Shown here one piece after another: positions 1 through 64,000 of a DNA stretch of 64,000 nucleotides (the first letter of the stretch is position 1; every line of letters starts with the position of its first letter). The notes under the pieces were generated by a model, which saw only the letters and a list, made by a program, of their open reading frames with translations, was not told the origin of the DNA and did no database searches. Where the stretch lies: IMG/VR virus record IMGVR_UViG_3300046462_000479; one strand, given 5' to 3'. The position numbers and the translations under genes are program-made. This stretch comes from a virus (taxonomy: Duplodnaviria > Heunggongvirae > Uroviricota > Caudoviricetes).

Positions 1-1
1 C

Positions 2-30
2 TTGACAGGGAATCGAACCAGGAGTAGTGT
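2..30 (+). promoter_or_regulatory. sigma-A/HrdB-like promoter TTGACA-N17-TAGTGT; the ATG at 38 lies ~7 nt after the -10, so the transcript is probably leaderless
   Basis: Hexamers read directly from the sequence; 17-nt spacing. Confidence 0.45.
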
Positions 31-37
31 TCTGGGC

Positions 38-142
38 ATGATCACTTACTTCCTCACCGCGCTGTTCATTGTCGCCGCCGTCCGCTACATCATCCGGTAC
101 GGCATCGGCAACGTCCGCCGCCCGCGGGGCTACCGTGCGTAG
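38..142 (+). CDS. 34-aa hydrophobic membrane peptide (MITYFLTALFIVAAVRYIIRYGIGN...)
   Basis: ATG immediately after the promoter; sequence predicts a transmembrane helix; not in the ORF track because it is under 60 aa. Confidence 0.3.
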   Translation: MITYFLTALFIVAAVRYIIRYGIGNVRRPRGYRA

Positions 143-275
143 CCCCGCGCGCATCATCCGCATCGAGTGGAAAGACGGATGGCAAATCGTCACCTTTGCC
201 GATGGCTACCAGATCGGCGGCCCTGTCACCAGTGTGACAAGTCACACTCGACCCCCTGAAGGGAGGAACCCATGA
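135..275 (+). CDS. hypothetical 46-aa protein (GTG start; same frame as track ORF 69..275)
   Basis: GTG start overlaps the upstream stop; the stop TGA overlaps the next ATG (ATGA coupling). Confidence 0.3.
   Translation: MRSPARIIRIEWKDGWQIVTFADGYQIGGPVTSVTSHTRPPEGRNP
232..247. repeat. 16-bp palindrome family, variant GTGTGACAAGTCACAC
   Basis: One mismatch to GTGTGACATGTCACAC; 24 nt upstream of the ATG at 272. Confidence 0.8.
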
Positions 276-349
276 TCCTCGCAATGTGGATATACGCGGC
301 GCTATGCGTCGCGGCCATAGTCTGGCTATGGTGGCGCTTCGCCCGCTAG
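272..349 (+). CDS. 25-aa membrane peptide (MILAMWIYAALCVAAIVWLWWRFAR)
   Basis: RBS GAAGGGAGGA then ATG; hydrophobic; followed by a terminator. Confidence 0.35.
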   Translation: MILAMWIYAALCVAAIVWLWWRFAR

Positions 350-371
350 ACAATCGAGACTTCGCCCACTA

Positions 372-401
372 AGAGCCCCGCCCACGCGGGGCTCTTTTTT
401 A
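372..401 (+). terminator. rho-independent terminator (10-bp GC stem AGAGCCCCGC/GCGGGGCTCT, loop CCAC, T6)
   Basis: Perfect inverted repeat followed by TTTTTT. Confidence 0.6.
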
Positions 402-411
402 TGCCCAAAAG

Positions 412-1104
412 TCAGACAGTGTGACATGTCACACTCAAAAGCTGATGGCCGAGGAGTTCCGTGTAGGCGGGCGGGATCGCTTCCTTCAACGCCTGCCAAT
501 CAGAGGACCAGTCGATCCCCAAAGCCTCGCGCGCCAGCTGGACTTTCTCCCGCCGGGAAAACTGGCCCTTCCCGACACCGTACTTACGGCGCGCATAAGC
601 CGGATGATGCCCGTAAATCCCGATCGTCTGCTCCCGCCAACACCCGGCACACACCGGCACGAACGGCATCCAGTTCGCCTCAAACAACCGATGCCTACGC
701 AACATATACCGGCCCGCCGGGGCTGAACACCCAGCGTAAGTGACGCCCAACCCGAACATGCTCCCACACAACAACACCGGATCATGGAGTGGAGCACCCT
801 CCACGTTCTCGATCACGAACGGCAAACCCGACGCGGTTAATTTCTCCCGGACCTGCTCGATCAGCCTCGGATGGAAACGATTCGCCCCCGGCAGAATCCT
901 CGTGGACGAGTACGCCTGACATGGAGGCGAAGCGTGCACCGCATCGAACCCGTCCAACGGGAAGGTGAGCGCGTCCGCACATATGAACTCGAACGGATAG
1001 TCCGGCTGCGGCACGATGTCCACGCCCACCACCTCGAAGCCTGCACGCGCATACCCGACGGCCGCGCCACCGAGCCCGCAAAACAGGTCAATTAACTTGA
1101 CCAA
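412..1104 (-). CDS. DNA (cytosine-5)-methyltransferase (Dcm-like), TTG start
   Basis: Motif I FCGLGG, catalytic PPCQ, ENV motif; 230 aa. Confidence 0.85.
   Translation of the reverse strand: MVKLIDLFCGLGGAAVGYARAGFEVVGVDIVPQPDYPFEFICADALTFPLDGFDAVHASPPCQAYSSTRILPGANRFHPRLIEQVREKLTASGLPFVIENVEGAPLHDPVLLCGSMFGLGVTYAGCSAPAGRYMLRRHRLFEANWMPFVPVCAGCWREQTIGIYGHHPAYARRKYGVGKGQFSRREKVQLAREALGIDWSSDWQALKEAIPPAYTELLGHQLLSVTCHTV
419..434. repeat. 16-bp palindrome GTGTGACATGTCACAC
   Basis: Perfect match. Confidence 0.9.
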
Positions 1105-1126
1105 GGGTACCCCCAGGGTGTATACT
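1097..1126 (+). promoter_or_regulatory. promoter TTGACC-N18-TATACT with TG upstream of the -10 and a C-rich spacer; divergent from the methyltransferase gene
   Basis: Consensus hexamers; SD GGAGG 10 nt downstream; one of a family of four. Confidence 0.55.
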
Positions 1127-1174
1127 TTAGTTAATGGAGGAGATGGATTCCTCCCCTAGCGAAAGGAGCGGGAC

Positions 1175-1372
1175 ATGCCGCTCGCAATCGTCCTGAAGTC
1201 CAAGCAGGGCTTCAGCGACTACATCCTCCCCCGCCGGTACGACACCCTCGGGGACGCGCTCGATGCGCGAGCAAAGAAGCGCGAGATGAACGGCGAGTCG
1301 ATGTTCCAGACGCGAGAGATCGCCGAGGTCATCGACACCAAGCGCACCACCAAGATCGTGCGCTTCCTCTAG
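1175..1372 (+). CDS. hypothetical protein (65 aa)
   Basis: ORF track; SD AAAGGAGCGGG upstream. Confidence 0.55.
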   Translation: MPLAIVLKSKQGFSDYILPRRYDTLGDALDARAKKREMNGESMFQTREIAEVIDTKRTTKIVRFL

Positions 1373-1384
1373 CAGACTGAGCCA

Positions 1385-1400
1385 GTGTGACATGTCACAC
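1385..1400. repeat. 16-bp palindrome
   Basis: Perfect match. Confidence 0.9.
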
Positions 1401-1436
1401 TGGCTCGATGTGCTAACGGGAAGGAGGAACAAGCAC

Positions 1437-1553
1437 ATGGCAGCATGGCACGAATACCCCAAGCACCAGCGGCGCAACAACCTGATGTGGACCCTGTTCC
1501 TCATCGGCGAAATCGTCGCCTTCCTCGTCATCCTCTACACCCAATCCCACTAA
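1437..1553 (+). CDS. 38-aa membrane peptide (MAAWHEYPKHQRRNNLMWTLFLIGEIVAFLVILYTQSH)
   Basis: RBS GGAAGGAGGA; transmembrane segment; not in the ORF track. Confidence 0.35.
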   Translation: MAAWHEYPKHQRRNNLMWTLFLIGEIVAFLVILYTQSH

Positions 1554-1567
1554 AGGAGTCCACCCAC

Positions 1568-1807
1568 ATGGACACCAGCTACCCGCTCACCAAGCTCGCG
1601 GGTGGGGCCGCAATCGTCGCCCACAAATGGAACGACCCCTGGGGCACCTGCCCCTGCGGACACCTCGTCTGGGTCGGCGACGACGACACCCACACCTGCG
1701 GCGGATGCGGCACCACGCGCCCCGTCATCCACATCGACGGTGCCCGCACCTACGGGCCGTTCCAAGACTTGACCCACAAGCTCCACGAACGCGCCGTCAC
1801 CGGCTAA
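1568..1807 (+). CDS. hypothetical Cys/His-rich (Zn-binding-like) protein, 79 aa
   Basis: Internal ATG of track ORF 1445..1807, preceded by SD AAGGAG; CPCGH...HTCGGCG. Confidence 0.5.
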   Translation: MDTSYPLTKLAGGAAIVAHKWNDPWGTCPCGHLVWVGDDDTHTCGGCGTTRPVIHIDGARTYGPFQDLTHKLHERAVTG

Positions 1808-1824
1808 CTCCCTTCCCAGAAGGT

Positions 1825-1840
1825 GTGTGACATGTCACAC
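1825..1840. repeat. 16-bp palindrome (20-bp extended GTGTGTGACATGTCACACAC)
   Basis: Perfect match. Confidence 0.9.
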
Positions 1841-1868
1841 ACCCTGGGGGAAAGGAGGTGGCACCCAT

Positions 1869-2123
1869 ATGGCCCGCTTCGCAATCGAAGACCCGCACGA
1901 TCACACGCCGATCGGCACCAGCGGCGACACCGAGTCGCCCTTCCGCGAACTCACGTTCACGGAACTCACCAGCCAGGACAACTTCGGCGACTACTTCCGC
2001 TTCAGCGTCACCGTGCGCCTGAAGCGCGACGAAGCGCTACTGCTCGCACGCAAGCTGGAGTTCTTCATCCAGGAGGCAACACAGCGCGACTGCCGCGTCT
2101 ACCTCGGCGTCAAGAACTTCTAG
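1869..2123 (+). CDS. hypothetical protein (84 aa)
   Basis: ATG after SD GGAAAGGAGGTGG; the track ORF starts inside the palindrome. Confidence 0.55.
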   Translation: MARFAIEDPHDHTPIGTSGDTESPFRELTFTELTSQDNFGDYFRFSVTVRLKRDEALLLARKLEFFIQEATQRDCRVYLGVKNF

Positions 2124-2141
2124 CCTTTCTGACTCCACCCA

Positions 2142-2157
2142 GTGTGACTTGTCACGC
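2142..2157. repeat. palindrome variant GTGTGACTTGTCACGC
   Basis: Two mismatches. Confidence 0.8.
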
Positions 2158-2191
2158 TGGAGTGGGGTGAGAAAGGAGGTGGCCCACCCAC

Positions 2192-2404
2192 ATGAGCTAT
2201 CCAACCACCCACGTAGAGCTGACCACGCTCGACCTGCTCAACCTGAAAAACCTGGTCCGGTACCGCATCACCAGGCTGCAACAGGACAAGCACGACCACC
2301 CGGACCTCGCGCACGTGTTCGAGGAACAGATCCAGGTGCACGAGCAGACGTTCGCACGGCTCGACCGCGCGCACATCGACATGTACCCCGCCCGCGCCGC
2401 CTAG
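2192..2404 (+). CDS. hypothetical protein (70 aa)
   Basis: ORF track; SD GAGAAAGGAGGTGG. Confidence 0.55.
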   Translation: MSYPTTHVELTTLDLLNLKNLVRYRITRLQQDKHDHPDLAHVFEEQIQVHEQTFARLDRAHIDMYPARAA

Positions 2405-2416
2405 CTGACCACACCA

Positions 2417-2432
2417 GCGTGACATGTCACAC
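2417..2432. repeat. palindrome variant GCGTGACATGTCACAC
   Basis: One mismatch. Confidence 0.85.
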
Positions 2433-2512
2433 GCTGGTGGGGTGAGAAAGGAGGTGAAATATCAAGACACAGACCGTGTTGCGATAATCACAACATGCAA
2501 GGAGAAGCAACC

Positions 2513-2788
2513 ATGGCAACGGCCGAGCCCACACTCGCCGACGACCAGATCCTGCTCAACGTGCCACGCACCTCAGCAGACCTGGTCCGCACCACCTGGG
2601 ACTACGAAGTCCGGGTCATCTACCTGCCCGACCTGTCCGCACCCGAATGCGCCTGGGTGTCCATCCTCGACCGCAAAGGCAACATGATCGGCGAACCGAT
2701 CACCCTCACGGTCGAGGACGGAATCGAAGCCTTCAAGAACCCGCGCAAGTTCAGCAACGAGCTGAACGACTTCCTCGCACGGCACTAA
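2513..2788 (+). CDS. hypothetical protein (91 aa)
   Basis: ATG after AAGGAGAAGCAACC; protein-like composition. Confidence 0.55.
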   Translation: MATAEPTLADDQILLNVPRTSADLVRTTWDYEVRVIYLPDLSAPECAWVSILDRKGNMIGEPITLTVEDGIEAFKNPRKFSNELNDFLARH

Positions 2789-2816
2789 CCAACCTCAGTT
2801 GTCAAAGACCAAGGGA

Positions 2817-2832
2817 GCGTGACATGTCACGC
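2817..2832. repeat. palindrome variant GCGTGACATGTCACGC (symmetric)
   Basis: Perfect dyad. Confidence 0.85.
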
Positions 2833-2863
2833 TCCCAAACCTCTACCCACGCAGAGGAGCACC

Positions 2864-3115
2864 ATGGAACGAAACGAACTGCTGCAAGAAATCGAGCGGC
2901 GCTCCACCACCCTCGAACTCGGTGTTCCGATCGCCAACGGCGACGGCACCTTCACCCGGTACAGCCTGCTCGGAGCGGTCGGCCAGAAACTCGCCGCCGC
3001 CGCCGAAAACGCGAAGGAAGAACCGGTCGTCTGTCCCCACTGTGGCGCGGTTAACCGCGCCACCGAGGACCAGGGACTCGTCTACTGCCTGGAGTGCAAC
3101 TACATCGTCGACTAG
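2864..3115 (+). CDS. Zn-ribbon protein (CPHCG...CLECN), 83 aa
   Basis: Two CxxC pairs. Confidence 0.55.
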   Translation: MERNELLQEIERRSTTLELGVPIANGDGTFTRYSLLGAVGQKLAAAAENAKEEPVVCPHCGAVNRATEDQGLVYCLECNYIVD

Positions 3116-3285
3116 CCCGCCCACACGTGCTTTACTATAGGACACGCAAGGGGTGACGCCGTAGCTGAAAATCGCTGCAAACAGGAGCAAATCATACCAC
3201 CCCCAGCCCCAAAAAACCAGTGCCTCTGGCCCCCGTTCCGCCTGAACGGGGGCGAAGCGCATGTCTGCGCCGAGAAGAAACCCCA

Positions 3286-3301
3286 GTGTGACATGTCACA
3301 C
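3286..3301. repeat. 16-bp palindrome
   Basis: Perfect match. Confidence 0.9.
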
Positions 3302-3318
3302 TCCCAAAAGAAGGAGAA

Positions 3319-3675
3319 ATGAGGACCATCTACGCCTACAGCAGCGAGAGAGAAGTCGAGCTGGGCCGCGACCCACACGCCGTCCGCATCATGATCAAAG
3401 ACAGCGACTACAACGCGTTCTCACGCCAACGCGTAGCCGAGAACCAGTACCTCGGCCGCTACCAGATCGGCGAATACATGACCGTCTACGACTACCGGCA
3501 CAAGCGCACCTACAAGCTCGCCAACGCACCCTGCGGACTCGGCTGCCGCTGCGCAGCCGTAGCCATCCAAGTCTGCAGCGAATGCGAACGCGAAGACGGA
3601 ATCATGACCGGAGAAGGATTCTGTGTCACCTGCTACTCCATCCTCAACGGCGAAACCGGAGAAGATCAGCAATGA
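3319..3675 (+). CDS. Cys-rich hypothetical protein (118 aa)
   Basis: ORF track; SD AGAAGGAGAAATG. Confidence 0.55.
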   Translation: MRTIYAYSSEREVELGRDPHAVRIMIKDSDYNAFSRQRVAENQYLGRYQIGEYMTVYDYRHKRTYKLANAPCGLGCRCAAVAIQVCSECEREDGIMTGEGFCVTCYSILNGETGEDQQ

Positions 3676-4007
3676 GCGACCTCACAACTCGCCTCATCGA
3701 ACTCGTCGACGGCGTCCACCTCGCCAGCGAATACGACGACGTAATCGCCAAAGAGCCTGGAACCGCGGCCCTGTTCATCCCTGGCAAAGCCGAAGGAGCA
3801 ATCCCGAACGGCACACGAATCGTCAAGTGCAACACCCAAACAAGCGACTCGTTCTTCGACGGAGACGCGGGAACCGTAAAGGCCAGCCATCTATCCGATG
3901 GGCTGCCAGGAATCCCGCCGTCACCATTCTTCTACTTCGTCGAGTTCGACAAGAAGCCAGGACTGCCTGTCGCGATCTTTGGTAACCGGATCACCACGGG
4001 CATCTGA
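3672..4007 (+). CDS. hypothetical protein (111 aa)
   Basis: ATGA overlap with the upstream stop; the upstream part of track ORF 3261..4007 has an Arg-rich artefactual composition. Confidence 0.5.
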   Translation: MSDLTTRLIELVDGVHLASEYDDVIAKEPGTAALFIPGKAEGAIPNGTRIVKCNTQTSDSFFDGDAGTVKASHLSDGLPGIPPSPFFYFVEFDKKPGLPVAIFGNRITTGI

Positions 4008-4008
4008 A

Positions 4009-4209
4009 ATGAAAGCTGAGCTGCTCACCAAACAAGGCGGCCACGTCGCCTCAATCGAAATGCCGTTCTTCATGACCCCACCCCAAGTGGTGGTATGGGG
4101 TGAACGCATCTTCGTCCACGACGACAGGCCGTTCGTCGAGTCAGAACACGGACACACCTACTACGAAGCATTCGCATGGGCCTACGCAGAACCGATCGGC
4201 GCAACATGA
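4009..4209 (+). CDS. hypothetical protein (66 aa)
   Basis: Internal ATG of the track ORF. Confidence 0.5.
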   Translation: MKAELLTKQGGHVASIEMPFFMTPPQVVVWGERIFVHDDRPFVESEHGHTYYEAFAWAYAEPIGAT

Positions 4210-4301
4210 GCCGCGAAATGAAAGGCATCGTCGCGATCGTCGCCTACGGCATCGTTTTGTGCACCGTGATGCTGTTAAACCACTACGGATATGGAGTGTG
4301 A
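4206..4301 (+). CDS. 31-aa membrane peptide (MSREMKGIVAIVAYGIVLCTVMLLNHYGYGV)
   Basis: ATGA overlap; hydrophobic. Confidence 0.3.
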   Translation: MSREMKGIVAIVAYGIVLCTVMLLNHYGYGV

Positions 4302-4551
4302 CATGTCACACACAGCAGTCGAAACAGTCGGAGAAAGGATCAGACGTCTCCGAACAGAACTCGGCATGAGCCAACGCGACCTCGCAGAACCCGAATACAC
4401 GTTCGCGTACATCAGCCATCTGGAAGCAGGCAACCGGACGGCCAGCCTCACCGCCCTCGTCAAATTCGCGGAAAAGCTCAACACCAGCGCCCTCTATCTC
4501 CTCACTGGCGACGAGCATCGCGACTGCCCATTCTGCGGACGGCACGAGTGA
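4291..4551 (+). CDS. XRE-family helix-turn-helix DNA-binding protein (Cro/CI-like); an alternative start is the ATG at 4303, at the palindrome centre
   Basis: RIRRLRTELGMSQRDLAE...ISHLEAGNR HTH signature. Confidence 0.8.
   Translation: MECDMSHTAVETVGERIRRLRTELGMSQRDLAEPEYTFAYISHLEAGNRTASLTALVKFAEKLNTSALYLLTGDEHRDCPFCGRHE
4296..4311. repeat. 16-bp palindrome; its central ATG is a candidate start codon
   Basis: Perfect match; GGAG 7 nt upstream. Confidence 0.9.
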
Positions 4552-4709
4552 TGCTAGTCGCAATCAGCAGCCTGCAAGCGCTCGTCCGCAACATGCACAA
4601 CCTCGAACGGCAAGGCATGAACGTCCCCGCCAGCATGTACGGGCGGGCACACACCCTCCTCAACGCGCTCAACCACCACATCGAAAGAGAAAGGAAATCC
4701 CATGAGTAA
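4551..4709 (+). CDS. hypothetical 52-aa protein
   Basis: TGATG overlap with the upstream stop; not in the track. Confidence 0.3.
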   Translation: MLVAISSLQALVRNMHNLERQGMNVPASMYGRAHTLLNALNHHIERERKSHE

Positions 4710-4846
4710 AAGAATGCTTGAACTCACGATCCATTACGCGACCGCGTACCGCTGGAACCATGCGTGACCCAGCACGCATCCCCTTGACCCGTGGTACTGG
4801 GAAGAGGACGAGTGGCTGCGACGCATCGACCTATTCAGGAGGGAAC

Positions 4847-5224
4847 ATGGAACTCAAAGTGGGCGACAAGATCACCCGGTACATGAGCGACGAACAGATA
4901 CCCATCCCAGCAGAAGTGTTTGCTGTCGACGACGACTACGTCTACCTCAGCAACGGGGTAATGACCCGCAAAGATCAATGCTGGAAGTTCGACAAAACCT
5001 GCGGGTATGAAGTCGACGAAGAGCTGGGGCTAGGACGGATGGAGGACGGCACCGTTCTGACCAGCAGCTACATCCCCGTCAAGGAATACGGGCCGCCAGA
5101 ACTACTCACTCGCGACCAGCTGATCGCGCTGAAACTCGCCGCCGTCGCCAAACGCGATGGCGTGTCGAAAGAAACGGCGCTCAGCCTCATTTTGGGCTTC
5201 ACAGATAGGCCGGAAGGAGTGTGA
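4847..5224 (+). CDS. hypothetical protein (125 aa)
   Basis: Internal ATG after AGGAGGGAAC; the upstream part of the track ORF is not protein-like. Confidence 0.5.
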   Translation: MELKVGDKITRYMSDEQIPIPAEVFAVDDDYVYLSNGVMTRKDQCWKFDKTCGYEVDEELGLGRMEDGTVLTSSYIPVKEYGPPELLTRDQLIALKLAAVAKRDGVSKETALSLILGFTDRPEGV

Positions 5225-5234
5225 CATGTCACGC
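5219..5234. repeat. palindrome variant GTGTGACATGTCACGC; its central ATG is the start of the next gene
   Basis: One mismatch. Confidence 0.85.
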
Positions 5235-5633
5235 CTAGCGCTTCCCTGCATCGCCTGCGGCCGCGAACTACACAACGTCGACGACATGGCTGGCAATCAG
5301 CCGTACAACGGCACCGCGTTCACGACGCATGGCCACTACGGGTCCACGATCTACGACCCGATGGACGGCCACTACCTCGAAATCAACGTATGTGACGCCT
5401 GCCTCGCACTCCATCCGGAACGGGCACTCGAAGGCCGCGACCGCAGACCCGTCATGGAAGACGGGGTCATCGTCCGATTCGAGGACGTGGAATGGCAGGA
5501 GATGCCGTGGATGCCAGATCCCGAGTCGATCGACTATGCGCTCAAGGTCACGCGCAAGGAGAGCGGCATCGACGACCTCAATCCTCTTCGCCAGATTCCA
5601 GTTCCGGAGTCTGATCCCCCAGCTGCAGCCTGA
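5226..5633 (+). CDS. Cys-rich (CIACG...CDAC) hypothetical protein, 135 aa
   Basis: ATG inside the palindrome; SD GGAAGGAG. Confidence 0.55.
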   Translation: MSRLALPCIACGRELHNVDDMAGNQPYNGTAFTTHGHYGSTIYDPMDGHYLEINVCDACLALHPERALEGRDRRPVMEDGVIVRFEDVEWQEMPWMPDPESIDYALKVTRKESGIDDLNPLRQIPVPESDPPAAA

Positions 5634-6045
5634 ACTTCACCGCGTCCGCGTTCTGGCCCGCGAACTCGATCCGGGTCGGGATGTGGTATTTCTCGGGATG
5701 GCGGCGTTCAAGCAGCCATTCCAGATGTTTGGTGTCGAACTCCTGGACCACGCCGACCAGCTGGCCGCGCTGAAAGATCGGCCGCTCGTTCGGTTCTAGC
5801 GCACGCCGGACGTTCTCGTATTCGAGAGCGTCGTCGATCATTTTTTGCGCGGCGTCGTACAAGGCCGAGAATCGTGGCGACGCTTTCCGTCGTGACTCGA
5901 CCGCGTTCGGGTGTACGCCAGCAGCCCTGGCTGCTTTGCCGATGATCGCGTACTCGTTCACGAGGGCCTCCAGGAAATCTTTCTCCCATGCTTCCGGAGG
6001 CCCTTCGTCCTCGAACAGATTTACTTCGTCTTCGGAGTGTGACAT
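5578..6045 (-). CDS. HTH protein resembling the terminase small subunit N-terminal HTH
   Basis: AIIGKAARAAGVHPNAVESRRK...ALYDAA motif; start ATG at the palindrome centre. Confidence 0.5.
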   Translation of the reverse strand: MSHSEDEVNLFEDEGPPEAWEKDFLEALVNEYAIIGKAARAAGVHPNAVESRRKASPRFSALYDAAQKMIDDALEYENVRRALEPNERPIFQRGQLVGVVQEFDTKHLEWLLERRHPEKYHIPTRIEFAGQNADAVKFRLQLGDQTPELESGEED

Positions 6046-6052
6046 GTCACAC
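6037..6052. repeat. 16-bp palindrome (supplies the ATG of the minus-strand gene)
   Basis: Perfect match. Confidence 0.9.
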
Positions 6053-6937
6053 TACTTCGGTGCGGTATCCGTTGCCGTCCCGGTAGAGGGCGTGCCGTTG
6101 TGTGCAGCGGCCGCAAACGATGTAGCCGAGCGGCCTTTCTGGTCCGTCAACGGGTACGACCTGGACCGGATATTCGCGGCCGAGCGTGTCGATCCTGGTT
6201 TCCGTGGAAGGCCTTTCCACGTCTCGTTCGATCTGGGCTCGGACAGCCTCGACTGTTTCGGGCGCAGGCTGGGCTGTTTCTTCTTGGCGCATCCTGTTCC
6301 GGATGGAGCCGACGGTCGGGTGCGACACTCCGCAAACCTCTGCGATGCGACGGTCCGAGCGCGACCAGTCGCGTTGTAGCTCTTTGCGTACGAGCGACTG
6401 TTTCTGCTCTTTGGTCAGTTGGCGTCGGTTCGCGTTCAGCGCGATCGACAGTTCGTATTCGCCTGCCTGGTCGAGGTCGGACACGAACACGACCGGGATC
6501 TCGGTCAAGCCCAACAGTTTGCTGGCCATCAGCCGGTGACGGCCGTCGATCAGCATGTGGCGGCCGATCACGATCGGCACCCTGACGCCTTCGTCCTCGA
6601 TGCTGTTGATCAGCGCCCGCTGTTCTTCTGCGCTTAGGTCAGGCAGCGGCCCCGATTGCAGCTCGATCTCGCTCCTCAGTTCCGCCAGGAGCGACGAGGC
6701 CGAGGATGGCGAGAGCCCTAGCTCGCTGGCGAGGGTAGTCAGGTTGTAGCCATCGCTCATCTCGTCCGCTAAGAGCAGTTTGATCGCCTGCGCCCTCGGG
6801 GACAACGCCTCCAAGTCCACCGTCCGGTAGTTCGTCGAAAACGTAGTCGGGGGTTCGGGAGCCGTTTCTTCCGAGAACTCGTCTGGGGCCGACGTCGACG
6901 GCTCGTTGGCTACATATCCATCGTCCGTACTGCTCAA
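6047..6937 (-). CDS. ParB-like nuclease-domain protein with C-terminal HTH (TTG start)
   Basis: PIVIGRHMLIDGRHRLMASKLLG ParB/Srx core; HTH VSHPTVGSIRNR. Confidence 0.7.
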   Translation of the reverse strand: MSSTDDGYVANEPSTSAPDEFSEETAPEPPTTFSTNYRTVDLEALSPRAQAIKLLLADEMSDGYNLTTLASELGLSPSSASSLLAELRSEIELQSGPLPDLSAEEQRALINSIEDEGVRVPIVIGRHMLIDGRHRLMASKLLGLTEIPVVFVSDLDQAGEYELSIALNANRRQLTKEQKQSLVRKELQRDWSRSDRRIAEVCGVSHPTVGSIRNRMRQEETAQPAPETVEAVRAQIERDVERPSTETRIDTLGREYPVQVVPVDGPERPLGYIVCGRCTQRHALYRDGNGYRTEVV

Positions 6938-7184
6938 AAGTGGCCATCCTTTCCGGGTTGTAGCGGGCCTCGCATCGGTGCAGGATGATGATTAATTCTT
7001 GGAGCGAGTCGTCGTAGAAGCTGGGGCGTAGGAACATGCCCCAGCCGTCGAAGGCGTCGTCGAGGTACTTGCGGCAGAACACTTCTGCGTCCTCGACTGG
7101 TCCTGGATGCCAGCGGGTCGGCCTGCGGTTGAGGTCGTAGGCTGACGCACCGATTTTCAGGGGCTCGGGTAGGAGACGTTTCAC
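6938..7184 (-). CDS. hypothetical protein (~80 aa; 3' end uncertain, its frame runs on into the ParB gene)
   Basis: N-terminal 80 aa of track ORF 6639..7184 are protein-like; the rest overlaps the ParB gene out of frame. Confidence 0.35.
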
Positions 7185-7222
7185 GCTCGTCCGCGAGTGT
7201 AGTACAGGCGACCGGACAGACC

Positions 7223-7252
7223 TTGATCTACCCCACCCCAGTCATGTATACT
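7223..7252 (+). promoter_or_regulatory. promoter TTGATC-N18-TATACT (TG-extended, C-rich spacer)
   Basis: Same family as 1097, 20082 and 21533. Confidence 0.5.
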
Positions 7253-7329
7253 AATGTAATGGAGGGGAGGTACGGGCTGTCGGTCAGCGGCCCGGAGAGC
7301 GGCTGCAACCCGCAACTCCCCTCCTCACA

Positions 7330-7345
7330 GTGTGACTTGTCACAC
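7330..7345. repeat. palindrome variant GTGTGACTTGTCACAC (centre TT); lies in the 5' leader, ~+75 from the promoter
   Basis: 33-bp block identical to 11411-11444. Confidence 0.85.
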
Positions 7346-7364
7346 TCCTAGCGGAAGGAACCTG

Positions 7365-7571
7365 ATGCTTGCACCAGCAGAAGCGATCGGCGTCGAGCAG
7401 ATCATCCCCTCGACCGGACCGCACGAGCAGATCCTGGTCGGCCACGAGCAGGTGGTGGCACTGCACTTCTTCGAGGCGATCGACTATGACCCGGAGTACG
7501 GTCCGGGCGCGAAGGTGTACCGGCCGGTAGGGCTGGCGGACGCAGCCACGATCAGAGGATGGTTGGCGTGA
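7365..7571 (+). CDS. hypothetical protein (68 aa)
   Basis: ATG after GGAAGGAACC. Confidence 0.5.
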   Translation: MLAPAEAIGVEQIIPSTGPHEQILVGHEQVVALHFFEAIDYDPEYGPGAKVYRPVGLADAATIRGWLA

Positions 7572-7846
7572 TGGGAGAGTTCAAGGAGCTACGTAACGAG
7601 ATTTCTGACAACCCGGCCGGGTTCGATCAGATGAAGGCGCAAGCGCTCGAACTGCTGCGCGACACGGGCGCCTACCTGTTGATGGCGAAGCAGGACAACG
7701 GGTTGCATTGTTTGGCTGCGGTCGAGCCGGGCGTGAACTCGGACGAGTTCATGCTCGGGATAATGCAGGGGATGACAGAAATCCTTGAACGAATGGAGGA
7801 TCTGAGCGAGGAAGCAAGGAGGCTTGACGATGGCCAAGAAGCCTGA
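7571..7846 (+). CDS. hypothetical protein (91 aa)
   Basis: ORF track (GTG/ATG). Confidence 0.5.
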   Translation: MGEFKELRNEISDNPAGFDQMKAQALELLRDTGAYLLMAKQDNGLHCLAAVEPGVNSDEFMLGIMQGMTEILERMEDLSEEARRLDDGQEA

Positions 7847-8036
7847 GCCGGTGCAGGGTTTCATGTTCGAGACTGTCGGGGAAGCTGACGGCCGTAACGA
7901 GACGGTCTGCAAGATCATTGAGCGGGCCACTACCGACAACTCGTTCGAGAACGGATGCGCGTTTCTTGTCGAGTTCGGGGACGGCCACCAGATGGAGGCT
8001 TTCGCGTCTGAGCTGCGACCCTGGTATCCGCTCTAA
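7830..8036 (+). CDS. hypothetical protein (68 aa)
   Basis: ORF track. Confidence 0.45.
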   Translation: MAKKPEPVQGFMFETVGEADGRNETVCKIIERATTDNSFENGCAFLVEFGDGHQMEAFASELRPWYPL

Positions 8037-8038
8037 CA

Positions 8039-8054
8039 GTGTGACATGTCACGC
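8039..8054. repeat. palindrome variant ...CACGC; its central ATG is the start of the next gene
   Basis: One mismatch. Confidence 0.85.
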
Positions 8055-8870
8055 CAATGGGGCATAAGAGAACCGGGCGACCATAAGGTCGTCTGCAAGG
8101 GTTGCGGCACCTTGTTTTACACGCGTGACGGCAAGAAGGCGTATCACTCTCCCGAATGTTCGCAAAACGACCAGAATCGGAAAAAGTCTGCGTCCAATAA
8201 AGGCAAGGCGTTCGAGTTGCGTCGCATGTCTCGCCAGTCGCGGATGCGTGGTTCGACGAGCTTGTTTGATTGGGACCTTGATCCTGACGTGACACGAGCA
8301 GATGATCCGTATGCGCGAGTGTACGATCAGCTGGTGGGGGCTGGGGATGGGACCGCGGACGTTTTGCGGCTTCTTTCCAGGGGGATCGTCTGGGGCAAGC
8401 ACGCCGAGTGTGACATGCCGGAACGGTTCGAAGACCGTCTGATGATCCGGCTGCGGTCGATGGTCGCGAAGCATTGCGGTGTTTCTGAGGTCGATTATCT
8501 GGGGAGGTCCAAGATGGAGCCAAGGCTGCCTGGCATTCAGGTGATCAAGGTCGAGGACGGGTTCGCGGAATCGGTCACTCCGCCCGTCTGCGATTTCTGC
8601 GGGGACATAGGACCCGAGTGGGAGTACGGGTGCGAAGATTTCTACATCGAGGAGATACCGTCCCCGTTCGGGGGGCGGTGTTGGGCGTCCACGGGAGAGT
8701 TCCTGGCCTGCAATGAGTGCTCGGGTCTGATCGACCGGAAGTCAAAGGCGAGCCTGCTGGTTCGGGCCGCTTTCGTTCTGCATTCCGACGAGAAGATGTT
8801 GGAGCAGTCCTCGCGGATCATGCAGGGATTCTTCGACCATATGACCGGAGAAAAGAGGCCGTTTGGCTGA
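8046..8870 (+). CDS. Zn-finger/Cys-rich hypothetical protein (274 aa)
   Basis: CKGCG...HSPEC; C-terminal CDFCGD...CNECS. Confidence 0.6.
   Translation: MSRQWGIREPGDHKVVCKGCGTLFYTRDGKKAYHSPECSQNDQNRKKSASNKGKAFELRRMSRQSRMRGSTSLFDWDLDPDVTRADDPYARVYDQLVGAGDGTADVLRLLSRGIVWGKHAECDMPERFEDRLMIRLRSMVAKHCGVSEVDYLGRSKMEPRLPGIQVIKVEDGFAESVTPPVCDFCGDIGPEWEYGCEDFYIEEIPSPFGGRCWASTGEFLACNECSGLIDRKSKASLLVRAAFVLHSDEKMLEQSSRIMQGFFDHMTGEKRPFG
8408..8417. repeat. isolated half-site GTGTGACATG inside a CDS
   Basis: Half of the palindrome only. Confidence 0.3.
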
Positions 8871-9039
8871 GCGTCAGTCACCATCTCGTGGATTAACGAA
8901 CCATCACTCAATTCGTCTCACAAAAGGCGACGAGGCATTCGTCGAGCTGATTAGGGCAGAGTTGGGTGCGGGGAAAGGAGAGGCTATCAGGACAGCCATC
9001 CGCGTGTACGCGGGCATCCTGATGCAAAAGAAAAAGTAG
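8863..9039 (+). CDS. putative ribbon-helix-helix (CopG/Arc-like) protein, ~58 aa, TTG start (unannotated)
   Basis: IRLTKGDEAFVELIRAELGAGKGEAIRTAIRVYAGIL. Confidence 0.35.
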   Translation: MAERQSPSRGLTNHHSIRLTKGDEAFVELIRAELGAGKGEAIRTAIRVYAGILMQKKK

Positions 9040-9040
9040 A

Positions 9041-9056
9041 GTGTGACATGTCACAC
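9041..9056. repeat. 16-bp palindrome
   Basis: Perfect match; the Ku GTG start is 14 nt downstream. Confidence 0.9.
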
Positions 9057-9912
9057 AGGGAGGTTCGCTGTGAAGACGATAATCAACGCGACGGTGCAGT
9101 TCGGGATGGCTGCCATCCCGGTGGCCGTTGCGTCAGCTCTGAACACGACGAACGATCCGTCGTTCAAGCTGTTGCATGAGCCGTGCCATCAGCCGGTGTC
9201 GAGGTCTGGTGGGGGCGGCTCGAACGGTGGCGGCTACTACTGCCATCACTGTGACACGTCTGCGGACGTGACGGTGCACGGTTTCGAGTACGCAAAGGGC
9301 GAGTTCGTCTGGTTCACGGACGCGGAGATGGCGAACGTGAAGCCGGACCGGGAGCCGGTGATCGTGCTGAAGAAGTTCGTGAAGGCGACGTCGATCAAGC
9401 CGGTGATGGTCGACAAGCACTACTTCTTGAAGCCGTCCGAGATGGCAGCGCTGGCTGACCCCTACGGGCAGCTGTACTCGGCGCTGGCGAAGCTGAAGGT
9501 GGCTGGTGTGGGCACGCAGACGCTGTGGGGGAAGGAGCATCCCTGTGCGATCGTGGCCAACCAGGACTACGCCTCAGGTGGGGTGCTGATGATGCTGACG
9601 CTGATGCTGGCAGAGGATCTGGTTGATCCAGACTTTGCTGCTCCGGTGCCGTCGGCGGCCCTGCGTGCGTCTGCGCAGACGGCGGTGGCCGGTCTGATCG
9701 ACGAGTTGAGGCCGGAAGATGACTTGGTGTCGGAGTCGCGTGACCGGACGAAGGACGCGATCACGGCCAAGGTCGAGGGCCGCGAGATCGCTGTCGTGAG
9801 GCCGCAGGAGACGCTGGAACCGGTGATGGATATCGGGCAGGCGTTGCAGCAGGAGATCGCGGCCCGCAAGAAGGCGTCGAAGCCGAAGCCGAAAGCGAGG
9901 GCGAAGGCATGA
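9043..9912 (+). CDS. ku: Ku-like DNA end-binding protein (the likely real start is the GTG at ~9070)
   Basis: FGMAAIPVAV...SFKLLHEPC...YFLKPSE...MLTLMLAEDLVDPDF align with the bacterial Ku core. Confidence 0.85.
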   Translation: MTCHTGRFAVKTIINATVQFGMAAIPVAVASALNTTNDPSFKLLHEPCHQPVSRSGGGGSNGGGYYCHHCDTSADVTVHGFEYAKGEFVWFTDAEMANVKPDREPVIVLKKFVKATSIKPVMVDKHYFLKPSEMAALADPYGQLYSALAKLKVAGVGTQTLWGKEHPCAIVANQDYASGGVLMMLTLMLAEDLVDPDFAAPVPSAALRASAQTAVAGLIDELRPEDDLVSESRDRTKDAITAKVEGREIAVVRPQETLEPVMDIGQALQQEIAARKKASKPKPKARAKA

Positions 9913-10262
9913 GTATCTCTTCGGGCGACATTGGTCGCCTGTCCGTCGAGCTGCAGGCCCGCTTCCCGGAAGAGGACAACGCGTCCCGTCTGGACGGCTG
10001 GCTGGCGTCAGCTGATATCGACGAGGAGGCGTTCGAGACGCTGATCCAGTCGGCAATCACCGGGTTTTTGCAGCTGTTGCAGGAACGCATCCAGAAAGGG
10101 GGTGACGAGAGGATCGAAGCAGAGGACGCCGACGGTCGCCGGATCGAGATGTTCGGGCTGGACGTCGGCAGCCTGGTCGGCAGCATCGCTTGCAACATGT
10201 TCATTCTCGGTTTCGAAACAGCGACCGAGTACGGCAAGCGTGACATGTCACACGTCGAGTAA
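9909..10262 (+). CDS. hypothetical protein (117 aa)
   Basis: ATGA overlap with ku. Confidence 0.5.
   Translation: MSISSGDIGRLSVELQARFPEEDNASRLDGWLASADIDEEAFETLIQSAITGFLQLLQERIQKGGDERIEAEDADGRRIEMFGLDVGSLVGSIACNMFILGFETATEYGKRDMSHVE
10238..10253. repeat. palindrome variant GCGTGACATGTCACAC
   Basis: One mismatch. Confidence 0.85.
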
Positions 10263-10271
10263 AGGAGAACA

Positions 10272-10607
10272 ATGGACGGTTTGATCCGTCAGGGCGACAT
10301 CATGCTCGTCCCGGTCACAGACAAGTACACGATCGGCATGGTGCGCAAGTCGGTCAAGCAGCGGAAGCGGACCGGGGAAGGTCTGATCGTTGCCGAGGGT
10401 GAGGCGACCGGACATCATCATCGGGTGCGCACCAAGGGTGTGCGGCTGGTCGAGGTCGGCGGCACCTTGTATCTGCAGGGGCCGGAGTCGAAGCTGGAGC
10501 ATGAGGAGCATGAGACGCTGACGGTCCCGAAGGGGACGCACCGGATCGTGCAGCAGCGCGAGCACGCTCCTTCTGTGCCGACCCGGCAGACGTACGTCAG
10601 GGACTAG
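10272..10607 (+). CDS. hypothetical protein (111 aa)
   Basis: SD AAAGGAGAACAATG. Confidence 0.55.
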   Translation: MDGLIRQGDIMLVPVTDKYTIGMVRKSVKQRKRTGEGLIVAEGEATGHHHRVRTKGVRLVEVGGTLYLQGPESKLEHEEHETLTVPKGTHRIVQQREHAPSVPTRQTYVRD

Positions 10608-10609
10608 CA

Positions 10610-11410
10610 GTGACGGGAAGAAGCGGGGCGGGGAAGCCTAGCTCTTCTCCGCCTCTTCCCGACAAGACGCTCGGCCGCATGATCAAGCGGCTGCGCTCGC
10701 AGTACAAGTGGCGTAACTACTGGCGTAACCCGAATGTCCGCACGTTCACGGACAGGGAGATCATGCAGGCGTTGGGGCTGGACCGGAAACGGTTCAACGC
10801 CTGTGTGCGTGCGGCGCCAGCCCATTCGGGGCGTCCATGGAACAAGGAGTCGTGTCTGGCCGCGTTCGAGAAGTTCGTGGACAAGGAGAAGCGGTGGCCA
10901 CACAAGAAGGACTTCCGGAACTGGCGGCAGACGGGGCTTCCGTACCCAGAAACGACCGACAACTGGTGCAGGGACTGGGGCAACAACGTCCGCGGATCGG
11001 TGTGGGTTGTTGACGAGTACTGCCGGAAGTATCCGCACCGGGTGACGACGATGATGGCTATGTCGATCCCGAACCTGACGACCCGCCGCAACGTGCTGCA
11101 ACGGTTGGGCGCGAAGAAGCTGTTGAAAGAAGGAGGTGGCAAAGTTGTGCAGCAGGACGATTTCGGGAAACTGTGGCGGATCGACGCGACCGACGGCGTC
11201 GACAACCGCATCCAGTTCGTCGAGGTCGTCAACAAGAGCCCACGCATAAACGAGGACACAGGCAGGGTGGTGGTCGACCGGAAAGGCAACCTGGTGTTCG
11301 ACCACTATTTCCTGCGTGTTCCTCCGGACATCCGTTCCGCGAAGGATGCCGTGGCTTGGACGGTAAGCGTTCCGGCCGAACGGTTCGTGGGTTTCGCGGC
11401 CGAATCATAA
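10610..11410 (+). CDS. hypothetical Trp-rich protein (266 aa)
   Basis: ORF track. Confidence 0.55.
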   Translation: MTGRSGAGKPSSSPPLPDKTLGRMIKRLRSQYKWRNYWRNPNVRTFTDREIMQALGLDRKRFNACVRAAPAHSGRPWNKESCLAAFEKFVDKEKRWPHKKDFRNWRQTGLPYPETTDNWCRDWGNNVRGSVWVVDEYCRKYPHRVTTMMAMSIPNLTTRRNVLQRLGAKKLLKEGGGKVVQQDDFGKLWRIDATDGVDNRIQFVEVVNKSPRINEDTGRVVVDRKGNLVFDHYFLRVPPDIRSAKDAVAWTVSVPAERFVGFAAES

Positions 11411-11413
11411 CCA

Positions 11414-11429
11414 GTGTGACTTGTCACAC
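11414..11429. repeat. palindrome variant (centre TT), with the same 33-bp block as at 7327
   Basis: Identical flank CCTAGCGGAAGGAA. Confidence 0.85.
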
Positions 11430-11450
11430 TCCTAGCGGAAGGAAACAACT

Positions 11451-11846
11451 GTGAGTGACGACACAAAGCAGACGCTGACGTTCAAGACGACGGACGTCGT
11501 CAAGTCGTTGGAGACGGAGCTGCAGACCCGCGCGGACAAGCGGGCGGCAGCCAAGGAGAAGCAGGACGCCGAGAACAAGAAGAAGTTCGACCAGCTGGTC
11601 GGCCTGATGGGCGACGTGCCGGAGTTCCTCGTCTGGATAGTGAAGGAGGTCAACACCTGCTGGGGTCACGGCAACGTCGGCTCGGAGCAGTTCGACGAGC
11701 ATATCCGCAACACCTACAAGGCGCAGACGGACGGGTCCACGTCCGGCCCGGACACGGATCTGAAGCGGCTGATCCGCGTCTACCAGCTGACGACAGACGA
11801 GACGGTGGTGCTGGCACCGCAGGACGAACCGTACTACTACCTCTAG
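11451..11846 (+). CDS. hypothetical protein (131 aa), GTG start
   Basis: ORF track. Confidence 0.55.
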   Translation: MSDDTKQTLTFKTTDVVKSLETELQTRADKRAAAKEKQDAENKKKFDQLVGLMGDVPEFLVWIVKEVNTCWGHGNVGSEQFDEHIRNTYKAQTDGSTSGPDTDLKRLIRVYQLTTDETVVLAPQDEPYYYL

Positions 11847-11861
11847 ACCGAAGGAGCAGGA

Positions 11862-13400
11862 GTGGCCAAAGCTAACAGCCTGGTCGCTGAGCGTTGGGCT
11901 CACGGCCTGGTCAGTAAGGGCGTGGCCGCGCACCTGTGGGGGGGCACCGTTGTCATCGACGACAGCGGTGTCCTCCACTATCACCGTAAAGGCGGTGATC
12001 GCAGGTATGCGTGGGGGCCTGTCGTGTTGGGCCGGTATCTACCTAAGTCCCGGACGGTGCTGCTGAACGGGGACGGGTTCACGGACCGGCACGCGACCGA
12101 CTGGCAGACGAATCTACGAAACGAGGTGCGCAGACAAGTTCACGCCAATCCGGACAGCAAGTATGTCCGCAATGTGGCCATCGTGCCGTTCGCTGCTTTG
12201 GAGGCGGCCGGGGTCACGGTCGACACGTTCCGTCCCATCCATGTTGTCCAGGACGAAAACGAGCAGGTGTTCCGCCGTCTTCCGCACGTCACCAAGTCGG
12301 AACTGGAGCCGATCGGCGTCCACCAGGAGAAAGACGCTAGGTGGTTGTGGCAGGGGTCGGTGGAAGGACGGCAGTACCAGTACACCGAGTTCGGCGTGTA
12401 CGGATACGTAAACACGAGGACGGGCGAGAAAACAAATGACCGTGACGTCTATGGCGGCTGGCCTCGTTCTGAGTTGAAGTGGCAGGTCGTCGCCCACAGG
12501 GAAACGAATCAGTCGTGGACGGCACGCCAGGCGGTCGGAGGGTGGGCGTGGGTGCGTTCGCTTCCCACCCAGGAGGCGTTTGCCGCGTTAGTACAGGAGC
12601 GTGTCACTGCCAATATCTCCTCGTTGCGGACGGGAAGGCCTTTGAATGTTGGTCCTCTCCCGGAAGAGCCGGGCATGTACATGATCGAGGATATCCACCA
12701 CCTCGGCGCCTGCCTGTTTTCGGCTGAGAGCGTGGATGGCGGCCGCCACAAGTTCTTGTCGGCGTTCGACGAGGCCGAGCCGCAGCAGATGTATTTCCTC
12801 GCTCAGCTTCCGGACGGGTCGGGTGCGAAAACGTATGGGGAGGCGCTGTTGGCGTTGGCTCCTCCGATCGTGCATCAGGCAAGGCTGGAGGGAAGGAACG
12901 TGTTCCGGCAGGGCGACGTGTTCGCCATCGAAACGACTATGAGCGACGGGGAGGTGTATGCGCTAGCGAAAACACGGGTCCGGCGGAACGTCGTCATGTA
13001 TGCCGACACCGTCCACCAGATGGTCGCGGTGATAAACGGGACCGGGACAGAGCCGACGGTACGAGCTGGCGAACTCAGAGAGAAGGTGGAGTGTCCGTGT
13101 AAGTGCGGGCATAAGCGGTGGATCGGCTGGGGGCCGAAAGCGAAGCGGGCCCTGTCGATCTACCGGACCGGACATACGGCCGACGAGGTGGTGGTGTCCG
13201 CGAAAGGCACCACCTACGTCAGGGGACAGATGTACCACGATCCCGGTTTGGAAGATCCGGGGCGGCGGGAGGAGCATCAGTCTGTCGTTCTCGGCAGCGG
13301 GAAGTGGTGTATCGCTGTCCGTAATACGGTTCCGCGCCAGTCGGCGCGGCGGGCCCGGCAGCAGGCCGAGGCAACTACGAGAGAGGAGACACCGGTATGA
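11862..13400 (+). CDS. large hypothetical early protein (512 aa)
   Basis: Long ORF with good composition; C-terminal CPCKCGH; no motif recognised. Confidence 0.65.
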   Translation: MAKANSLVAERWAHGLVSKGVAAHLWGGTVVIDDSGVLHYHRKGGDRRYAWGPVVLGRYLPKSRTVLLNGDGFTDRHATDWQTNLRNEVRRQVHANPDSKYVRNVAIVPFAALEAAGVTVDTFRPIHVVQDENEQVFRRLPHVTKSELEPIGVHQEKDARWLWQGSVEGRQYQYTEFGVYGYVNTRTGEKTNDRDVYGGWPRSELKWQVVAHRETNQSWTARQAVGGWAWVRSLPTQEAFAALVQERVTANISSLRTGRPLNVGPLPEEPGMYMIEDIHHLGACLFSAESVDGGRHKFLSAFDEAEPQQMYFLAQLPDGSGAKTYGEALLALAPPIVHQARLEGRNVFRQGDVFAIETTMSDGEVYALAKTRVRRNVVMYADTVHQMVAVINGTGTEPTVRAGELREKVECPCKCGHKRWIGWGPKAKRALSIYRTGHTADEVVVSAKGTTYVRGQMYHDPGLEDPGRREEHQSVVLGSGKWCIAVRNTVPRQSARRARQQAEATTREETPV

Positions 13401-13585
13401 ATCCGGAGTTCGAGTGTGAGTGTTGCGGTAAGCCGTTGAACGAGAACGGCCATTGCATCAACATCGATTGCAAGGTCGCGCAGGACCAGGCTGCGCAGGG
13501 TGCGGCCAGGTCGACCAGGAAGGCGACAACGTTGGCTGCGGCGAACAACCCGCGGGCGTTTACGTCGTCGGGACGTGTCGACTAG
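13397..13585 (+). CDS. small Cys-rich protein (62 aa)
   Basis: CECCGK...HCINIDC. Confidence 0.45.
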   Translation: MNPEFECECCGKPLNENGHCINIDCKVAQDQAAQGAARSTRKATTLAAANNPRAFTSSGRVD

Positions 13586-13639
13586 CGTCATGCTGTAAGA
13601 CCGGGGGACCTCCTTGCGGTGGGGTCCCTTGGTGTTGCA

Positions 13640-13655
13640 GTGTGACAAGTGTCAT
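13640..13655. repeat. degenerate palindrome (half-site GTGTGACA + AGTGTCAT), followed by an unusually AT-rich 30 nt
   Basis: Half-site only. Confidence 0.3.
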
Positions 13656-13677
13656 TAAGAAATGATTTCAAATTTTG

Positions 13678-13770
13678 TGAGTACAACCGATTGGCAAAAC
13701 TGGCTGGTGGCCGCTTCGGCTCTGGTGGTTGTGGTCATCGTGGGAGTAGTGATGTGGCGTGGACATTAAG
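13678..13770 (+). CDS. 30-aa membrane peptide (GTG start)
   Basis: VSTTDWQNWLVAASALVVVVIVGVVMWRGH. Confidence 0.3.
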
Positions 13771-14301
13771 GTGATTTCTGGCGGTCAGATCGGCGCGGAC
13801 ATTGCGGGTTTGCGGGCCGCGCATAAGGTTGGTTTGGAGACGGGCGGATGGATGCCGTACGGGTACCGGACGCTGTTGGAGCCGTTGCCTGTCGATCTGG
13901 TGGAGCGGTACGGGTTGTCTCAGACGACAACGACGGACTATCCGACGCGGACGCAGATGAACGTGGTTGGGTCGGATGCGACGATCCGGTTTGCGCATCA
14001 TTGGTATACGGCGGGGGAGCGGCTGACCCAGAACCTGCTGGTGAAGAACATGCGTCCCCGTTGGGATGTTGAGTTGCGGCAGGTTCCGGTGGAGGGGAAG
14101 CTGCGGCAGATGCGGTGGACGGTGTTCGGGTTCCCGGATCTGCAGGTTGAGGAGTTCGCTGCGGTGACGGCGGAGTGGGTGCGGGACACGTTGCCTGCGG
14201 AGGGCGGCGTGTTGAACGTGGCCGGGAACGCCGACCTGTCGATCGAGACTGTAGTGGAGGAGTTCCTAGTGTTGGTGTTCGAGCGGCTAAAGACAGTGTG
14301 A
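13759..14301 (+). CDS. SLOG-family / putative molybdenum-cofactor-carrier-like (YpsA-like) protein
   Basis: VISGGQIGADIAGLRAAHKVGLETGGWMP...DATIRF. Confidence 0.65.
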   Translation: MDIKVISGGQIGADIAGLRAAHKVGLETGGWMPYGYRTLLEPLPVDLVERYGLSQTTTTDYPTRTQMNVVGSDATIRFAHHWYTAGERLTQNLLVKNMRPRWDVELRQVPVEGKLRQMRWTVFGFPDLQVEEFAAVTAEWVRDTLPAEGGVLNVAGNADLSIETVVEEFLVLVFERLKTV

Positions 14302-14311
14302 CATGTCACAC
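14296..14311. repeat. 16-bp palindrome
   Basis: Perfect match. Confidence 0.9.
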
Positions 14312-14323
14312 AGGAGGTGACTG

Positions 14324-14713
14324 GTGTTTGCGTCAATGGGTGCGTGGGACATAGCTCAGACCGCAGAGATCTTTCTTGGTTTGTGCATGATCGGCACCGT
14401 GATCGGGGCGATCATCTGGGTGCTCGTCAGGGAGGATAAGGGTCGTCCGATTTTGCCGTGGGGTGAGCGGATGCGCGTCGAGAAGGCGCACGCTCATACC
14501 GAGGTGTTGAAATCGCAGCTGGAACAGGACGGGCTGGAGGTTAAGCGGATCGGGTTGGACCATCACCGCAATTTGGTGATGAGGGCGTTGGAGCAGGGGG
14601 ACGATGAGATGGTGGCACATCTGACCTTGGGGAAGCCGAAACCGAAGCTGGAGAGGGGCGACGAGGAGGTTGTCGGCCAGGTCGTCAACGACGTGTGGGA
14701 GAACCGGTCGTGA
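14324..14713 (+). CDS. membrane protein (129 aa)
   Basis: N-terminal transmembrane segment; GTG after CAGGAGGTGACTG. Confidence 0.55.
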   Translation: MFASMGAWDIAQTAEIFLGLCMIGTVIGAIIWVLVREDKGRPILPWGERMRVEKAHAHTEVLKSQLEQDGLEVKRIGLDHHRNLVMRALEQGDDEMVAHLTLGKPKPKLERGDEEVVGQVVNDVWENRS

Positions 14714-15093
14714 GGGTCCGCTGGTTCGGCGAGTCGTGGCGTGCCCCGATCTGCGAGCCGGAGTATCAAGTCATCGTTCCGGTCGGGACGAAGTGTTTGG
14801 AGTGCACGAAGCCGATCAAAGCGTCGAGCCAGGGGCTTATCACGTCCTGCAGTCCGAGCATCTGGGGGTCGTGGATGATGCAGGTCGACGACGTTGACGT
14901 GACGGTGTGTTCCTACCATCTGCATTGTTGGTTGAAAGAGGTTGTGGGTGGGGAGATGAGCGCGAAGATTCTGGCTCGGATGGACTACCGGGTCACCGAC
15001 GACGAGATCGTGCCGGTCCAGTCTCCTGGGGCGGAAACAGTGGAACCTGGAAGGGGGTGGGGTCGTGAACGAGACGACGGAGACGATTCCTGA
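14695..15093 (+). CDS. Cys-rich hypothetical protein (132 aa)
   Basis: ORF track. Confidence 0.5.
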   Translation: MGEPVVRVRWFGESWRAPICEPEYQVIVPVGTKCLECTKPIKASSQGLITSCSPSIWGSWMMQVDDVDVTVCSYHLHCWLKEVVGGEMSAKILARMDYRVTDDEIVPVQSPGAETVEPGRGWGRERDDGDDS

Positions 15094-15304
15094 TTCGTAT
15101 CAGGCGTATGTTGAGGCTCGTCGGAAGGCTGCGGCGGAGAACCCGGAGCCTGACCCGTTTGTGACTGTGCGGTTGATGCGCGGCGACGTGAACATGTTGT
15201 TGGATCTGATGGCGGCACATGTGCGTGCGTATGGTCCGAAGACGCAGGAGGCGGGTGTGCGTTGCGCGAACGCGCTGGTTGCGTCTCTTCGTGTTGAGCC
15301 GTGA
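15065..15304 (+). CDS. hypothetical protein (79 aa)
   Basis: ORF track. Confidence 0.45.
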   Translation: MNETTETIPDSYQAYVEARRKAAAENPEPDPFVTVRLMRGDVNMLLDLMAAHVRAYGPKTQEAGVRCANALVASLRVEP

Positions 15305-15489
15305 GGTTTGTGGAGGACGGTGCGGTGATCGTTGTCGCCGTCTGGTGCATGTTCGGGTTCTTTTGGTTCCGTTACAGGAAGAGGAGGCAGCATCCTGACG
15401 CTTTAGAGCACATCCACGAGCTGGAAGAGCAGAACGTGGAGATCGACGAGTTCATCCACAAGATTCAAGACCGGGAGGTTCGGAAATGA
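15301..15489 (+). CDS. small membrane/coiled-coil protein (62 aa), translationally coupled to the SPFH gene
   Basis: Transmembrane segment then an acidic helix. Confidence 0.5.
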   Translation: MRFVEDGAVIVVAVWCMFGFFWFRYRKRRQHPDALEHIHELEEQNVEIDEFIHKIQDREVRK

Positions 15490-16412
15490 CTTGGATAATC
15501 CTGACGATCTTGTTTGCGATCGTCGGCGGCATCTCGTTGCTGGTGTGGTTGTTCGGAGACAAAGCTCCGGAGGGGTCGGATGAGATCAGTCCGAAGGCGT
15601 GGGGTGGGATCGCGACCGTCACCATCGGCGTGATCTGGCTGGTGATGACACTGTTTATGTCGGCGACACAGATCAGCGCCGGTCATGTCGGCGTGAAGTA
15701 TCAGTTCGGGAAGATCGTGGGGACGGTCCCTTCGGGCCTTCATGTTGTGGCACCGTGGATCAACGTGGTGTCGGCAAACACGCAGGTCCAGTCGCATACG
15801 TTCGACAACCTGACGTCGTTCTCGAAGGAGACGCAGGACGTGAACGTGACCGCGACCCTGAACTACAGCGTGAACCCGTCCGACGTGAAGAACTTGTACA
15901 CGACTGTCGGGTCGGACTGGTTCGACAAGCTGGTCGCTACCAGGGTGAACCAGTTCTTCAAGGACGAGACGGTTAAGTTTACTGCCGTAGAAATTGCTCC
16001 ACACCGCGACCAGATCCGCAAGGATGTGCGTTCTGTTCTGCGGTCTGCGTTGGCGCCGTACTCGGTGAACGTGGAGGATCTGCTGATCGACAACATTTCG
16101 TTTAGTCCTGCGTTCACGAACGCGATCCAGGACAAGCAGATCGCGACCCAGCAGGCGTTGGCTGCCCAGAACAGGGTGGCGACGGCGAAGTATAAGGCGC
16201 AGCAGATCATCGAGCAGGCGCAGGGACAGGCGAAGGCGAACCTGTTGAAGCGTCAGACGTTGACGCCGTTGCTAGTGGAGCAGAACGCGATCGACAAGCT
16301 GAACCCGAACGTGAGCGTGATCGTGGTCCCGTCGGGCGCGAACTTCATCCTGCCTGGCCTTGCTGCTGCTGCTGCAGCGTCGACGCCGACGGCTCCGACG
16401 AAGAAGCCGTAG
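15486..16412 (+). CDS. SPFH/band-7 (prohibitin/HflC-like) membrane protein
   Basis: N-terminal transmembrane segment; AGHVGVKYQFGKIVG...GLHVVAPWINVV core; C-terminal coiled coil. Confidence 0.8.
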   Translation: MTWIILTILFAIVGGISLLVWLFGDKAPEGSDEISPKAWGGIATVTIGVIWLVMTLFMSATQISAGHVGVKYQFGKIVGTVPSGLHVVAPWINVVSANTQVQSHTFDNLTSFSKETQDVNVTATLNYSVNPSDVKNLYTTVGSDWFDKLVATRVNQFFKDETVKFTAVEIAPHRDQIRKDVRSVLRSALAPYSVNVEDLLIDNISFSPAFTNAIQDKQIATQQALAAQNRVATAKYKAQQIIEQAQGQAKANLLKRQTLTPLLVEQNAIDKLNPNVSVIVVPSGANFILPGLAAAAAASTPTAPTKKP

Positions 16413-16417
16413 TCAAC

Positions 16418-16570
16418 ATGAGCGGGACAGTAGTTAAGCCGTGTACGTGTGCGTCGACACAGCAAGACAAGCTGTACGGACGCGGGCTGCGTCTTCACAA
16501 CCGAATGGTGAAGGATCGCCAAGAGAAGGGATCCCGCTGCACGGTCTGCGGTAAGGAGAAAACTCCCTAG
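16418..16570 (+). CDS. Zn-ribbon peptide (~50 aa; CTC...CTVCG), unannotated
   Basis: ATG after the stop of the SPFH gene. Confidence 0.4.
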   Translation: MSGTVVKPCTCASTQQDKLYGRGLRLHNRMVKDRQEKGSRCTVCGKEKTP

Positions 16571-16616
16571 TGGGACGTGTTCTTCTACGGGCCCAAGCTA
16601 TTCGAGAGGAGGACGC

Positions 16617-16814
16617 GTGATCAGCCGTCTGGTTGAGCGGGTGTTGAGTAGGTTCAATAACGAGGACCGTGAGCTGATCCTGCGCTGGCGGATCTGGAAG
16701 ATGCACTGGCTCCCGTACCGGACGGCCGAATGGATCAAGAACGATCAAGACGAGATGGTTCTCGGCCCGTGGAAATGGCATCTGCCGGACAAGATCACGA
16801 AGAAGTGGCCGTGA
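16617..16814 (+). CDS. hypothetical Trp-rich protein (65 aa)
   Basis: ORF track. Confidence 0.45.
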   Translation: MISRLVERVLSRFNNEDRELILRWRIWKMHWLPYRTAEWIKNDQDEMVLGPWKWHLPDKITKKWP

Positions 16815-17014
16815 ACGCGTGGCTGTGGAACGTGTGGTTGTACGTGTCCCCGTTCGTGTTTGTCGCGTTCGGTTTGCGAGCGGGCCGCTACTGGTGGCAG
16901 GAGGGTTGGCGGCTTAACCGGCCGATGTGTTTCGTGTACGCGTTCGATGCGATCGCGTTCACTACGATGGGCCTGGTTCTCGTGGTGTTGTTGGCTGCAG
17001 GCCAGTTTCCGTAG
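16811..17014 (+). CDS. membrane protein (67 aa), GTG start
   Basis: Two transmembrane segments. Confidence 0.5.
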   Translation: MNAWLWNVWLYVSPFVFVAFGLRAGRYWWQEGWRLNRPMCFVYAFDAIAFTTMGLVLVVLLAAGQFP

Positions 17015-17354
17015 GACTGAGCGGACGGGACGGTCTTCCGGTTTTCTTTTTTTTTAGAGCAGACGCAACACATGCGGACGAAAGATCGGAAGAGCCGAGC
17101 CCCACCCCCCTACCCCCCTCCCCAAACGGGGAGAAGAGATCGGAGGGTGGGGCCATGCGTCCGATGAGTCGGAGTCGCGTCGCCCAGCCGGTTCCCACGC
17201 GGCTCTAGCACCAAACTGAAGGTCGATCGACCGGCACCCTCTAACGGTCGGCACCGGGATCTGCTCACTACCAGAGGGCGATTAACCTGCTCGCTGTGGT
17301 AGTGTTCTCCCTGCTCTGCGTGACGGCGAGCAATGTACCACACAACTGACTGAG

Positions 17355-17385
17355 GGGCCCCTCGCCGGAGGGGCCCTTTCTTTTG
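17355..17385 (+). terminator. rho-independent terminator (9-bp stem GGGCCCCTC/GAGGGGCCC, loop GCCG, then TTTCTTTT)
   Basis: Perfect hairpin plus U-tract. Confidence 0.6.
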
Positions 17386-17401
17386 GTGTGACATGTCACA
17401 C
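17386..17401. repeat. 16-bp palindrome
   Basis: Perfect match. Confidence 0.9.
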
Positions 17402-17405
17402 TGGC

Positions 17406-17433
17406 TTGACTTCTCTCGGCAGAGGTGTAGGCT
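17406..17433 (+). promoter_or_regulatory. promoter TTGACT-N16-TAGGCT (actinobacterial TANNNT -10)
   Basis: Hexamers. Confidence 0.45.
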
Positions 17434-17483
17434 CCGATTATTAACCGCGCGCAGGCGCGGGATCCTTCCCGAGAGGAGCCGAG

Positions 17484-18116
17484 TTGATCCTGGACGTCGA
17501 GATTAAGGGCGTCACCTTCCGTGACGTCACAAAAAAGGCGGACGGCAAGCAGATCCGCATCTTCGAGGTCGAAGACCAGAACGGCATCAAGTGGACGACC
17601 AGCCGCCAGGACATCGCGAACGAGGCGTTCCGTCGGGTCGGCCAGATGGCACAGATCCAAGGCCGTGAGGAACAGAACGGCGCCTACCTGAACCGCTACC
17701 TGGACATGGTGTCTGAGCCGGGCGTCCTGACTCCGCCTCCGTCGCAGGAGTTCCCCATCCCCGGCGTGGTGCAGAGCGCCCTCGATGCATCGCTCCCGCG
17801 CGCTCCAATGGCTCCTACGCCTCCGCCCGCGCCCATTCCTCCTTCGGCACCAGCGCAGCCGACGATCCAGCCGAGCGGGCCGACAGAACACGACTGGCAG
17901 ATCTGGCGGCAGGTCGCAGCCAAGGTGTCCGCCACCGTGTCAACCACTGCCCCCGAGTTCTGGAGCAACCTCGACGACCTGGTCCGCTACTTCGCCTACG
18001 GCACCAAGCCCTCCTACGTTCCCGGAGACGCTCCCCGCTTCATCCCGGAGGGTGCGATCCAGGAGAGCAACGCCGAGGGACCGCCGCCGTACACGGACGA
18101 TGATATTCCGTTCTAA
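17484..18116 (+). CDS. SSB-like protein: noncanonical N-terminal domain, Pro-rich linker, C-terminal DDDIPF acidic tip (TTG start)
   Basis: Terminal DDDIPF is the SSB C-terminal tail signature. Confidence 0.6.
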   Translation: MILDVEIKGVTFRDVTKKADGKQIRIFEVEDQNGIKWTTSRQDIANEAFRRVGQMAQIQGREEQNGAYLNRYLDMVSEPGVLTPPPSQEFPIPGVVQSALDASLPRAPMAPTPPPAPIPPSAPAQPTIQPSGPTEHDWQIWRQVAAKVSATVSTTAPEFWSNLDDLVRYFAYGTKPSYVPGDAPRFIPEGAIQESNAEGPPPYTDDDIPF

Positions 18117-18461
18117 GTGGAGGGGATGGATCAGCTAAGTCTCTTGCCCGATCCAAGTCGGCCAATTAAGGGACGTCACCATACACATGCTAGGGACACA
18201 GAAGAATCTGCGGCTCAAGCTGCTGCACCGAGAGCCGGGACGGCCCGAGCGCGAGTTTTGGAACATCTTCGGCAAGCGGGTTCGTACGGAGCAACTGACT
18301 TCGAGTTGAACGAGATGTTGCTACCAGGGCGTCGCTCGGTGAGTGCGGGAACCAGACGAGCGGAGTTGATTCGCGACGGATGGCCAATCATCGACTCAAA
18401 GCGGCGTCGAGAAACTGATACCGGTACGGCTGCGATCGTATGGGTGCTCAGTGCGCCTTAG
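18117..18461 (+). CDS. hypothetical protein (114 aa)
   Basis: ORF track. Confidence 0.45.
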   Translation: MEGMDQLSLLPDPSRPIKGRHHTHARDTEESAAQAAAPRAGTARARVLEHLRQAGSYGATDFELNEMLLPGRRSVSAGTRRAELIRDGWPIIDSKRRRETDTGTAAIVWVLSAP

Positions 18462-19290
18462 CGGATGGCATGTTCCGATCGAGCATCTGTCCGCGAGTGC
18501 GATCGGGATGCTGGTCCAGTGTCCTGAGCAGTTCAGGCTCAGAAGGGTGTTGAAGATCCCGGAGTCGATGGGCGTGGACAGGTTCGTCGGCATCGTCGAC
18601 CACGGCACGCACGCGGAGAACTTCAGGCAGAAGATCGCGACCGACCAGGACCTGCAGCAGCAGACGATGTGGGAGATCTTCGACAACACCTGGGACCAGA
18701 CGATCCTGCAAGAAGGCGAGCCGGAGTGGAGCAGTCCGGTCGAGCAGACGAAGACGCTGGGTCAGCTGATGGTGGACACCTACCACGCTCAGGTGTCGCC
18801 GACGGTGCATCCGATCAAGGTGGAGGAACGGTTCGAGCAGACCTTCAAGAACATGCCGATCCCGATCGTCGGCTACCCGGACGTCGAGACTCGGTCGCAG
18901 ATCATCGAACGGAAAACGTCGGCGTCGAAGCTATCGAAGCCGAAGTCGAAGTGGGTGGTGCAGGGCCGGATCTACAGCATGGTGTACGCGAAGCCGGTCG
19001 AGTACCACATCATCACGAAACAGAAGACTCCGCAGGTCGTGACGGCAGAGACAGCACCTGCAATGTGTTTACACCCTGAGCACGCAGACTCGACGTTGCA
19101 GGTGATCGAGCAGGCGTTGTTCAGCCTGAACGACTACTGGACACGCTACGGTCCCGACCATCCCTGGCCGACCACCGGCCTCTACCACGACTGGCTGTGC
19201 AACTACTGCTTTGCCGGTCCCAGCTACGGCGGCTTCTGTGTCGCCTGGAAAGGACAGACGAATGAGCAAGATCGCAAGCACGAAGTGTGA
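18451..19290 (+). CDS. Cas4/RecB-family PD-(D/E)xK exonuclease with a 4-Cys cluster
   Basis: GYPDVE...IERK; N-terminal QCPEQF plus C-terminal CNYCFAGPSYGGFC. Confidence 0.65.
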   Translation: MRLSGWHVPIEHLSASAIGMLVQCPEQFRLRRVLKIPESMGVDRFVGIVDHGTHAENFRQKIATDQDLQQQTMWEIFDNTWDQTILQEGEPEWSSPVEQTKTLGQLMVDTYHAQVSPTVHPIKVEERFEQTFKNMPIPIVGYPDVETRSQIIERKTSASKLSKPKSKWVVQGRIYSMVYAKPVEYHIITKQKTPQVVTAETAPAMCLHPEHADSTLQVIEQALFSLNDYWTRYGPDHPWPTTGLYHDWLCNYCFAGPSYGGFCVAWKGQTNEQDRKHEV

Positions 19291-19462
19291 CAAGTGCGGC
19301 AACCTGATCGAGGACGGCACCGGAGGTGAGCTGGTCTTCACTACCAAGACGAACCGGCAGACAGCCGACCTGCACCAGACCTGTGCTGACGGGCTCGGTG
19401 TCGACTTCAAGACGCAGAAGAAGCGCGGCCGCAAGCCGAAGGAACCAGTGACAGTGGTGTGA
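19262..19462 (+). CDS. Zn-ribbon + AT-hook-like small protein (66 aa)
   Basis: CDKCG...; KKRGRKPKEP. Confidence 0.45.
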   Translation: MSKIASTKCDKCGNLIEDGTGGELVFTTKTNRQTADLHQTCADGLGVDFKTQKKRGRKPKEPVTVV

Positions 19463-20085
19463 CCAAGTTCCCCACTGAAAGCAGGGACGTTCAGGGCCTA
19501 GAAGGGGACGAGTACCCGGACTTCAAAGTCGGGCCCGTCTGTGCCGTGCCTGGCTGCAGGCGGCTGACCGACCACGCACACCACCTGTTCAGTAGGGGAA
19601 TGATGGGCGGCGCTTTCAACTGGGTGCTGGTCCCTGACGGCACCGAGATCGGCAACAAGGCCCCGCTCTGCTACCGCCACCACGAACAGGTCACGAACAA
19701 CGAGATCGGCATCACCTACCAAGGGGGCCGCTTCTTCTGGGAGGGCGAGCCACTGTCATGGCAACCACCCAAGAAGGGCGGCCCCGAGGAGGTGTCAGTA
19801 ACAGAGCAGGAGGAACGCCCGGTCTGTCCCGGCTGTGGCCGCAGGATGCCAAAGCCTCGGATCGACACACCCGTTGAGGAGAAGAAGCGCCGCAAAACGT
19901 GGGCGGTGTCTGTCCCGGCAACAGTGGAAGAGGACGGGGCGGACGTGCTGGACGCCCTGTTGGAGTCCGCCCGCGAGAAGATGGACGCGGCTGGACTCGA
20001 CTGGGGTGAGGGCCAGAAGTACTTCGTGTTGTCTACCGCGCTCGGACTGTTCGTGATGCACGCGGAACAAGTCCTCAGCAATTGA
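19459..20085 (+). CDS. HNH endonuclease
   Basis: CAVPGCRRLTDHAHHL...LCYRHH. Confidence 0.75.
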   Translation: MTKFPTESRDVQGLEGDEYPDFKVGPVCAVPGCRRLTDHAHHLFSRGMMGGAFNWVLVPDGTEIGNKAPLCYRHHEQVTNNEIGITYQGGRFFWEGEPLSWQPPKKGGPEEVSVTEQEERPVCPGCGRRMPKPRIDTPVEEKKRRKTWAVSVPATVEEDGADVLDALLESAREKMDAAGLDWGEGQKYFVLSTALGLFVMHAEQVLSN

Positions 20086-20111
20086 ACACCCCCACTGTAC
20101 TGTGGTATAAT
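20082..20111 (+). promoter_or_regulatory. promoter TTGAAC-N18-TATAAT with extended-10 TGgTATAAT
   Basis: Near-perfect consensus. Confidence 0.6.
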
Positions 20112-20132
20112 AGGTTAACCGAGGGGAGGGGC

Positions 20133-20324
20133 ATGGCATCGCGCATACGTTGTGAACGATGCGGCTTCATTGTTGAGAGAAAGGAGCGGATACGGTCAAA
20201 ACACACGAACGCCTACTACTGCAAAGACCTCCACCGATGCGACAGACGCAGACGAGGCGACGTCGGCCTCGAAGACATCTTCTCGCTGACCGAGCAATTA
20301 AGGAGCGACGTTGGAAAACTCTGA
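20133..20324 (+). CDS. Zn-binding small protein (63 aa)
   Basis: CERCG...YYCKDLHRC. Confidence 0.5.
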   Translation: MASRIRCERCGFIVERKERIRSKHTNAYYCKDLHRCDRRRRGDVGLEDIFSLTEQLRSDVGKL

Positions 20325-20592
20325 AGAAAAGCAACGCAAGGCTATCGCCGAGATCCAGCTCCTGTACGAGAAGATCAGCCGCGTCCAGTACGAACTGACC
20401 TGGTTCCCGTTCAAGGTCGGACAGCTAGGAGCGATCGGTCAGCTAGGCCCGCCAGAGACAGCCCGTGCGATGATCGAGTCGATGAGAGCCGACATTAATG
20501 ACCTCATGGACGCGACCGAGGCCTGCGCTCTGCAAATGGGACAGCTGTTAGCCAACGTCGAACAAGCACTAGACCGACAAGAAGAAGTGTGA
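20311..20592 (+). CDS. hypothetical coiled-coil protein (93 aa)
   Basis: ORF track. Confidence 0.5.
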   Translation: MENSEEKQRKAIAEIQLLYEKISRVQYELTWFPFKVGQLGAIGQLGPPETARAMIESMRADINDLMDATEACALQMGQLLANVEQALDRQEEV

Positions 20593-20602
20593 CATGTCAC
20601 AC
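20587..20602. repeat. 16-bp palindrome; its central ATG is the start of the next gene
   Basis: Perfect match. Confidence 0.9.
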
Positions 20603-20911
20603 TCTCCGCGCATCTATATCAGTGGGCCGATCAAAGACAACATCGACTACGAAGAAGACTTCGAACAAGCCAAGGCCACCCTAATAATGCAGGGATGGCA
20701 TCCAGTTAGTCCTGCTGATCTACGTTCAGATCATTGGAGCTACGGCGACTACATGCGAGCAGATATTTTGCTTTTGCTTACATGCGAGTCGATCTACATG
20801 CTCAGTGGTTGGAAGAATTCCAATGGTGCCCGTCTCGAATACGAGATAGCAAAGATGTGCGAGATGACGATAGTGTATGAAGCACTAACCGATTACGAGG
20901 AGGAAACATGA
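20594..20911 (+). CDS. DUF4406-like / nucleoside 2-deoxyribosyltransferase-like protein
   Basis: YISGPI...CESIYMLSGWKNSNGARLEYEIA. Confidence 0.6.
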   Translation: MSHSPRIYISGPIKDNIDYEEDFEQAKATLIMQGWHPVSPADLRSDHWSYGDYMRADILLLLTCESIYMLSGWKNSNGARLEYEIAKMCEMTIVYEALTDYEEET

Positions 20912-21111
20912 AGCTGTACGAAATTGCTGTGCTGAAGAACGAGAAGACGGACAAGGACGGCGAAGTAGTCGACGCGGCCGACATTGTCGTTCCGATCACG
21001 CCGGTACTGGCACGAGACGACGCACAAGCGCAGCTGCTCGCAGCACGTGCCATCCCGGCAGACGAGATCGACAACCTGGACAGACTCGTTGTCGTGGTGC
21101 GCCCTTTCTGA
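20908..21111 (+). CDS. hypothetical protein (67 aa)
   Basis: ATGA overlap. Confidence 0.5.
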   Translation: MKLYEIAVLKNEKTDKDGEVVDAADIVVPITPVLARDDAQAQLLAARAIPADEIDNLDRLVVVVRPF

Positions 21112-21321
21112 CCCAGGATTGGACAGAAGAGCTAGAGGACGTCCACGAACATCAGGAGCATCTCGATCTAGTCGGTCGCGGTGGCGCTAGGTGGTTCGGC
21201 ACCCATCCCGCCAGCTACACGACGACGGGCGGAAACGTGCTTGCTGCCGGTACGACCGGGAACGTGTTGTGGTCGCAGGTGCCTACGACAGCTACGTATA
21301 CGTCGGCCAGCACGGTTCTGA

Positions 21322-21537
21322 ATGGCTGACGAGATCAAGTACACGAAGCGGAAGACCGTGAGGGTGAGCGGTGCTCTCAGTCGCGAGCTGGGAGAGATCC
21401 AGGTGTACGAGGGGGACGCCAAGTTGCTGGAATGGATCGCCGAATTCCTTGGCTGTAGCAAGGCCGAGGCTGTACGTTCTGCTATCCGCTCAATGGCTGC
21501 CCAGTTGACAATGATTGACAAGCGCTCGCCCCCTTGA
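21322..21537 (+). CDS. ribbon-helix-helix-like small regulator (71 aa)
   Basis: KRKTVRVSGALSREL...SKAEAVRSAIRSMAAQL. Confidence 0.5.
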   Translation: MADEIKYTKRKTVRVSGALSRELGEIQVYEGDAKLLEWIAEFLGCSKAEAVRSAIRSMAAQLTMIDKRSPP

Positions 21538-21562
21538 CCCACCCACGTGTACAATGGTATAC
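21533..21562 (+). promoter_or_regulatory. promoter TTGACC-N18-TATACT (TGg-extended), preceded by two further TTGACA hexamers at ~21504 and ~21514
   Basis: Consensus hexamers. Confidence 0.55.
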
Positions 21563-21573
21563 TATAGTAATGG

Positions 21574-21864
21574 ATGGAGGTTCGTGTGCGGTTACGTTTT
21601 CGCAAGAAACCCGTCCTAGATCGGCGGCCGCCGGTAACGGAACGAGAGCTGCAGATCGCTCGCCTCATCGTAAGCGGGATCAGCCGCCAGGAGATCGCTT
21701 CCCGGCTCGGCATCTCAGTCAGCGCGGTTAGCCAAACCAACCGTGCCATCGACGCAAAGCTAGGTCTCCCGTACCGCCCACACGGTCGGCCCACAAAGGC
21801 TGACCGTTTGGCGTACCTAAACGCCCTAGCACAAGCCGTTAGCCAGTGTGACATGTCACACTGA
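21574..21864 (+). CDS. LuxR/GerE-family HTH transcriptional regulator
   Basis: ELQIARLIVSGISRQEIASRLGISVSAVSQTNRAIDAKLG. Confidence 0.8.
   Translation: MEVRVRLRFRKKPVLDRRPPVTERELQIARLIVSGISRQEIASRLGISVSAVSQTNRAIDAKLGLPYRPHGRPTKADRLAYLNALAQAVSQCDMSH
21846..21861. repeat. 16-bp palindrome
   Basis: Perfect match. Confidence 0.9.
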
Positions 21865-21874
21865 AAGGAGGGAG

Positions 21875-22246
21875 ATGACAGCAAAGAAAACTCCGTTCGA
21901 ACGCATCGAGGTGAAAGCAGCCCGAGGCGACTACACGCTGGTAGAGCCGCTCGATCTGATCATCCTCGAATCGCTGCCGAACGAAGGAACGCTGTTCGTC
22001 GGCCTGTACCCGCTCGGCGAGACAGCCGGGAACATCAGCAAGGCGAAGCTGGAAGGAAAGATCCCGGTCAGCGTCGTCGCCCGCAGGCTAGGAACGCTGC
22101 GGCAGCAGGGGCTGGTCGTGAAGAAGCAGGCGATCGGCCAGGGCGCCAACGAGAAGAACGTGGTGTGGCAGCGCACTCCCGCTGCTGTCGCACTCCTAGC
22201 CTCCAAGGAGGGAAAGAATGGCAGCAGCAACAAGAAGTCTGGTTGA
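21875..22246 (+). CDS. putative winged-helix DNA-binding protein (123 aa)
   Basis: ATG after GAAAGGAGGGAG. Confidence 0.45.
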   Translation: MTAKKTPFERIEVKAARGDYTLVEPLDLIILESLPNEGTLFVGLYPLGETAGNISKAKLEGKIPVSVVARRLGTLRQQGLVVKKQAIGQGANEKNVVWQRTPAAVALLASKEGKNGSSNKKSG

Positions 22247-23105
22247 CGAGTTGCACGCCAACTCGGAAATCAAGGAGGTCCAGCTGAGCCAGTTGCAGTC
22301 GGACTTCTCCTACCAGCGCGACACAAACGAGGCGCTGGTCGACGCGATCGCGAACGACTGGGACACCGTCGCATCGGAACTGATCCTTGTCTCCAACCGC
22401 GGGGTCCGCTCCAAGGACGGAGAGATCAAGGGCGGACTGTTCATCGTCAACGGCCAGCATCGCACCAAGGCCGCGCAGAAGCGGAGCATGACCACCATCT
22501 GGGCTCGCGTCATCGACCTGCGCAAGGTCAAGGACCCGGGAGCGATGGAGGCCGGGTTCCGGCTGAAGACGAACAAGCGGATCAGCGACCGCCCACTGGA
22601 ACGGTTCAAGGCGCAGGTGCGTTCCGGTGACGAGGACTCGCTGGCGATCGTGAAGCTGCTCGCCGGATTCGACACGGAGATCAACGCGTCGCCGAGCAGC
22701 GAGGTCGGCATCAACTGCGTATCCACCGTCGAGGGCCTGTACGCGCTCGACAACGGCTCGCTGCTGAGCGACACGCTGGAAGTGGTCCGAGACACGTGGC
22801 GGCACGTCGGCGGCGACTTCACCAAGGCGTCCCTGTTGAAGGGCGTCTGCTGGTTCATCGAGAAGCACGCCGAGGAGTCCGACCGGACCCGGCTCGTGTC
22901 CAAGCTGCAGGGAGTCGGCATCACCGCCCTGGAATCTCGGGCCCGCACCATCGGCCTGACCATGGGCGGCAGCATGTGGATGAACTACTACCGGGCCATC
23001 GTCGATCTGTACAACGAGCAGCTGCGCGAGAAGAACCGGCTGCAGTGGATGCTGCGCGGCAGCCAGCGCGTCGACCGTGGCGGCGGCCAGCAGCGGGCCG
23101 CCTAG
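22218..23105 (+). CDS. ParB-like / DGQHR-domain (DndB/DpdB-like) protein
   Basis: LILVSNRG...GGLFIVNGQHRTKAAQK. Confidence 0.65.
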   Translation: MAAATRSLVDELHANSEIKEVQLSQLQSDFSYQRDTNEALVDAIANDWDTVASELILVSNRGVRSKDGEIKGGLFIVNGQHRTKAAQKRSMTTIWARVIDLRKVKDPGAMEAGFRLKTNKRISDRPLERFKAQVRSGDEDSLAIVKLLAGFDTEINASPSSEVGINCVSTVEGLYALDNGSLLSDTLEVVRDTWRHVGGDFTKASLLKGVCWFIEKHAEESDRTRLVSKLQGVGITALESRARTIGLTMGGSMWMNYYRAIVDLYNEQLREKNRLQWMLRGSQRVDRGGGQQRAA

Positions 23106-23209
23106 TCCGATACCGAACGTCAACAAAAAAGGAGGTACGCCAGACGGACCCAGTTCCGACCAGCCGACGCGTGAGGTTCCGCGTCGGGGAAGCCTGACCT
23201 GGAGGAGAG

Positions 23210-23620
23210 TTGCGCTTACGTATCTGGACAGCGGCCCTGTCCGCGGCGTTCTTCGCTGGGACACCCGCAGCAGCACAACTGTTACCGGCAGCACCACCAG
23301 CACATCATCACCGGCACCACCAGCAACTCTGGCACGCGCCGAAGTGGTGGCTACCTGAAGCCACCTGCATCCACGACCACGAGGGAGCGTGGACCGACTC
23401 CGGCTACTACGGAGGAGGACTGCAGTTCCTCGTTTCCACGTGGAACCGGGCCGCAGCATGGCACCGCACGAAACACGACGAGATCCCGTTCGTCTCATCG
23501 ACGGCAGAAATAGGACGGCTGCCCCCACGCATCCAGCTGCACGCGGCTATCCGCATCTGGCTGCAAGACCATCGCAGCTGGCATGAGTGGGGGACAGCCG
23601 GTATGTGCGGGCTGGGTTAG
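23210..23620 (+). CDS. secreted Rpf-like (resuscitation-promoting-factor / transglycosylase-like) protein, TTG start
   Basis: Signal peptide; EGAWTDSGYYGGGLQFLVSTWNRAA...WGTAGMCGL. Confidence 0.65.
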   Translation: MRLRIWTAALSAAFFAGTPAAAQLLPAAPPAHHHRHHQQLWHAPKWWLPEATCIHDHEGAWTDSGYYGGGLQFLVSTWNRAAAWHRTKHDEIPFVSSTAEIGRLPPRIQLHAAIRIWLQDHRSWHEWGTAGMCGLG

Positions 23621-23635
23621 CGTGACATGTCACAC
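23620..23635. repeat. palindrome variant GCGTGACATGTCACAC
   Basis: One mismatch. Confidence 0.85.
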
Positions 23636-23652
23636 TCACTGAAGGGAGAGCA

Positions 23653-23883
23653 ATGGAAACCATAATCGTCCCCGAGAGACCGCACCGGCTCACGGATGGG
23701 CTCCATCATCTGGTGCCGGTCCGCCGCAAGCAGAAGACGATCGTGATCGAGGCGGACCCGGTAGAGGAGGCCCTTAGCAAGATGGTCGAAGAGGCCAGAC
23801 AGGGGCACGTGATCGCGGGCTCGTTCCATGCGGGCTCGAATCTCCACTGCACGCTCGGCCTGATCGAGCACGTAACCAGCTAA
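23653..23883 (+). CDS. hypothetical protein (76 aa)
   Basis: SD GAAGGGAGAGCAATG. Confidence 0.5.
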   Translation: METIIVPERPHRLTDGLHHLVPVRRKQKTIVIEADPVEEALSKMVEEARQGHVIAGSFHAGSNLHCTLGLIEHVTS

Positions 23884-23888
23884 GTCTG

Positions 23889-24272
23889 ATGCTGGGCTAC
23901 GTTCAGCCCTTCCTCATCCAACGCCACTCGGACGCCATGCCGCTCTGGCCGTGGATCTGGATGGCCTTCTGCTTAATGCTCGTCGCCGTCGTGTCGGTCG
24001 GCCTACTAGCGGCCATGTTGGAGACGAGGAGCGCCAGGAAGAAGTTGAAGAACAGATTCAATTGGCGGAGTTCGGACAGGTGGACTCCGGTCCAGAAGGA
24101 GCTGGTCGAGCGGCTGTACGCCGCAATGCCTCCGCAGTTCCAATTTGTAGCGTCCGGGGCGCTGGCGGAGAAGGCGGCAGTAATCATGAATTACAACGAC
24201 GCGTACGGGCAGTGTGAGGCCGTTGACTGGTATGAGCGCGCACTTGTGGGAGTGCGAACCAAACAAGACTAG
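23889..24272 (+). CDS. membrane protein (127 aa)
   Basis: Transmembrane segment WPWIWMAFCLMLVAVVSVGLLAAML. Confidence 0.5.
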   Translation: MLGYVQPFLIQRHSDAMPLWPWIWMAFCLMLVAVVSVGLLAAMLETRSARKKLKNRFNWRSSDRWTPVQKELVERLYAAMPPQFQFVASGALAEKAAVIMNYNDAYGQCEAVDWYERALVGVRTKQD

Positions 24273-24287
24273 TGTGACATGTCACGC
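24272..24287. repeat. palindrome variant ...CACGC
   Basis: One mismatch. Confidence 0.85.
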
Positions 24288-24343
24288 TGGTATTCCTAGC
24301 GGTCAGGGCCATTCCTAGCCGCCAACCAACAGAAAGGACGGCG

Positions 24344-25834
24344 ATGGCAGCCGTAGCACAATCGGAACAAAGCAAGATCGAGGAGCGTCTCCGCGAATCG
24401 TTGCGGATGCTCGGCGGCGCAGCGTTCAAGGACGAGGACGTGATCAGCCGCGGCAAGCAGATGATCATCCCGGAACGGATGAGCTACCAGGACGCAGTCG
24501 ACTTCCTGGAGAAGCGGATCGCGGAAGAGGAACAGAAGACCTACTACGAGCGGACGTTCCCGTACCGGCCGATGGACGGCGCCTACTGCACCTGGGTGGC
24601 GTTGAAGGAACACTTCGGCTCGGTGTCGCACCGCTCGCAGACGGTGCAGACGATGTTCGGGCCGAAGAAGGCACCCCCGGCCATGATCGACATTCCCGTC
24701 GGACCGGACCGGATCGAGCAGGTGCCGTGGGGCAACTTCGAGATCCCGTTCCTGCCCGGAGTGGTGCTGGAACTCGGCTCGAAGTTCGACCCGGAGTTCG
24801 GACAGCTGTTCCACATCCAGGGGCAGGGCCCGAAGAAGTACCGCAACGAGGTCGAGGGCATCTTCAAGCTCGTCGCCCGGCAGCTGGCAACCTCGTCGAT
24901 CTACCGCGGCCAGGCGATCACCGGCAAGGAGACGCCCGACTTCCTCGACCTGTCCGGCATCGACCCGAAGAAGGTCACCTACAGCGAGGAGGTTCTCGCG
25001 CAGCTGGGCGCGAACGTGTGGAGCCTGATCCGCTACTCGGACGCGTTCCGTCTGGAAGGGCTGCCGTTGAAGCGGGCCGTCCTTCTCCACGGCCCGTACG
25101 GGACCGGCAAGACGCTGGCAGCGATGCTGACCGCACAGGAGTGCGTCCGCCACGAGTGGACGTTCCTGTACGCACGGCCGGGACGTGACGATCTCAACTT
25201 CGTCATGCAGACCGCCCGCCTGTACCAGCCCGCCTGCGTGTTCTTCGAGGACATGGACGTGGTTGCCGACCCCGGCACCGCGGAAGGCGACGACATCACC
25301 CGGCTGCTCGACCTGTTCGACGGCCTCACCGCCAAGAGCACCGAGATCCAGGTGATCCTGACCACCAACCACGTCGAGAAGATCCACAAGGGCATGACCC
25401 GGCCCGGCCGGTTGGACGCGATCATCGAGATCGGCAGCCTGGATGGGGCCGGAATCGAGAAGCTGATCAAGGCGGTCGTTCCGCACGACCAGCTGTCCGA
25501 CAACATCGACTGGGACAAGGTCGTCGCAGCCATGTCGGACAGCGACGGCGTGCCGGACTTCGTGCCCGCCTTCGTCAAGGAGGCGGCAGACCGGACACGT
25601 CGCTACGCGATCGCCCGCACCGGAGGCGACACCAGCGACCTGGAACTGACCACCGACGACTTCGTGCACGCAGCCACCGGCCTCCGGCCGCACCTGGACC
25701 TGATGCACGGAGCGAAGGACATGGTCGAGCGTGACCCGCTGTCGGTCGTGGTCAAGCGCGACGTCGGCCAGGAGATGGAGGTCAAGCTCCGCGAGCTGAT
25801 CCATCCCAAGTTCCTCGTCGAGGACGAAGCCTAA
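24344..25834 (+). CDS. AAA+ ATPase with a ~250-aa N-terminal domain
   Basis: Walker A GPYGTGKT, Walker B VFFEDMD, TTNHVEK...RPGRLD. Confidence 0.85.
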   Translation: MAAVAQSEQSKIEERLRESLRMLGGAAFKDEDVISRGKQMIIPERMSYQDAVDFLEKRIAEEEQKTYYERTFPYRPMDGAYCTWVALKEHFGSVSHRSQTVQTMFGPKKAPPAMIDIPVGPDRIEQVPWGNFEIPFLPGVVLELGSKFDPEFGQLFHIQGQGPKKYRNEVEGIFKLVARQLATSSIYRGQAITGKETPDFLDLSGIDPKKVTYSEEVLAQLGANVWSLIRYSDAFRLEGLPLKRAVLLHGPYGTGKTLAAMLTAQECVRHEWTFLYARPGRDDLNFVMQTARLYQPACVFFEDMDVVADPGTAEGDDITRLLDLFDGLTAKSTEIQVILTTNHVEKIHKGMTRPGRLDAIIEIGSLDGAGIEKLIKAVVPHDQLSDNIDWDKVVAAMSDSDGVPDFVPAFVKEAADRTRRYAIARTGGDTSDLELTTDDFVHAATGLRPHLDLMHGAKDMVERDPLSVVVKRDVGQEMEVKLRELIHPKFLVEDEA

Positions 25835-25839
25835 AGGAC

Positions 25840-25913
25840 GCAGCAGCCGTGAGCTAGGCGCGGCTGCTGCTCTGGGGGCTGGGTGTGACCGAACCTCCCA
25901 CGCCCAGCCCCCA
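25840..25913 (+). terminator. two tandem 10-bp GC hairpins (GCAGCAGCCG...CGGCTGCTGC; GGGGGCTGGG...CCCAGCCCCC) with no clear U-tract
   Basis: Inverted repeats seen directly. Confidence 0.35.
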
Positions 25914-25924
25914 GCCCGCACACC

Positions 25925-26617
25925 ATGAACTACTACGCGATCAAACTCAGGGTGTTCCCCGCCACGCAAGACATGGTGGAGTGGCTGGCCACTCCACCAG
26001 AACAGCTCCGCTTCCCGGCGGGAGAACGCAGCAAAACCGAGTATGTCCGTCTCATCCACGACCCGGAACGGATGCGAGACGGCTTCAGCATCAAACTCCT
26101 AGTCGAAACCGAGGACGACAACCCGCACGAATGGTCGTGGGATGAGGTGTTTGAAGTAGAAGCGGACAGGGTCGAGTTCATCCGCGCCGAACCGATCAGC
26201 GAACCGGACGGCCTCCTCTACTACGACGAAGACGAGCCAGACCGCGGCGAAGAAGCTCCGGAAGAGGAATGCTGCTACCACTGCGGCGGCTACCACAACG
26301 GCAAGCGCTGGTGGCGCGACGAGGACGGCGACGCCTACTGCTCCTCGCACTGCCTGATGGAAGTCCAAGGCGACGATGCCGTCCAGGTGTCGCCGGACGG
26401 CATCAGCTTCCACCGCAACGATGACCCGTGGCGGAAAGCCGTCGTCGGAGACCTGATCCAGCTGACCGGAGAAGGCATCATCGCCCCAGGCTGGGCCGGA
26501 CAAGTCATCCGGGTCACCAACCGGACAGACCAGAAGGTCAACTACAACGGCAAAAACCAGTGGGTTTACAACCAGGAGAACCGGTTCGCGATCGTCACCC
26601 CTAGCGAGGAGGAATAG
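25925..26617 (+). CDS. acidic hypothetical protein with a C-terminal Cys cluster (230 aa)
   Basis: CCYHCGG...WWRDEDGDAYCSSHC. Confidence 0.55.
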   Translation: MNYYAIKLRVFPATQDMVEWLATPPEQLRFPAGERSKTEYVRLIHDPERMRDGFSIKLLVETEDDNPHEWSWDEVFEVEADRVEFIRAEPISEPDGLLYYDEDEPDRGEEAPEEECCYHCGGYHNGKRWWRDEDGDAYCSSHCLMEVQGDDAVQVSPDGISFHRNDDPWRKAVVGDLIQLTGEGIIAPGWAGQVIRVTNRTDQKVNYNGKNQWVYNQENRFAIVTPSEEE

Positions 26618-27426
26618 TGGCCAAGACAACAATCACCTACCAGCCGCAGTGGTACCAGTCAGACGAGTCCCGTATCACCGCCTGGGCCGTCACCCCCGAA
26701 GAACACCTCTGGATCACGTCCATGCCGCAGATGGAGTCTCAGTCGGAGGCGCTCGACTACTGCAGGTCGTGGGACGTGGAGGGCAGCTACCGGGCCAGCC
26801 GCATCGTCGAATACACAGACGGCCTCCCGACGTCGGTCGTGTGGATGAGCGTCTGGGAGTCACCGCTCACCACCACCACCACGGAGGAGGCGGGAGCAGG
26901 ATCCGGCCTGCCAGGCGAAACGATCAAGCTGCTCGTCTGGATGGACCGCGACCAGCCGCTCGACCACTGGAACTTCCAGAACAAACTGAAAGGGCTGAGA
27001 AGCAACAACAACTGGGACCTCGTCTACGCGCGGCCGATCGACACCAAAGGACGGATGGTCCAGTACAGCGTCCGTCTCAACCTGTGGCCGGTCGGCAAGA
27101 AACCCGTCGACGAGTGGAACTGGTGGACCATCTTCGACAAGGACCCGGAAACTCAGGCCGACGAGGTCGAGGTCGTCCGCTCCAACCCGATCCCGCCGAG
27201 AGAGTTCCCGTCCGGCGTCGACACCGTCGACTGCACCAACTGCGGCAAGACTGTCGAGGCGGCCAAGCAATGGCGAGGCTGGGACGACGAACAAGACATG
27301 ATGGTGCCGTTCTGCAGCTGCCGCTGCATCGACGAGATGCACGACACCGATCGGTACCGGCAAGACCCAGACGGAGACGAACACGAGGACCCCGGCTGCG
27401 TCTGCCTGGTGACATCAGCCGCCTAA
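26617..27426 (+). CDS. hypothetical protein with a C-terminal Cys cluster paralogous to the preceding gene (269 aa)
   Basis: CTNCGK...WRGWDDEQD...CSCRC. Confidence 0.55.
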   Translation: MAKTTITYQPQWYQSDESRITAWAVTPEEHLWITSMPQMESQSEALDYCRSWDVEGSYRASRIVEYTDGLPTSVVWMSVWESPLTTTTTEEAGAGSGLPGETIKLLVWMDRDQPLDHWNFQNKLKGLRSNNNWDLVYARPIDTKGRMVQYSVRLNLWPVGKKPVDEWNWWTIFDKDPETQADEVEVVRSNPIPPREFPSGVDTVDCTNCGKTVEAAKQWRGWDDEQDMMVPFCSCRCIDEMHDTDRYRQDPDGDEHEDPGCVCLVTSAA

Positions 27427-27429
27427 CCA

Positions 27430-27445
27430 GTGTGACATGTCACAC
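27430..27445. repeat. 16-bp palindrome
   Basis: Perfect match. Confidence 0.9.
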
Positions 27446-27562
27446 TGAAAGATGCTGGGGGTGCCAGCAGGGGCGCCGGACGGTCGAAGGTAAACTTCCT
27501 CCGGCGCCCCACCTTCCAAAGGAGGTGTCCATGCCAAGCACAGTCTGAGCCTAAGGAGGCAC

Positions 27563-27826
27563 ATGCGACGCTGGCATGAAGAACAGCCGCTGATGTTTCG
27601 GCGGTGGAAGCAGGAGATGGACAAGCACGAGTACGACTGGCGGTGTCCGCCCACCGACCCGAGCGCGTGTCACTGCACGGCGGGTGTGGGGTCGATGCGG
27701 AAGCGGACGCCGCTCGGTTGCGGCAACCCTCGTTGCGGCATCTGCCACTGGTCGAAGTTCTGGGAGCCGAAACGGCGGGCCAACACGAAGCGGCGGGAGA
27801 TCGAGTTCGAGCTGAAGGTTTCATAG
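27563..27826 (+). CDS. Cys-rich hypothetical protein (87 aa)
   Basis: SD CTAAGGAGGCACATG. Confidence 0.45.
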   Translation: MRRWHEEQPLMFRRWKQEMDKHEYDWRCPPTDPSACHCTAGVGSMRKRTPLGCGNPRCGICHWSKFWEPKRRANTKRREIEFELKVS

Positions 27827-27892
27827 CCTGGGACGTCTGGCTCCCTGAACTCCAGGAGAGACAGGGCCGCAGAGCTGGACGTCCCAGAGAAA

Positions 27893-27930
27893 CAGAAAAG
27901 CCCCGAGCCTGAAGCCGGGGCTTTTCTGTG
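27893..27930. terminator. bidirectional terminator-like hairpin (AAAAGCCCCG...CGGGGCTTTTCTGTG)
   Basis: GC stem flanked by an A-run and a T-run. Confidence 0.45.
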
Positions 27931-27993
27931 AGAGGAGACGGCAGCAGGACGTCTCACCCGTGACCTTACAATGAGGGAGGCGATATTACAACC

Positions 27994-28653
27994 ATGGTCG
28001 ATCTGATCGGCAAGAGACTGAAGCTGCAGCAGCTGATGGTGGCAACGATCGCGGACCGGCAACACTGGTTCTACGACGAGGTGCGGCCGATGCCTGTCCC
28101 GGCCGCTTGGGCGAAGGGCCAGCACGTGAAGGGCGACTGTTCCAAGGGCGTCCAGTATCTGTGCCGGTGGGCGAACGCGCCCGACCCGATGCAGAACAAC
28201 TGGTCCCCTTACGGCAACTCGTCCACGATCTGGCTGGCGCTCCACCACGCGCTCGCCGCCTCCGTCCTACAGGTAGGAGACATCGTCACCTTCGGCAACA
28301 ACGGCAACGACCATGCGGCCATGGTCCTGGAAGCAGGCTCTGACCCGCTGCTGTGGAGCTTCGGACACCAGGGCGCACCCGACAGCTACCGGCTGTCCGC
28401 AGACACGCGCCCACATCAGCTGTGCGTGCTCCCCATCGTCGCTCCTCCCCCGACCATGCAAGACAAGCTGCGTGCCGCGACCGGCTACTACGCCTGGGTT
28501 GCTTGGAGGCTCGGAGAGGGCCCCTGGAAGCCGTGGGGGCCAGCCAACAAGTCGGTACGACCGAACGTGCCGAAGCTGATCCCTATGTCCTGGTGGAGGG
28601 ACTACGTGGCCTTCCTGGCAGCCAGAAAGAAAGGCAACACGGCTAGCATCTGA
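27994..28653 (+). CDS. NlpC/P60-family cysteine peptidase (candidate endolysin)
   Basis: GDCSKGVQYLC ... NDHAAMV Cys/His pair. Confidence 0.55.
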   Translation: MVDLIGKRLKLQQLMVATIADRQHWFYDEVRPMPVPAAWAKGQHVKGDCSKGVQYLCRWANAPDPMQNNWSPYGNSSTIWLALHHALAASVLQVGDIVTFGNNGNDHAAMVLEAGSDPLLWSFGHQGAPDSYRLSADTRPHQLCVLPIVAPPPTMQDKLRAATGYYAWVAWRLGEGPWKPWGPANKSVRPNVPKLIPMSWWRDYVAFLAARKKGNTASI

Positions 28654-29148
28654 TCAGGGGGAAGAAGTCGTCGAAGCCGGGACGGTGATCGTCACTATCT
28701 GCGCTGGCGGCGTGGTCACGCGTGGCCGCTCGTAGTAGAGGATGATCGCCGTGATGAACGACACCGCCAGTGCCACCAGCGAGTAGAGGATGGCGCTGAA
28801 CGCGTTCACGCCCTCACGGTGCCCTATCTGCGAGGCCATGTAATCGTTGATCGGCTTCATCGCCACTGCCGTTTTCGCGTCCAAGGCTTCCAGCCGGTCG
28901 TTAGACACGTAGGTACGGCGGATCTCGTCGATCTTGTTGGCGAGATCGTCGTGCTTATCCAGCGTGACGTAGTTGCCGCGCTCACGCTCGATCTGCTGCC
29001 GGAACTGGTTCATTGACTCCAGCCGGTACTCCAACGCGTCCTCCGCCTTATCCAACGCGTCCTTAGTGTCGTCGAAGCGCTGCTCGACGTACTGTTTAAG
29101 GGCGCGTAGCGTCCACCCCTCCCCATCTATTTCCGGTTCGCGAGCCAC
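28654..29148 (-). CDS. coiled-coil protein with a C-terminal transmembrane anchor (164 aa)
   Basis: C-terminal ILYSLVALAVSFITAIILYY. Confidence 0.55.
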   Translation of the reverse strand: MAREPEIDGEGWTLRALKQYVEQRFDDTKDALDKAEDALEYRLESMNQFRQQIERERGNYVTLDKHDDLANKIDEIRRTYVSNDRLEALDAKTAVAMKPINDYMASQIGHREGVNAFSAILYSLVALAVSFITAIILYYERPRVTTPPAQIVTITVPASTTSSP

Positions 29149-29152
29149 CCCA

Positions 29153-29761
29153 TTACACGCCAGGCGGGGTGGCTTTTAGTATGCCTCCTTGCGCCACTAC
29201 TACCTGATGCTCATGCACAAGCTCATCCTTGAACGACAGCATCGAGCGCGGGTCCGTGAACACAAGCAGCGTGTTGTTCTGCGCCTTTCTGGTCCCCGTG
29301 ACCGGGATCGTGCCTTCGCCTGACGCAGACCAGTTCGTCGACCCTTCGAAGCCGACGACGCCGTCCAGGACGCCGCCCTTGGTGTGGCTGATCTGATGGG
29401 TCTCGCTTTGGCCGATGGCGAAGTGGGCCTGGTATGCGGCAGGGTCCTGAGCCGCGTCAGAAGCAAGGATCGCTTTCTCATGCACGCCGCCCGCCTGGCT
29501 CTTATCCAACGTGATCACCGTCAACACGTTCGCGTTCTCGACGGAGTCCATGATCAACCTGTTCAGCGCGTCGTCGTCGTAGCCGAACATGTTCAAGTAG
29601 ATCGACTGTGTCACCATCCCGAACAGATACATGAGAATCCCATGAACATCATCCCGGCCCACGTAGAACAGCCGGTGGTCATCGGACGCGTCGGGAGGGA
29701 ACGCCTTCTCCAGCGTGTACGGTGCCAGATCGCCCAGAGTGAAGCTCTGTAGGCTAGTCAT
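29153..29761 (-). CDS. PLD-family (single HKD motif, Nuc-like) protein
   Basis: HTKGGVLDGVVGFEGSTN = HxK(x4)D(x6)GSxN. Confidence 0.75.
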   Translation of the reverse strand: MTSLQSFTLGDLAPYTLEKAFPPDASDDHRLFYVGRDDVHGILMYLFGMVTQSIYLNMFGYDDDALNRLIMDSVENANVLTVITLDKSQAGGVHEKAILASDAAQDPAAYQAHFAIGQSETHQISHTKGGVLDGVVGFEGSTNWSASGEGTIPVTGTRKAQNNTLLVFTDPRSMLSFKDELVHEHQVVVAQGGILKATPPGV

Positions 29762-29783
29762 CGTCCCCTCCCTTCCGCGCGTG

Positions 29784-30047
29784 TTACGGGGCCGGAGGAG
29801 TGATGCTTGCCAGCTCCGTTGCCACGGCCGCCGCAGCAGTCTGGACCGACTGGTCCTCAGCGGTCAGGTCCGCGGCGGGCTTCGCCGCAATTGCCGCGTT
29901 CACAGCGTCGATCAGCGTGTTGATAGCCGCGACGAGCGCAGCAAGATCGGTGTCGAACGTAGCCTGGTCAATCGCCATCTTGTCTAGCCTCCCTATGATC
30001 TGGTCGAGTTTGTCTTTGATCTGGTCGAATGGGTCCCATCTGCTCAT
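29784..30047 (-). CDS. Ala-rich hypothetical protein (87 aa)
   Basis: ORF track. Confidence 0.45.
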   Translation of the reverse strand: MSRWDPFDQIKDKLDQIIGRLDKMAIDQATFDTDLAALVAAINTLIDAVNAAIAAKPAADLTAEDQSVQTAAAAVATELASITPPAP

Positions 30048-30244
30048 TTGGTAGGTGGGACCTCACGGTTAAGAATCGGTGCCAGCCAGCCGCCAAAAGC
30101 CGAAATGACGCCGACAAGCGCGGCCGCTTCCGGCAACGTCACATGCACATGCATGAGCGACAGCAGCCAGACGGCGACCCCGGCACCAGTGCTGCCGAGC
30201 GCGCCGCCTACAACCTTGGGATGGAAGTCGGTGAAGCTGTTCAT
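30044..30244 (-). CDS. holin-like small membrane protein (two transmembrane segments, 66 aa)
   Basis: GGALGSTGAGVAVWLLSL...LVGVISAFGGWLAPIL. Confidence 0.45.
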   Translation of the reverse strand: MNSFTDFHPKVVGGALGSTGAGVAVWLLSLMHVHVTLPEAAALVGVISAFGGWLAPILNREVPPTK

Positions 30245-30268
30245 TGTTACCTCCTGTTGACTATCGGC

Positions 30269-30814
30269 TCAGAGGTTGGTGTGTGGGGCGTTGTCGATTA
30301 GCCAGATGTACAAGGACGGCTGGAACTGGACCGAGTTCGCATCATAGGTTGTCAGGTACATCGTCCCGCCTGATGGGACTAGCCCTGCTGTGAGGTAGCC
30401 GATCTCGAAGAACCCGGACTGGTTCGCGTACGGGGTCGCGACGTACTTGTAGTCGGGGCTGCCGATCTGCATGAATCCCGGCACGGTCGAGTTGTCCCAG
30501 TAGAGCGTGTACCGGGACCCCGCCGTCCCCGATGCGTAGAAAGAGGCGAGGGCAGCCCAATAGGTTCCCGGCTTGTGGATGATGATGGTGTGCTGTCCCC
30601 CACCACCAAACGTTGTGACCCCGTATGTGAAGATGTCGGGTGCATTGGTCGCAAATTTCGTGCTGGGGAAATCGTATCTCTGGGTGTGGGCTGCCCCTCC
30701 GGTGTTAGTGGTGTAGCTCGTCCCAGAGATGTACGCCCACGAGGTCGTGGCTACAGGATCCGACCCGAAAGGCAGATGCGTTACTGCGTGAAGTCCGATC
30801 GGCTGCCTGGTCAT
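30269..30814 (-). CDS. minor tail / fibre-like protein (181 aa)
   Basis: Position after the Dit-like gene; Gly/Thr/Tyr-rich. Confidence 0.5.
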   Translation of the reverse strand: MTRQPIGLHAVTHLPFGSDPVATTSWAYISGTSYTTNTGGAAHTQRYDFPSTKFATNAPDIFTYGVTTFGGGGQHTIIIHKPGTYWAALASFYASGTAGSRYTLYWDNSTVPGFMQIGSPDYKYVATPYANQSGFFEIGYLTAGLVPSGGTMYLTTYDANSVQFQPSLYIWLIDNAPHTNL

Positions 30815-32826
30815 GGCGTGAAGTAGGTGACGCCGTCAAACTTCGAGTACCAGGAGCGAGGCGACAGGTCCAGGTTCATCGTCCACTGCGGCACGTTCGC
30901 GTAGCCGACACTGACCTGGTTGTGGATGCCCTCGACGAAGAACTGTGTTGCTTTGAAGCCGCCGCCGCCAGGGTTCGTTTCCGTCACGATCACAATGTCT
31001 CCTATCTCGACTCCGGTCACGAACTTCCACCAGGCCGGACCCAGGCTGTCGTTCGGTGGGATCGTCTGGAAGGTGATCTTCGAGATCATCTCGACCGGGT
31101 TCTTGTAGTTGTCCACGAAATACTGGCCGAAGATCGCTGTCTCGTTCACGCCCGACCCGTTCGAGTCTGATGCGGGCTTGTTCACTCCGTCACCTCCCGG
31201 CTGTGTGGCCGGGAACGGAGAGCCGACAGGGCCGACGATGCTGGACGTGATCAGCAGATCGGGGATGGACAGAACACGAGTCCCGTACTGATTAATCGAC
31301 GTCGGATCGGTCTTCAGGTTTGCTGAAATCAGATTCTGCACGATGTTGTACGGCATACACAAGCAGGCGTTGATCACGTTCTTCAGGTCCAACGTCCACT
31401 CGATGTCGCTGATCGGCGCATACCCGAACGTCTGTGCGGCGTTCCTGTCTCCCACGTTCCAGACGATGATCTGTTTCGATCCCGGCTGCGGATTCGCGTT
31501 CACGTCACGCGTCTCGTAGTTGGCCGGGTTCAGTCGTGACCAGCGTCCACGGAACGCGACCTGTCCCCACCTGTCCATGAATACGTTTGCGACGTTCGGG
31601 AACTCGGCGTCCGCAGCGTCCTGCATGACCGCAAGCGTCGATGTCTGCGGGTTATAGACCGTCTGTTGCATGTCCACGTTGCCGGTGAAGATGTTCCTCC
31701 ACGAGGCGGGCCATCCTGCATCGTTCAGGACCGCATTAATGCGATCGTCGACTTGTTGGGCGACATAGGTGGTGGTACCAGTCGAATCCGGGACAACCTC
31801 GGCACGGGAGAGAAGCTCGAACCCGTCAGTCAGGTTGACGACGGGAAGCATCAGCCGTGCCGCCTGGTCGGCGAACGTCCAGTCCCACGACTCCACAAAC
31901 CCGGTGAACATGTCATGGTAGGAGCCGTCGACGGGGTTCTGGACAGTGATTTTTGCCTGGGCCAGCGGGCCGATGTTTCCGAAGAATGGACCGCTCTTAT
32001 TGGTCGGGTCGAACACGCCGGTCGGGTCTTCTAGTGTGATCGTGGCCGTCCCGGCCTGCGTCTTGTCCAGCTCGTACTGGCGTCCTCGATCGGACGTCCA
32101 GGCCGTCACCACGTTCTGGTTGTTCGGAAACGACGCGTTCGGATACGAGGGATCGTCGAGACGAACCCAGACAGGAGACGTCTCATACGTGCTGCTCGTA
32201 AAAGCGATACGGATACCTTCACCGGCCGACGCACCGCTCGCACCAGAAATGCCGCTAAAACCTATACCAGCAGACCCGTTAGAAAACAGTCTCGCCTTGA
32301 AAGCTAGACTTGTATTTGCGCTCGGGTAAAGGATCGCTGACGTCGTCGGGTTGGAACCGAAACTAAGATCGCTGATCGTCAGCGTCTTGGTTCCTCCGTC
32401 ACCGACAACCGTCGGCAGGGTGCCGGACACGTCGGCGGAGAACTTGTAGGTGATGCCGTTGACGCTCGGGAACTGGACGCTCACCACTCCCGTCCCCCCG
32501 GACCCGCCGTCATAGTTCCAGACGACACCCACATATCCCTGATCTACATTGCCGGAAGTAGTCCCGTACTTAAACACGATGATGGAAATAAAGAGGAGAG
32601 GAGCTGCTGTCCTTTGCACATCCGAGAAGAACGTCTGCCCTGACGTCAGCCCGCCTACCGTAGTGATATGCAACGTCAGGTTCCCGGCACCATCAGACGT
32701 CCCGGAAACAGTTGCAGAGTTCGGGTCGCCCGAAAACAAATTATATGACGTTGTTGCCGCCAGACCAGTACACGTAGCGATGATGTCCGTGGAGCCGTTA
32801 TAGCTCCAAGAAACAGCGGCGGCCAT
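30811..32826 (-). CDS. minor tail protein (distal tail / Dit-like, 671 aa)
   Basis: Immediately downstream of the tape measure gene. Confidence 0.6.
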   Translation of the reverse strand: MAAAVSWSYNGSTDIIATCTGLAATTSYNLFSGDPNSATVSGTSDGAGNLTLHITTVGGLTSGQTFFSDVQRTAAPLLFISIIVFKYGTTSGNVDQGYVGVVWNYDGGSGGTGVVSVQFPSVNGITYKFSADVSGTLPTVVGDGGTKTLTISDLSFGSNPTTSAILYPSANTSLAFKARLFSNGSAGIGFSGISGASGASAGEGIRIAFTSSTYETSPVWVRLDDPSYPNASFPNNQNVVTAWTSDRGRQYELDKTQAGTATITLEDPTGVFDPTNKSGPFFGNIGPLAQAKITVQNPVDGSYHDMFTGFVESWDWTFADQAARLMLPVVNLTDGFELLSRAEVVPDSTGTTTYVAQQVDDRINAVLNDAGWPASWRNIFTGNVDMQQTVYNPQTSTLAVMQDAADAEFPNVANVFMDRWGQVAFRGRWSRLNPANYETRDVNANPQPGSKQIIVWNVGDRNAAQTFGYAPISDIEWTLDLKNVINACLCMPYNIVQNLISANLKTDPTSINQYGTRVLSIPDLLITSSIVGPVGSPFPATQPGGDGVNKPASDSNGSGVNETAIFGQYFVDNYKNPVEMISKITFQTIPPNDSLGPAWWKFVTGVEIGDIVIVTETNPGGGGFKATQFFVEGIHNQVSVGYANVPQWTMNLDLSPRSWYSKFDGVTYFTP

Positions 32827-35800
32827 TAGTTCAGCCCGACACTACGTCCGGCGTTAGGGCCGCGTGTTTGTGTCGCGTTTCGGCGAGAGTTACGGATCAG
32901 TTTCGCGCGCAGCTCTCGGGCCAGCTGGTCGGCGTTCACGCTGCTGCTGTTGATCACGATGTCGCCGTGAACGTGGATGCCGCCGCTGTCATACGACTGA
33001 GGATGACGAACGTTCGGATGCTTGTGTGTCGGCACCGGGTGCGGCAAACCCGTGATCGCCCCGATGTTCGAGTGCGGACCCACCCCGGACGGCAGCGCGA
33101 TCCCGGCAGCAGCACCGCCAGTCGGAACCCGGAAATGGTGGGCCTGCGCCTGAGACAGGTTCGCTTCCAACAGCTTCTTCTGCGCATACGACAGACCAGG
33201 AATACGGTTGACCAGGCTCTCGATCGACACCGGCCGGTAGTTCGTCCCCATCCCCGACTGGCCCTTCAGGGTGTTGTTGATGTTCTGCAGCCACGACGTA
33301 ATCTTGTCCTTCTGCGCCGTCGACAACGTGATGTTTTCCTTGCGGGCGAGCGCCAGCACCTCGTGGATCTTCCGCAGCTCCTTCAACGTCGTCGAGTCGA
33401 ACCGGAACCCGGTACCGGTGATCTGCTTCATCAGCTTCGCCAGCGACTCGTTCGCCAGCTGGGACCTGGTGATGCCGAGCGCGGCAGCGGTCACACCAAT
33501 GTCGTGCTTGCGGCCGCCAAGGAGATGCTCCAAGAAGTCGAGCATGATCTTCCGCTCGCGGCCTGCGATCGTCAGCTGCGCGGCCACCGACTTCCCGCTG
33601 CCGATGCCGAGGATCTTGTCGATCGCCAACGAACCAGGAGACCCGGCGCCACCGTGGATCCGTTTCTGTGTCGCCTCGATCTGCTTCGCCAACGCCAGCT
33701 CTTCCCGCTTCTGCGCGAGCAGCTGCTTCCCGGTATACGTCTGCGCCTTCAGCCAATTAAGCGCCTTCTCCTGCTGCGCCAGCAGCGCCTTGTTCGCAGC
33801 CAGCTGCTGTGCCGCAGTACCCGACCCGCCCGCCAACGCGGCCCGCTGACCGGCATTCGACAACGCCGCCTGCATACCAGCAGGAAGCAGACCCAGCCCG
33901 CCACCGCCGCCGGTCGTGGGGACACTGCCAGCCTTAGGAATGTTCCCGGCACCAGCGTTGTTGTTGAGCGTTTTGTACGTGTTTATCTGATCAATGATCG
34001 ACGCCTTCTGCGACGACGTCAGGCCAGGCATTCTGAGCAGGTTGTTGTAGTAGGCGATCGCTCGTTTGTTGGCCCGCACATCGTCAGCCGTGTTTGGGCT
34101 TCCTTGCGCTCGCGAGACAGCCAACTGAATGCTCCCTGGCAGAGTGAGCATCCCCATCGTGAACCGGTCCACAGCGGGCTGGTCCCCTGTTCCGCGTCCC
34201 GGTCCGCCGGGAGCGCCTCCTCCACCACGCGTCGGATGCGTTGCCGCCCCTGAAAGGGTGGTCGGCGTAACGGCTCCGCTCTGACTGACTGTCACATACC
34301 CGGTGTTCTTGCTCCAGTAGACGCCGTTCCCGACAGACTTAAGACCAAGATCTTTGATCGACTGCTTCGCTGATGCCGACGGTTCCGTGAACGCCATCGC
34401 CGCACCCAAGGCACCGGCACCAATAAGTCCAAGCATCGGACCAAACCTTGTCGCTAGAGCCGTAAGAGCCGGGAACAACGTCCCGGTGATCGTTGCCGCC
34501 AGCCCGGTAGTGGCACCAGCGGCAGTCGTTTCCGCGCCCGCCATCCCGTAGAACAGTCCGGTCGTTGCTGTCGTGGCTCGGCCGACCCCGAGGATGCTTC
34601 CGAGCAGCCCAGCACCAGAGTTGAGGCCCATCATTACCGTCACAGACCGGAGCGCGCTCCGCATCAGGTAGAGCGCAAACACCCAGCCCAACAGCGTCTT
34701 CGCCAACGGAATCCGCAGGATCTGATTGATCATCCACACGAACACTCTCAGGGCGCCAGCAACAACCTGGGAGACGGCCGCCTCGACCTTAATGAACGCC
34801 AGCGCAGTCTGTTCCAGTACAGGCAGCAGGACATTGAGGAGACCGAAAAGCGCCTTGATTTGCGCAAGATGCGCCTCGAACAGGCTGTGGAGTGCGGCCT
34901 GGGTTGTGGTCAGGTTAAGCCATGTTCTGATTTTCCCGATGATGTCGGCCAACATGCCGATGAACTGTGTCCCGAAGCCGACGGCAGGCTTAAACACCGC
35001 GAAGAGGGCGCCGCCGATCTGTTTGAACAGGTTCAGCCACACGTCGAACATGTGGATCAGCGACTCGACGACATGGTGGACCTGCCCCCAGTTCTGTGGA
35101 GAGTTCCACTTCGTGAAGAAATGGTCGAGGCCCTTGATCAGGCCGCCGGTGTGCTGGGCTGCAGCGTCGAGCACTTTCATGAACAACTCGAACGCCTGCG
35201 TCAGCATGTGGATCGACTGCGGCAGCCGCTTCTGGAAGATCTTCTCCAAGTCCGTGAAGATGCCCAGACCACCCTGCGGACCCGCTTGCTGCAGCCAAGA
35301 GAACAACGGCTGCAGGCCCTTCTGGATGATCTTCGTGTTCTCGGCGGCGAACTTCCCGATCGTCGGCAAGAACTTCTCGCCGACCAACATGATCTGCCGG
35401 ATAATGTCCGCACCCGTTTTCGCGGCCGGGGCCGTCAGCTTGTGGAACATGTCTCCGAACGCGACCGACGTCTGCGCCGCAGCCATATACGCTTTCCGTA
35501 CCCGCGGATCGAACTCGGCCATCGCCGCGTTAAGCTGCTTCTGCGCAGTAACAGCCTGCCTGCTGTTCTTCCCGTAGGTCGCGATCGCAACGTCAAGCTT
35601 GTCCATCGCCTGCGCGGTCGTCGTAATGCCATGCAACGCCTGGCCCGTACCAGCAAGATCGGTACCCATCCCCACCGCCGTGGTAGCCAAAGCGCCACCA
35701 GCAAGAAGTCCGCCGCCGAGCAGAGCACCGACACCCGACCCAGCAATGCCGAGCGTGCTAGTCAGCGCCCGCTCCGCACCGAACCCGGCCAGGCCTCCCA

Positions 35801-36740
35801 GCGACCCGAACCGTGCCATGCCAGGGAACAGCCGTCGGCCTCTGCCACCGAAGCCACCGCGTCCGAATCCGAACATCCACGGGACAGGGATACCGCCGCC
35901 GCCACCCCAGCCCATGGCCTGCAAGAAGCCGGGCTGGTTATCTCCGCCGCGGCCGCCGATCAACCCGAGAAGGCCGCCCATGAAGTTGTGCGAAGGATCG
36001 TTCGGGTCGATGCCGCGCGACCTGAGATACCGCACTGCGCCAGCAACATCACCGCCGCCCACCTGGCTCATACGCAGGATCGGGTTCGGAGGCAAAGGAC
36101 CTTTGCCGAACGAGCCTACGTCCCGACGGATCCGTTCCGCATACTGCGCGTCCTGCGCGAAGATCCTGTTCTGTAGCAGCAGGTTGGCCGGGTTATAAGG
36201 AACCATCTCCCGACCGGGAGGCACTCCGCCACCGGCAGGCGCTCCGCCTGCCGTGAAGATCCTGTTCGGACGTGTCACCTGCTGCCATGCCGACCCGTTC
36301 CAGATCAGGTCCTGTGACGTGGGGGGCAGGAACGTGCCCAGCGACGACCGGGCACGCCCGACACCCATCGGCATCCCCGAACCACCGTATTCTCCTCTGG
36401 CCCGCCCAACGAGATCGAGCGCTACTTTCGCCTCGACGGCTGCGTTGCGGATGTCATTGATTTGGTCGACTTCCTGCCTGGACGCAAGCGCGTTCTGCGC
36501 GACAGCCGATTGAGGAACGTACAAGTCGGACATCTTGGAACGGACATCGCTGACCGTGTCCATGGTGGACACGAGGGCGCTGTCGATGATCTTCAGGTTG
36601 CCTTTGACCTGAGCGACAGCCCGCTCGGGAAGCTCCATATCTCTCAGGTCGGTATTCAGCCCAGCCATGGCTCGCCGGGCGTCGTCGATTGCCTTCTCGG
36701 TTGCGGCAAGCTGCGTGTCGGCAGCCTTCATCCCTGCCAT
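32826..36740 (-). CDS. tape measure protein (1304 aa)
   Basis: Size; coiled-coil N-terminus; Gly-rich segments; follows G/GT. Confidence 0.85.
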   Translation of the reverse strand: MAGMKAADTQLAATEKAIDDARRAMAGLNTDLRDMELPERAVAQVKGNLKIIDSALVSTMDTVSDVRSKMSDLYVPQSAVAQNALASRQEVDQINDIRNAAVEAKVALDLVGRARGEYGGSGMPMGVGRARSSLGTFLPPTSQDLIWNGSAWQQVTRPNRIFTAGGAPAGGGVPPGREMVPYNPANLLLQNRIFAQDAQYAERIRRDVGSFGKGPLPPNPILRMSQVGGGDVAGAVRYLRSRGIDPNDPSHNFMGGLLGLIGGRGGDNQPGFLQAMGWGGGGGIPVPWMFGFGRGGFGGRGRRLFPGMARFGSLGGLAGFGAERALTSTLGIAGSGVGALLGGGLLAGGALATTAVGMGTDLAGTGQALHGITTTAQAMDKLDVAIATYGKNSRQAVTAQKQLNAAMAEFDPRVRKAYMAAAQTSVAFGDMFHKLTAPAAKTGADIIRQIMLVGEKFLPTIGKFAAENTKIIQKGLQPLFSWLQQAGPQGGLGIFTDLEKIFQKRLPQSIHMLTQAFELFMKVLDAAAQHTGGLIKGLDHFFTKWNSPQNWGQVHHVVESLIHMFDVWLNLFKQIGGALFAVFKPAVGFGTQFIGMLADIIGKIRTWLNLTTTQAALHSLFEAHLAQIKALFGLLNVLLPVLEQTALAFIKVEAAVSQVVAGALRVFVWMINQILRIPLAKTLLGWVFALYLMRSALRSVTVMMGLNSGAGLLGSILGVGRATTATTGLFYGMAGAETTAAGATTGLAATITGTLFPALTALATRFGPMLGLIGAGALGAAMAFTEPSASAKQSIKDLGLKSVGNGVYWSKNTGYVTVSQSGAVTPTTLSGAATHPTRGGGGAPGGPGRGTGDQPAVDRFTMGMLTLPGSIQLAVSRAQGSPNTADDVRANKRAIAYYNNLLRMPGLTSSQKASIIDQINTYKTLNNNAGAGNIPKAGSVPTTGGGGGLGLLPAGMQAALSNAGQRAALAGGSGTAAQQLAANKALLAQQEKALNWLKAQTYTGKQLLAQKREELALAKQIEATQKRIHGGAGSPGSLAIDKILGIGSGKSVAAQLTIAGRERKIMLDFLEHLLGGRKHDIGVTAAALGITRSQLANESLAKLMKQITGTGFRFDSTTLKELRKIHEVLALARKENITLSTAQKDKITSWLQNINNTLKGQSGMGTNYRPVSIESLVNRIPGLSYAQKKLLEANLSQAQAHHFRVPTGGAAAGIALPSGVGPHSNIGAITGLPHPVPTHKHPNVRHPQSYDSGGIHVHGDIVINSSSVNADQLARELRAKLIRNSRRNATQTRGPNAGRSVGLN

Positions 36741-36781
36741 GAACCCGGCAACCTGTGCTTCCAGCTTCGCGGTGAGGACTG

Positions 36782-37401
36782 CTACCTCGATTTGAGCTTC
36801 GCCTCCCGTTCAGCCTGTTCGTACGCCCATTTCTCGTCGGCGGGACGCAACTCGTTCAGCTCGACCATCCACTCGGCCAGCTCCGACGATCCGATCCGTT
36901 GCAGCATCTCGGCCACTGTGCACCCAATCTTTTCCGCGATCAGGAAGTAGAGGCGCCGTTCTGGGTGCTGTCGAAGTTTCCCTCGGCCGCTCCGGCGTAG
37001 GCTCCGAGGGCGGACAGCTTCTCGATCTCATCGACGACGTCGGCGATCTTCGAGCCGCCGATCTTCATGACGCGGTCCATGTCGCCGGGCCGGAACATCG
37101 GCTTCCGGTCACCAGGAGGAGTGGAAGGGTCGACGACACCGGCCTGGATCAGCTGCCGCTGATACATCTTCGCGTCGATCTTCTTCTGGTCTGCGAGCAG
37201 GCCGACCGACTGCCAGCCGACGATCTCGGCTCGCGCTTCGCCGGTGATCTCGGACAGGACGAGCAGGCCGAGGCCGTCGATCTCGACCTCTTTCTCTTTG
37301 AGGACGCCGACGTTGTTCAGCCAGTCTTCGCGGGACGCGAACTTCTTCGTGGCCGGGGCCGTAACCTCGATCGTCGTCTCAGTTGGATTAGCGGGGCTCA
37401 T
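36782..37401 (-). CDS. tail assembly chaperone GT (-1 programmed frameshift product; slippery GGGAAAC at ~36976-36982)
   Basis: The -1 frame after G encodes ...HPERRLYFLIAEKIGCTVAEMLQRIGSSELAEWMVEL. Confidence 0.6.
36940..37401 (-). CDS. tail assembly chaperone G
   Basis: 153 aa, directly upstream of the tape measure gene. Confidence 0.7.
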   Translation of the reverse strand: MSPANPTETTIEVTAPATKKFASREDWLNNVGVLKEKEVEIDGLGLLVLSEITGEARAEIVGWQSVGLLADQKKIDAKMYQRQLIQAGVVDPSTPPGDRKPMFRPGDMDRVMKIGGSKIADVVDEIEKLSALGAYAGAAEGNFDSTQNGASTS

Positions 37402-37912
37402 AGCTCACTCCTTCATCGTTGAAATTAACTTGGATTTGTGCGGATCCGCAGCGCGCGTCCCCGACTCCTACAAACACTCCTGGCCCGAACTCCAGCCAGG
37501 CCAGCACCTGCTCTGTCGGCTCTACTGTGACGTCGACGACGGCCGACATGCCGATGATCTTCGTGGCTGTCTGTGTTGCTTCACCTCCTCCTAGCGTCGG
37601 TCTGTCCTGGGTGACGGCGTCTATGTCGAGCCTCCACCCTCCCTCGCCGATCAGGCTGACCGGATAGCACGTCCCGCTGGCCCTAACACTGGTGAGGCAG
37701 CGGTTGAACCCGACCCGGCCGGAGCGGTGTATCTCAACCGCCCTGACCGGGTCCTCGACGTCGAAGCTGAGAGTTTCCGGCAGCCAACACTGGAGCCCTT
37801 CCGGTGCCCGCCAATCCCAACCTGTCCCGCAATCCTGTAGCCATACGTCCTCGAACTGGTACGGCTCTCCGACGGCGTACACCTTGCCGCCCTTGCCTGT
37901 GAAGTAGCGCAT
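37388..37912 (-). CDS. second major-tail-like protein (174 aa; paralogous N-terminus MRYFTGKGGKVYAVGEP)
   Basis: Internal ATG of track ORF 37388..38242; the N-terminal motif is shared with the adjacent major tail gene. Confidence 0.55.
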   Translation of the reverse strand: MRYFTGKGGKVYAVGEPYQFEDVWLQDCGTGWDWRAPEGLQCWLPETLSFDVEDPVRAVEIHRSGRVGFNRCLTSVRASGTCYPVSLIGEGGWRLDIDAVTQDRPTLGGGEATQTATKIIGMSAVVDVTVEPTEQVLAWLEFGPGVFVGVGDARCGSAQIQVNFNDEGVSYEPR

Positions 37913-37914
37913 GT

Positions 37915-38325
37915 TTACGGCTGGTGCTGCAGAGATCCCGTCCCGACGAAGGTGAAGTCGATCGTGATCAGACCGTCGACCGGGTCGCTGATCGCGAACT
38001 GGGTGATGTTCGCGGTGCCTTCGTAGAAGCCGCCCAGCTGCGCTGACACCTGCAGCTGCAACACAACCGAGCTGGACGTGAGCAGGGCGGTGGAGAGCAG
38101 GAACTGGCCTGTGGTGTCGTTGATCAGGTTCCAGTATCCGTTGATGGCGCCGTTCCAGCCGCGCAGGCCAGGAACGAAGTGGCGCCACGAGTCGCCGAGC
38201 ACGGAGGCGTCGTAGTTGCCTGCGTCCACGGTCAGCGTCCACTGGTGGACGTCGGTGATCGGGGTCAGCGGCGTGCCTGGAATGTAGACGGTGCCGCCTT
38301 TACCCGCGAGAGCAGTCTCAGCCAT
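37915..38325 (-). CDS. major tail protein (136 aa)
   Basis: MAETALAGKGGTVYIPGTP; position upstream of G. Confidence 0.6.
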   Translation of the reverse strand: MAETALAGKGGTVYIPGTPLTPITDVHQWTLTVDAGNYDASVLGDSWRHFVPGLRGWNGAINGYWNLINDTTGQFLLSTALLTSSSVVLQLQVSAQLGGFYEGTANITQFAISDPVDGLITIDFTFVGTGSLQHQP

Positions 38326-38404
38326 ACCTTTCCTCCCTCAAAGAGTTGCCCTGTCTATCGCCCAAACTTGACCGAAATAGCGGCAGCAGCGTAGTCTTTA
38401 ACCC

Positions 38405-38587
38405 ATGGCACACAAACACATAGAGGACCAACGGTCCTACCATAAGGCCTACTACTGGGCGCACAGAGACAAGCGGCTAGCAGAAGCGGCCGCCTACTAC
38501 TGCGAACACAAGAACGACCCTGCCTTCAAAGATCGAAGAAGGCTGTACGCGCAGCGCTACCGGCTACGGAAGAAGTTCGGCCGCTAA
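38405..38587 (+). CDS. dubious basic 60-aa ORF, antisense to the leader of the major tail gene
   Basis: Weak RBS; lies inside the 266-nt leader. Confidence 0.2.
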   Translation: MAHKHIEDQRSYHKAYYWAHRDKRLAEAAAYYCEHKNDPAFKDRRRLYAQRYRLRKKFGR

Positions 38588-38590
38588 CCA

Positions 38591-38606
38591 GTGTGACATG
38601 TCACAC
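38591..38606. repeat. 16-bp palindrome 266 nt upstream of the major tail protein start
   Basis: Perfect match. Confidence 0.9.
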
Positions 38607-38791
38607 TACTGACCTCTGACCCAGGGGGAGGATGGACCGTAGCCGACGAGCAGGGTGGCAAGCACCCAGGCGGACAGCCCGAACGCGATCAGGTCAAGTT
38701 CTGGTTGGCCGAACACGGTCTGGTTGAACCCTGCGAGCAGGAACAGAAAGAACGCGAGAGCACGCAAAACTAGGCTGACCATAACTTCTCC

Positions 38792-39235
38792 CTACCGTTG
38801 GTCGTTTTCCCACATGATGAAGTAGTTCTGGGACCATTCGTGCCGTTGCTTGTCGTCTCTGCCCAGGTAGATGGGCGACTGTTGGGCGCGGATCAGATGG
38901 AAGATCGCTCCACCGGGGTTGAGGGTGGTCTCCACGACGCCTTGCAGCGCCTTGAAGATCCCCTCAACCATGGTGTTTCCAGCCAGGTAGCCCTGCATCC
39001 CGGAGCGGGCGCGCACTTGGATGACAGGCTGGTCGAGCTTTGATTCTGGTCCCCCTCCTCCGGTCAGCACCATGATCGGCGGTAGCCCTCCCCGTTCAAT
39101 GATGGCTGCCGCGAAGTCGGGGGAGTCTGGAAGCAGAGACGAGAACAGGTTGATCGTCCCTGCCTGGTTGAAGTTCAGGCTCAGCCCTTGCCCTTGCAGG
39201 TAGGTGCAGATTTCGTCGCCGAGCGACAGACTCAT
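38792..39235 (-). CDS. tail terminator-like neck protein (147 aa)
   Basis: Internal ATG; 4-nt overlap with the upstream gene. Confidence 0.5.
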   Translation of the reverse strand: MSLSLGDEICTYLQGQGLSLNFNQAGTINLFSSLLPDSPDFAAAIIERGGLPPIMVLTGGGGPESKLDQPVIQVRARSGMQGYLAGNTMVEGIFKALQGVVETTLNPGGAIFHLIRAQQSPIYLGRDDKQRHEWSQNYFIMWENDQR

Positions 39236-39804
39236 TCGGGGCTGGCCGTGTCGAAGATGAGCGGCACACCAGAAACGATGTCCATGAACGGGATGAAGCC
39301 CTTGCCGCTGCCGAGCAGCATCGCTTTGATCTTGTTGGCCATCACCGGCTGCAGCCGCCACGCGTGTTCCAGCACCGGGTCTTCGAGGAACTTCGCTTTG
39401 GTGGGCGGCTCGTGTTCGTGTTCCATGATTTCGTGGACTGGGACGACGTAGCCGGAGGCGGGCAGTTTCCGTACCGGGTTGATCTCGTCGCCGAACCCGT
39501 AGCCCATGACGATCTCGACTTCGCCTTCGACTGTTTCTGACATGACGAACCGGGCAGACCGTTTGGCTGTGCCGGTGTCGACGGGTATCTCCATCAGGGA
39601 CTGGTCCATGATGTCTTGGGCTACGGCTGCGAGCCCGTCGATCATGCCGATCTCCATGCGCATCCCGGCGTTCTCGAACGGACCGAACTTCTGTTCTGTT
39701 CGGCCGAAGCGGACGCCGCCGGACGGCCTCCGCACCATCGGCTGCCCTGCGTTTACGTAGCGGACAACAGGGTCAGCCATCAGGTGGCCACCACGATCAG
39801 CCAC
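39232..39804 (-). CDS. HK97 gp10-like head-tail joining protein
   Basis: PVDTGTAKRSARF motif. Confidence 0.55.
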   Translation of the reverse strand: MADRGGHLMADPVVRYVNAGQPMVRRPSGGVRFGRTEQKFGPFENAGMRMEIGMIDGLAAVAQDIMDQSLMEIPVDTGTAKRSARFVMSETVEGEVEIVMGYGFGDEINPVRKLPASGYVVPVHEIMEHEHEPPTKAKFLEDPVLEHAWRLQPVMANKIKAMLLGSGKGFIPFMDIVSGVPLIFDTASPE

Positions 39805-40163
39805 GGGTTGGCGTTATCGAACGGCGGTCCGATCAGCGTGTTGATGCTGGTCGGTTGTTCCGAGAACCCTTCGTCGCCGACGGCGTTGATCATCGTCAGC
39901 CGGTCCCACAAAGTGAACTGTTCGGCTTTGCAGTCGTCGCCGGAGAAGAACAGGTCGAAGTCAGGGTCGCCGGTTGTTTCGTCGGCCTTACGGATCGCCT
40001 CGACGCCGCCCTGCATCATGCCGTGCGCTTCCCGGTAGCAGCGGAGTATCTGGGCGGGAGCGTAGATCGGTTCGCCGTGGCCGTCGAACCCCTGCCATGA
40101 CTCCCACTTGACGCGGGCGGTCATCATCGCGGAAATCTCAGGAGGGCAGGAAGGGATCGGCAT
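39780..40163 (-). CDS. head closure-like protein (127 aa)
   Basis: Position and size. Confidence 0.45.
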   Translation of the reverse strand: MPIPSCPPEISAMMTARVKWESWQGFDGHGEPIYAPAQILRCYREAHGMMQGGVEAIRKADETTGDPDFDLFFSGDDCKAEQFTLWDRLTMINAVGDEGFSEQPTSINTLIGPPFDNANPWLIVVAT

Positions 40164-40648
40164 CAGAACACCTCTTCGTCAAGGACGAGGCTTTCCCCCT
40201 CGACGGTGTCGGGAAGCGTGTCGGTGGTGTAGCCGCCCACCCACGGGTTCTCCATCATGTTCTTCGTGAACATCGGCGCGATCAGGCCGGAGTCCTGGCC
40301 GATCGTCATCTTGTCGGCCGCGGTCATGCCGCCGATGTAGGGGACGACAGTGCCCATCGCCTTGCTGCGCAGCATCCTGGCCATGGTGAACCAGCCTTGC
40401 GCCATCTTGGTGTACTGCACCTGCATCGACCTGCCCAGCCGGACGTCGGCTTTGCGCAGGACGCGGCGGCCGATCATTTCGGCGCAGCGGGCGCATCCAG
40501 CCCAGAAGTTCCGTTCCTGGGTGAGCGCGTAGGCGATCTCTTCGTCTTGGAGCTGCTGGTCTCTAGGGTCGGTGTCTTGCAGTTCGGCCCGGACCTGGTA
40601 GACCTCGTTGGTGGCCAGCTCGCTGGGGTTGTAGCTCCACGGCATCAT
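40163..40648 (-). CDS. head-tail connector (gp6-like) protein
   Basis: N-terminal SELATNEVYQVRAELQDTDPRDQQLQDEEIAYALTQ. Confidence 0.5.
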   Translation of the reverse strand: MMPWSYNPSELATNEVYQVRAELQDTDPRDQQLQDEEIAYALTQERNFWAGCARCAEMIGRRVLRKADVRLGRSMQVQYTKMAQGWFTMARMLRSKAMGTVVPYIGGMTAADKMTIGQDSGLIAPMFTKNMMENPWVGGYTTDTLPDTVEGESLVLDEEVF

Positions 40649-40956
40649 GTCACCTCTAGGACACCGGATAGCAGCACCGGGATTTCCGGGCTGTCTGTGA
40701 CTTTCACGTACACATCATAGAATCCGGCTGGGAGGACGACGGCTCCGCCGGGGCCGACCAGGCAGCGGGCGTAGTAGATGCCGTTCAGGGTGCTCCACGA
40801 TCCCGCGTAGAACGCGGTCGGTTCGGCTGCGGGGTCGGGGAACGCGAACGTGACTGTGTCTCCGGTCGGGTCGCCTCCGGTTGCTTCCGAGATGGGAACC
40901 CTCACGTATTGCAGCGAGGCGCTGTTGATCTGTAGGTCGGCGAGGCTGGCTGTCAT
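40645..40956 (-). CDS. hypothetical Ig-like protein (103 aa)
   Basis: Internal ATG; 4-nt overlap with the upstream gene. Confidence 0.5.
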   Translation of the reverse strand: MTASLADLQINSASLQYVRVPISEATGGDPTGDTVTFAFPDPAAEPTAFYAGSWSTLNGIYYARCLVGPGGAVVLPAGFYDVYVKVTDSPEIPVLLSGVLEVT

Positions 40957-43900
40957 AGCGGCTTTCCTGCGCTCCAATCTTGGTCTGTGTCGTCTGTCTG
41001 AATATCGACGCTCATTCTTCCGGTAGCCCATCCTGATTCTGGCGGGCAGACGGTGTAGTCGGCACCGACGCAGGTCAGTCTTCCGGTCGCCCAGCCGGAC
41101 TCCGGCAGGCCCGCCTTGAAGTACAGGTTCTGGGCTCTGACCGCGGTCGGCGGAACGATCCGGTACTTGGGCTGGCGTCGGTTGCGTCTGAGCGCGTCCT
41201 TGACCGCGACCAGCACGACGGTGAGGACAAGGATCGCGATCCTGCGTGCCGCCAACGTGGTCGGCGGGAAGATGCGGGTGTGCGGCCCGCGCCGTACCGC
41301 TTCCCGTTGGATGCGGCCGTTAAGGACAACCCTGATCGTCGACTGGCTGCGGTCGGGAAGTCGGTATGCGCCCTGGACGATCTTGCGGACGACAGTCGGC
41401 CGCGGCCTGATGCGGACCAGCCTGACCAGCGGACCGAAGAACACCTGCAGGACGGTCGGCTCTCCGAGAACCTTACTGGTCGGCCTAGGCCGTATACGGG
41501 CCAGCGTGACCCGGATCGTCTGCTCGGCCTGCTCGACGGACGGCACCCTGACCTTGGTCGGAATCCGGAGGAATCGGCTGGTCGGACGCGGCCTGGTGGC
41601 GACGGTATGGACGGACGGTCCAGCGAAGACCCGCAATGTCTGCGGCTCGCCGAGCGTCTTGCTGGTCGGCTTGGGCCTGGCGTGGGTGAGCGTGACCGCG
41701 ACAACGGTCTCGACCGGAGGAGTGGAGACGACGGTCGGCTCTCCGAGAACGTGGATGGTGGGTCTCGGCCTGGTGCGGACGAGACTGATGGCAAGCGTGC
41801 GCAGCTTCTGTTCGACCGACGGGACACGAACAACCTGCGGCTCTCCGAGTGTCTTGACGGTCGGACGCGGCCGAGTGTGGGTGAGCCACACAAACGGCCC
41901 GTAGAACGCCGCCTTAGCGACAACAGCCGGTTCAGCCAGGAACGAGCGCGGAGCCCGTCTCTGAGCTTCCAGGCGCGTCCTGAACGCCCTGGTGACGCTG
42001 ATGCTGCTCGTCTGCGGGTAGAAGATGAGCGGACCGAGCGTGCGCCTCGTCGGCCTCGGCCTGATCCTGGCCAGAGCGACCTGGATCGTCTGCATCCGCT
42101 GGGTCGGCAGCGGGATGACAACCGTCGGCGGCCGCAGGACAGAATGGGCTGGCCTGGTGACCCGCCTGACGGTGGCAACCTTGACCGGCGCCTGTGGCGG
42201 TGCGGCAACAATCGTGGGCGGCTGCAGCCTGCGGACGGTCGGCCTGGGCCTAGTCCGAACCAGGTCGACTCTGATCGTCTGTTCCTGCTGCTCGACAGAC
42301 GGAACACGGACAACCTGTGGCGGGCGCAGGAATGAATGGGCGGGCCGCCGCTTGTCTTCCAGCGGTATCCGTACCGCGACCTCGGTTTCTACCGGGCCGA
42401 AGAACTCCTGCAGTGTCGTCGGAGGCGGCAGGAACGCACGAGTCTTGCGTGGCCTTGTGTGAACGAGCGTGACAACGATCTCGCTGGTCTGCGAGTAGAA
42501 GACGGCAGCGAGACGGCGAACAGTCGGCCGCGGCCGGATCCGTGTCAGCGCGACAAGGATCCTGCTCGTCTGCGAGTAGACGGTGTAGCCGAGCTTGGTC
42601 CCGACTGTCGGCCTCGGCCTGATACGGGCCAGGTGGACGGCAGGGCCGTAGTAGATTTGGCCGACGGGGATGACGACTGCCGGTGGCGACAGTTTGGAAT
42701 GCGGCAGGCGACGGCGGTCCTCGACCGGGATACGTACAGCAACCTCTGCTTCGACCGGACCAGCAAAAACCTGTAGGGCCTGTGGCTGCCCGAGCGTTTT
42801 CGTGGTAGGCCGCGGCCGAGCCCGGACCAGATCGACCCTGATCGTCTGCTCCGCCTGCTCAACCGACGGGACACGAACAACCTGCGGCGGAGCGAGGAAG
42901 TAGCGGGTCTCACGCGGCCTGGTACGGACAGCCGCGACCACGACCTCGCTGGTTTGCGGGTAGACGGTGTAGCCGAGCCGGGTGCCGAGCGTATGCCGTG
43001 GCCGCGTGTGGACAAGATCGACGCGGATGGTGTCTTCGGCCAGCTCGATCGAGTACGGGGTGAGCGTCGCCGGAGGAGCAAGCAGCCAGACGGTGTGGCG
43101 CGGCCGGATACGGGCCAGCTCGGAGACGATCTCCAGCCGCCGGTCGGGAGCCCGCAGGTACGGCTCGACAACGGTGGTCTGGAAGAAACGCCGGGTGGGC
43201 CTCGGCCTGGTATGGACGAGCGGTGCGAGCGGCCCGTTGTAGACAGCACGGTTAATGACCTGCGGCTGGCCGAGATCCTTTGTGGTCGGCCGTGGCCGCG
43301 TGCGGACGAGCGTGACGCTGATCGTCTGCTCTCGGTGCTCAACACTGGGGACACGAACGGCCTGTGGTTCACCGAGAACATGGACGGTTGGCCGCGGCCG
43401 CGTGTGGGCCAGCCATGTTCTCGGACCCTGGAAGATCTGAAGTACGGTCGGCGGGCTAAGGAACGTTCTGGTCTTGCGCGGCCTAGCATGGGCCAGCCCG
43501 ACCAAGATCTCGCTGGTCTGCGCGTAGAAGAACGGCGGCCCGAGGTTCGACATCGGCGGCCGACGGTGCCTCCGGTTGAACCGGTCGATGGAGAGCAGGT
43601 TGACGGACGGCCCTTGGAACGTCTGCAGGACGGTCGGAGGACTGAGGAGCGAAGATGGGAAGTGGCGTCGCCCGAATCCGCGGAGCCGGTTGTCCTGGAG
43701 GTTGACGCTGATCAGCGGAGCAACGAACCCGGTTGCGGCGGGAACAAACCCGAACAGCGTGGCCGTCGTCCGGCGCGGCCGGGTGCGCGTCAGCTTCGTC
43801 TTGACGACGAGCTGGCCGGGCGTCGTGACGACCGCGAGCGGCCGGAGGTACAGGGCCGTCGTGAACGTCTTGGTGGTCGGCCTCGGCCGCGTCTTTACAA

Positions 43901-45494
43901 GGTCGACGCGAATCGGTGACGCGACGAACACGGCCGTCGTGATGACGGCGGGCGGAGCGAGCCGAGAGAACGTCCGGCGCGGCCGCGTCCTGGCGACGGC
44001 GACGGCGACATTCTCGGCGATCGGCGACGAGACGACCGTCGGCCCGTATAGGACGCTCATCGCGAGCCGCGCCGACGTGTTCCGGGACGCGCCGACAGCC
44101 CCCGTCGTCAGCCACGTCTGGACGGTTTCGATCCGCTGCGACGGCGGCGCGTTGAATACCTGCGGTGGCGCGATGCCCGCTACGGTGCGGCGACGGACCC
44201 GCGTGACACGCGACGAGGAGACGGCGACGGTAGTGACACTGACCGGCTCGGGGAGCGGCGGCGGCTGCGCGAGCGTCCCAACGGGGAACAGGAGCGACTT
44301 CGGGGCGCGCCGCTGCGCCTGCGCCCGGAGCATCACTGCGACGTCGAACGCGACCCCTTGGTTGATGGTCTGCTGTTGCTGCGAGATGGGAGCTGCCAGG
44401 ATCAGAGGTGGCTTCGGCCCGAGGAACGGCGACCGGTAAACAACCGATGTCTGCGGGATGGATCCTCCGCTGAAGTTGTCGAGGTTTGCGCCAGTCGCGA
44501 AAACGCTCGTCCGGATGTACGGGTAGTAGACGTCGGGCAGGAACGTGGAGTCACTGACTGAGATAGCGAGGAGCCAGTCGGTCGGGGTGGCGCCGTTCTT
44601 CTTCACCCAGACGGTGAGGCGTGTCCCTTCGCGCCTGAGACGGTACGAGTTACCCGCTGCGACCCCGGCGGCAGTAGACCCGGTACCTAGAGTGCTCCCG
44701 GATCCTTTGACGACCTTTATGAGCGTGATGGCTCCTCCGGACTGGGCGAATTGAACGTCGTAGCCGTTCTGGTCGCTGGCGTTCGGTCCAGCCGGTTGCG
44801 CGTTGAGTCCGAGGTTGAAAAAAGAGGCGACGGGCGCCGTGACGGAGTCGACGGCGACCTCGCAATACGGGCCGAATGGTTCTGCCCGGACAGCGATGGT
44901 CGAGCCAGATGTCGAACAGGCCACGTTCGACGTGATCGTGATAGAGCCAGCGAATCCGAATACCGGAGTCACCCAGTCCGGCCCGAGCGCCGCCCTGTTG
45001 AAGTCGTCGATCAGCCCGGATATCGCCGTCGGGACGTCCGTGTACGCCTGAACGTCGACCCATCCCGGGAGCGGGAACCGGCGCTTCTCCGAGATACGCC
45101 GCGACTGACTAGCGAGCGCGACCGTGATCGTCTGCTGCCGTTGGGTCGGAAGCGGCGTTACGAGTTGCGGAGGCTTCGGACCGAGGAGCGGACTGCGAAG
45201 CTGAACGATCTGCGTTCCGCCATCCGACAGCGACGTAGCTCTAGTGAGGCCGCCGTCCCAGCCCTGTAACGGGAACCGGCGTGTCCGGCCGTGGCCACGG
45301 TCGAGACGGTCGACGGCGAGGTTGACGTCTAGCGTCGTAACGACCGGCGGATTCGACGCGTTGGTGACCTCGGCGGGAGTGTGCGGGCCGATGTTGCTGC
45401 CGGAACCGGCGCCGTAGGAAGTGCCGTCTCCCTGGTCGGCGAGTGCAGGTGTTACGAACGCCTGCTGCTGTATGCCGCGGCCTATGCGCGGCAT
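40953..45494 (-). CDS. giant repeat protein (1513 aa): ~330-aa lectin-like N-terminal domain plus ~22 tandem 30-45-aa repeats ending in (T/I)RPR(P/K)T
   Basis: Uninterrupted 4.5-kb ORF; repeated VRVPSVEQxEQTIRVxLVRTRPRPT units. Confidence 0.7.
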   Translation of the reverse strand: MPRIGRGIQQQAFVTPALADQGDGTSYGAGSGSNIGPHTPAEVTNASNPPVVTTLDVNLAVDRLDRGHGRTRRFPLQGWDGGLTRATSLSDGGTQIVQLRSPLLGPKPPQLVTPLPTQRQQTITVALASQSRRISEKRRFPLPGWVDVQAYTDVPTAISGLIDDFNRAALGPDWVTPVFGFAGSITITSNVACSTSGSTIAVRAEPFGPYCEVAVDSVTAPVASFFNLGLNAQPAGPNASDQNGYDVQFAQSGGAITLIKVVKGSGSTLGTGSTAAGVAAGNSYRLRREGTRLTVWVKKNGATPTDWLLAISVSDSTFLPDVYYPYIRTSVFATGANLDNFSGGSIPQTSVVYRSPFLGPKPPLILAAPISQQQQTINQGVAFDVAVMLRAQAQRRAPKSLLFPVGTLAQPPPLPEPVSVTTVAVSSSRVTRVRRRTVAGIAPPQVFNAPPSQRIETVQTWLTTGAVGASRNTSARLAMSVLYGPTVVSSPIAENVAVAVARTRPRRTFSRLAPPAVITTAVFVASPIRVDLVKTRPRPTTKTFTTALYLRPLAVVTTPGQLVVKTKLTRTRPRRTTATLFGFVPAATGFVAPLISVNLQDNRLRGFGRRHFPSSLLSPPTVLQTFQGPSVNLLSIDRFNRRHRRPPMSNLGPPFFYAQTSEILVGLAHARPRKTRTFLSPPTVLQIFQGPRTWLAHTRPRPTVHVLGEPQAVRVPSVEHREQTISVTLVRTRPRPTTKDLGQPQVINRAVYNGPLAPLVHTRPRPTRRFFQTTVVEPYLRAPDRRLEIVSELARIRPRHTVWLLAPPATLTPYSIELAEDTIRVDLVHTRPRHTLGTRLGYTVYPQTSEVVVAAVRTRPRETRYFLAPPQVVRVPSVEQAEQTIRVDLVRARPRPTTKTLGQPQALQVFAGPVEAEVAVRIPVEDRRRLPHSKLSPPAVVIPVGQIYYGPAVHLARIRPRPTVGTKLGYTVYSQTSRILVALTRIRPRPTVRRLAAVFYSQTSEIVVTLVHTRPRKTRAFLPPPTTLQEFFGPVETEVAVRIPLEDKRRPAHSFLRPPQVVRVPSVEQQEQTIRVDLVRTRPRPTVRRLQPPTIVAAPPQAPVKVATVRRVTRPAHSVLRPPTVVIPLPTQRMQTIQVALARIRPRPTRRTLGPLIFYPQTSSISVTRAFRTRLEAQRRAPRSFLAEPAVVAKAAFYGPFVWLTHTRPRPTVKTLGEPQVVRVPSVEQKLRTLAISLVRTRPRPTIHVLGEPTVVSTPPVETVVAVTLTHARPKPTSKTLGEPQTLRVFAGPSVHTVATRPRPTSRFLRIPTKVRVPSVEQAEQTIRVTLARIRPRPTSKVLGEPTVLQVFFGPLVRLVRIRPRPTVVRKIVQGAYRLPDRSQSTIRVVLNGRIQREAVRRGPHTRIFPPTTLAARRIAILVLTVVLVAVKDALRRNRRQPKYRIVPPTAVRAQNLYFKAGLPESGWATGRLTCVGADYTVCPPESGWATGRMSVDIQTDDTDQDWSAGKPL
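41290..44060 (-). repeat. in-frame tandem DNA repeats (~100-130-bp units) inside the giant gene
   Basis: Recurrent GGCCTCGGCCTG...GATCGTCTGC nucleotide blocks. Confidence 0.6.
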
Positions 45495-45796
45495 CGCGAC
45501 CTACCTAGAGGCGGTTCCCCTGGTCGAGCGGGTCCGGCGCGGACAGCGCGACGGACGCGGCGGACGGTGACGCGGCGGCGGACGCGGGGCCTCCGCGCGA
45601 GCCGTCCAGCGATCAGGCGAACGGTCGTGAGGATCGGCCGGAACCACCTGACCGTGATTCGTTGGAGCGTCCGCGGCTGCCGGACGAGTGCGACTCTGAG
45701 CGTCCGCATTTCTATCGGTGGGAGTGCCATCGGCGCGATGACGGCGGGTGGGGGAAGGGCGCAGTTGGCTCGCACGGCTAGAGGATACTCCGCGGC

Positions 45797-46366
45797 CTAA
45801 AGCATTCCGTAGAGGGTGGCGACGCTTCCAGCAACGAAGTTCGCTCCGCCCGCGGCGACGAGTTGGAGGTCGTTGATGGCGGCGGTGTTCCGCCAGAGGC
45901 CGGTGAGGAGGCCGATGAAGCAGTCGGCCAGCGTCGATGAGAGGTAGCAGGTGTTCCCGAACACGTTCTTGAAGTTGCCGACGGTCGCGTAGCCGGGGAC
46001 GACAAGCTCGCCTGTCCCGAACCGGTTCGCGGGGGACGCGCCACCGCCTTCGAGGACAGCCCACGCGGCCGTCTGCGCTACGCCGCCCGCACCGGACACC
46101 GCGCTCGTCCCTCCGGCGATCATCTCTTCGCGGTCGTAGTTCGCGCCCGAGTCGCCGTTGAAACGGATCAGCGTCTCGGACGCATTCGTGCTACCCCCGT
46201 CGTCGCGGAGGTAGGTGACGCAGCGGAGCGCCCGGAACGTCTGCGGGATGTTCGCGAACTCGATAGTCGGGGTGGCGACACTGATGACGCGCGAGTCGAT
46301 CTCGGTGAGCCCGGACAGGACAGTTGCGCCTGCCGCCGACCCAGGAGTGATGAACACGCTTGACAT
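45797..46366 (-). CDS. hypothetical structural protein (189 aa)
   Basis: ORF track. Confidence 0.5.
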   Translation of the reverse strand: MSSVFITPGSAAGATVLSGLTEIDSRVISVATPTIEFANIPQTFRALRCVTYLRDDGGSTNASETLIRFNGDSGANYDREEMIAGGTSAVSGAGGVAQTAAWAVLEGGGASPANRFGTGELVVPGYATVGNFKNVFGNTCYLSSTLADCFIGLLTGLWRNTAAINDLQLVAAGGANFVAGSVATLYGML

Positions 46367-46391
46367 GCGGGGAGAGTATCGCTGCTTACGG

Positions 46392-47273
46392 CTAGTGGCC
46401 GGGAGGGAGTAGGACCTGCATCGAACTCCACGGCATGTTGTTCGACAAGACCAGGCCGTTCGCGTTGCCGGGGTCGAGGGTGATGCCGAGCGACGACCAG
46501 TCGGCGTCGTTGACGGCTCCGCCAGCCCGGTCTGACCCGTGGATGGTCATGTTGCTGCCGCCGTCGCGGCAGAGCATCCCGTAGTTCTGGAGGGCACGGC
46601 AGACCATCTTCTCAAACAAGTTCAGGGTGAGCGTGTCAGGGTTGACGTTCGGGTTGAGGCGCATCCATGCGCCGAACGTGAGGCCGGTCCCTGCTCCTCC
46701 GAATGATGTGTTGGCCGGGTACGGGCATGGGGCCGGGCCGACGTTCGCCATGTTGAATACGAGGGCGTGGTTGATCTGGCCGGAGGCGACGTCGACGGCG
46801 CTGATGATGGCGCGGCCGAGCGGGAACCGGGCGGCGTTCGCGTTCCCGGGTTGCGGCTCCTGGTCGGCTCCGAGCGGGAACGAGACGCCGAACGCGCAGC
46901 CGGTGATCCGTTGCGTCCCGGAATCGTAGGTGACGCCGCTCATGTCGTGTTCGCGGCTGTGGATCGGGTCCTTGACGGTGAGGTGATGGTCGGTGGAGAC
47001 GCCGGGCTGGGTGCCGAGCGGGATGTAGAGGGTCGCGTCGAGGAACGCGCTTCCGGGGACGGCGTAGCCGGGCGAGTCGGATTGGGTGACGGCGGTCGCG
47101 ACGTCGGCCGCGAACGTAGCCTGGTTAGCGCCGACGCCTGCGGTGGCGACCCACGTGGAGACGAGCGACACGGTGTTGGGGTCGAGGGTGGCTCCTCGGG
47201 CGGACCAGGCCCATGGTCCGAACTGCGGCCCGGGCTGGAGCGCTGGCGGCGTGGGGAAGTGCGGTTGCCGCAT
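46392..47273 (-). CDS. structural-module protein, paralog of 48990..50024 (293 aa)
   Basis: Shared GPWAW...YIPLGTQPG..DHHLTV.DP.HSR...NANAARFPL blocks. Confidence 0.55.
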   Translation of the reverse strand: MRQPHFPTPPALQPGPQFGPWAWSARGATLDPNTVSLVSTWVATAGVGANQATFAADVATAVTQSDSPGYAVPGSAFLDATLYIPLGTQPGVSTDHHLTVKDPIHSREHDMSGVTYDSGTQRITGCAFGVSFPLGADQEPQPGNANAARFPLGRAIISAVDVASGQINHALVFNMANVGPAPCPYPANTSFGGAGTGLTFGAWMRLNPNVNPDTLTLNLFEKMVCRALQNYGMLCRDGGSNMTIHGSDRAGGAVNDADWSSLGITLDPGNANGLVLSNNMPWSSMQVLLPPGH

Positions 47274-48631
47274 CAGGTGAACGTCGGGACGAGGATGTCG
47301 TGGCGGGGAACCCAGAGCCGCCCCTTGCGCGCCCACTTGTCGCCCAGACAGTAGACGGAGGCCCGGTTCACGGCCTGGCCGATCACCTGGAGCGAGAACG
47401 GATCACTCCGATCTTGCGCCTCTTGCCCTTGGAACACGCCGGGGGCGTAGTCGACGTAGATCCCGATCGCGCAGCACATCGCGATACGCGTCGACGAAGT
47501 GACTTGGGTGATCCGGCAGACGGGCGCAGTCCCCTTCACCACTGATGGGAACTGCTGCCTCGCGCCGAACGAACACTTCCAGCCTGCGCCGTAGGTGCCT
47601 GCCGTGAAACCACTCCAAAATGCTCCCGACGTTCCGGTCGCGTTCAATGAAACGTTGGCGACGGTCGGGTTAGACACGATCCCGAACGTGCCCGCCTTCG
47701 CGCTCGTTGTGACGGGGGCTCCAGTGATAACGAACTCCCAGAGCGCCACGATGCCGTCCAGTGCTGCAATACCCGCGGCAGCGTAGGTAGTCATTGTTGC
47801 GTTGTAGTTGACGTTCGCGTTCGAGGTCGCATTACGGATCTGATGGAGACCGTTGCCGCCGGTCGTGTCCGCGATACCAGCAGGCGGCGCGTTATCGACC
47901 GCGTTGAACAATCCGGTCGCTCCTGCGTTGTCGCGCGTCCAGCCTGTCCCGACCGCACTGTCCGCGGTCGGGACGAGCAGCACAACTTTTCCTGGACCAC
48001 ACCAGCCTGTGTTAGCTGTCCCGGTCGAGTCGTTCAGGGCGATGTCGTCGATGTTGATGGTTTTGCTCGCGCCCGGGGCCTCCCACCAGCCCCACTGAAT
48101 GTTCGACGTTCTGGCTACGCTTCCGCTCCAGGTCGCCACGGTGATGCCGTCCAGGAGAAGCGTGGCGGACGTCCAGTTGCTGGTTGCCGTTGCTACGGCT
48201 TGTATCTCGACGCGGTGCCAGGTGCCGTCGTTCATAACTGCCGACGGTGAACCTTGCGCTGCCCCGCTGACGACCAGTTCTAAAGCGCCGTCGGTGCGGA
48301 GACGGGCTGCCGGATTGTTTCCCGCATTCGTCCCGAATCCGAACACCCTGGCCGCAGAGGACGGGGTCGCCGAGGTGAGCAGGTAGGCGCGGATAGAGTA
48401 GGTGACCCCATCGACGCCGAGGGTGTAGCCAGCCTGGCTGGGAAGGTTGTACCCGGTAGGGTTGTTGCCGACACCCGAGTCGGATTTGTATGAGGCGGCA
48501 CCGCTGCGGAACACCACAGTGTCTCGCGTCGCGCCGATTCCACTGTTTCCGTCAGGGCTGGCGTCGGCGAGTGGGCCTCCAGCGGGTACCGCGCCGTCAA
48601 CTTCGGCTCCTGCGTGCCAGAGTCGCGCCAA
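47273..48631 (-). CDS. lectin/ConA-like structural protein (452 aa)
   Basis: ORF track; beta-rich composition. Confidence 0.55.
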   Translation of the reverse strand: MARLWHAGAEVDGAVPAGGPLADASPDGNSGIGATRDTVVFRSGAASYKSDSGVGNNPTGYNLPSQAGYTLGVDGVTYSIRAYLLTSATPSSAARVFGFGTNAGNNPAARLRTDGALELVVSGAAQGSPSAVMNDGTWHRVEIQAVATATSNWTSATLLLDGITVATWSGSVARTSNIQWGWWEAPGASKTINIDDIALNDSTGTANTGWCGPGKVVLLVPTADSAVGTGWTRDNAGATGLFNAVDNAPPAGIADTTGGNGLHQIRNATSNANVNYNATMTTYAAAGIAALDGIVALWEFVITGAPVTTSAKAGTFGIVSNPTVANVSLNATGTSGAFWSGFTAGTYGAGWKCSFGARQQFPSVVKGTAPVCRITQVTSSTRIAMCCAIGIYVDYAPGVFQGQEAQDRSDPFSLQVIGQAVNRASVYCLGDKWARKGRLWVPRHDILVPTFT

Positions 48632-48635
48632 GGGT

Positions 48636-48980
48636 CTAGGTCGCCTGTTCTGTGGTTTCGATGATCAGTGGACCTTCGTAGCCTTGCGCCTGGTAGTCGT
48701 ACTTGTAGACCTCGACCGTGTAGGTGCCCGCTACGGGCGCGGACGCGGTGATCGTCCCGCACGTGTGAACACCCGCAACTGTCCATCTCTGCTCGGTCAG
48801 GTCGGGCGCAACAACGACAACGTCAAGGTAACGGCCTCCAAAGTTGCAGAGGGTGATGTCGAACGTTCCCCCGGCCACGGTCGGGTTGGGGCTAGTGGTG
48901 ACGGTCGCGTTCGTCGCGTCCGCGGACGCGACGACCACCGCGGCAACTAAAGCCGCGCAGATGAGCAGAAGCTTCTTCAC
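48636..48980 (-). CDS. small secreted Ig-like protein (signal peptide; 114 aa)
   Basis: MKKLLLICAALVAAVVVASA signal peptide. Confidence 0.55.
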   Translation of the reverse strand: MKKLLLICAALVAAVVVASADATNATVTTSPNPTVAGGTFDITLCNFGGRYLDVVVVAPDLTEQRWTVAGVHTCGTITASAPVAGTYTVEVYKYDYQAQGYEGPLIIETTEQAT

Positions 48981-48989
48981 GGTTCCTCC

Positions 48990-50024
48990 TTACGGGGACG
49001 GTGGCGTGAGGACCTGCATCCTCGACCAGGGGATCGGCCCGAGCTGACGCGCGTACGGGTAGGCGGGACTGTAGGCCGGGTTTGTGATCGGCAGCGTGAC
49101 GCCGACCGCTCCCCAGGAGGTCGCCTGGCCGCCCTGGTTGACGGCGTCGAGCGCGTAGATGGCGACGTTTGAGCCGAGGTCGCGGAGGAACATTCCGTAC
49201 TGCTGGAGCGCGTAACACATCAGCTTCTCGAGGGTCGGCAGGATGAGCGCGTCGACGTTGACGGTCGGGTCGAGGCGGAGCCAGGTTCCGAGGCCGAGGC
49301 CGGTGCCGCCGGGCGCCTGCCCGTTTGCTGGATACCGGGTCGGGCTTCCGACGTTCGCCATCGAGAACACGAGCGGATGCAGGATCGCGCCGCCCGCGAT
49401 GTCGGCGGGCGTGATCAGCCCCTCGATGAGCGGGAACCGGGCCGCGTTCGAGTTGCCGGGCGCGGGCTCCTGTACGGCTCCGGGAGCGAACGACGTGCCG
49501 CCCTGGCACGACCAGACCGATCCGTTGAAGCTGGCCTCCCAGAGGTCGGACTGGCGGCTGTGGACAGGGTCCTGGACGGTGAGGTGGTGGTCGCTGTTGT
49601 GGCCCGGCTGGGTGCCGACGGGGATGTAGACGGACGCGTCGAACGGGCCGCCGCCCGAGATGGCGTAGGCGGGCGAGCCGCCATCGGTGTCGGCGCGGGC
49701 GACGGACGCCTCGAAGTAGTAGCCGCCGCCGTTGGTGGCGAGCCATGTTGAGATCATCGCCGCCGAGTTCGGGTCTATGGCTGCCTGGGTCGCGTCCCAC
49801 GCCCACGGGCCGCTAGACGGCGGGGGCGGGACAGGCGCAGGTGCTGTCGGTGCAACCAGTTGACCGGCTTCGGCGCGTGCGGCGGCGATCAGCGTGAGCG
49901 CGTTCGCCCAATTCGTTCCCGGAGGAGGCGTCGTCCATTTCCGGTTGATGTAGCCGACCGTCGTCTGCTTCAAGGCTGCAACAGCCTGGTCGAGTTTTGC
50001 TTGAACGTCCTGCGGGGATGCCAT
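48990..50024 (-). CDS. structural-module protein, paralog of 46392..47273 (344 aa)
   Basis: See the paralog. Confidence 0.55.
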   Translation of the reverse strand: MASPQDVQAKLDQAVAALKQTTVGYINRKWTTPPPGTNWANALTLIAAARAEAGQLVAPTAPAPVPPPPSSGPWAWDATQAAIDPNSAAMISTWLATNGGGYYFEASVARADTDGGSPAYAISGGGPFDASVYIPVGTQPGHNSDHHLTVQDPVHSRQSDLWEASFNGSVWSCQGGTSFAPGAVQEPAPGNSNAARFPLIEGLITPADIAGGAILHPLVFSMANVGSPTRYPANGQAPGGTGLGLGTWLRLDPTVNVDALILPTLEKLMCYALQQYGMFLRDLGSNVAIYALDAVNQGGQATSWGAVGVTLPITNPAYSPAYPYARQLGPIPWSRMQVLTPPSP

Positions 50025-50767
50025 TACTCCTCATCTTCAGGTATCTCTGCTGTTTCTATCGCCACCTGGAAGCCGTCGGCGATCGTGAGCCCAGTCATCC
50101 ACCGGTCCTCCTTCTCCGACCAGGACGGCCACACTGTCGTGCCGACAAGATGGCCTAGCCGTGCTGCCGTGTCGACATGGATCTTGAAGCCAGCTTCGGT
50201 GGCGCGGATGCAGAAGTTGACGTCCTCGCTGATTCTTCGTCCTTGGCTGTCGCGTCCGAGTTCGAACCAGGGAGGGTCGATGGTCTCGATTACTGATCTG
50301 CGGATCAGCATCCCGGACGAGCCCGAGAACTGGACCTCGACCAGCTCGTCGGGACCGTACAGGCTGAGGTCCATGAAGTTGTCGTCGACGGTCGGGACGG
50401 GAAGGAACGGCTGCTGGCGGCGGAGGCAGAGCGGGGCAGCAATGTCGACATTGCGGGTGAGGAGCTGCACGAGTATGTCGGGCCGGAACGAGTGGTCATC
50501 GTCGATGAACCAGATCCATTCGCCGTGGATCTCCGCACATGCCTGATTGCGCAGCTCGGAGATGTCGGAACCGATCTTCGGCTTGACAACCGACCCGGCG
50601 GGGATCTGGAGTCCCATCAGGTTTAGCCAGAAGAGGGTGTAGCGGGCCGCCTCGTTGGCGAGCATGACGACGGTTCCAGGCTGGTTCTCCGGCTGGTTCA
50701 TCAGCACAGCCATCTCTTCCAATTGGTCGATCCTCATCAGCGTCCTTTCATGCGTGCATGTCGGCAA
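50024..50767 (-). CDS. putative GT-A-fold glycosyltransferase (DxD: WIWFIDDDH)
   Basis: DxD motif and EDVNFCI; paralogous to 50748..51440. Confidence 0.55.
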   Translation of the reverse strand: MPTCTHERTLMRIDQLEEMAVLMNQPENQPGTVVMLANEAARYTLFWLNLMGLQIPAGSVVKPKIGSDISELRNQACAEIHGEWIWFIDDDHSFRPDILVQLLTRNVDIAAPLCLRRQQPFLPVPTVDDNFMDLSLYGPDELVEVQFSGSSGMLIRRSVIETIDPPWFELGRDSQGRRISEDVNFCIRATEAGFKIHVDTAARLGHLVGTTVWPSWSEKEDRWMTGLTIADGFQVAIETAEIPEDEE

Positions 50768-51440
50768 AAACCCAGCCTGACTTGGGAGGAATCGTGAGCT
50801 GGTAGCCGCCCATCATCGAGAACCCGTAGGTCCAGCCGTCAGGCTCACGGACAGGCCAGACGCAGGACGTGCAGGAATGTCCGAGATACGCGTCCAGGTC
50901 ACACCAGATCCGGAGCCCGGCTTCGCGCGCCTTGATGCAGAAGTTCACGTCCTCTCCTACCCGGTTAGTGATGCCGGTCCCCGTCTCGAACCATGGTTCC
51001 GGAATGTCGTCCAGAACGCTCAGACGGATCAGCAGACCGGCGGCACCGGAAGCGGCCAGCTCGACCAGGCCTCCGTCCGGGTAGTCGTCCAGGTTCAGGC
51101 GGGCCGTCTCGCCGTCTCCTATGTCGATCCAGTTGACGGGACGGTAGGGCGGGTTCCGCATCAGACAGAGCGGGATAACGATGTCGAGGTCGTGGGCGAG
51201 CAGCTTCCGCAGCAGATCAGGAGACCAGACATGGTCGTCTCCCATCAGCCACACCCATTCCTTGCCTCTGTCCAGCGCCTCCTGCAGGAGCGCGTTCTGG
51301 CCGTCAGCGAGGTCCCAGCCGTACCTGAACTTCGTCTCCCACCCGTCCGGCATGTCCGTCTCCGCAAGCGACCCGGCAAAGGTGCTGAAGCGTGCGGACT
51401 CTTGCGCGATCACTCCGATCAGGCCGCCTGCAGGATGCAC
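50748..51440 (-). CDS. putative GT-A-fold glycosyltransferase (WVWLMGDDH)
   Basis: Paralog of the preceding gene. Confidence 0.55.
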   Translation of the reverse strand: MHPAGGLIGVIAQESARFSTFAGSLAETDMPDGWETKFRYGWDLADGQNALLQEALDRGKEWVWLMGDDHVWSPDLLRKLLAHDLDIVIPLCLMRNPPYRPVNWIDIGDGETARLNLDDYPDGGLVELAASGAAGLLIRLSVLDDIPEPWFETGTGITNRVGEDVNFCIKAREAGLRIWCDLDAYLGHSCTSCVWPVREPDGWTYGFSMMGGYQLTIPPKSGWVFADMHA

Positions 51441-51916
51441 GTCAGCCCCCCTTCGCTCAGGTCTCCGTGGACTCGTTCCATCCGCTCGGGGATATCGCTG
51501 TCAAAGAACTCGTAGCCGTAGTCGTGGATGACGGCGAGGCTGCCAACGTCGAGATACGGAGCAAACGTCGCAATCTCCCTAGGCTTATCGGGACCGTCGC
51601 AATGAAGAATTACGGGCGACAGATCAAAATCTCTAACGACATAGGGGATATTCTTCCAAATATCCATCTGGTTAAAGTATCCAGCAAGCCAATCTATCTC
51701 CGGGTCGGCAATGTCGTAGGTCTGAAAGATCATGTTTCTATGCCACGCCTGATCGGAAAGATAGAGAGCGAAGCCGCCGATTCCAGTCCCGAGTTCGATG
51801 ATCTGTTCGACCTCGGGGTGGAGGTTGAGGAGTTTCTCCCAGACGAGGTAGTCGTGCCACCACTGGTGCGCCTCAACGCCGCAGTAGCTGGTGGTCATCT
51901 CCTGGACGGAGATCAC
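51419..51916 (-). CDS. class I SAM-dependent methyltransferase-like (TylF/CmcI-like) protein
   Basis: IIELGTGIGGFALYL motif I; VILHCDG. Confidence 0.5.
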   Translation of the reverse strand: MISVQEMTTSYCGVEAHQWWHDYLVWEKLLNLHPEVEQIIELGTGIGGFALYLSDQAWHRNMIFQTYDIADPEIDWLAGYFNQMDIWKNIPYVVRDFDLSPVILHCDGPDKPREIATFAPYLDVGSLAVIHDYGYEFFDSDIPERMERVHGDLSEGGLTCILQAA

Positions 51917-52152
51917 TTGATCTGTTGCAGCAAGAGCGGGTACGGACCCCTGGCTTTAAGCCTGCCGTCGATCACATACTCGACCTCGTCTAGCGTGCCC
52001 CCGACACCGTTCGCTGTTGGGGGGTCCCACCAGTCCAGCAGCTTGCCTTCCGGGAGAGTGGCCGCAGCCACAATGGGGCTTCCTCCCAGGCAGCGGATCA
52101 CATGCTCGTGGGAGACCTTCTTCGGTTTGCTTGTGCGTTGCCTTGCCATCAT
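51913..52152 (-). CDS. hypothetical protein (79 aa)
   Basis: Internal ATG; ATGA overlap. Confidence 0.4.
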   Translation of the reverse strand: MMARQRTSKPKKVSHEHVIRCLGGSPIVAAATLPEGKLLDWWDPPTANGVGGTLDEVEYVIDGRLKARGPYPLLLQQIK

Positions 52153-52481
52153 TTCTCCTTCGGGATAGGCGGTCCGCTGTAGTCCCACCACAGCCGTTCG
52201 CCTTGGTGGCTGACTTCGAACATCCAGTCGATCCCGTGCTGGTTGGCACGCCGGACGATGTCTGCCAGACAAGAGCCGTCCCGCTGTCGGCCCGGACAGT
52301 CCACAGGACAATCGCAACCAATCTGCATGGTCCTGATACAAGGAGACGGCATCGCCTTGGACTCAACAGGAATCTCGTATCCGTCTTCGTCGACTGGCAG
52401 CTCCACGTCCCGGACGATCTGGCGGCGGCCGGTAAGACCGGCACCCATGATTTCTGGTATCTCGCTCATGGACGGCAGCAT
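52149..52481 (-). CDS. Cys-rich hypothetical protein (110 aa)
   Basis: ORF track. Confidence 0.45.
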   Translation of the reverse strand: MLPSMSEIPEIMGAGLTGRRQIVRDVELPVDEDGYEIPVESKAMPSPCIRTMQIGCDCPVDCPGRQRDGSCLADIVRRANQHGIDWMFEVSHQGERLWWDYSGPPIPKEK

Positions 52482-52549
52482 ACGCCTCCTTAACGACAGA
52501 GGGCCCCCGAAGGGGCCCTCTGAGGTAGCCAGTTCAACCGAGATCTATC

Positions 52550-53074
52550 TTAGACCTCGACCGTGATACCGACGTAGCAGTTGACCGCAGCGCCCGCCGT
52601 GGTGCGATGGCGGAGGAACCCGGCCTGCACGATCTCCGGCTCGCGCCCGAGCGGATACTGGATGTAGATACCAGACGTGGGCGGAACGAAGTGCGTTGAC
52701 AGGTTGCGGACCGTGCCTGTCGGCGTAACCTCCGTCGCCCCGGTACCGAACCCGGAAGCGTTCGAGGCCAGCGAGAACATCGAGCCCGTCGACTGAGACG
52801 ACGCGTTCGGGTCGTTCGCCGGTGCGATGTCCGCGGACGCGTATGTCGTCAGCGTCGTCTGCGGCGCCGTGGTGTTGGCGATCAGCTCAACCGTGATCGG
52901 CGTCGCTGCCGCGGAGCCGTTGAACTCCGTCCACCATTCCACGACACGGTAGGTCCAGCCTGCCGTGGTGAGCAACTGCATCATCGTCTTGATCGCCGTG
53001 CCTGTCGTGATCGACACCGCTGCTGCCGCACCCGGCACCGCTCCGTTCATGATCGTGTAAGTCTTCGCAGCCAT
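52550..53074 (-). CDS. hypothetical virion protein (174 aa)
   Basis: ORF track. Confidence 0.5.
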   Translation of the reverse strand: MAAKTYTIMNGAVPGAAAAVSITTGTAIKTMMQLLTTAGWTYRVVEWWTEFNGSAAATPITVELIANTTAPQTTLTTYASADIAPANDPNASSQSTGSMFSLASNASGFGTGATEVTPTGTVRNLSTHFVPPTSGIYIQYPLGREPEIVQAGFLRHRTTAGAAVNCYVGITVEV

Positions 53075-53090
53075 TTCTCACTCCCTTCGC

Positions 53091-53309
53091 TTACTGCCGG
53101 GGCTGGTTCAGCAGAACCACGCCTTTTTCTTCTGAGTGGTACATGCGGTGATGTTGTTTCATCAGTAAACCCATCTGTCTGCGCGGGCCCATCGCGTGGT
53201 AGCCGCACAGTTCACAGTCGACAACCATGTCTCCGTCAGCGTCGAACGGGCTCCTATACGTCTCCTTGTTGAAGCTGGGAAGACGGGGAGCAACCACAAT
53301 CTGGCTCAT
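53091..53309 (-). CDS. C2H2-like Zn-finger small protein (72 aa)
   Basis: CELCGYH...HHRMYH. Confidence 0.4.
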   Translation of the reverse strand: MSQIVVAPRLPSFNKETYRSPFDADGDMVVDCELCGYHAMGPRRQMGLLMKQHHRMYHSEEKGVVLLNQPRQ

Positions 53310-53611
53310 CAGGATCCCGACGCCAGGAAGGAAACGTTTGATCCGGTCGATGCCACGATCCCGTAGATCGCCTCGTCCAGATGGAGCAGGATCTGCAAGG
53401 TCGTGGACGCAGCCATCGGATACCCGTTGGCCGTTGTCACGCCTTGCGGGCCGAGGAACACGGTCGCTCCTGAGCTGTTGGACAAGAAGATGCTCCTGTT
53501 CGGGTTCTGATACCCGCCCTGCGACTGGCCATAGGTCGGGTTCGGGGCTGGGACGATCTGTTTCCCTCCCACCGTGGTATCGACCGCAACCGTTCCGGAC
53601 GTGAGTGCCAC
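53309..53611 (-). CDS. hypothetical protein (100 aa)
   Basis: ORF track. Confidence 0.45.
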   Translation of the reverse strand: MALTSGTVAVDTTVGGKQIVPAPNPTYGQSQGGYQNPNRSIFLSNSSGATVFLGPQGVTTANGYPMAASTTLQILLHLDEAIYGIVASTGSNVSFLASGS

Positions 53612-53899
53612 TTATGCGCCACCCATTGCCGTCCACACCGCGTTACCGGCAGTACCGGCAGTCGTGCAACGGTAGAAATAGGTGGTCTCACCAGCAGCAT
53701 CCGTTTTGATGTACAGGTCGTTTACGTTGCCGCCGATCGTCGGCAGCCCCGCACCGGCGCTGAGCGTGCAGCCGTTCAGCCGGATCGGCGAAGAGAACGC
53801 GTTCGTGGTGCCGGTGTTCGCGTCCGTGTAGAAATCCATTCCCATCGCCTGGTTTGGGTACTGATCGCCAGGCGGTCCCTCGTCAGCGACATTGCTCAT
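53612..53899 (-). CDS. hypothetical protein (95 aa)
   Basis: SD GGAGGGTGACATG. Confidence 0.5.
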   Translation of the reverse strand: MSNVADEGPPGDQYPNQAMGMDFYTDANTGTTNAFSSPIRLNGCTLSAGAGLPTIGGNVNDLYIKTDAAGETTYFYRCTTAGTAGNAVWTAMGGA

Positions 53900-53900
53900 G

Positions 53901-54371
53901 TCACCCTCCTAACGCGGCCTCTGCCGCCGTTGCCGCGTCTTCGCCGCGTACCCGCGACCCGTCACTCAGCGTGTACCAGCCACCCCCTGTGTGTTCCGGG
54001 AAGGAGTGTGACATGTCACCCTGGTCTTCCTCTTCTTCGGCTTCTGGTTCGTCCTCGCTTACGGGCTGGACGGCATCCCGTTCCACTCCCTCGTAGTTCA
54101 GGTAGGAGTGGGTCGGGTCAGACAGGCCGTGCCCTGTTGGGGCAGCCGGATCAGGCAGCTGCCCCACGCTGGGCCAGTCTTCGCCGTCGTCTGGGACGTT
54201 GATGGCCATCATGGCGGCCTTCCCGAGTTCCACCAGATTGTCGGCCGCGCGTCCCCACTCGCCCGCAGGGATGACATCCCCAGGCTCGTAATCCACGATT
54301 AGACCAGAACCGATCGGATGTTCGGCCTTGATGGGCTTAACCGCGACGTAGGAGAAGACGATGTGAGGCAT
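53901..54371 (-). CDS. acidic hypothetical head-module protein (156 aa), containing an internal palindrome
   Basis: ORF track. Confidence 0.5.
   Translation of the reverse strand: MPHIVFSYVAVKPIKAEHPIGSGLIVDYEPGDVIPAGEWGRAADNLVELGKAAMMAINVPDDGEDWPSVGQLPDPAAPTGHGLSDPTHSYLNYEGVERDAVQPVSEDEPEAEEEEDQGDMSHSFPEHTGGGWYTLSDGSRVRGEDAATAAEAALGG
54006..54021. repeat. palindrome variant GTGTGACATGTCACCC inside a CDS; its central ATG is in frame
   Basis: Two mismatches. Confidence 0.8.
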
Positions 54372-55364
54372 TTACGCAGACACCGCCGTGTGGAAGTAGG
54401 CGCCGAGATCGGCGCCGACGATCTTGACAGCGAAGGCAAGCTCGCCCTCGATGCGGATCGTGCCGATGCCAAGCCACGGCATCGGGATCTGACTGATCCT
54501 GCTTCCGAACGCGCCCGCACCCAGAAGGCCTACCCAGGTGAAGATGTATCCGGCCGACGGAACCATGATCCCCGGCTGCGGCTCCGCGTAGAGCAGCAGC
54601 GCGTCCAGGGTCGGAGCGATGAACGCGAAGCTGTCAGCGCCACCCTGGTTGCCGTTGTTGATGATCGCGGCAGCAACGAGCACCTGGAAGTTGTCCACGC
54701 CAGGCGGAGCGATCAGCGACGCGAGCAGATCGGTCGTAACCACACCACGCTGGGTGTACTTGATGCGCTGCACGATCTCGTCGTGGTTCTTCAAGACCTC
54801 CCACACGCGCGGCCCCAACACGAACTTGTTCGGGAACTTGCCTGTGTTCTGCTTGATCGACCACACCTGCGCCTCGATGTCTTCCAGCGGCGTCGAGTTG
54901 GCCAGGTTCCACTGCGGCGACGGAACAATGTCCGCCCCGGTCGTGGAACCAGTCCACGTGGACACCGCCAGAATCGTTGCCTGAACCAGAACCTCTCTGG
55001 CCAGCAGCATCCGGTGCGTAATCCACAGCGTCGCGTCACGGTCGGCGTTCAGCGGCACATCGGAGTTGGCCCGGATCTGCGGGTCGACGTCCTTGTGGAA
55101 CGCGTAGAGCGGAGCGTAATACGACGGAGTGTTGTCCAGGTTGTATCCGCCACCGACCGACTCGGTCGACGGGGCACGGACCTGTGCTTCGTTCCGGAAC
55201 CAGTCGCCCTTCGTGTACACGAAGTACCTGTCGGACTGCTTCTGTACCGGCACGACAGGGAACACCTTGTCGGCGATGTAGTCCGAAGAGTCCTGCATGT
55301 ACGCCTGGCTGATGTTCGTCAGCGGGCGGTTAACGTGTACTTGGGCAAGATATGGCTCAGCCAT
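54372..55364 (-). CDS. major capsid protein (330 aa)
   Basis: Position after the scaffold; size; capsid-like composition. Confidence 0.6.
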   Translation of the reverse strand: MAEPYLAQVHVNRPLTNISQAYMQDSSDYIADKVFPVVPVQKQSDRYFVYTKGDWFRNEAQVRAPSTESVGGGYNLDNTPSYYAPLYAFHKDVDPQIRANSDVPLNADRDATLWITHRMLLAREVLVQATILAVSTWTGSTTGADIVPSPQWNLANSTPLEDIEAQVWSIKQNTGKFPNKFVLGPRVWEVLKNHDEIVQRIKYTQRGVVTTDLLASLIAPPGVDNFQVLVAAAIINNGNQGGADSFAFIAPTLDALLLYAEPQPGIMVPSAGYIFTWVGLLGAGAFGSRISQIPMPWLGIGTIRIEGELAFAVKIVGADLGAYFHTAVSA

Positions 55365-55385
55365 TTGCTGGTCTCACCCCTTCCC

Positions 55386-55820
55386 TTAGTCGCCCGCCGC
55401 AACCAGCCCGGAAGGCTGGAACAGCATCGAAGAAATGATTCCCGTGGACCCGGCTTCCATTGCCACGCCGAGGACCTGGGTTCCAGACACGGTGTACGGG
55501 GTACCCGTGAACACCGTTGCGCCTGTGTACTTGACTGCGCGGCCGGACGAGTCGGAGGAGAGCAGATCTCCTGCGTTGAACGATCCGCCGCACAGCACCT
55601 TGCTTGGCCCGCCAGTCCTGACCTGGCAGCCGATCGGGATCGCCGTCGTGCCGACCGGAGCGTCCTGCAGGACACCGAGTGCCCTCTGCCCGGTCGCGCA
55701 AGTGGCGATCATCCCGGTCGATGCCAGCTGGATGAACTTGAACTGGTTTGACGCCATCGTCGTGTTACACGTGAAGGTGAAATCCCAGCCTACGTTGGTG
55801 CCGAAAGCAGGTCCAGCCAC
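55386..55820 (-). CDS. putative head decoration protein (144 aa)
   Basis: Lies between the scaffold and the capsid gene. Confidence 0.4.
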   Translation of the reverse strand: MAGPAFGTNVGWDFTFTCNTTMASNQFKFIQLASTGMIATCATGQRALGVLQDAPVGTTAIPIGCQVRTGGPSKVLCGGSFNAGDLLSSDSSGRAVKYTGATVFTGTPYTVSGTQVLGVAMEAGSTGIISSMLFQPSGLVAAGD

Positions 55821-57008
55821 TTATGCCACCCCCCCGTTGCCAGCACCGTAGTGGTACTCCTCGGCCTGGTAACGCTCGTACAGGCGGGCACCCTCGGCGG
55901 TCTTAAGGACCCGGTCGAGCGCCTGCTCCTGCGACAGCTCGCCTGACTTCTCGACCAGGTCGGATGCCATCTTCTCGATCTGCGCCCACGGGCCTTCCTT
56001 GGTCTCGCCGTCGTTCAGTGACGCGCGTCCCATCTCCGTGAACAAGCCGCCCTTGGCGACTCTTTCCTCGGCACCGCTGAGAAGCGCTTCCAGCTTCTCG
56101 AACGTCTCCGGATCGAACTTCTCTGACGCCTCTTTCAGGATCGGAGCGAGGTCGTCGGTCGGAGCGACATGCGAGTAGGAGGCGGCCTTCTGGATCATGT
56201 CGCGGTGACGGAGATCGTCCTGCGACTTGGCCAGCTCCTCCCTCGTCTCTGCCAGCTCACTCTCTGTCTTGTCCGCCTTCGAGATGATCTCCTCGAAGAA
56301 CGGTCGGCTCTCAACAGGGACGCCAGAGAGGTCCCACGTCCCGTCTTCCTTGCGAACCGGCACCTGGACTTCCACTGTGCCCCCTTCGTTGGTTTCTACT
56401 TCGTTTGCCACATCGCCGCTATCGGAATCTGTCTCAGCTTTGCTGAACGGCTTCGCCTTGCGGCCGCCGAACGGCAGCTTCTTTTTCTTCTTGCCCTTAC
56501 TGTCGTCAGCGTCGTCGTCTGGCTCCGCGTCGTTCCCGTCGGAATCTTGGGCGACTTTCGGGGCGGACGCCGTTCCTTCCAGATCGGTGCCGGAACCGGA
56601 ACCGTCCTTGTCGGCCCCGGACGCGGACCCGTACGAGTCGTCCTCGTCGGCGTCTTCGTCGCCGAACAGCTCGGTGGGAGACTTCACCGACGTCGAGTTC
56701 AGCTTCGGGTTGTTACGGCCGTACAGTTCGGTGCCGAGCTTCTCTACCAGCTCGGGAGAAAACTCCCCCTCCACGCCTTTGAGTAGGCGTACGGCAGCGA
56801 CAACGGCCCGCTCGACGGTCTCGTCCATGATCCCGTCCTTGCGGATCTCATCAAGCAGGGCGCCTTCTCGCTCCCAGGGGACTTCGAGAATGTCGTCAAG
56901 CTCGCTGTCCAACTGGTCATCCCCTTTCAGCAGCAGAAAGCGCCGCTTATTCGCGGCGCGGCGGACGACAGAAACCTCGTCCCCATCTACTCCTCCGAGA
57001 AACCTCAC
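55821..57008 (-). CDS. scaffolding-like protein (acidic, coiled coil, 395 aa)
   Basis: Asp/Glu-rich low-complexity segments; position. Confidence 0.5.
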   Translation of the reverse strand: MRFLGGVDGDEVSVVRRAANKRRFLLLKGDDQLDSELDDILEVPWEREGALLDEIRKDGIMDETVERAVVAAVRLLKGVEGEFSPELVEKLGTELYGRNNPKLNSTSVKSPTELFGDEDADEDDSYGSASGADKDGSGSGTDLEGTASAPKVAQDSDGNDAEPDDDADDSKGKKKKKLPFGGRKAKPFSKAETDSDSGDVANEVETNEGGTVEVQVPVRKEDGTWDLSGVPVESRPFFEEIISKADKTESELAETREELAKSQDDLRHRDMIQKAASYSHVAPTDDLAPILKEASEKFDPETFEKLEALLSGAEERVAKGGLFTEMGRASLNDGETKEGPWAQIEKMASDLVEKSGELSQEQALDRVLKTAEGARLYERYQAEEYHYGAGNGGVA

Positions 57009-57026
57009 GTGCAGCGGTATCGGAAG

Positions 57027-59231
57027 CTACCGGCCGACCATCCAATCCTGCGGCTCCTGCCGCATATATCCGGTTTCGGATTGGGGGATCTGCATGTCGC
57101 GGCGGATGCCGGTGCCGCCGATGGACAGGCCCGTGTATTTGCCGTCCAGGACGTCCTGCCACACGGCCGGGTCTTCGCAGTGCAACACCATCACCCAGGT
57201 GCCCTTCTTCACCATCTCTGTGCCGTCGTAGGTGAAATCGGTGGGGGCAATGAACGACTCGACCGGGACTAGGCTTGGCTTGTTCGTTTTGAAGAATCCG
57301 GGGCGTGCGTGCTGCAGCTTCGACACCGACGCTTTCCCCTTGGCCACGTTCTTCATGTACTTGTGGGCGGCCGACTCGACCTCCTGCGGGATCATCCAGT
57401 CGTCCTGGCTGTCCAGGGCGTTTGGTTCCAGTACGACGCCGTAGATCAGCTGCCGGTGCTTGTCCGCCTTCTGTACCTGGTATTTCAGGCGCCGGTTGGC
57501 GTACATGATCGAGATGTTCTTCAGGGGGACATTGACGTGAACGTCTGAGATGGTGGGGCCGGAAACGGCTGCCATCGCGCCAGCCTCGCCCTGCCCTTCC
57601 AGTCCGGCGGCAGCGTCGCCTACGTCGTTGGAGGGGGGAGCGTCTCCGGCCGGACCTTCGGCGAAGTCTTTGCCGAGCATATCTCCGCCGATGATGTCCA
57701 GCACCTCGTTCCACGAATGGGGCGGCATTTCGGTGTAGTGGCTGACCACGTTCGGGTTGGTCCACTGCACGTTCCGGTTGGCGTCCTGCATGAAGTCGTT
57801 GGCCTGCACTTTCAGGCATTCTCCTTTGCGGGCCCGATGCTTGGTCGGGTTGGTGCGGCCGATGTAGTGGCCGTCGCGGGTGATCATCCGGTAGCTGTAG
57901 CCGCCGTCGGGTGTGCGGCTCATCCCGTGCACACGCAGGTTCAGTGTGGCCGGACGTGCCTGCGCTTTCTTCACCTCGAACGCCTTCTTCGCTTTCAGCT
58001 TGCCGCCTTTGAAGTCGATCTCTAGGATGGTGCCGGGACCGATCTCGTCGGCCTGGATCGCTCTGGTGTCGACTTTGCTGCGGTAGCCGTGGCCACCCAG
58101 CCAGCCTTCGGCCAGCTCGATGTTGCGGCTGTGGGTGATCAGCGCGACCGTGTGGCCTTGGTCGACCATCTTCAACAGCTTCTCCAACGCTGGGATGAAC
58201 CGCTTCTGGTAGGCGTTGAAGGATTCGCCGCCGTCGACGGGCTTGTCGGGATGGTCGTCCATGAACGGCTTCAGTTTCGGGATCACGTCCGCGGACGAGT
58301 GGCCTGCGAACGAGCCGAGGTTCCAGGGCCGGTAGGCGTTGTCTGACTTGACCGGGGCCCCGCAGATACGGCTGGCGATCTTCGAGGTCTGCTCGGCCCG
58401 TGTCAGCGTCGAGCTGTAGATCGTCTCCACTCCCGCGTTCTTCAAGAACTTGCCGAGGTTGCGGGCCTGTACGCGGCCTTGCGCGTCCAGCGGGATGTCG
58501 CGCCAGCCTTGCACGATGTCGTGCGGCGCTCCCGGCTTGTTGTAGCGGGTCTTCGCGTGCGAGACCAGGAACAGTTTCCCTGGCGTCGTTTTCATGGTCG
58601 GCTCGATCGCTTCCCCGAACTCGCGCAGCTTGTCACGCAGCCGGGCGGGAGGGTCTTCGGAGTGGCGTTCCTCCTGCACGTACAACGGGTCATGCTTGTC
58701 GATCCGTCCTTCCCAGCGGTCACAGACGTAGCCTTGGTCGACCTGGACGTTGTCGAACATTTCGCAGCGTCCGGCCGTGAAGAAGTCGCAGTTGCCGCAA
58801 TCTTCGTCTGCGTCGTCTGAGGGACGGTAGTGCGCCCAGCCGGGGATGCCGCTCTTCTTCACGGACTCGGCCAGCTCCTGCTTCTCCCATTCCTTTACGT
58901 CGCGGAGCGTCATCACGCCGCCGTTCGCTTCCACTTTCTCCCGGATGTTGGCGTGTTCCGGCTCAGCCAGACCGTCCAGCCAGTAGGACAGCTCCTGGTC
59001 GACAGGGTCGTGGCCGTACTTGTCGTTGCATTCGGACCGCAGGTCGGGATGGGCGGCCCAGAAGCGGCGTAGCTCCTGTTTGGCGTCCTCTTCGATGGCG
59101 CTGACGTTGGCGCAGTCTTTGTCGACGGTGTGGGGAAGCTTGCCTTTGTTGTCGAAATGATGGCGCTTCACCCAGTCGTGTCCAAAGCGGGCGTTCAGGT
59201 ACTCGCGCTGTTGTTGGCTACGGGCAGGCAT
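57027..59231 (-). CDS. prohead protease (HK97/S78-like C-terminal domain) fused to a degenerate histidine-phosphatase (PGAM/SixA-like) domain and a Cys-rich N-terminus (734 aa)
   Basis: C-terminus DSQDDWMIPQEV...LQHA...GLSIGG (His and Ser); middle QGWRDIPLDAQGRVQARNLGKFL...TIYSSTLTRAEQT...ALITHS. Confidence 0.7.
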   Translation of the reverse strand: MPARSQQQREYLNARFGHDWVKRHHFDNKGKLPHTVDKDCANVSAIEEDAKQELRRFWAAHPDLRSECNDKYGHDPVDQELSYWLDGLAEPEHANIREKVEANGGVMTLRDVKEWEKQELAESVKKSGIPGWAHYRPSDDADEDCGNCDFFTAGRCEMFDNVQVDQGYVCDRWEGRIDKHDPLYVQEERHSEDPPARLRDKLREFGEAIEPTMKTTPGKLFLVSHAKTRYNKPGAPHDIVQGWRDIPLDAQGRVQARNLGKFLKNAGVETIYSSTLTRAEQTSKIASRICGAPVKSDNAYRPWNLGSFAGHSSADVIPKLKPFMDDHPDKPVDGGESFNAYQKRFIPALEKLLKMVDQGHTVALITHSRNIELAEGWLGGHGYRSKVDTRAIQADEIGPGTILEIDFKGGKLKAKKAFEVKKAQARPATLNLRVHGMSRTPDGGYSYRMITRDGHYIGRTNPTKHRARKGECLKVQANDFMQDANRNVQWTNPNVVSHYTEMPPHSWNEVLDIIGGDMLGKDFAEGPAGDAPPSNDVGDAAAGLEGQGEAGAMAAVSGPTISDVHVNVPLKNISIMYANRRLKYQVQKADKHRQLIYGVVLEPNALDSQDDWMIPQEVESAAHKYMKNVAKGKASVSKLQHARPGFFKTNKPSLVPVESFIAPTDFTYDGTEMVKKGTWVMVLHCEDPAVWQDVLDGKYTGLSIGGTGIRRDMQIPQSETGYMRQEPQDWMVGR

Positions 59232-59239
59232 CAGAAGGA

Positions 59240-59255
59240 GTGTGACATGTCACAC
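59240..59255. repeat. 16-bp palindrome 9 nt upstream of the protease-fusion start
   Basis: Perfect match. Confidence 0.9.
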
Positions 59256-60697
59256 TAGGATTGTTCGCTTTTCGCTCCGGAAGGCTGCGCGTCCGAGCCG
59301 GGAGGACCGGCCCCGCTCAGCTGCCGCTGGTCGAAGTCGTATTTCTCTGGGTCGTTGATGGCTGGTGCGCCCATCTGTTCGTTGATCCACGGAAGCGTCG
59401 TTTCCCAGTCGATCGGGGCGCCGGTGCGGCCGATCCGGTTGATGAAGTTGCCCAGCGTGTCCAGGTCGATCGTTTCCACCGAGCTATGACACAGCTTCGG
59501 CATCTCGTCGGTGCGGCCGTTCAGCTTCCACAGGATAGGGATGCACTGCGTGTTAAAGACGCTGCTGATGATGTCAAGGTAGGCGCCCAAAGAGGCTGCA
59601 AACAGGTCCTTTTTCGTGACCGACAGCGCGTACGAGCCGACCTTGTCTTGGCCCATCATCACCAGGTCGGCCAACACCGAGGTGGCCATACGGTTCTCGT
59701 AGCGGCCGATGATCTGGCTGGTGTCGAACTGCCGTGATCCGGCTGACGCCATCAGCTGCAGCTCCCACCCGAACGGCAGCACCACGCCTTCCTGTTCGTC
59801 GCGGCGGATCGACGACACCACCGTTTTCGCCATCTGCAACATGTTGGCCATGCTGGTGTCGGACGCATCCCAAATGTCGGTGCCTTCCGGCGGGATCAGC
59901 ACAGGCAGACCGGCCAGGTCGCGCTCGATCCCGATCGCCTCGATCTGCTGGATGTTCTTAATGAACCACCAGGAGCGGTAGGCGTTGCGGAGGATGCTGC
60001 GGCCTTCCGGGTTGTCCTTGAAGATGGTGGTGCGGAAATGGAGCGCCTTGTTGCGCGGAATGAAGCGGAGCAGATAGTCGGGCGGCGGGTTCTGGATCAT
60101 GCCGTCGATCTCTCCGAAGTCGTTGAACACCCATTTCCACAGGCTGTCCTGGGAACGCAACGGGATCTTGGCCAGCCCGATCTGCCCGTCGTTGTACAGG
60201 CTGGACATGGTCGGACTCTGGTCCCAGCCTTTCCGGACCTTGAACACCATCTCGTGGTAGCTGTAGCCGTACTGGAGGAAGCTGATGATCTCGCTGATCG
60301 AGTCGGCCCAGCTGAACGCCATGTCTTCGCGGACCTCGTCGAACCATTTGGCTCCGGGACTGTCTTTCGGTTCGCTCCACCAGGTGACGCGACGCATGAG
60401 CATGGTGATGGCGTAGAGGACGGCCCCGATGATCGGGTCCTGGTCGCCCATCTCCCGGTATACCTCTGCGGCTCGGCGGCCCTGCTGCAGCTGGGTCAGC
60501 CATTCCTCGAAGACGAAGCCGCCCCAGTGTCTGAGACCGGATCGGCCGAACTCTTCTGTCAGGTCGCTACCGCCGTAGCCGAGGTTGTATTTCGTTTGTG
60601 GGCTGGCGGCTTTGCCCAGCATTGTGCGCGGGCCGAAGTCGCCGACGATGCGGCGGCCCTCGTTGGGGTGGTGTCCGTTGGTTCCGGCGAGAATCAC
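59255..60697 (-). CDS. portal protein (480 aa)
   Basis: Size and position upstream of the protease. Confidence 0.6.
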   Translation of the reverse strand: MILAGTNGHHPNEGRRIVGDFGPRTMLGKAASPQTKYNLGYGGSDLTEEFGRSGLRHWGGFVFEEWLTQLQQGRRAAEVYREMGDQDPIIGAVLYAITMLMRRVTWWSEPKDSPGAKWFDEVREDMAFSWADSISEIISFLQYGYSYHEMVFKVRKGWDQSPTMSSLYNDGQIGLAKIPLRSQDSLWKWVFNDFGEIDGMIQNPPPDYLLRFIPRNKALHFRTTIFKDNPEGRSILRNAYRSWWFIKNIQQIEAIGIERDLAGLPVLIPPEGTDIWDASDTSMANMLQMAKTVVSSIRRDEQEGVVLPFGWELQLMASAGSRQFDTSQIIGRYENRMATSVLADLVMMGQDKVGSYALSVTKKDLFAASLGAYLDIISSVFNTQCIPILWKLNGRTDEMPKLCHSSVETIDLDTLGNFINRIGRTGAPIDWETTLPWINEQMGAPAINDPEKYDFDQRQLSGAGPPGSDAQPSGAKSEQS

Positions 60698-61023
60698 GCG
60701 CTGTGAGTATCGCCCTCCGGGCGGATGCTGGTGATCACGCGGACCAGTCCCCCGTGTTTATCGACCAGATACATGCGTTTCAGGTCGGCCGTCCAGACGA
60801 ATCTCATCGTCCGGTCGCGTTCGTTGCCGTTGCGGCGGCCGCGAACACGGTTGCGGCTGGATACCGCCCAGGACGGCTGCCGGGTCGAGTAGCGGCCCGA
60901 GTCGAGCGCCTCGTTTACTTCCTGGGCAACAAGCAGACGCAGGTAGCTGCCGGACGCCATCTCTTCCGGGAACCGCTCCCGAAACTGGTCGACGGCATGG
61001 TGGGTTACCTCAACCGGCCTCAT
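60694..61023 (-). CDS. hypothetical protein (109 aa)
   Basis: ORF track. Confidence 0.45.
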   Translation of the reverse strand: MRPVEVTHHAVDQFRERFPEEMASGSYLRLLVAQEVNEALDSGRYSTRQPSWAVSSRNRVRGRRNGNERDRTMRFVWTADLKRMYLVDKHGGLVRVITSIRPEGDTHSA

Positions 61024-62014
61024 CGAGCACGCTTTTCGCCCTCGACTGTGCCGTGCGGGCCTCCCGCACGAACGCTTCCAGCTCTTCCGGGTCTGACGTT
61101 TCTAGCGCCTGTTTGGCCCGCTCGCTCACTGTCCGCAGTTCTGCTTTCGTCATCGTTTCCAGTGGCGGCATGATCGTGAAGCACTCAATGAGCGCCTGGT
61201 TGGTCTGGGCGATGATGTCCAGGTATTCGCCCGCACGGTCGCCGACCTCGACCAGACCGTCGAATCCGTCCACGACACCGGCGAGAACGTCGAGCAGGTC
61301 GCGCAGTTCTTCTTGCGGGTCGGGCGGAACAGGCAGACATGAGGTCAGAAACGATTCCGTCTGCATGAACTTGTGAATGTCGTCGGCGTACAGTGTTTCG
61401 CTTTGGCCTTTGTCGATCACCCAGACGGACGCTTTGGTGAAGTGGTGGTCGAAGTCGTACCGGTAGAGGTCGCCGTATTGGCGGGCGACACGGATCATCT
61501 CTCTGACGCTGTAGGTGTGGTGGATGAACTCGCCTACCTGTTCGATTGTCTGGCCTTCCCAGGAGGGACGGATGAACCAGCTGACCACAACGAATTCGCG
61601 TGCCGCCCGACACAGGTTGTGGAGCGCCCTTTCTCCGTCTTCGACGTGTTCGAGCAGATGGCGGACGTAGACGATGTCGGCTGTCTCTAGTTCGTCCATG
61701 TCGAACAGGTCGACGACGTCGAAGGTCAGGTCCGGGTACTGCTCTTTGCAGTAGTTGACGAACCGAGGCGTGAAGTCGTAGCCGGTGTAGCCGATCCTGA
61801 CCGCTTCTCCCGGTTCGAAGCCTTTGATTTCGATGCCGGTGCCGCATCCAACTTCGAGGAAGCTGGACGGGCGGGCGCGGCTGACGATCAGCCGGAGGAT
61901 GCGCCTGTCGGGCGCGTCGGGTCCCTGTCCTATCCCCCAGCGGCCAAGTTCTGTTTCATCGGGCTGGCTGAGGAACGTTTCTGCGTCGAGTTTCGACCAG
62001 GGCGTGTTAGGCAT
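61010..62014 (-). CDS. class I SAM-dependent methyltransferase
   Basis: FLEVGCGTGIE motif I; DIVYVRHLLEHV. Confidence 0.7.
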   Translation of the reverse strand: MPNTPWSKLDAETFLSQPDETELGRWGIGQGPDAPDRRILRLIVSRARPSSFLEVGCGTGIEIKGFEPGEAVRIGYTGYDFTPRFVNYCKEQYPDLTFDVVDLFDMDELETADIVYVRHLLEHVEDGERALHNLCRAAREFVVVSWFIRPSWEGQTIEQVGEFIHHTYSVREMIRVARQYGDLYRYDFDHHFTKASVWVIDKGQSETLYADDIHKFMQTESFLTSCLPVPPDPQEELRDLLDVLAGVVDGFDGLVEVGDRAGEYLDIIAQTNQALIECFTIMPPLETMTKAELRTVSERAKQALETSDPEELEAFVREARTAQSRAKSVLDEAG

Positions 62015-62783
62015 GGTGTCTCCGCATCTCTGCTACCAGCTGGCCGCGGTTGGATTCGGCACGGGCGAGCATCCCTTCCGGGTTAGTGGAGTAGTGGAAC
62101 AGGACCTCGTTGACGGCGGCGAAGCGGGTGCCGCGCCGCATCAGGTCGATCCACAGGTCCCAGTCTTCGTAGCCGCCGTGGACGCCAGGCCAGCCTGCCA
62201 TGGCGGGATGGTATCCGCCGCAGTCTCTGAGGATCTGGGTGCGGAACAGGCTGCAGTAGAAGTAGCGGTTGTAGCCCCAGAGGACCTCTTCGTCGACTTC
62301 GTTGTAGGGGCGGTCGTAGCCGGGCATGTAGGTGCCGTTGCGGGTGGGCCCATGTTCTTGTAGGCCGGTGAGGACAACGTCGGCGTCTTGCAACAGGGGC
62401 AGCGTCTTCTCGATGTAGGTCTCTTCGAGCCAGTCGTCTGCGTCTAGGGGCAGGAAGGCGAGGCTGCGGGTGTTCATCAGGCCGGTGTTGCGGGCCGAGG
62501 GGAGGCCGCGGTTGTTGGTGCGGACGATCTTGACGGGCGTGATCGTGCTGAGACAGTTGACCGGTTCGAGGCTGCCGTCGTCGACGAGGATCACTTCGAC
62601 CGGCATCACGGTCTGTCTGAGCGCCGAGTCTAGGGCCCGTTGCAGCTGGCCGAGTTCGACGTTGTAGCAGGGGATGCAGACTGTCACCCCTTCTTCTAGC
62701 CGATGCAGTTTGTCCAGCGCCTGGTCGCGTTCCACGATCGTCTGGTACTGGTCGGTGCTCATAAACGCCTGGGTGATGCTCAT
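62007..62783 (-). CDS. family-2 glycosyltransferase (258 aa from the internal ATG)
   Basis: VCIPCYNVELGQLQRALDSALRQT...VILVDDGS. Confidence 0.7.
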   Translation of the reverse strand: MSITQAFMSTDQYQTIVERDQALDKLHRLEEGVTVCIPCYNVELGQLQRALDSALRQTVMPVEVILVDDGSLEPVNCLSTITPVKIVRTNNRGLPSARNTGLMNTRSLAFLPLDADDWLEETYIEKTLPLLQDADVVLTGLQEHGPTRNGTYMPGYDRPYNEVDEEVLWGYNRYFYCSLFRTQILRDCGGYHPAMAGWPGVHGGYEDWDLWIDLMRRGTRFAAVNEVLFHYSTNPEGMLARAESNRGQLVAEMRRHHA

Positions 62784-63742
62784 GTCCAACCCAGAGAGGA
62801 GAAGTTGTTGTTGTAGATCATTTCCTTCCAGTCCGGCTCGTGTACCCAGTAGTGGGTGGCGTTGAGCGGGATTGCTTTGTGCAGCCATTGCACAGATTCC
62901 ATGTGTTTGTCCTCTCCGCCGAGGCCCATCTGGTAGCCCCAGCTGACGATGAACGAGTTGATGCACAGGTCGTTGTTTTCGTTGGTGGGTGCCGCCAGCA
63001 GGGTCTGGAACGCTTGTTCTCTGTCGTCTTGGAAGTTGATCCAGAAGTCAGCCATCCATGTTCTTCCCCAGCTGCCGATGCCGGGCTGTCTGACGATGTA
63101 GATGCTGTTTTCCTCGGTCGGGTTAAAGATGTTGGAGTACCAGTCCAGGTGCATGGCGTCGAATGGGGGGCCGCAGCGTATGGTGTTCATCTGCAGCCTG
63201 CGATGTTCTGGTCCGGCCGGGAAGACATGGAAGGTGGTGTCGATCGGCCAGTGGCCGTAGGGGATCGTTCCCAGCCATTCCATCGTGTTTTTGTACAGGA
63301 GCCGGGTTTGGGTGGCGAGCACCATGCTGCGTAGCGGGTAGCCGTAGGGGATCTTGTCGTTGACGCGGGTGTGGGGCCCGACAGCACAACCGGTTTTCTT
63401 GGCTACGGCCATGTAGGCGGCAAAGGCGCGGCTGCTGGCGCCTTCGAAGCAGATGTCGGCGTCTGTGACCGCATACCAGTTGTGCGAGTCTCGGTATTGG
63501 TCTTTGAGAGCGATGTTGTAGTTGTCGGTGAGGGCGGGCATGGAGTCGACTTTTCCCAGCTGGTACACCTTTTTCACTTCTGGGAGCTGTTCGACTTTGT
63601 CGAGTAGACGCAGACAGTCGGGATGGTCGGTTCCGTTGTCGACGATGACCAGCTGGTAGAGCATCTTCATGTGCCGGAACGAGTTGATTGTCCGGGCGAG
63701 CGTGTCCAGCCGGTTGTAGGTGCCGAGGAAGACGGTCAGCAT
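62780..63742 (-). CDS. family-2 glycosyltransferase (320 aa)
   Basis: VFLGTYNRLDTLARTINS...LVIVDNGT. Confidence 0.7.
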   Translation of the reverse strand: MLTVFLGTYNRLDTLARTINSFRHMKMLYQLVIVDNGTDHPDCLRLLDKVEQLPEVKKVYQLGKVDSMPALTDNYNIALKDQYRDSHNWYAVTDADICFEGASSRAFAAYMAVAKKTGCAVGPHTRVNDKIPYGYPLRSMVLATQTRLLYKNTMEWLGTIPYGHWPIDTTFHVFPAGPEHRRLQMNTIRCGPPFDAMHLDWYSNIFNPTEENSIYIVRQPGIGSWGRTWMADFWINFQDDREQAFQTLLAAPTNENNDLCINSFIVSWGYQMGLGGEDKHMESVQWLHKAIPLNATHYWVHEPDWKEMIYNNNFSSLGWT

Positions 63743-63960
63743 TAGAGCGTGTCTAGCATCCTCGATAGCAGCATGTCGCGGCCGTCCTGGTCTGGAACGT
63801 CTTTCCAGTGGCTGGCGTTGGTGAAGTGGATCCAGTCGCCCAGCTTTTCGATCCCCCAGGATTGGAGGCCGTGTTCGTCGGGTTCGCGGACGGGCATGTA
63901 GCCGTGCTCGACCGTCCAGAGCAGCTGCCAGTCTTCTTCGCTGAACAGCGGCCAGTTCAT
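63742..63960 (-). CDS. hypothetical protein (72 aa or longer; the frame stays open to the window edge)
   Basis: ORF track. Confidence 0.4.
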   Translation of the reverse strand: MNWPLFSEEDWQLLWTVEHGYMPVREPDEHGLQSWGIEKLGDWIHFTNASHWKDVPDQDGRDMLLSRMLDTL

Positions 63961-64000
63961 GCTGCCGCAGTCTCCGTCGTCGCGTTTGTGTTCGCCGCGG

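Follow-up and report, generated by a model that had tools for sequence, protein, structure and literature searches.

Among known elements, the one described here most closely resembles the inverted repeats that recur in actinobacteriophages of Cluster EG and Cluster O, and the dimer site proposed below would be a symmetric counterpart to multi-site regulators of the stoperator or KorB/ParB type. In the window, which refers to the entire analysed stretch of 64,000 nucleotides, the 16-base palindrome GTGTGAC-AT-GTCACAC is found in 26 copies at up to three mismatches, 14 of which are exact, compared to 0.27 expected from shuffles. The family is real and not due to chance, and the palindrome recurs across the genome of an uncultured siphovirus-like soil phage as a cis element. 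Its wider consensus reads SSA-GTGTGAC-AT-GTCACAC-TSS with symmetric flanks (CCA/GGA and TGG/TCC). The C and G bordering the centre are unchanged in all 26 copies, and position 2/15 changes as independent half-sites.

The palindromes are located at gene boundaries, chiefly in early and non-structural operons: the early region (52 genes) holds 23 of the 26 copies, the late region (43 genes) three (Fisher P = 5e-5). They are usually placed closely after a stop codon with 8-36 nt separating the end of the palindrome from the next start, and copies in this position have a Shine-Dalgarno sequence that is separate from the palindrome, directly abutting it at 9041 and 14296 of the window and at 3359, 6241 and 9128 of the relative L052. 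For intergenic gaps of at least 200 nt, four of six sites keep a distance of 13-19 nt to the start that follows (P = 1.3e-4). Considering the geometry of all 26 sites, the start codon is at the centre in five and the TGA is used as stop in five. The 21 copies without a centre start are ordinary gene-boundary sites, which are listed here except for 54006, described below:

232..247, palindrome (AA at the centre); 24 nt downstream come GGGAGG and an ATG (small ORF, not called as gene)
419..434, exact palindrome; immediately beyond a terminator (371-396), within the final seven codons (VTCHTV*) of DNA methyltransferase gene 412-1104 (minus strand)
1385..1400, exact palindrome; 36 nt before the ATG at 1437, which is preceded by AGGAGG
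1825..1840, exact palindrome; start 1869 is 28 nt on
2142..2157, palindrome with centre TT and right end GC; start 2192 is 34 nt on
2417..2432, palindrome with left arm GCGTGAC; stop 12 nt before, next start 62-80 nt on
2817..2832, palindrome with symmetric change at both ends (GCGTGAC..GTCACGC); start 2864 is 31 nt on
3286..3301, exact palindrome; start 3319 is 17 nt on, intergenic gap of 203 nt
7330..7345, palindrome with centre TT; start 7365 is 19 nt on, promoter-like site (7223-7252) about 78 nt upstream
9041..9056, exact palindrome; stop 1 nt before, Ku-like start 9070 is 13 nt on, with AGGGAGG in the interval
10238..10253, palindrome with left arm GCGTGAC; in the final nine codons of gene 9909-10262 (KRDMSHVE*), start 10272 is 18 nt on
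11414..11429, palindrome with centre TT; start 11451 is 21 nt on
14296..14311, exact palindrome; TGA stops gene 13759-14301, next start GTG 14324 is 12 nt on, after AGGAGG
17386..17401, exact palindrome; between a strong terminator (17352-17379) and promoter-like TTGACT-16-TAGGCT
21846..21861, exact palindrome; start 21875 is 13 nt on, gap of 337 nt
23620..23635, palindrome with left arm GCGTGAC; start 23653 is 17 nt on, gap of 547 nt
24272..24287, palindrome with right arm GTCACGC; first G closes the TAG of gene 23889-24272, start 24344 is 56 nt on
27430..27445, exact palindrome; 3 nt past the stop at 27426, next called start far downstream
38591..38606, exact palindrome; late region, between two convergent small ORFs with weak support
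59240..59255, exact palindrome; last base shared with the TAG of the portal gene on one side, adjacent minus-strand gene (ATG 59231) 8 nt off on the other

The gene at 1437 could alternatively begin at the central ATG of 1385, which shares its frame; Logan lists the gene in a 53-aa form and JGI in a 38-aa form. The central ATG at 59240 opens a frame of only 3-5 codons. The sites at 7330 and 11414 have an identical 31-nt cassette in common, and the positional homologue of the former is found at 9128 of L052. The placement of 9041 after the 'IRVYAxIL' gene is kept in five relatives.

The relatives compared are metagenomic fragments of 2.6-16 kb. Five related metagenomic phages carry the symmetric variants GCGTGAC, GCGTTAC, GCGTCAC and GCGTGAA at homologous positions, with the variant being uniform inside each genome. 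Together with the invariant C and G at the centre, the half-site variation, the symmetric flanks and the setting of two particular copies, these variants count for a DNA site of a dimeric protein. The two copies, 17386 in the window and 476 in L052, show the same order of terminator, palindrome and promoter-like site and, with a strong terminator on one side and the promoter-like site on the other, are probably untranscribed. The palindrome is probably bound by a dimeric, sequence-specific DNA-binding protein that the phage encodes and that would act on many transcription units at once.

The tight placement near start codons, often directly next to the Shine-Dalgarno sequence, would be explained at least as naturally by an element that works in the RNA, on translation or on mRNA ends. 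With the possible exception of 17386, transcription covers at least one strand at every site. The symmetric variants between lineages would suit an RNA stem equally well as a dimer operator. Conversely, the C and G next to the centre are invariant although they cannot pair across a 2-nt loop, which we count for a site at the DNA level; position 2/15 introduces three C-A mismatches, four U-G wobbles and one double change in plus-strand transcripts, and the two probably untranscribed copies also count for a DNA site. The predicted mRNA hairpin leaves the AUG unpaired in its tetraloop and so does not by itself hide the start codon, whose occlusion would take a factor that acts on RNA. Overall, we favour, with moderate confidence, a lineage-specific dyad element that is likely a DNA site for a dimeric protein and that became overprinted on gene ends at tight junctions.

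For the protein binding such a DNA site, we infer the following to be the best candidate:

6047..6937, minus strand, ParB-like protein of 296 aa with two HTH regions (ParB_N at residues 99-163, HTH_23 at 194-219)

Its ParB_N match is below the gathering score and many ParB-like PHROGs match, whereas the ParB_N threshold is reached by the homologues in L051 and L052 (52-54% identical). All three palindrome-rich relatives encode a ParB-like HTH protein.

An earlier note had singled out six palindromes as carrying a start codon preceded by GGAG at -7 at their centre, with the encoded proteins beginning with Met-Ser-His/Arg. A palindrome is present at each of these coordinates:

4206..4301, plus strand, small hydrophobic ORF of 31 aa, MSREMKGIVAIVAYGIVLCTVMLLNHYGYGV, ending with GTG-TGA within the palindrome
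4296..4311, exact palindrome; TGA 4299-4301 stops ORF 4206-4301, ATG 4303 is the probable XRE start, GGAG 6 nt before
4303..4551, plus strand, XRE-family HTH protein, 82 aa, N-terminus MSHTAV (Pfam HTH_3, 1.4e-9)
4847..5224, plus strand, 125-aa gene; its closing GTG-TGA is the left arm at 5219
5219..5234, one-mismatch palindrome (GTCACGC); TGA stops the upstream gene, ATG 5226 opens the next, AAGGAG 6 nt before
5226..5633, plus strand, Cys-rich protein (gene 16) of a widespread phage family, 135 aa, N-terminus MSRLALPCIACG
5578..6045, minus strand, small-terminase-like protein, 155 aa, MSHSEDEV from the central ATG (6045-6043; phrog_4044, 1.8e-17)
6037..6052, exact palindrome; minus-strand TGA (6049-6047) stops the ParB-like gene, ATG opens the small-terminase-like gene
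8039..8054, palindrome with one mismatch; ATG 8046 opens the HNH-like gene, upstream stop 2 nt before the palindrome
8046..8870, plus strand, HNH-endonuclease-like protein (gene 22), 274 aa, N-terminus MSRQWGIREPGDHKVVCKGCG (phrog_1271, 2.9e-5, residues 12-99)
20311..20592, plus strand, 93-aa gene with its GTG-TGA end within palindrome 20587
20587..20602, exact palindrome; TGA is the upstream stop, ATG 20594 the DUF4406 start, upstream AAGAAGAAG, without GGAG
20594..20911, plus strand, DUF4406 (nucleoside 2-deoxyribosyltransferase-like) protein, 105 aa, N-terminus MSHSPRIYISGP (PF14359, 1.2e-22)
53901..54371, minus strand, 156-aa gene immediately after the major capsid gene (TAA-ATG junction), in which the palindrome is read as ...QGDMSHSF...
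54006..54021, palindrome with one mismatch within gene 53901-54371; ATG (54014) is Met120

Five of the six sites use their central ATG as start codon, at 4303 (where this is probable), 5226, 8046, 20594 and, on the minus strand, 6045, and the resulting N-termini are MSH for 4303, 20594 and 6045 and MSR for 5226 and 8046. The proposed GGAG holds on the coding strand at 4296 and 5219 only; in its place stand ACAG (8039), GAAG (20587) and, ahead of the minus-strand gene of 6037, GTAG, and the GGAG found at 6037 and 54006 is on the strand opposite to the gene. The three centre starts without a Shine-Dalgarno sequence (6045, 8046 and 20594) probably depend on termination-reinitiation, 1-9 nt past the upstream stop. 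The TGA serves as stop of the upstream gene at four of these junctions (4296, 5219, 6037 on the minus strand and 20587), which read GTG-TGA-c-ATG-TCA-CRC with a spacer of 1 nt. Only the start is taken from the palindrome at 8039 and only the stop at 14296, whose geometry illustrates that the TGA can terminate a gene without the ATG initiating one.

Support for the individual starts comes from the N-termini of homologues, a Pfam profile, stops in frame upstream, coding scores and public gene calls. The 5226 protein has 69 homologues, nearly all of 26 aligned ones beginning in the same column (consensus M[SA][RK]xALPCIACG); its mismatch converts His to Arg, matching the family consensus R/K at residue 3, and an identical 135-aa product is on record in JGI and Logan. 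For the small-terminase-like gene (155 aa in both gene callers), an in-frame TAG 9 nt upstream makes 6045 the first possible start, and the N-terminus aligns with those in L049 and L052 (MSHSEDEVNLF versus MAESLNLF and MAESPEIV); no Shine-Dalgarno sequence was found upstream of this gene and its homologues. Position 20594 is the first start in the DUF4406 ORF, with an identical start on record in six contigs, and residues 6-95 align to positions 2-91 of the 91 in PF14359 (phrog_355, 3e-25). Position 8046, preceded by CTAACAG without Shine-Dalgarno sequence, is the earliest start in its ORF; the N-terminal 66 codons are coding-like in this frame only, a CxxC...HxxxC motif is present from residue 17 onwards and the product comprises 274 aa in Logan versus 208 aa in JGI. 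An HNH-like gene was not found at the syntenic place in L054 and L052.

Upstream of the XRE gene, ORF 4206..4301 overlaps the stop of the preceding gene as ATGA, has a coding score of 6.2 versus -25.6 and -2.6 in the other frames and is predicted by JGI and by Logan. The XRE gene starts at 4303 in one gene caller and at 4366 in the other, and the GGAG together with an HTH profile extending from residue 10 (HTH_19, residues 10-69) make 4303 probable but not certain. It may instead begin at the in-frame ATG 4291, which would equal the N-terminal length of the L052 homologue (44% identical).

The ATG at 54014 was rejected as start, as it is codon 120 of an ORF to which both public gene callers assign 156 aa. 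The 119 codons upstream score 25.5 versus -28 and -42 in the other frames, no stop separates them from the ATG, and the phrog_6480 match (residues 93-153) extends across Met120. The suggested autoregulation of the XRE gene finds no support, since its L052 homologue starts without a palindrome and no XRE homologue is seen in the 10 kb of L051 with its seven palindromes, the latter being weak evidence in fragments of this size.

The coincidence of regulatory site and translation start, as asserted in the earlier note, is physically present at five genes, which are a minority of the 26 sites, and, as judged from the sequences compared, relatives do not retain it at the corresponding genes. The GCGTTAC variant reads ATG-TAA and the GCGTCAC variant ATG-TGA, and no perfect copies of these are found as starts. 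None of 13 sites is used as start in L050 and L052 (ATG-TAA), and in L049 (ATG-TGA in perfect form) the sole centre-start site has its right arm altered to GTCAC, opening the frame. In L049 the positional homologue of 9041 carries the following start at its centre; this start lies 20 nt further on in L050 and, in the window, 13 nt further on, and the small-terminase-like start of L051 is 8 nt beyond the palindrome. There is no palindrome near the start of the small-terminase-like or the XRE gene in L052, and distant homologues of gene 16 (L140-L144) start with a usual Shine-Dalgarno sequence plus ATG and lack the palindrome.

The overlap is possible only because the variant of the window phage reads ATG-TCA-CAC. 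We read the palindrome as a lineage-specific dyad element that was written over the ends of genes at junctions narrowed to a 1-nt spacer. The variant GTG-TGA-c-ATG-TCA-CAC lets the element survive such shrinkage to one base, with the left arm ending the upstream gene as Val-stop and the centre and right arm opening the downstream gene with Met-Ser-His/Arg. The five central ATGs are real starts, but an overprinting solution rather than a separate device, and the shared TGA and ATG are a compaction trick with no evidence of a special switch. The element would dictate the first three residues of five proteins, and its centre-start copies would be bound by the same factor as the other 21.

The palindrome GTGTGACATGTCACAC, a 16-mer of the form GTGTGAC-AT-GTCACAC, is present in 26 copies with up to three mismatches, 14 of them exact, compared to 0.27 copies expected from dinucleotide-preserving shuffles of the 64-kb window. 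Together with its flanks, it takes a 22-bp form (CCAGTGTGACATGTCACACTGG). All six positions for which the earlier note had proposed a start codon at the center of such an element carry GTGTGACATGTCACAC or a form with one mismatch, and since these six are part of a genome-wide family, they must be judged alongside the remaining 20 copies. The family resides in a sequence of 61% GC that is also present in soil assemblies from Logan and JGI, within contigs of up to 77.6 kb, and in which about 50 small plus-strand genes located between 1.1 and 28.6 kb are followed by a minus-strand block encoding portal, MuF/protease-like, major capsid and tail proteins. Early functions that were recognized include a DNA methyltransferase, an XRE-family helix-turn-helix (HTH) protein, a small-terminase-like protein, two ParB-like proteins, a Ku-like protein, a PD-(D/E)XK nuclease, a DUF4406 protein and an AAA ATPase. 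Searches against isolated phages retrieved no DNA match and only distant protein matches, with a capsid of at most 40% identity (best in Roseobacter and Arthrobacter phages), and protein-based scans of IMG/VR detected no relatives.

The distribution of the palindromes is uneven, with 23 copies in the early and three in the late region (Fisher P = 5e-5). Besides five copies that contain a start codon, about 14 are placed 8-36 nt ahead of one, eight of them at 12-21 nt, with a separate Shine-Dalgarno sequence in between, and half of the family (13 of 26) either overlaps the upstream stop codon or sits no more than 3 nt from it. Within gaps of at least 200 nt, four of six sites are separated from the next start by 13-19 nt (P = 1.3e-4), and the association with starts thus amounts to more than a fit into non-coding DNA. 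Palindromes inside coding sequence are read in one of two open frames, giving ..DMSH.. at 54006 and 10238 and VTCHT at 419. Two unrelated genes are preceded by the same 31-nt cassette (GTGTGACTTGTCACACTCCTAGCGGAAGGAA; 7330-7360 and 11414-11444), in which a TT-centered variant is combined with a Shine-Dalgarno sequence. The site at 17386 is an exception, as it is located between a 12-bp GC-rich terminator and a promoter-like site (TTGACT-16-TAGGCT), 4 nt from the -35 element. The same order of terminator, palindrome and TTGACT promoter-like site is common to window 17352-17433 and to positions 440-520 of the related contig L052, where the palindrome is at 476. The copy at 17386 is likely the only one in the window that is both untranscribed and promoter-proximal. 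We also observed that the DNA methyltransferase gene (412-1104, minus strand; phrog_363, 1e-33) terminates within palindrome 419 and that the core of the palindrome contains CATG/ACATGT.

The following sites carry a start codon at their center:

Site 4296: XRE-family gene, 4303-4551, start probable
Site 5219: gene 16, 5226-5633, Cys-rich product
Site 6037, minus strand: small-terminase-like gene, 6045-5578
Site 8039: gene 22, 8046-8870, HNH-like product
Site 20587: DUF4406 gene, start at 20594

For the small-terminase-like gene, an in-frame TAG 9 nt upstream makes the central ATG at 6045 the earliest possible start; the N-terminus (MSHSEDEVNLFEDEGP) matches those of the homologues in the related contigs L049 (MAESLNLFSEEGP) and L052 (MAESPEIVDEGP) in an alignment that includes the very first residues, and the product has 155 residues in both public gene calls. 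In the case of gene 16, 69 homologues were detected, and nearly all of the 26 that were aligned begin at one column with the consensus M[SA][RK]xALPCIACG, including members from unrelated phages that start from an ordinary Shine-Dalgarno sequence and ATG and have no palindrome. An alternative in-frame ATG further upstream, at 5157, would lead to an overlap of 68 nt with the preceding gene in a stretch devoid of coding signal. In the DUF4406 protein, residue 6 corresponds to profile position 2 and the open reading frame offers no other start. The central ATG is also the first in the frame of gene 22, where a CxxC...HxxxC motif follows from residue 17 and the first 66 codons are coding in this frame only. 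The XRE gene displays a GGAG at ideal spacing before 4303 and matches the HTH profile from residue 10 onwards; its start is probable rather than certain, because an in-frame ATG at 4291 would match the N-terminal length of the L052 homologue. Among the six proposed starts, only the one on the minus strand at 54006 had to be abandoned. There, the ATG constitutes codon 120 of a 156-residue gene directly after the capsid gene, whose 119 upstream codons are coding with no stop before the palindrome, whose length is the same in both gene calls and whose PHROG match spans the position. The GGAG at -7 that had been ascribed to these genes is found on the coding strand at 4296 and 5219, whereas the other three real starts are devoid of a Shine-Dalgarno sequence, as are the small-terminase-like homologues in relatives. 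It is extremely unlikely that the central ATGs are annotation artefacts that only happen to be in frame with true starts located downstream: although the JGI caller selects downstream starts for the XRE gene (61 residues) and gene 22 (208 residues) and a Shine-Dalgarno sequence is absent at three of the five sites, conserved sequence precedes any alternative start in the small-terminase-like, gene 16, DUF4406, XRE (HTH helix 1) and gene 22 (zinc-finger-like motif) proteins.

The coincidence with gene boundaries is manifested in the sequence of the palindrome, which reads GTG-TGA-c-ATG-TCA-CAC. At four sites (4296, 5219, 6037 on the minus strand, and 20587), the upstream gene terminates at the left-arm TGA, placed 1 nt before the ATG, and at such junctions the 16-mer is accommodated in the two terminal codons of the upstream gene and the three initial codons of the downstream gene. 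The co-directional arrangement is TGA-c-ATG at these four sites and TAA-N6-ATG at 8039. At 14296, the TGA is equally used as stop, and the next gene starts 12 nt further behind its own AGGAGG. The five starts and five stops are real, with the qualification that the XRE start is only probable. At 5219, the single deviation from the palindrome (CAC to CGC) results in Arg 3, the consensus of the gene 16 family, which looks like a compromise between the site and the protein. A junction of related appearance is found on the minus strand at 53897-53906, where genes 53901-54371 and 53612-53899 meet in GGGTGACATG (stop-c-start), which is identical to the left arm and center of the palindrome, with the right arm being absent. 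The distance between stop and start has been related to the coupling of termination and reinitiation, and the four junctions with 1-nt spacing fall into the range linked to such coupling (PMC10666635); unlike ordinary coupled junctions, those of the window are embedded in a conserved 16-bp palindrome. Site and initiation region do coincide physically at these genes, as the earlier note had suggested, whereas the proposal of a dedicated switch is not supported, since the same element also occurs at positions without a start (21 of 26). Overprinting, as a by-product of the compaction of the genome, is the best interpretation of the overlap and involves no new regulatory principle. The N-termini of the five proteins would be fixed as MSH or MSR, the three starts lacking a Shine-Dalgarno sequence would be initiated by reinitiation after the adjacent stop, and the five sites would be expected to show the same occupancy by the factor binding the palindrome as all others.

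Five related contigs were reached via homologues of the Ku-like protein, and variants of the palindrome are found throughout the metagenomic fragments L049-L054, of which L049 corresponds to contig SRR14194064_7945 and L052 to contig HuN_forest_Scaff8915675:

Table. Palindrome variants in the window and in related contigs.
Sequence; palindrome; copies
Window; GTGTGAC-AT-GTCACAC; 26 copies in 64 kb
L051; GCGTGAC-AT-GTCACGC; 7 copies in 10 kb
L052 / L053 and L050; GCGTTAC-AT-GTAACGC; 10 in 13.8 kb; 3 in 6.7 kb
L049; GCGTCAC-AT-GTGACGC; 3 in 13 kb, one perfect
L054; GCGTGAA-AT-TTCACGC; one imperfect copy in 2.6 kb

Between lineages, the arms change symmetrically, and each genome uses its variant uniformly. 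The positions of the sites are conserved, with a palindrome following the stop of a gene encoding an 'IRVYAxIL' motif in the window, L049, L050, L051 and L054, and with counterparts of sites 7330 and 8039 in L052. The spacing to the next start differs among relatives: in L049, the start after the IRVY gene is located at the palindrome center, whereas it follows 13 nt downstream in the window and 20 nt downstream in L050. The center reads ATG-TAA in the GCGTTAC variant and ATG-TGA in the perfect GCGTCAC variant, and none of the 13 sites of L050 and L052 contains a start. In the sole center-start site of L049, the right arm is altered from GTGAC to GTCAC, which removes the stop. The variant of L051 (GTGAC) is open, and its seven sites show no convincing center start; here, the small-terminase-like gene begins 8 nt past the palindrome. 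The XRE and small-terminase-like genes of L052 have no palindrome at their starts. Gene 22 is missing together with palindrome 8039 (8039-8870) from the same junction in L054 (981-1375) and L052 (9380-9760), and looks like an inserted cassette with the palindrome as its 5' edge. As an observation in its own right, L049 encodes a Sigma70_r2 protein (811-1371, minus strand) in the place of the ParB-like protein and a small Sigma70_r4-like protein at 8528-8833. The other contigs of this phage are all 99.9-100% identical, which renders strain microdiversity uninformative.

We infer that the palindrome is the binding site of a sequence-specific dimer, and we favor, at about even odds, a site that is recognized on the level of DNA. 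This preference is based on the invariant C and G next to the center, the independent behavior of positions 2 and 15, the symmetry of the flanks and the probably untranscribed site 17386. The C and G are retained in 26 of 26 copies despite the fact that pairing across a 2-nt loop is impossible, and positions 2 and 15 act as two independent half-sites, whose changes would leave the plus-strand RNAs with three C-A mismatches, four U-G wobbles and one double change. A candidate for the dimer is the ParB-like HTH protein, which every palindrome-rich relative encodes and which is replaced by a sigma-like protein in L049 with its few and imperfect copies, a comparison of four fragments; the XRE protein is not supported in this role.

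Recognition of the transcript instead of the DNA appears unlikely. It would require a hairpin of 6-9 bp with a CAUG tetraloop to be bound by an RNA-binding protein of phage or host or by an endoribonuclease, which would govern translation initiation or the processing and stability of the mRNA of the downstream cistron and directly block initiation at five genes, as in the translational switch of the earlier note. The predicted hairpin has an energy of -5.5 kcal/mol for the core and of about -13 kcal/mol with CCA/TGG or CC/GG flanks, and at all five starts the AUG is predicted to be more than 98% unpaired in the loop on top of a 6-bp stem. Sites are close to starts even in long gaps (P = 1.3e-4), often abutting the Shine-Dalgarno sequence; changes in the arms between lineages preserve Watson-Crick pairing, and with 13 of 26 sites at or within 3 nt of an upstream stop, the hairpin would be melted by the terminating ribosome. 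Conversely, the loop AUG is not a start codon in 21 of 26 copies, C-A mismatches at pair 2/15 are as common as G-U wobbles, the core hairpin is weak, and the sites at 17386 and at 476 in L052 are located behind a strong terminator and ahead of the next promoter-like site. There was also no recognizable RNA-binding protein or RNase in the window and no Rfam match. In MS2 and PP7, a single coat-protein operator hairpin per genome is located at the replicase start and recognized by a known RNA-binding protein. Like these operators, the predicted hairpins at the five starts of the window contain the initiation codon, whereas the window contains 26 copies in a dsDNA phage, 21 of them away from starts, with no cognate RNA-binding protein being recognized. 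A hairpin operator for a phage-encoded factor, which would govern translation or processing of about 20 early cistrons together and hold the initiation codon of five genes in its loop, is decidedly improbable; if true, it would be an MS2-like translational operator multiplied over a dsDNA phage genome, with lineage-specific variants of operator and regulator.

On the level of DNA, the palindromes could be loading or binding sites of ParB-like proteins, comparable to parS, KorB OB or Noc NBS, and serve mainly a purpose other than the transcriptional control of individual genes, such as genome organization, partition of an episomal prophage or packaging, with their position at gene boundaries merely reflecting where a 16-mer fits. 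We consider this assignment doubtful. A dyad of 16 bp with a 7-2-7 arrangement has the size of known ParB-family sites, and the palindromes are dispersed over the replicon like the 13-16-bp palindromic sites of ParB-family multi-site systems. Two ParB-like proteins are encoded in the window (6047-6937, minus strand, and the DUF6551 protein at 22218-23105). Homologues of the former are found in all three palindrome-rich relatives (L051, L052 and L053), whereas L049, with the Sigma70_r2 protein at this position, has three mostly imperfect copies in 13 kb, a correlation that is based on four fragments. The ParB_N match of the 6047-6937 protein scores 21.2 bits compared to a cutoff of 26.3, with 30.8 and 32.4 bits for its homologues in L051 and L052, and the ParB domain is followed by HTH_23. 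The recognition helix differs among the three motif variants, with three sequences being too few to establish co-variation. Against such a role, the test of start proximity shows that the sites are not spread uniformly over non-coding DNA, the scanned proteins included no apparent ParA and the region of the catalytic motif reads DGRHR instead of GERRxR, the former being typical of a non-canonical group of ParB-like nucleases and the latter of partition ParBs.

The XRE-family protein (4303-4551) is one of few recognizable DNA-binding proteins of the window, the palindrome covers its probable start, and small XRE/Cro dimers typically bind dyads of 14-18 bp. The earlier note had suggested that its gene may be autoregulated. 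That the protein binds the palindrome and regulates its own gene via the site over the start codon is very unlikely. The same site is found at 25 other places, and at 4296 it is located in the start of the coding region rather than in a promoter. In L052, no palindrome is at or near the start of the XRE homologue, the nearest being two genes upstream, and an XRE homologue was not found in the 10 kb of L051 that carry seven palindromes. An XRE-like match close to two copies of the 16-mer in a further contig (L023) was discarded as an ordinary CI/Cro-type pair at a distance of 1.3 kb.

There is similarly little probability that the repeats mark the edges of exchangeable cassettes and promote their recombination or insertion, with the center-start genes having arrived together with the element. 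The absence of gene 22 with site 8039 at the syntenic junction of L054 and L052, the scattering of the gene 16 family over unrelated phages and the 31-nt cassette shared by 7330 and 11414 would fit this explanation. However, it leaves the fixed distance to start codons unexplained, site positions are conserved in relatives despite differing flanking genes, no recombinase is linked to the sites and, according to the Cluster O authors, few if any of their repeats are tied to rearrangements (PMC4351075).

Several other roles were rejected. Four near-identical sigma-70-like promoter candidates (TTGAyC-18-TATAmT) are located in intergenic regions of the plus strand (1097-1126, 7223-7252, 20082-20111 and 21534-21563), 78-480 nt upstream of the nearest palindrome. 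The palindrome itself is not a promoter, given the distance of these strong sites, and most gaps between palindrome and Shine-Dalgarno sequence have no room for a -10 element and leader. Hairpin promoters of a phage RNA polymerase were dismissed, since no such polymerase is recognizable in a window that encodes two giant proteins without family match. A terminator function is not supported either, with no T-run behind the palindromes and scanner matches limited to weak stems of 6-7 bp, and analogy to REP or integron attC elements fails as the element is too short, its copies are uniform and RAYT and integrase are absent. From two of the sigma-70-like sites, leaders of about 190 nt (ahead of 20311) and 300 nt (ahead of 21875) would result, with possible room for small genes or RNAs, and a long inverted repeat occupies the leader between the promoter-like site at 7223-7252 and palindrome 7330 (7262-7329, in the region of GGAGGGGAGG ... 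CCTCCCCTCC). Rfam and tRNA scans of the window identified no RNA families or tRNAs; they are equally empty in three intergenic gaps of 550-670 nt (16814-17484, 23105-23653 and 27426-27994), which contain no confident gene.

Among known repeat systems, the closest is that of Cluster EG Microbacterium phages, followed by that of Cluster O mycobacteriophages. In Cluster EG, 18-bp inverted repeats (GATCAACC-NN-GGTTGATC) occupy short intergenic gaps, with at least 8-10 copies that are mostly placed 14-22 bp ahead of starts, concentrated among small non-structural genes and conserved between diverged relatives (Jacobs-Sera et al. 2020, PMC7302621). Sites of this type were checked in OneinaGillian. 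The 2-bp spacer is common to the EG repeat and the window palindrome and an early protein (11862-13400) is distantly shared, whereas the genomes otherwise have no detectable relationship, the sequence differs, the window contains 26 copies and the EG sites are not reported to contain start or stop codons. The repeat of Cluster O (TGTTCGG-NNN-CCGAACA, 17 bp, more than 30 copies with nearly invariant arms) is more frequent in the non-structural arm and shows no association with promoters; its authors predicted that a dimeric DNA-binding protein binds the repeats and that these do not act in transcription initiation (Cresawn et al. 2015, PMC4351075). About one third of the Cluster O sites is intragenic, and the sites are described as not closely linked to translation starts (PMC4351075), whereas nearly all sites of the window are at boundaries and proximal to starts, and the spacer (3 versus 2 bp) and sequence differ. 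The repertoire of Cluster O resembles that of the window, with Ku-like, ParB-like and AAA ATPase proteins and methyl- and glycosyltransferases near the portal gene, the parallel genes being the following:

Table. Window genes with a parallel in Cluster O.
6047-6937 (minus strand)
9070-9912
22218-23105
24344-25834
61010-62888

If the EG and O type is defined by about 8 to more than 30 near-identical dyads of 16-18 bp per genome in short gaps, mostly 12-22 nt before starts, the window palindrome shows these properties together with the enrichment among non-structural genes (early versus late, P = 5e-5) and the conservation in diverged relatives, as seen in the variants of L049-L054, several of them at homologous positions.

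Other systems are less similar. The stoperators of Cluster A, tens of near-identical intergenic sites distributed over operons, through which one phage protein (gp71 in L5) silences transcription (PMC4351075, PMC3203893), are 13 bp long, asymmetric and oriented with transcription, whereas the window site is a perfect 16-bp dyad. No integrase or CI-like immunity repressor was found among the window proteins scanned, with about 9 kb of the contig extending beyond the window. Start-associated sequences (SAS) and ESAS are repeated motifs at the translation starts of some genes in Cluster K mycobacteriophages and Cluster EF Microbacterium phages, and ESAS are described as inverted repeats just upstream, with a subcluster-specific consensus, imperfect arms of 17 bp and variable spacing (PMC3203893, PMC7302621). 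SAS are asymmetric, occupy the position of the ribosome-binding site at 3-8 nt from the start and pair with 16S rRNA, whereas the window palindrome is mostly upstream of the Shine-Dalgarno sequence and itself contains the start at five sites, a feature not reported for SAS or ESAS. A repeat that supplies both start and stop codons is likewise not described in the available parts of the EG, O and K accounts (PMC7302621, PMC4351075, PMC3203893), and no literature report of GTGTGACATGTCACAC was found.

When IMG/VR was scanned for the exact 16-mer or for the variants seen in L051 and L052, the matches were either unrelated single ones or unrelated elements of 53-56% GC with the 16-mer upstream of genes, and a metagenome scan mainly returned low-GC satellite-like tandem arrays and no relative. 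Only one contig of the latter scan (L180) has two tail-region proteins weakly in common with the window. The sequence GTGTGACATGTCACAC is also encountered in unrelated metagenomic DNA, upstream of genes in a lineage of mobile elements (L157, L016/L028/L034 and L036; 53-56% GC, flanks cc..gg) and in low-GC tandem arrays (L152, L204 and L214; 40-44% GC).

For annotation, our results imply that five genes begin at an ATG within the repeat, three of them without a Shine-Dalgarno sequence, and that one public caller mis-set two of these starts. The natural specificity variants of the relatives (arm position 5 is G, T or C, and position 7 is C or A) can be matched to candidate binders, and synonymous recoding of MSH or MSR can separate effects of the protein from those of the site. 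Short palindromes at gene boundaries are known from the actinobacteriophage clusters O, EG and K (ESAS) without assigned function, and the palindrome described here is a variant of the same kind, to which this phage adds sites that are locked into coding sequence and one site, at 17386, that is probably untranscribed.

Follow-up and report, generated by a model that had tools for sequence, protein, structure and literature searches.

A minus-strand phage gene island in which a sigma region-2-like gene overlaps a ParB-like gene upstream of a small-terminase homologue

Why does a tailed phage carry three leftward genes within a run of rightward genes, and why do the first two appear to run into one another in different reading frames? 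We addressed these questions in a 64,000-nt stretch of DNA from a virus of the Caudoviricetes (IMG/VR record IMGVR_UViG_3300046462_000479), hereafter called the window. The minus strand from 5578 to 7184 holds three ORFs (7184-6639, 6937-6047 and 6045-5578) with plus-strand ORFs on both sides, and the leftward three-gene island reported in the initial annotation is thus borne out by the ORF map, the strands and the flanks. The island is its own minus-strand transcription unit of three phage genes, with the following features:

7245-7252, minus strand: AGTATACA motif, about 60 nt upstream of gene 1, a putative TAnAGT-type -10 region
6639-7184, minus strand: gene 1, 181 aa, GTG start, predicted sigma-70 region 2 (ECF-like) at aa 1-119
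aa 140-163 of gene 1: conserved C-terminal basic motif GRDERWLQPDYPRQRARALAILGL, after a variable linker
6947-6953, minus strand: Shine-Dalgarno (SD)-like GAAAGGA for gene 2, inside gene 1 codons E78-R79
6047-6937, minus strand: gene 2, 296 aa, TTG start
6639-6937, minus strand: 299-nt overlap between gene 1 and gene 2, the latter read in the +1 frame
6698-6769, minus strand: dual-coding core, gene 2 codons 57-80 (ADEMSDGYNLTTLASELGLSPSSA) over the gene 1 C-terminal motif
5578-6045, minus strand: gene 3, 155 aa, homologue of Sf6-gp1-type small terminases

The AGTATACA motif recurs with small changes only in 10 of 11 aligned upstream regions, a conservation that makes it the likely -10 region of the island's own promoter. 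Its bases are those of the TATACT hexamer of a plus-strand promoter-like site at 7223-7252. A divergent promoter had been proposed at 7223; the promoter-like site is indeed there, although sites of this kind are no more frequent in the region than expected by chance.

The ORF upstream of the ParB gene had been described as an 80-aa frame that continues into it, with a TTG start, a sequencing frameshift or a programmed shift as possible reasons. The ORF does run past the TTG, but it is 181 codons long and not an 80-aa stub. At first sight, the one-base frame offset between two halves of a possible single protein could reflect a sequencing or assembly error, or a decaying pseudogene. The island (1,683 nt) is the same at every base in three independent metagenome assemblies, and the suggested comparison with related phages shows that each of the 14 distinct relatives has the two-frame layout, gene 2 being read in +1; their gene 1 products share 35-86% amino acid identity. 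Because of these three identical assemblies and 14 of 14 diverged relatives with the same offset, the odd frames are a conserved gene overlap and not a sequencing frameshift. Purifying selection in both frames speaks against a pseudogene as well, and we give error or decay practically no chance of being the explanation.

The gene pair also appears in a deeper relative (locus L007), in which a 232-aa sigma-2-like ORF stops 26 nt inside an HTH-ParB ORF, giving two separate polypeptides. L007 was the sole locus with a sigma-2-like neighbour when one was sought at the other IMG/VR ParB loci (L008-L029). A blastn search of the island DNA against 50,697 phage records gave zero matches, and tblastn of gene 1 against phage records likewise matched nothing.

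Several observations place the start of gene 2 at the TTG. The AAGGA core of the SD-like sequence stops 9 nt ahead of this codon, which is an initiation spacing. The overlying gene 1 codons are biased accordingly in kind: Arg79 is AGG in 10 and AGA in 3 of the 14 relatives (9% and 4% elsewhere), and Phe83, whose TTT plus the next G forms the TTG, is TTT in 13 of 14 (27% elsewhere), with the caveat that the binomial tests on these codons count the 14 relatives as independent, which they are not. An SD-like motif at 5-10 nt spacing is found in 13 of 14 relatives, and the same number have one SD-backed start 40-53 codons upstream of the conserved DL of gene 2; relative L030 is without an SD-backed start. 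In one subgroup the start has moved 8 codons upstream together with its own SD. Starts at GTG V40 or TTG L42 were considered and rejected, as neither has an SD and, in six relatives, the 25 codons next to the DL are devoid of start codons. The 255-aa JGI call, which begins at L42, is too short because D41 is nearly invariant. Gene 2 begins at TTG 6937, not at L42, in agreement with the TTG start proposed initially. Because this TTG lies inside gene 1, 299 nt are common to both genes.

Are both frames used in this overlap? Openness by itself says little for either frame: the +1 frame across gene 1 has just one stop between 7150 and 6047, and in the frame-0 tail of this GC-rich DNA a stop could arise only where a ParB codon ends in T, which is rare. 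Selection on synonymous sites is more telling. Within the dual-coding core, a part of the first HTH, gene 2 codons 57-80 show a synonymous codon identity of 0.76 compared to 0.44 for the rest of the gene (Mann-Whitney p = 4e-7). In gene 1, the value is 0.39 upstream and higher both around the internal start (0.60, p = 0.005) and over codons 112-119 (0.63, p = 0.003). Rare codons are fixed in the core: 10 of 12 Asp codons are GAT, and 13 of 14 Leu codons are CTA or CTT, with CTG in none. No conserved RNA structure was predicted in the dual-coding region (consensus energy -4.9 kcal/mol over 123 nt), and RNA structure was rejected as the source of the synonymous constraint given the weak consensus fold and the lack of useful covariation. 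The constraint falls where the gene 1 motif meets the first HTH, which points to true dual coding, with both frames under purifying selection in the core and the two genes probably functional as overlapping genes. The poorly constrained leader of gene 2 overlies the best-conserved part of gene 1.

A different reading of the same frames is a programmed +1 frameshift after DYVFDEL that would yield a single sigma-2/sigma-4/ParB protein, as the sole or an additional product. Third-position variation shows frame 0 to be the selected frame through DYVFDEL in gene 1, and wobble changes place the switch between DYVFD[DE]L (frame 0) and [VMLI]DL..LSPR (+1 frame), so that frame-0 conservation stops only 7, 16 or 19 nt before +1-frame conservation begins in the 7 relatives measured. 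Moreover, for every one of the 14 relatives tblastn assigns ParB to the +1 frame, no linker has a frame-0 stop, and single-chain relatives hold region 2 and a homologous HTH in one frame. Against this, the junction has no shared slippery heptamer, hungry or rare codon, stop codon or upstream stimulator, and its linker varies in both length and sequence. A shift at the conserved TTTG was rejected, since frame-0 conservation goes on 36 codons further, and the frame-0 tail past the linker is itself under selection. In addition, the SD and start codon of the +1 frame are conserved, or relocated as a pair in the subgroup above, and the L007 genes are plainly separate. The comparative data thus favor the TTG start over the programmed shift that had been raised, which we consider very unlikely.

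Gene 1 can be read as a gene in its own right, and the idea that it is a short ORF or frameshift debris was rejected in favor of a 181-aa sigma-70 region-2-like gene that overlaps ParB by 299 nt. It is uncalled in the window's own contig and in all 10 relatives' contigs whose gene tables were inspected. Gene callers choose the longer ParB ORF and disallow long same-strand overlaps.

What kind of protein would gene 1 encode? The direct Pfam match to Sigma70_r2 falls under the gathering score (E = 0.036), and the sigma assignment is for this reason transitive, through the family. Among 1.84 billion proteins, a profile built from 5 members of the family retrieves 148 at E<=1e-3, and Sigma70_r2 matches 58 of the 103 family proteins scanned, with a best E-value of 2.5e-10. 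Against the PDB, the 103-sequence profile retrieves sigma factors exclusively (CnrH at 1.4e-4, FliA at 3.4e-4 and RpoE at 2.7e-3); significance came with this profile, as the 5-sequence profile gave sigma factors at E ~0.7. An AlphaFold2 model built with 5 sequences is unreliable (pLDDT 46). For region 4, Pfam found no HTH match in the 60-aa frame-0 tail, which ends before a recognition helix could be encoded. The analysis yielded no promoter motif for the putative sigma factor. On these profile data, we assign gene 1 as a real gene for a predicted divergent sigma-70 region-2 protein without region 4.

The counterpart to region 4 may lie in gene 2, whose domains are as follows:

aa 1-40 of gene 2: disordered leader (AlphaFold2 pLDDT below 40)
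6647-6817, minus strand (aa 41-97 of gene 2): first HTH, apparently homologous to the HTH at the sigma-4 position of single-chain relatives
aa ~100-175 of gene 2: ParB N-terminal domain, with DGRHR and NxxRR motifs
aa ~176-222 of gene 2: second HTH, predicted DNA-binding domain (Pfam, Foldseek)
aa ~246-296 of gene 2: small beta-rich C-terminal domain containing CxxC...H

The initial annotation overlooked the first of these HTHs, an extra one N-terminal to the ParB core, and its link to sigma region 4. In hhalign comparisons, the first-HTH alignment (A5) matches single-chain relatives P0057 and P0066 with 91% and 85% probability. In such single-chain proteins, region 2 and this HTH share one frame, and the HTH stretch of P0066 has a match to Pfam Sigma70_ECF at the region-4 end of that model (E = 0.003). 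Taken directly, gene 2 gives a more generic picture: Pfam finds no Sigma70_r4 at aa 45-90, only generic HTH families, and the PDB matches of the first HTH are generic HTHs, with sigma-4 at E = 0.93 only. Profile alignment hence argues for homology between this first HTH and the one found at the sigma-4 position in gene 1's single-chain relatives.

The remainder of gene 2 is ParB-like. The segment GRHMLIDGRHRLMAS, named initially as part of a ParB/Srx-fold protein with a following HTH, is located in the 296-aa ORF where the ParB_N and HTH models match, and this description holds up in Pfam, PHROG, PDB profile and Foldseek matches. ParB_N itself is sub-threshold (E = 3e-4), HTH_23 at aa 194-219 is over its gathering score, and matches to PHROG ParB families reach 1e-11 to 1e-13. 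The PDB profile search returns ParB, Noc and Spo0J at 7.5e-10 to 5e-6. In the AlphaFold2 model, the ParB core has a pLDDT of 77-87, and Foldseek gives probability 1.00 for Spo0J, ParB-CTP, Noc and KorB, with alignments of 136-164 columns across the N-domain and HTH of Spo0J, ParB and Noc. The leader is rich in Ser, Thr, Pro and acidic residues. In Box II, GRHRLMA, G132 and R135 are invariant, and the Glu and first Arg of GERRxRA are replaced; N168, R171 and R172 are invariant in Box III. Box I QPR was not seen by eye. With GRHR for GERR and no visible QPR, the nucleotide switch of gene 2 is only putative. We conclude that gene 2 encodes a ParB, KorB or Noc-type DNA-binding protein with an extra N-terminal HTH.

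This assignment bears on two functions suggested earlier. The term "nuclease" is unsupported, as the core resembles DNA-binding ParB, Noc and KorB including the HTH, and such labels are database names only (e.g., 5k5a, the pNOB8 ParB N-domain). A partition ParB of a plasmid-prophage would share the ParB fold and HTH, but no ParA-type ATPase is called within 10 kb on either side of the island, no ParA-binding LG[RK]GL motif was seen on reading gene 2, and Pfam finds no ParB dimerization domain in it. The conserved neighbors are instead the sigma-like gene and terS, and we hold a partition-like role to be highly improbable.

If gene 2 binds DNA, its sites might be the palindromes that had been reported at 5219 and 6037 and that we confirm as copies of one sequence:

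6037-6052, no strand assigned: 16-bp palindrome GTGTGACATGTCACAC, covering the gene 2 TGA stop and, at its center, the gene 3 ATG
5219-5234: second copy of the 16-bp palindrome GTGTGACATGTCACAC

When at most 2 mismatches are allowed, GTGTGACATGTCACAC occurs 26 times in the window, where 0.04 copies are expected. These copies, which are of the size of ParB sites, occupy gene junctions, and one such palindrome lies ~145 nt upstream of the large-terminase gene. Gene 2 could be a KorB-like global regulator that acts on the scattered palindromes independently of gene 1, for which KorB itself is a precedent (PMC11790492). The half-site differs among relatives (GTGAC, GTTAC or GTAAC), as does the recognition helix of the second HTH. 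The correlation between the two is not clean, in that Ala accompanies GTTAC and GTAAC alike, and the recognition helix of an XRE-type repressor, whose gene begins at a palindrome, varies in parallel with the half-site and makes the repressor the simpler candidate. Co-variation does not single out the second HTH as the reader of the palindrome, since this repressor co-varies too. More distant relatives with the island have no such palindromes, and we rate KorB-like regulation independent of gene 1 as unlikely.

Gene 3 completes the island. The initial annotation had it as a TerS-like protein that starts at the palindrome's ATG; the start is as described, and the protein matches PHROG 4044, annotated as terminase small subunit, with E = 1.8e-17. 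By tblastn, gene 3 has matches in 68 phage records (E-values down to 3e-9), many of them to genes annotated terS, and it shares 28-36% identity with the annotated terS of PaMx74 and RcRudolph, in which the homologue is two small genes upstream of terL. Pfam Sf6_terminase is sub-threshold (0.096-0.011), and the gene 3 alignment has zero sequence matches in the PDB. From these family matches, we identify gene 3 as a small-terminase homologue of the Sf6 gp1 type. TerL (PHROG 2, E = 4e-32) lies beyond the window, at 2722-4194 of contig L049, which corresponds to window coordinates 69549-71021. On the 77,421-bp circular map it is ~12 kb from gene 3, with opposite-strand genes in between, so the remark that the island is unusually far from the large terminase was correct.

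A rival reading is a packaging-initiation cassette, in which the ParB-like protein would act with TerS at pac or cos as nuclease or DNA-loading factor and gene 1 would be a late activator only. This reading likens the ParB-like protein to the HNH proteins of cos phages, and gene 1 to RinA or ArpU. The order regulator, ParB, terS is conserved, with a TerS homologue after ParB in 12 of 14 relatives (in 1 of the remaining 2, the contig stops first), and gene 3 is the only TerS candidate found, none adjoining TerL. Ku, which certain cos phages with short overhangs also possess, is present in this phage too. Late activators are found just upstream of terS in other phages (PMC3753634). On the other hand, alignments of the ParB core, its HTH included, are to the DNA-binding proteins ParB, Noc and KorB and to no characterized nuclease, and the first HTH, through its sigma-4-position homology, links gene 2 with gene 1 rather than with TerS. 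L007 keeps the gene 1-gene 2 pair with the TerS homologue absent. A packaging cassette is, in our estimate, unlikely.

We favor, as a reasonably probable model, a minus-strand sigma-region-2/ParB/TerS unit in which genes 1 and 2 form a split sigma-like factor that drives late or packaging transcription. Gene 1 would supply the core-binding and -10 module, and gene 2 a second DNA-binding module tethered to the ParB nucleotide switch. The 299-nt overlap would couple synthesis of the two proteins. The pair would then turn on late or packaging transcription of the phage, and TerS would be made from the same three-gene unit.

A more elaborate version, which we regard as distinctly unlikely, has the ParB protein load as a clamp at specific sites, possibly the 16-bp palindromes, slide on the DNA, and either deliver the region-2 subunit with RNA polymerase to late promoters or activate them there. 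In this picture, the gene 1 C-terminal motif would be a docking peptide, and dual coding in the 299-nt overlap would ensure that both proteins are made together. The island would then encode a ParB-based counterpart to T4 late transcription, in which a region-2-only sigma is coupled to a clamp that tracks along DNA.

The locus exposes a sigma-70-derived gene family of uncultivated high-GC phages that is hidden from annotation in most contigs examined. Gene 1 should be added to the annotation, the ParB start set to TTG 6937, and both the label "AraC-like" and the reading as a nuclease dropped at the island. A conserved out-of-frame overlap of ~100 codons in a tailed phage is also a clean test case for overlapping-gene detection, because the codons chosen in the upstream gene spell out the internal start signal and selection is measurable on both frames.

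ParB-fold nucleotide switches are now known as transcription regulators, and a phage ParB-Sigma70 fusion is reported to bind ATP. This protein, uvig_297896_22 of a gut phage, has a ParB-CTPase fold fused to a Sigma70 domain, and binding of ATP or CTP was reported for phage fusion proteins with similar GxHR pockets (PNAS 2025, PMC12704722). Compared by architecture and motif, gene 2 is likewise a phage protein that would join a ParB pocket domain to a sigma-derived DNA-binding domain, and the GxHRxxA pocket is present in both (GEHRVRA in uvig_297896_22, GRHRLMA in gene 2). It differs in that the sigma-derived HTH escapes Pfam here, and region 2 is a separate gene overlapping by 299 nt. Our locus contributes a predicted sigma region-2 partner, together with a genomic setting in which terS follows and a putative promoter of the island precedes; the hypothesis of a ParB-tethered split sigma is therefore directly testable.

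The ParB-family transcription regulators KorB, VirB and BisD regulate genes and do not segregate DNA, on mobile elements (PMC11790492, PMC10770331, PMC12409273). Gene 2 shares with KorB the core of ParB N-domain and HTH (Foldseek, KorB 8qa8/8qa9). Unlike these regulators, it has an extra N-terminal HTH and a pocket that departs from GERR, and it is without the known C-terminal dimerization domain.

The order of the island recalls the late-activator-then-terS arrangement of many Gram-positive phages, where the Ltr activators (RinA, ArpU, LtrA-C) are small regulators encoded directly upstream of terS and one Ltr family is similar to sigma region 4 (PMC3753634). In contrast, gene 1 is region-2-like rather than region-4-like, terS is ~12 kb from terL, and Ltr families are absent from the Pfam matches of genes 1 and 2. 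For gene 3, the closest comparison is gp01 of Pseudomonas phage PaMx74, with ~30% identity over ~70% of the gene 3 length, in the Sf6 gp1-type family that has an N-terminal HTH followed by an oligomerization region. Unlike PaMx74 terS, gene 3 is not beside terL, and its Pfam and PDB sequence matches are sub-threshold.

Two-part sigma systems are represented by T4 gp55, which is region-2-like and works with gp33 and the gp45 clamp, and by SigO-RsoA of B. subtilis. The proposed likeness is that sigma function is split over two polypeptides; there is no sequence relationship to either system, and in our island a ParB module is joined to the second half. Long same-strand overlaps also have phage precedents in phiX174 A/B/K and D/E and in lambda Rz/Rz1, which, like genes 1 and 2, make two proteins from one DNA stretch in different frames. 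What distinguishes the present overlap is that both partners would be regulatory, as linked halves of what may be one ancestral architecture, and that the ordered part of each protein is set against the less constrained part of the other.

The island comprises three minus-strand genes, with plus-strand open reading frames (ORFs) on either side. An ORF scan gives them as follows:

7184-6639, minus strand: gene 1, 181 aa, GTG start
6937-6047, minus strand: gene 2, 296 aa, TTG start
6045-5578, minus strand: gene 3, 155 aa, ATG start

Genes 1 and 2 have 299 nt in common, and the gene 2 frame is +1 relative to that of gene 1 (7184-6937 = 247 = 3x82+1). The initial annotation had described the upstream frame as an 80-aa ORF running on into a ParB gene, and had considered a sequencing frameshift; the actual upstream gene is the 181-aa gene 1, which overlaps the ParB gene. 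A sequencing error is ruled out, because the window from 5578 to 7260 is base-for-base the same in three independent metagenome assemblies (L046-L048), and because the offset recurs in every relative. By protein searches and locus retrieval we gathered 14 distinct relatives (the window, L045, L001, L002, L040, L041, L005, L030, L035, L038, L003, L043, L042 and L044), between which gene 1 identity ranges from 35% to 86%. In 14/14, the tblastn match to the ParB homologue lies in frame f+1 where that to the gene 1 homologue lies in f. No gene is called over the gene 1 region in the window's contig, nor in 10/10 relatives' contigs whose gene tables were consulted, and only four gene 1-like proteins were found in a 5.8-billion-protein collection.

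The direct Pfam match of gene 1 to Sigma70_r2 has an E-value of 0.036. Searching 1.84 billion representative proteins with a five-sequence gene 1 profile gave 148 matches at E<=1e-3, and 58 of the 103 matches scanned carry Sigma70_r2. Against the PDB, the 103-sequence profile finds sigma factors only (CnrH, 1.4e-4; FliA, 3.4e-4; RpoE; SigH/E). Given Sigma70_r2 in the family and these sigma-only matches, gene 1 is, by profile comparison, a divergent ECF-like sigma region 2 without region 4. At L007, a locus with 36% ParB identity, a 232-aa sigma-2-like ORF (E = 8e-23 to the family model) stops 26 nt into the HTH-ParB ORF, which has its own GTG start. From this layout, the products of genes 1 and 2 appear normally to be two separate polypeptides.

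We judged the selected frame from third-codon-position changes among the relatives. Frame 0 is selected up to and including DYVFD[DE]L (GAC/GAT/GAG, GTC/GTT, TTC/TTT, CTA/CTT/CTC/CTG), and the +1 frame starting at [VMLI]DL..LSPR; the gap between these blocks is 7, 16 or 19 nt, or 1 modulo 3, in the seven relatives measured. Across the relatives compared, no slippery motif, stop codon or rare codon is conserved in the linker, which argues against the programmed shift that had been proposed. A +1 frameshift may fuse the two products as a minor product, but it would have to occur without any signal.

Instead, the internal start signal of gene 2 is written in the codon choice of gene 1. Arg79 is AGG in 10/14 relatives and AGA in 3/14 (9% and 4% elsewhere) and Phe83 is TTT in 13/14 (27% elsewhere), with binomial p-values for codon choice treating the relatives as independent despite their kinship, although synonymous sites in this set are near saturation (baseline identity ~0.4). 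Together these codons yield GAAAGGA, followed after 8 nt by TTG. Three relatives (L001, L002 and L040) have their own GGAGG, GGAG or AAGG and then TTG/ATG, eight codons further upstream; this relocation points to selection on having a start in the gene 2 frame, not on one fixed sequence. Exactly one start backed by a Shine-Dalgarno (SD) sequence lies 40-53 codons 5' of the DL motif in 13/14 relatives, and six lack any start codon within 25 codons of DL. From the SD-like signal and the codon choice we conclude that gene 2 begins at the TTG at 6937, as the initial annotation suspected. The JGI annotation of the contig (window 6811-6937; L046 9450-10001) leaves gene 1 uncalled and begins the ParB protein, publicly named "AraC-like DNA-binding protein", at TTG codon L42. 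The resulting 255-aa call is too short, since D41 is nearly invariant.

Selection on both frames was gauged from synonymous codon identity, the share of same-amino-acid sequence pairs using the same codon.

Table. Synonymous codon identity along genes 1 and 2
Gene 1 codons 1-71: 0.39 (baseline)
Gene 1 codons 72-87, around the internal start: 0.60 (p = 0.005)
Gene 1 codons 88-111: 0.45 (p = 0.14)
Gene 1 codons 112-119: 0.63 (p = 0.003)
Gene 2 codons 57-80, window 6698-6769: 0.76 (p = 4e-7)
Gene 2, remainder: 0.44 (baseline)

By this measure the gene 2 leader adds little constraint over codons 88-111 of gene 1. Within gene 2 codons 57-80, non-preferred codons are fixed. Asp62 is GAT in 10/12, which makes a Trp in gene 1, and Leu73 is CTA/CTT in 13/14 and CTG in 0/14; read in the gene 1 frame, CTA/CTT encodes Arg or Trp and CTG would encode Gly. 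The constrained stretch coincides exactly with the gene 1 tail motif GRDERW[LV]QP[DE]Y.R.RARA..ILG[LI], and the constraint stops where most frame-0 ORFs end. The consensus fold from RNAalifold is weak (-4.9 kcal/mol over 123 nt). Given the match to the gene 1 tail and the weakness of the RNA fold, the best reading is that the overlap codes for both proteins. AlphaFold2 gives gene 2 residues 1-40, predicted to be disordered, a pLDDT below 40, so within the overlap the ordered part of each protein faces a part of its partner that is under weaker constraint.

A ParB fold with an HTH had been proposed for gene 2, and both profile and structure comparisons bear this out. A PDB profile search returns the pNOB8 ParB N-domain, M. 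xanthus ParB, Noc, Caulobacter ParB and Spo0J (7.5e-10 to 5e-6), and the AlphaFold2 model (core pLDDT 77-87) matches Spo0J, CTP-/CDP-bound ParB, Noc and KorB across 120-164 columns spanning the N-domain and HTH. The pocket reads DGRHR...NxxRR, with G132, R135, N168, R171 and R172 invariant, but relative to GERR both the Glu and the first Arg are substituted; reading the gene 2 sequence, we saw no Box I QPR motif. With such a deviant pocket, nucleotide binding is a plausible prediction. A partition role is unlikely, and the neighbouring genes of the island include no ParA.

By itself, the N-terminal HTH of gene 2 (aa 41-97) has no matches in Pfam or the PDB beyond generic HTHs. With hhalign, it aligns to the HTH after region 2 in P0057 (91% probability) and P0066 (85%), relatives of gene 1 that carry sigma region 2 and an HTH on a single chain. 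Both score above the Sigma70_r2 gathering score, and the P0066 HTH stretch matches the region-4 end of Sigma70_ECF (E = 0.003). On these alignments, the first HTH of gene 2 is homologous to the HTH at the sigma-4 position, which ties gene 1 to gene 2 in the Rosetta-stone manner. Some single-chain relatives, distant homologues of gene 1 (P0066, 344 aa; P0060, 274 aa), have a C-terminal region with two CxxC pairs, and gene 2 ends in a small beta-rich CxxC...H domain; a common zinc-ribbon-like module is possible.

Upstream of the island, an AGTATAC(A) motif, slightly varied at most, occurs ~60 nt 5' of gene 1 in 10/11 aligned upstream regions:

7245-7252, either strand: GTATAC palindrome inside AGTATACA, readable as a -10 hexamer (TAnAGT leftward, TATACT rightward)

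Its conservation suggests that the island is probably under its own promoter of host type, and its legibility as a -10 element both ways suggests a shared, predicted divergent promoter region. A divergent promoter had been placed at 7223; the plus strand does carry a sigma-70-type promoter-like match at 7223-7252, but shuffled sequence gives matches of this type at least as often.

Gene 3 is TerS-like, as first noted, matching PHROG 4044 (small terminase) at E = 1.8e-17. By tblastn it has 28-36% identity to genes two small ORFs upstream of terL in PaMx74 and RcRudolph, the former annotated by similarity to Sf6 gp1 (PDB 3HEF); its Pfam and PDB sequence matches are sub-threshold. Gene 3 overlaps the converging 135-aa plus-strand gene at 5226-5633 tail to tail by 56 nt (5578-5633), and JGI calls both genes in its annotation of this contig.

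We walked the genome, whose G+C is ~61% in the window, beyond the window through identical proteins. TerL (PHROG 2, E = 4e-32; window-equivalent 69549-71021) heads the late operon with divergent genes upstream, and its neighbouring genes include no TerS candidate. The contig carrying it, L049, overlaps L046 by 278 nt with 0 mismatches, closing a circle of 77,421 bp. On this circle gene 3 and TerL share a strand but are ~12 kb apart, with opposite-strand early genes between, so the reported remoteness of TerS from the large terminase holds. On a rival reading of the island, the ParB-like protein may act in packaging together with TerS.

54-61 kb, minus strand: portal, protease and major head protein genes

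The TerL-to-portal interval is ~9 kb, and its family-matched genes are methyltransferases and glycosyltransferases, including window 61010-63742. At 57027-59231 (minus strand), a 734-aa protein joins His_Phos_1 (E = 7e-28) to a C-terminal XkdF-type prohead serine protease (E = 6e-25), an unusual fusion of a histidine-phosphatase domain to a head-maturation protease. The early region encodes a Ku homologue (PF02735; window ~9043-9912, plus strand; L046 6903-7745), also found in L001 and L002. Ku has been reported in some actinobacteriophages whose genomes circularise through end joining.

The window holds 26 copies of the perfect 16-bp palindrome GTGTGACATGTCACAC at <=2 mismatches, versus 0.04 expected, including both palindromes of the initial annotation (5219 and 6037):

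Example copies: 419, 1385, 1825, 3286, 4296, 5219, 6037, 8039
Further examples: 9041, 14296, 17386, 20587, 21846, 27430, 38591, 59240; also, beyond the window, L049 2567

The gene 3 ATG lies at the centre of the copy at 6037, as had been noted, and this copy also contains the gene 2 TGA stop. Most copies lie at early-region gene junctions. At ~14, the central ATG opens an ORF of at least 50 aa on one strand; these proteins therefore start with MSH..., and the gene before often closes with GTG TGA. Others are intergenic; one of these is ~145 nt 5' of TerL, and another separates the portal gene from that of the protease. Candidate binders are the gene 2 protein and the XRE repressor, whose own coding sequence begins at the 4296 copy. 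On another rival reading, the gene 2 protein may play a KorB-like role at the palindromes. In close relatives the third half-site base differs (GTGAC..GTCAC in L001; GTTAC..GTAAC in L040 and L041); L002 has both GTGAC and GTTAC types, L038 has GTAAC..GTTAC, and more distant relatives have no palindromes of this kind. Recognition helices vary in parallel in the XRE repressor (SHLE, SFIE, SRIE) and in the second HTH of gene 2 (SHPTV, SAPTV, TTPTV); because both co-vary with the half-site, co-variation gives no binder identity.

Taken together, the original observation is confirmed and its interpretation partly supported. Sequence comparison demonstrates three predicted genes, an internal start and a conserved overlap with both frames selected, as well as the sigma region-2 identity, the ParB core and the sigma-4-position-like HTH. 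We propose that genes 1 and 2 would be halves of a split sigma-like factor, the second of them anchored to a nucleotide-switch module of ParB type. Their overlap would couple production of the two proteins, and the island transcription unit would also provide TerS. For the public annotation, the correction is a ParB start at 6937 and an added 181-aa gene.

The arrangement joins a ParB-sigma combination to an overlapping gene pair, both of known kinds, and makes no new category. ParB-family regulators include KorB, VirB and BisD (PMC11790492, PMC10770331, PMC12409273), and a gut-phage ParB-CTPase-Sigma70 fusion has the pocket GEHRVRA and bound ATP (PMC12704722). The order of the island, regulator then TerS, recalls that of Gram-positive phages, in which a late activator is followed by terS (PMC3753634).
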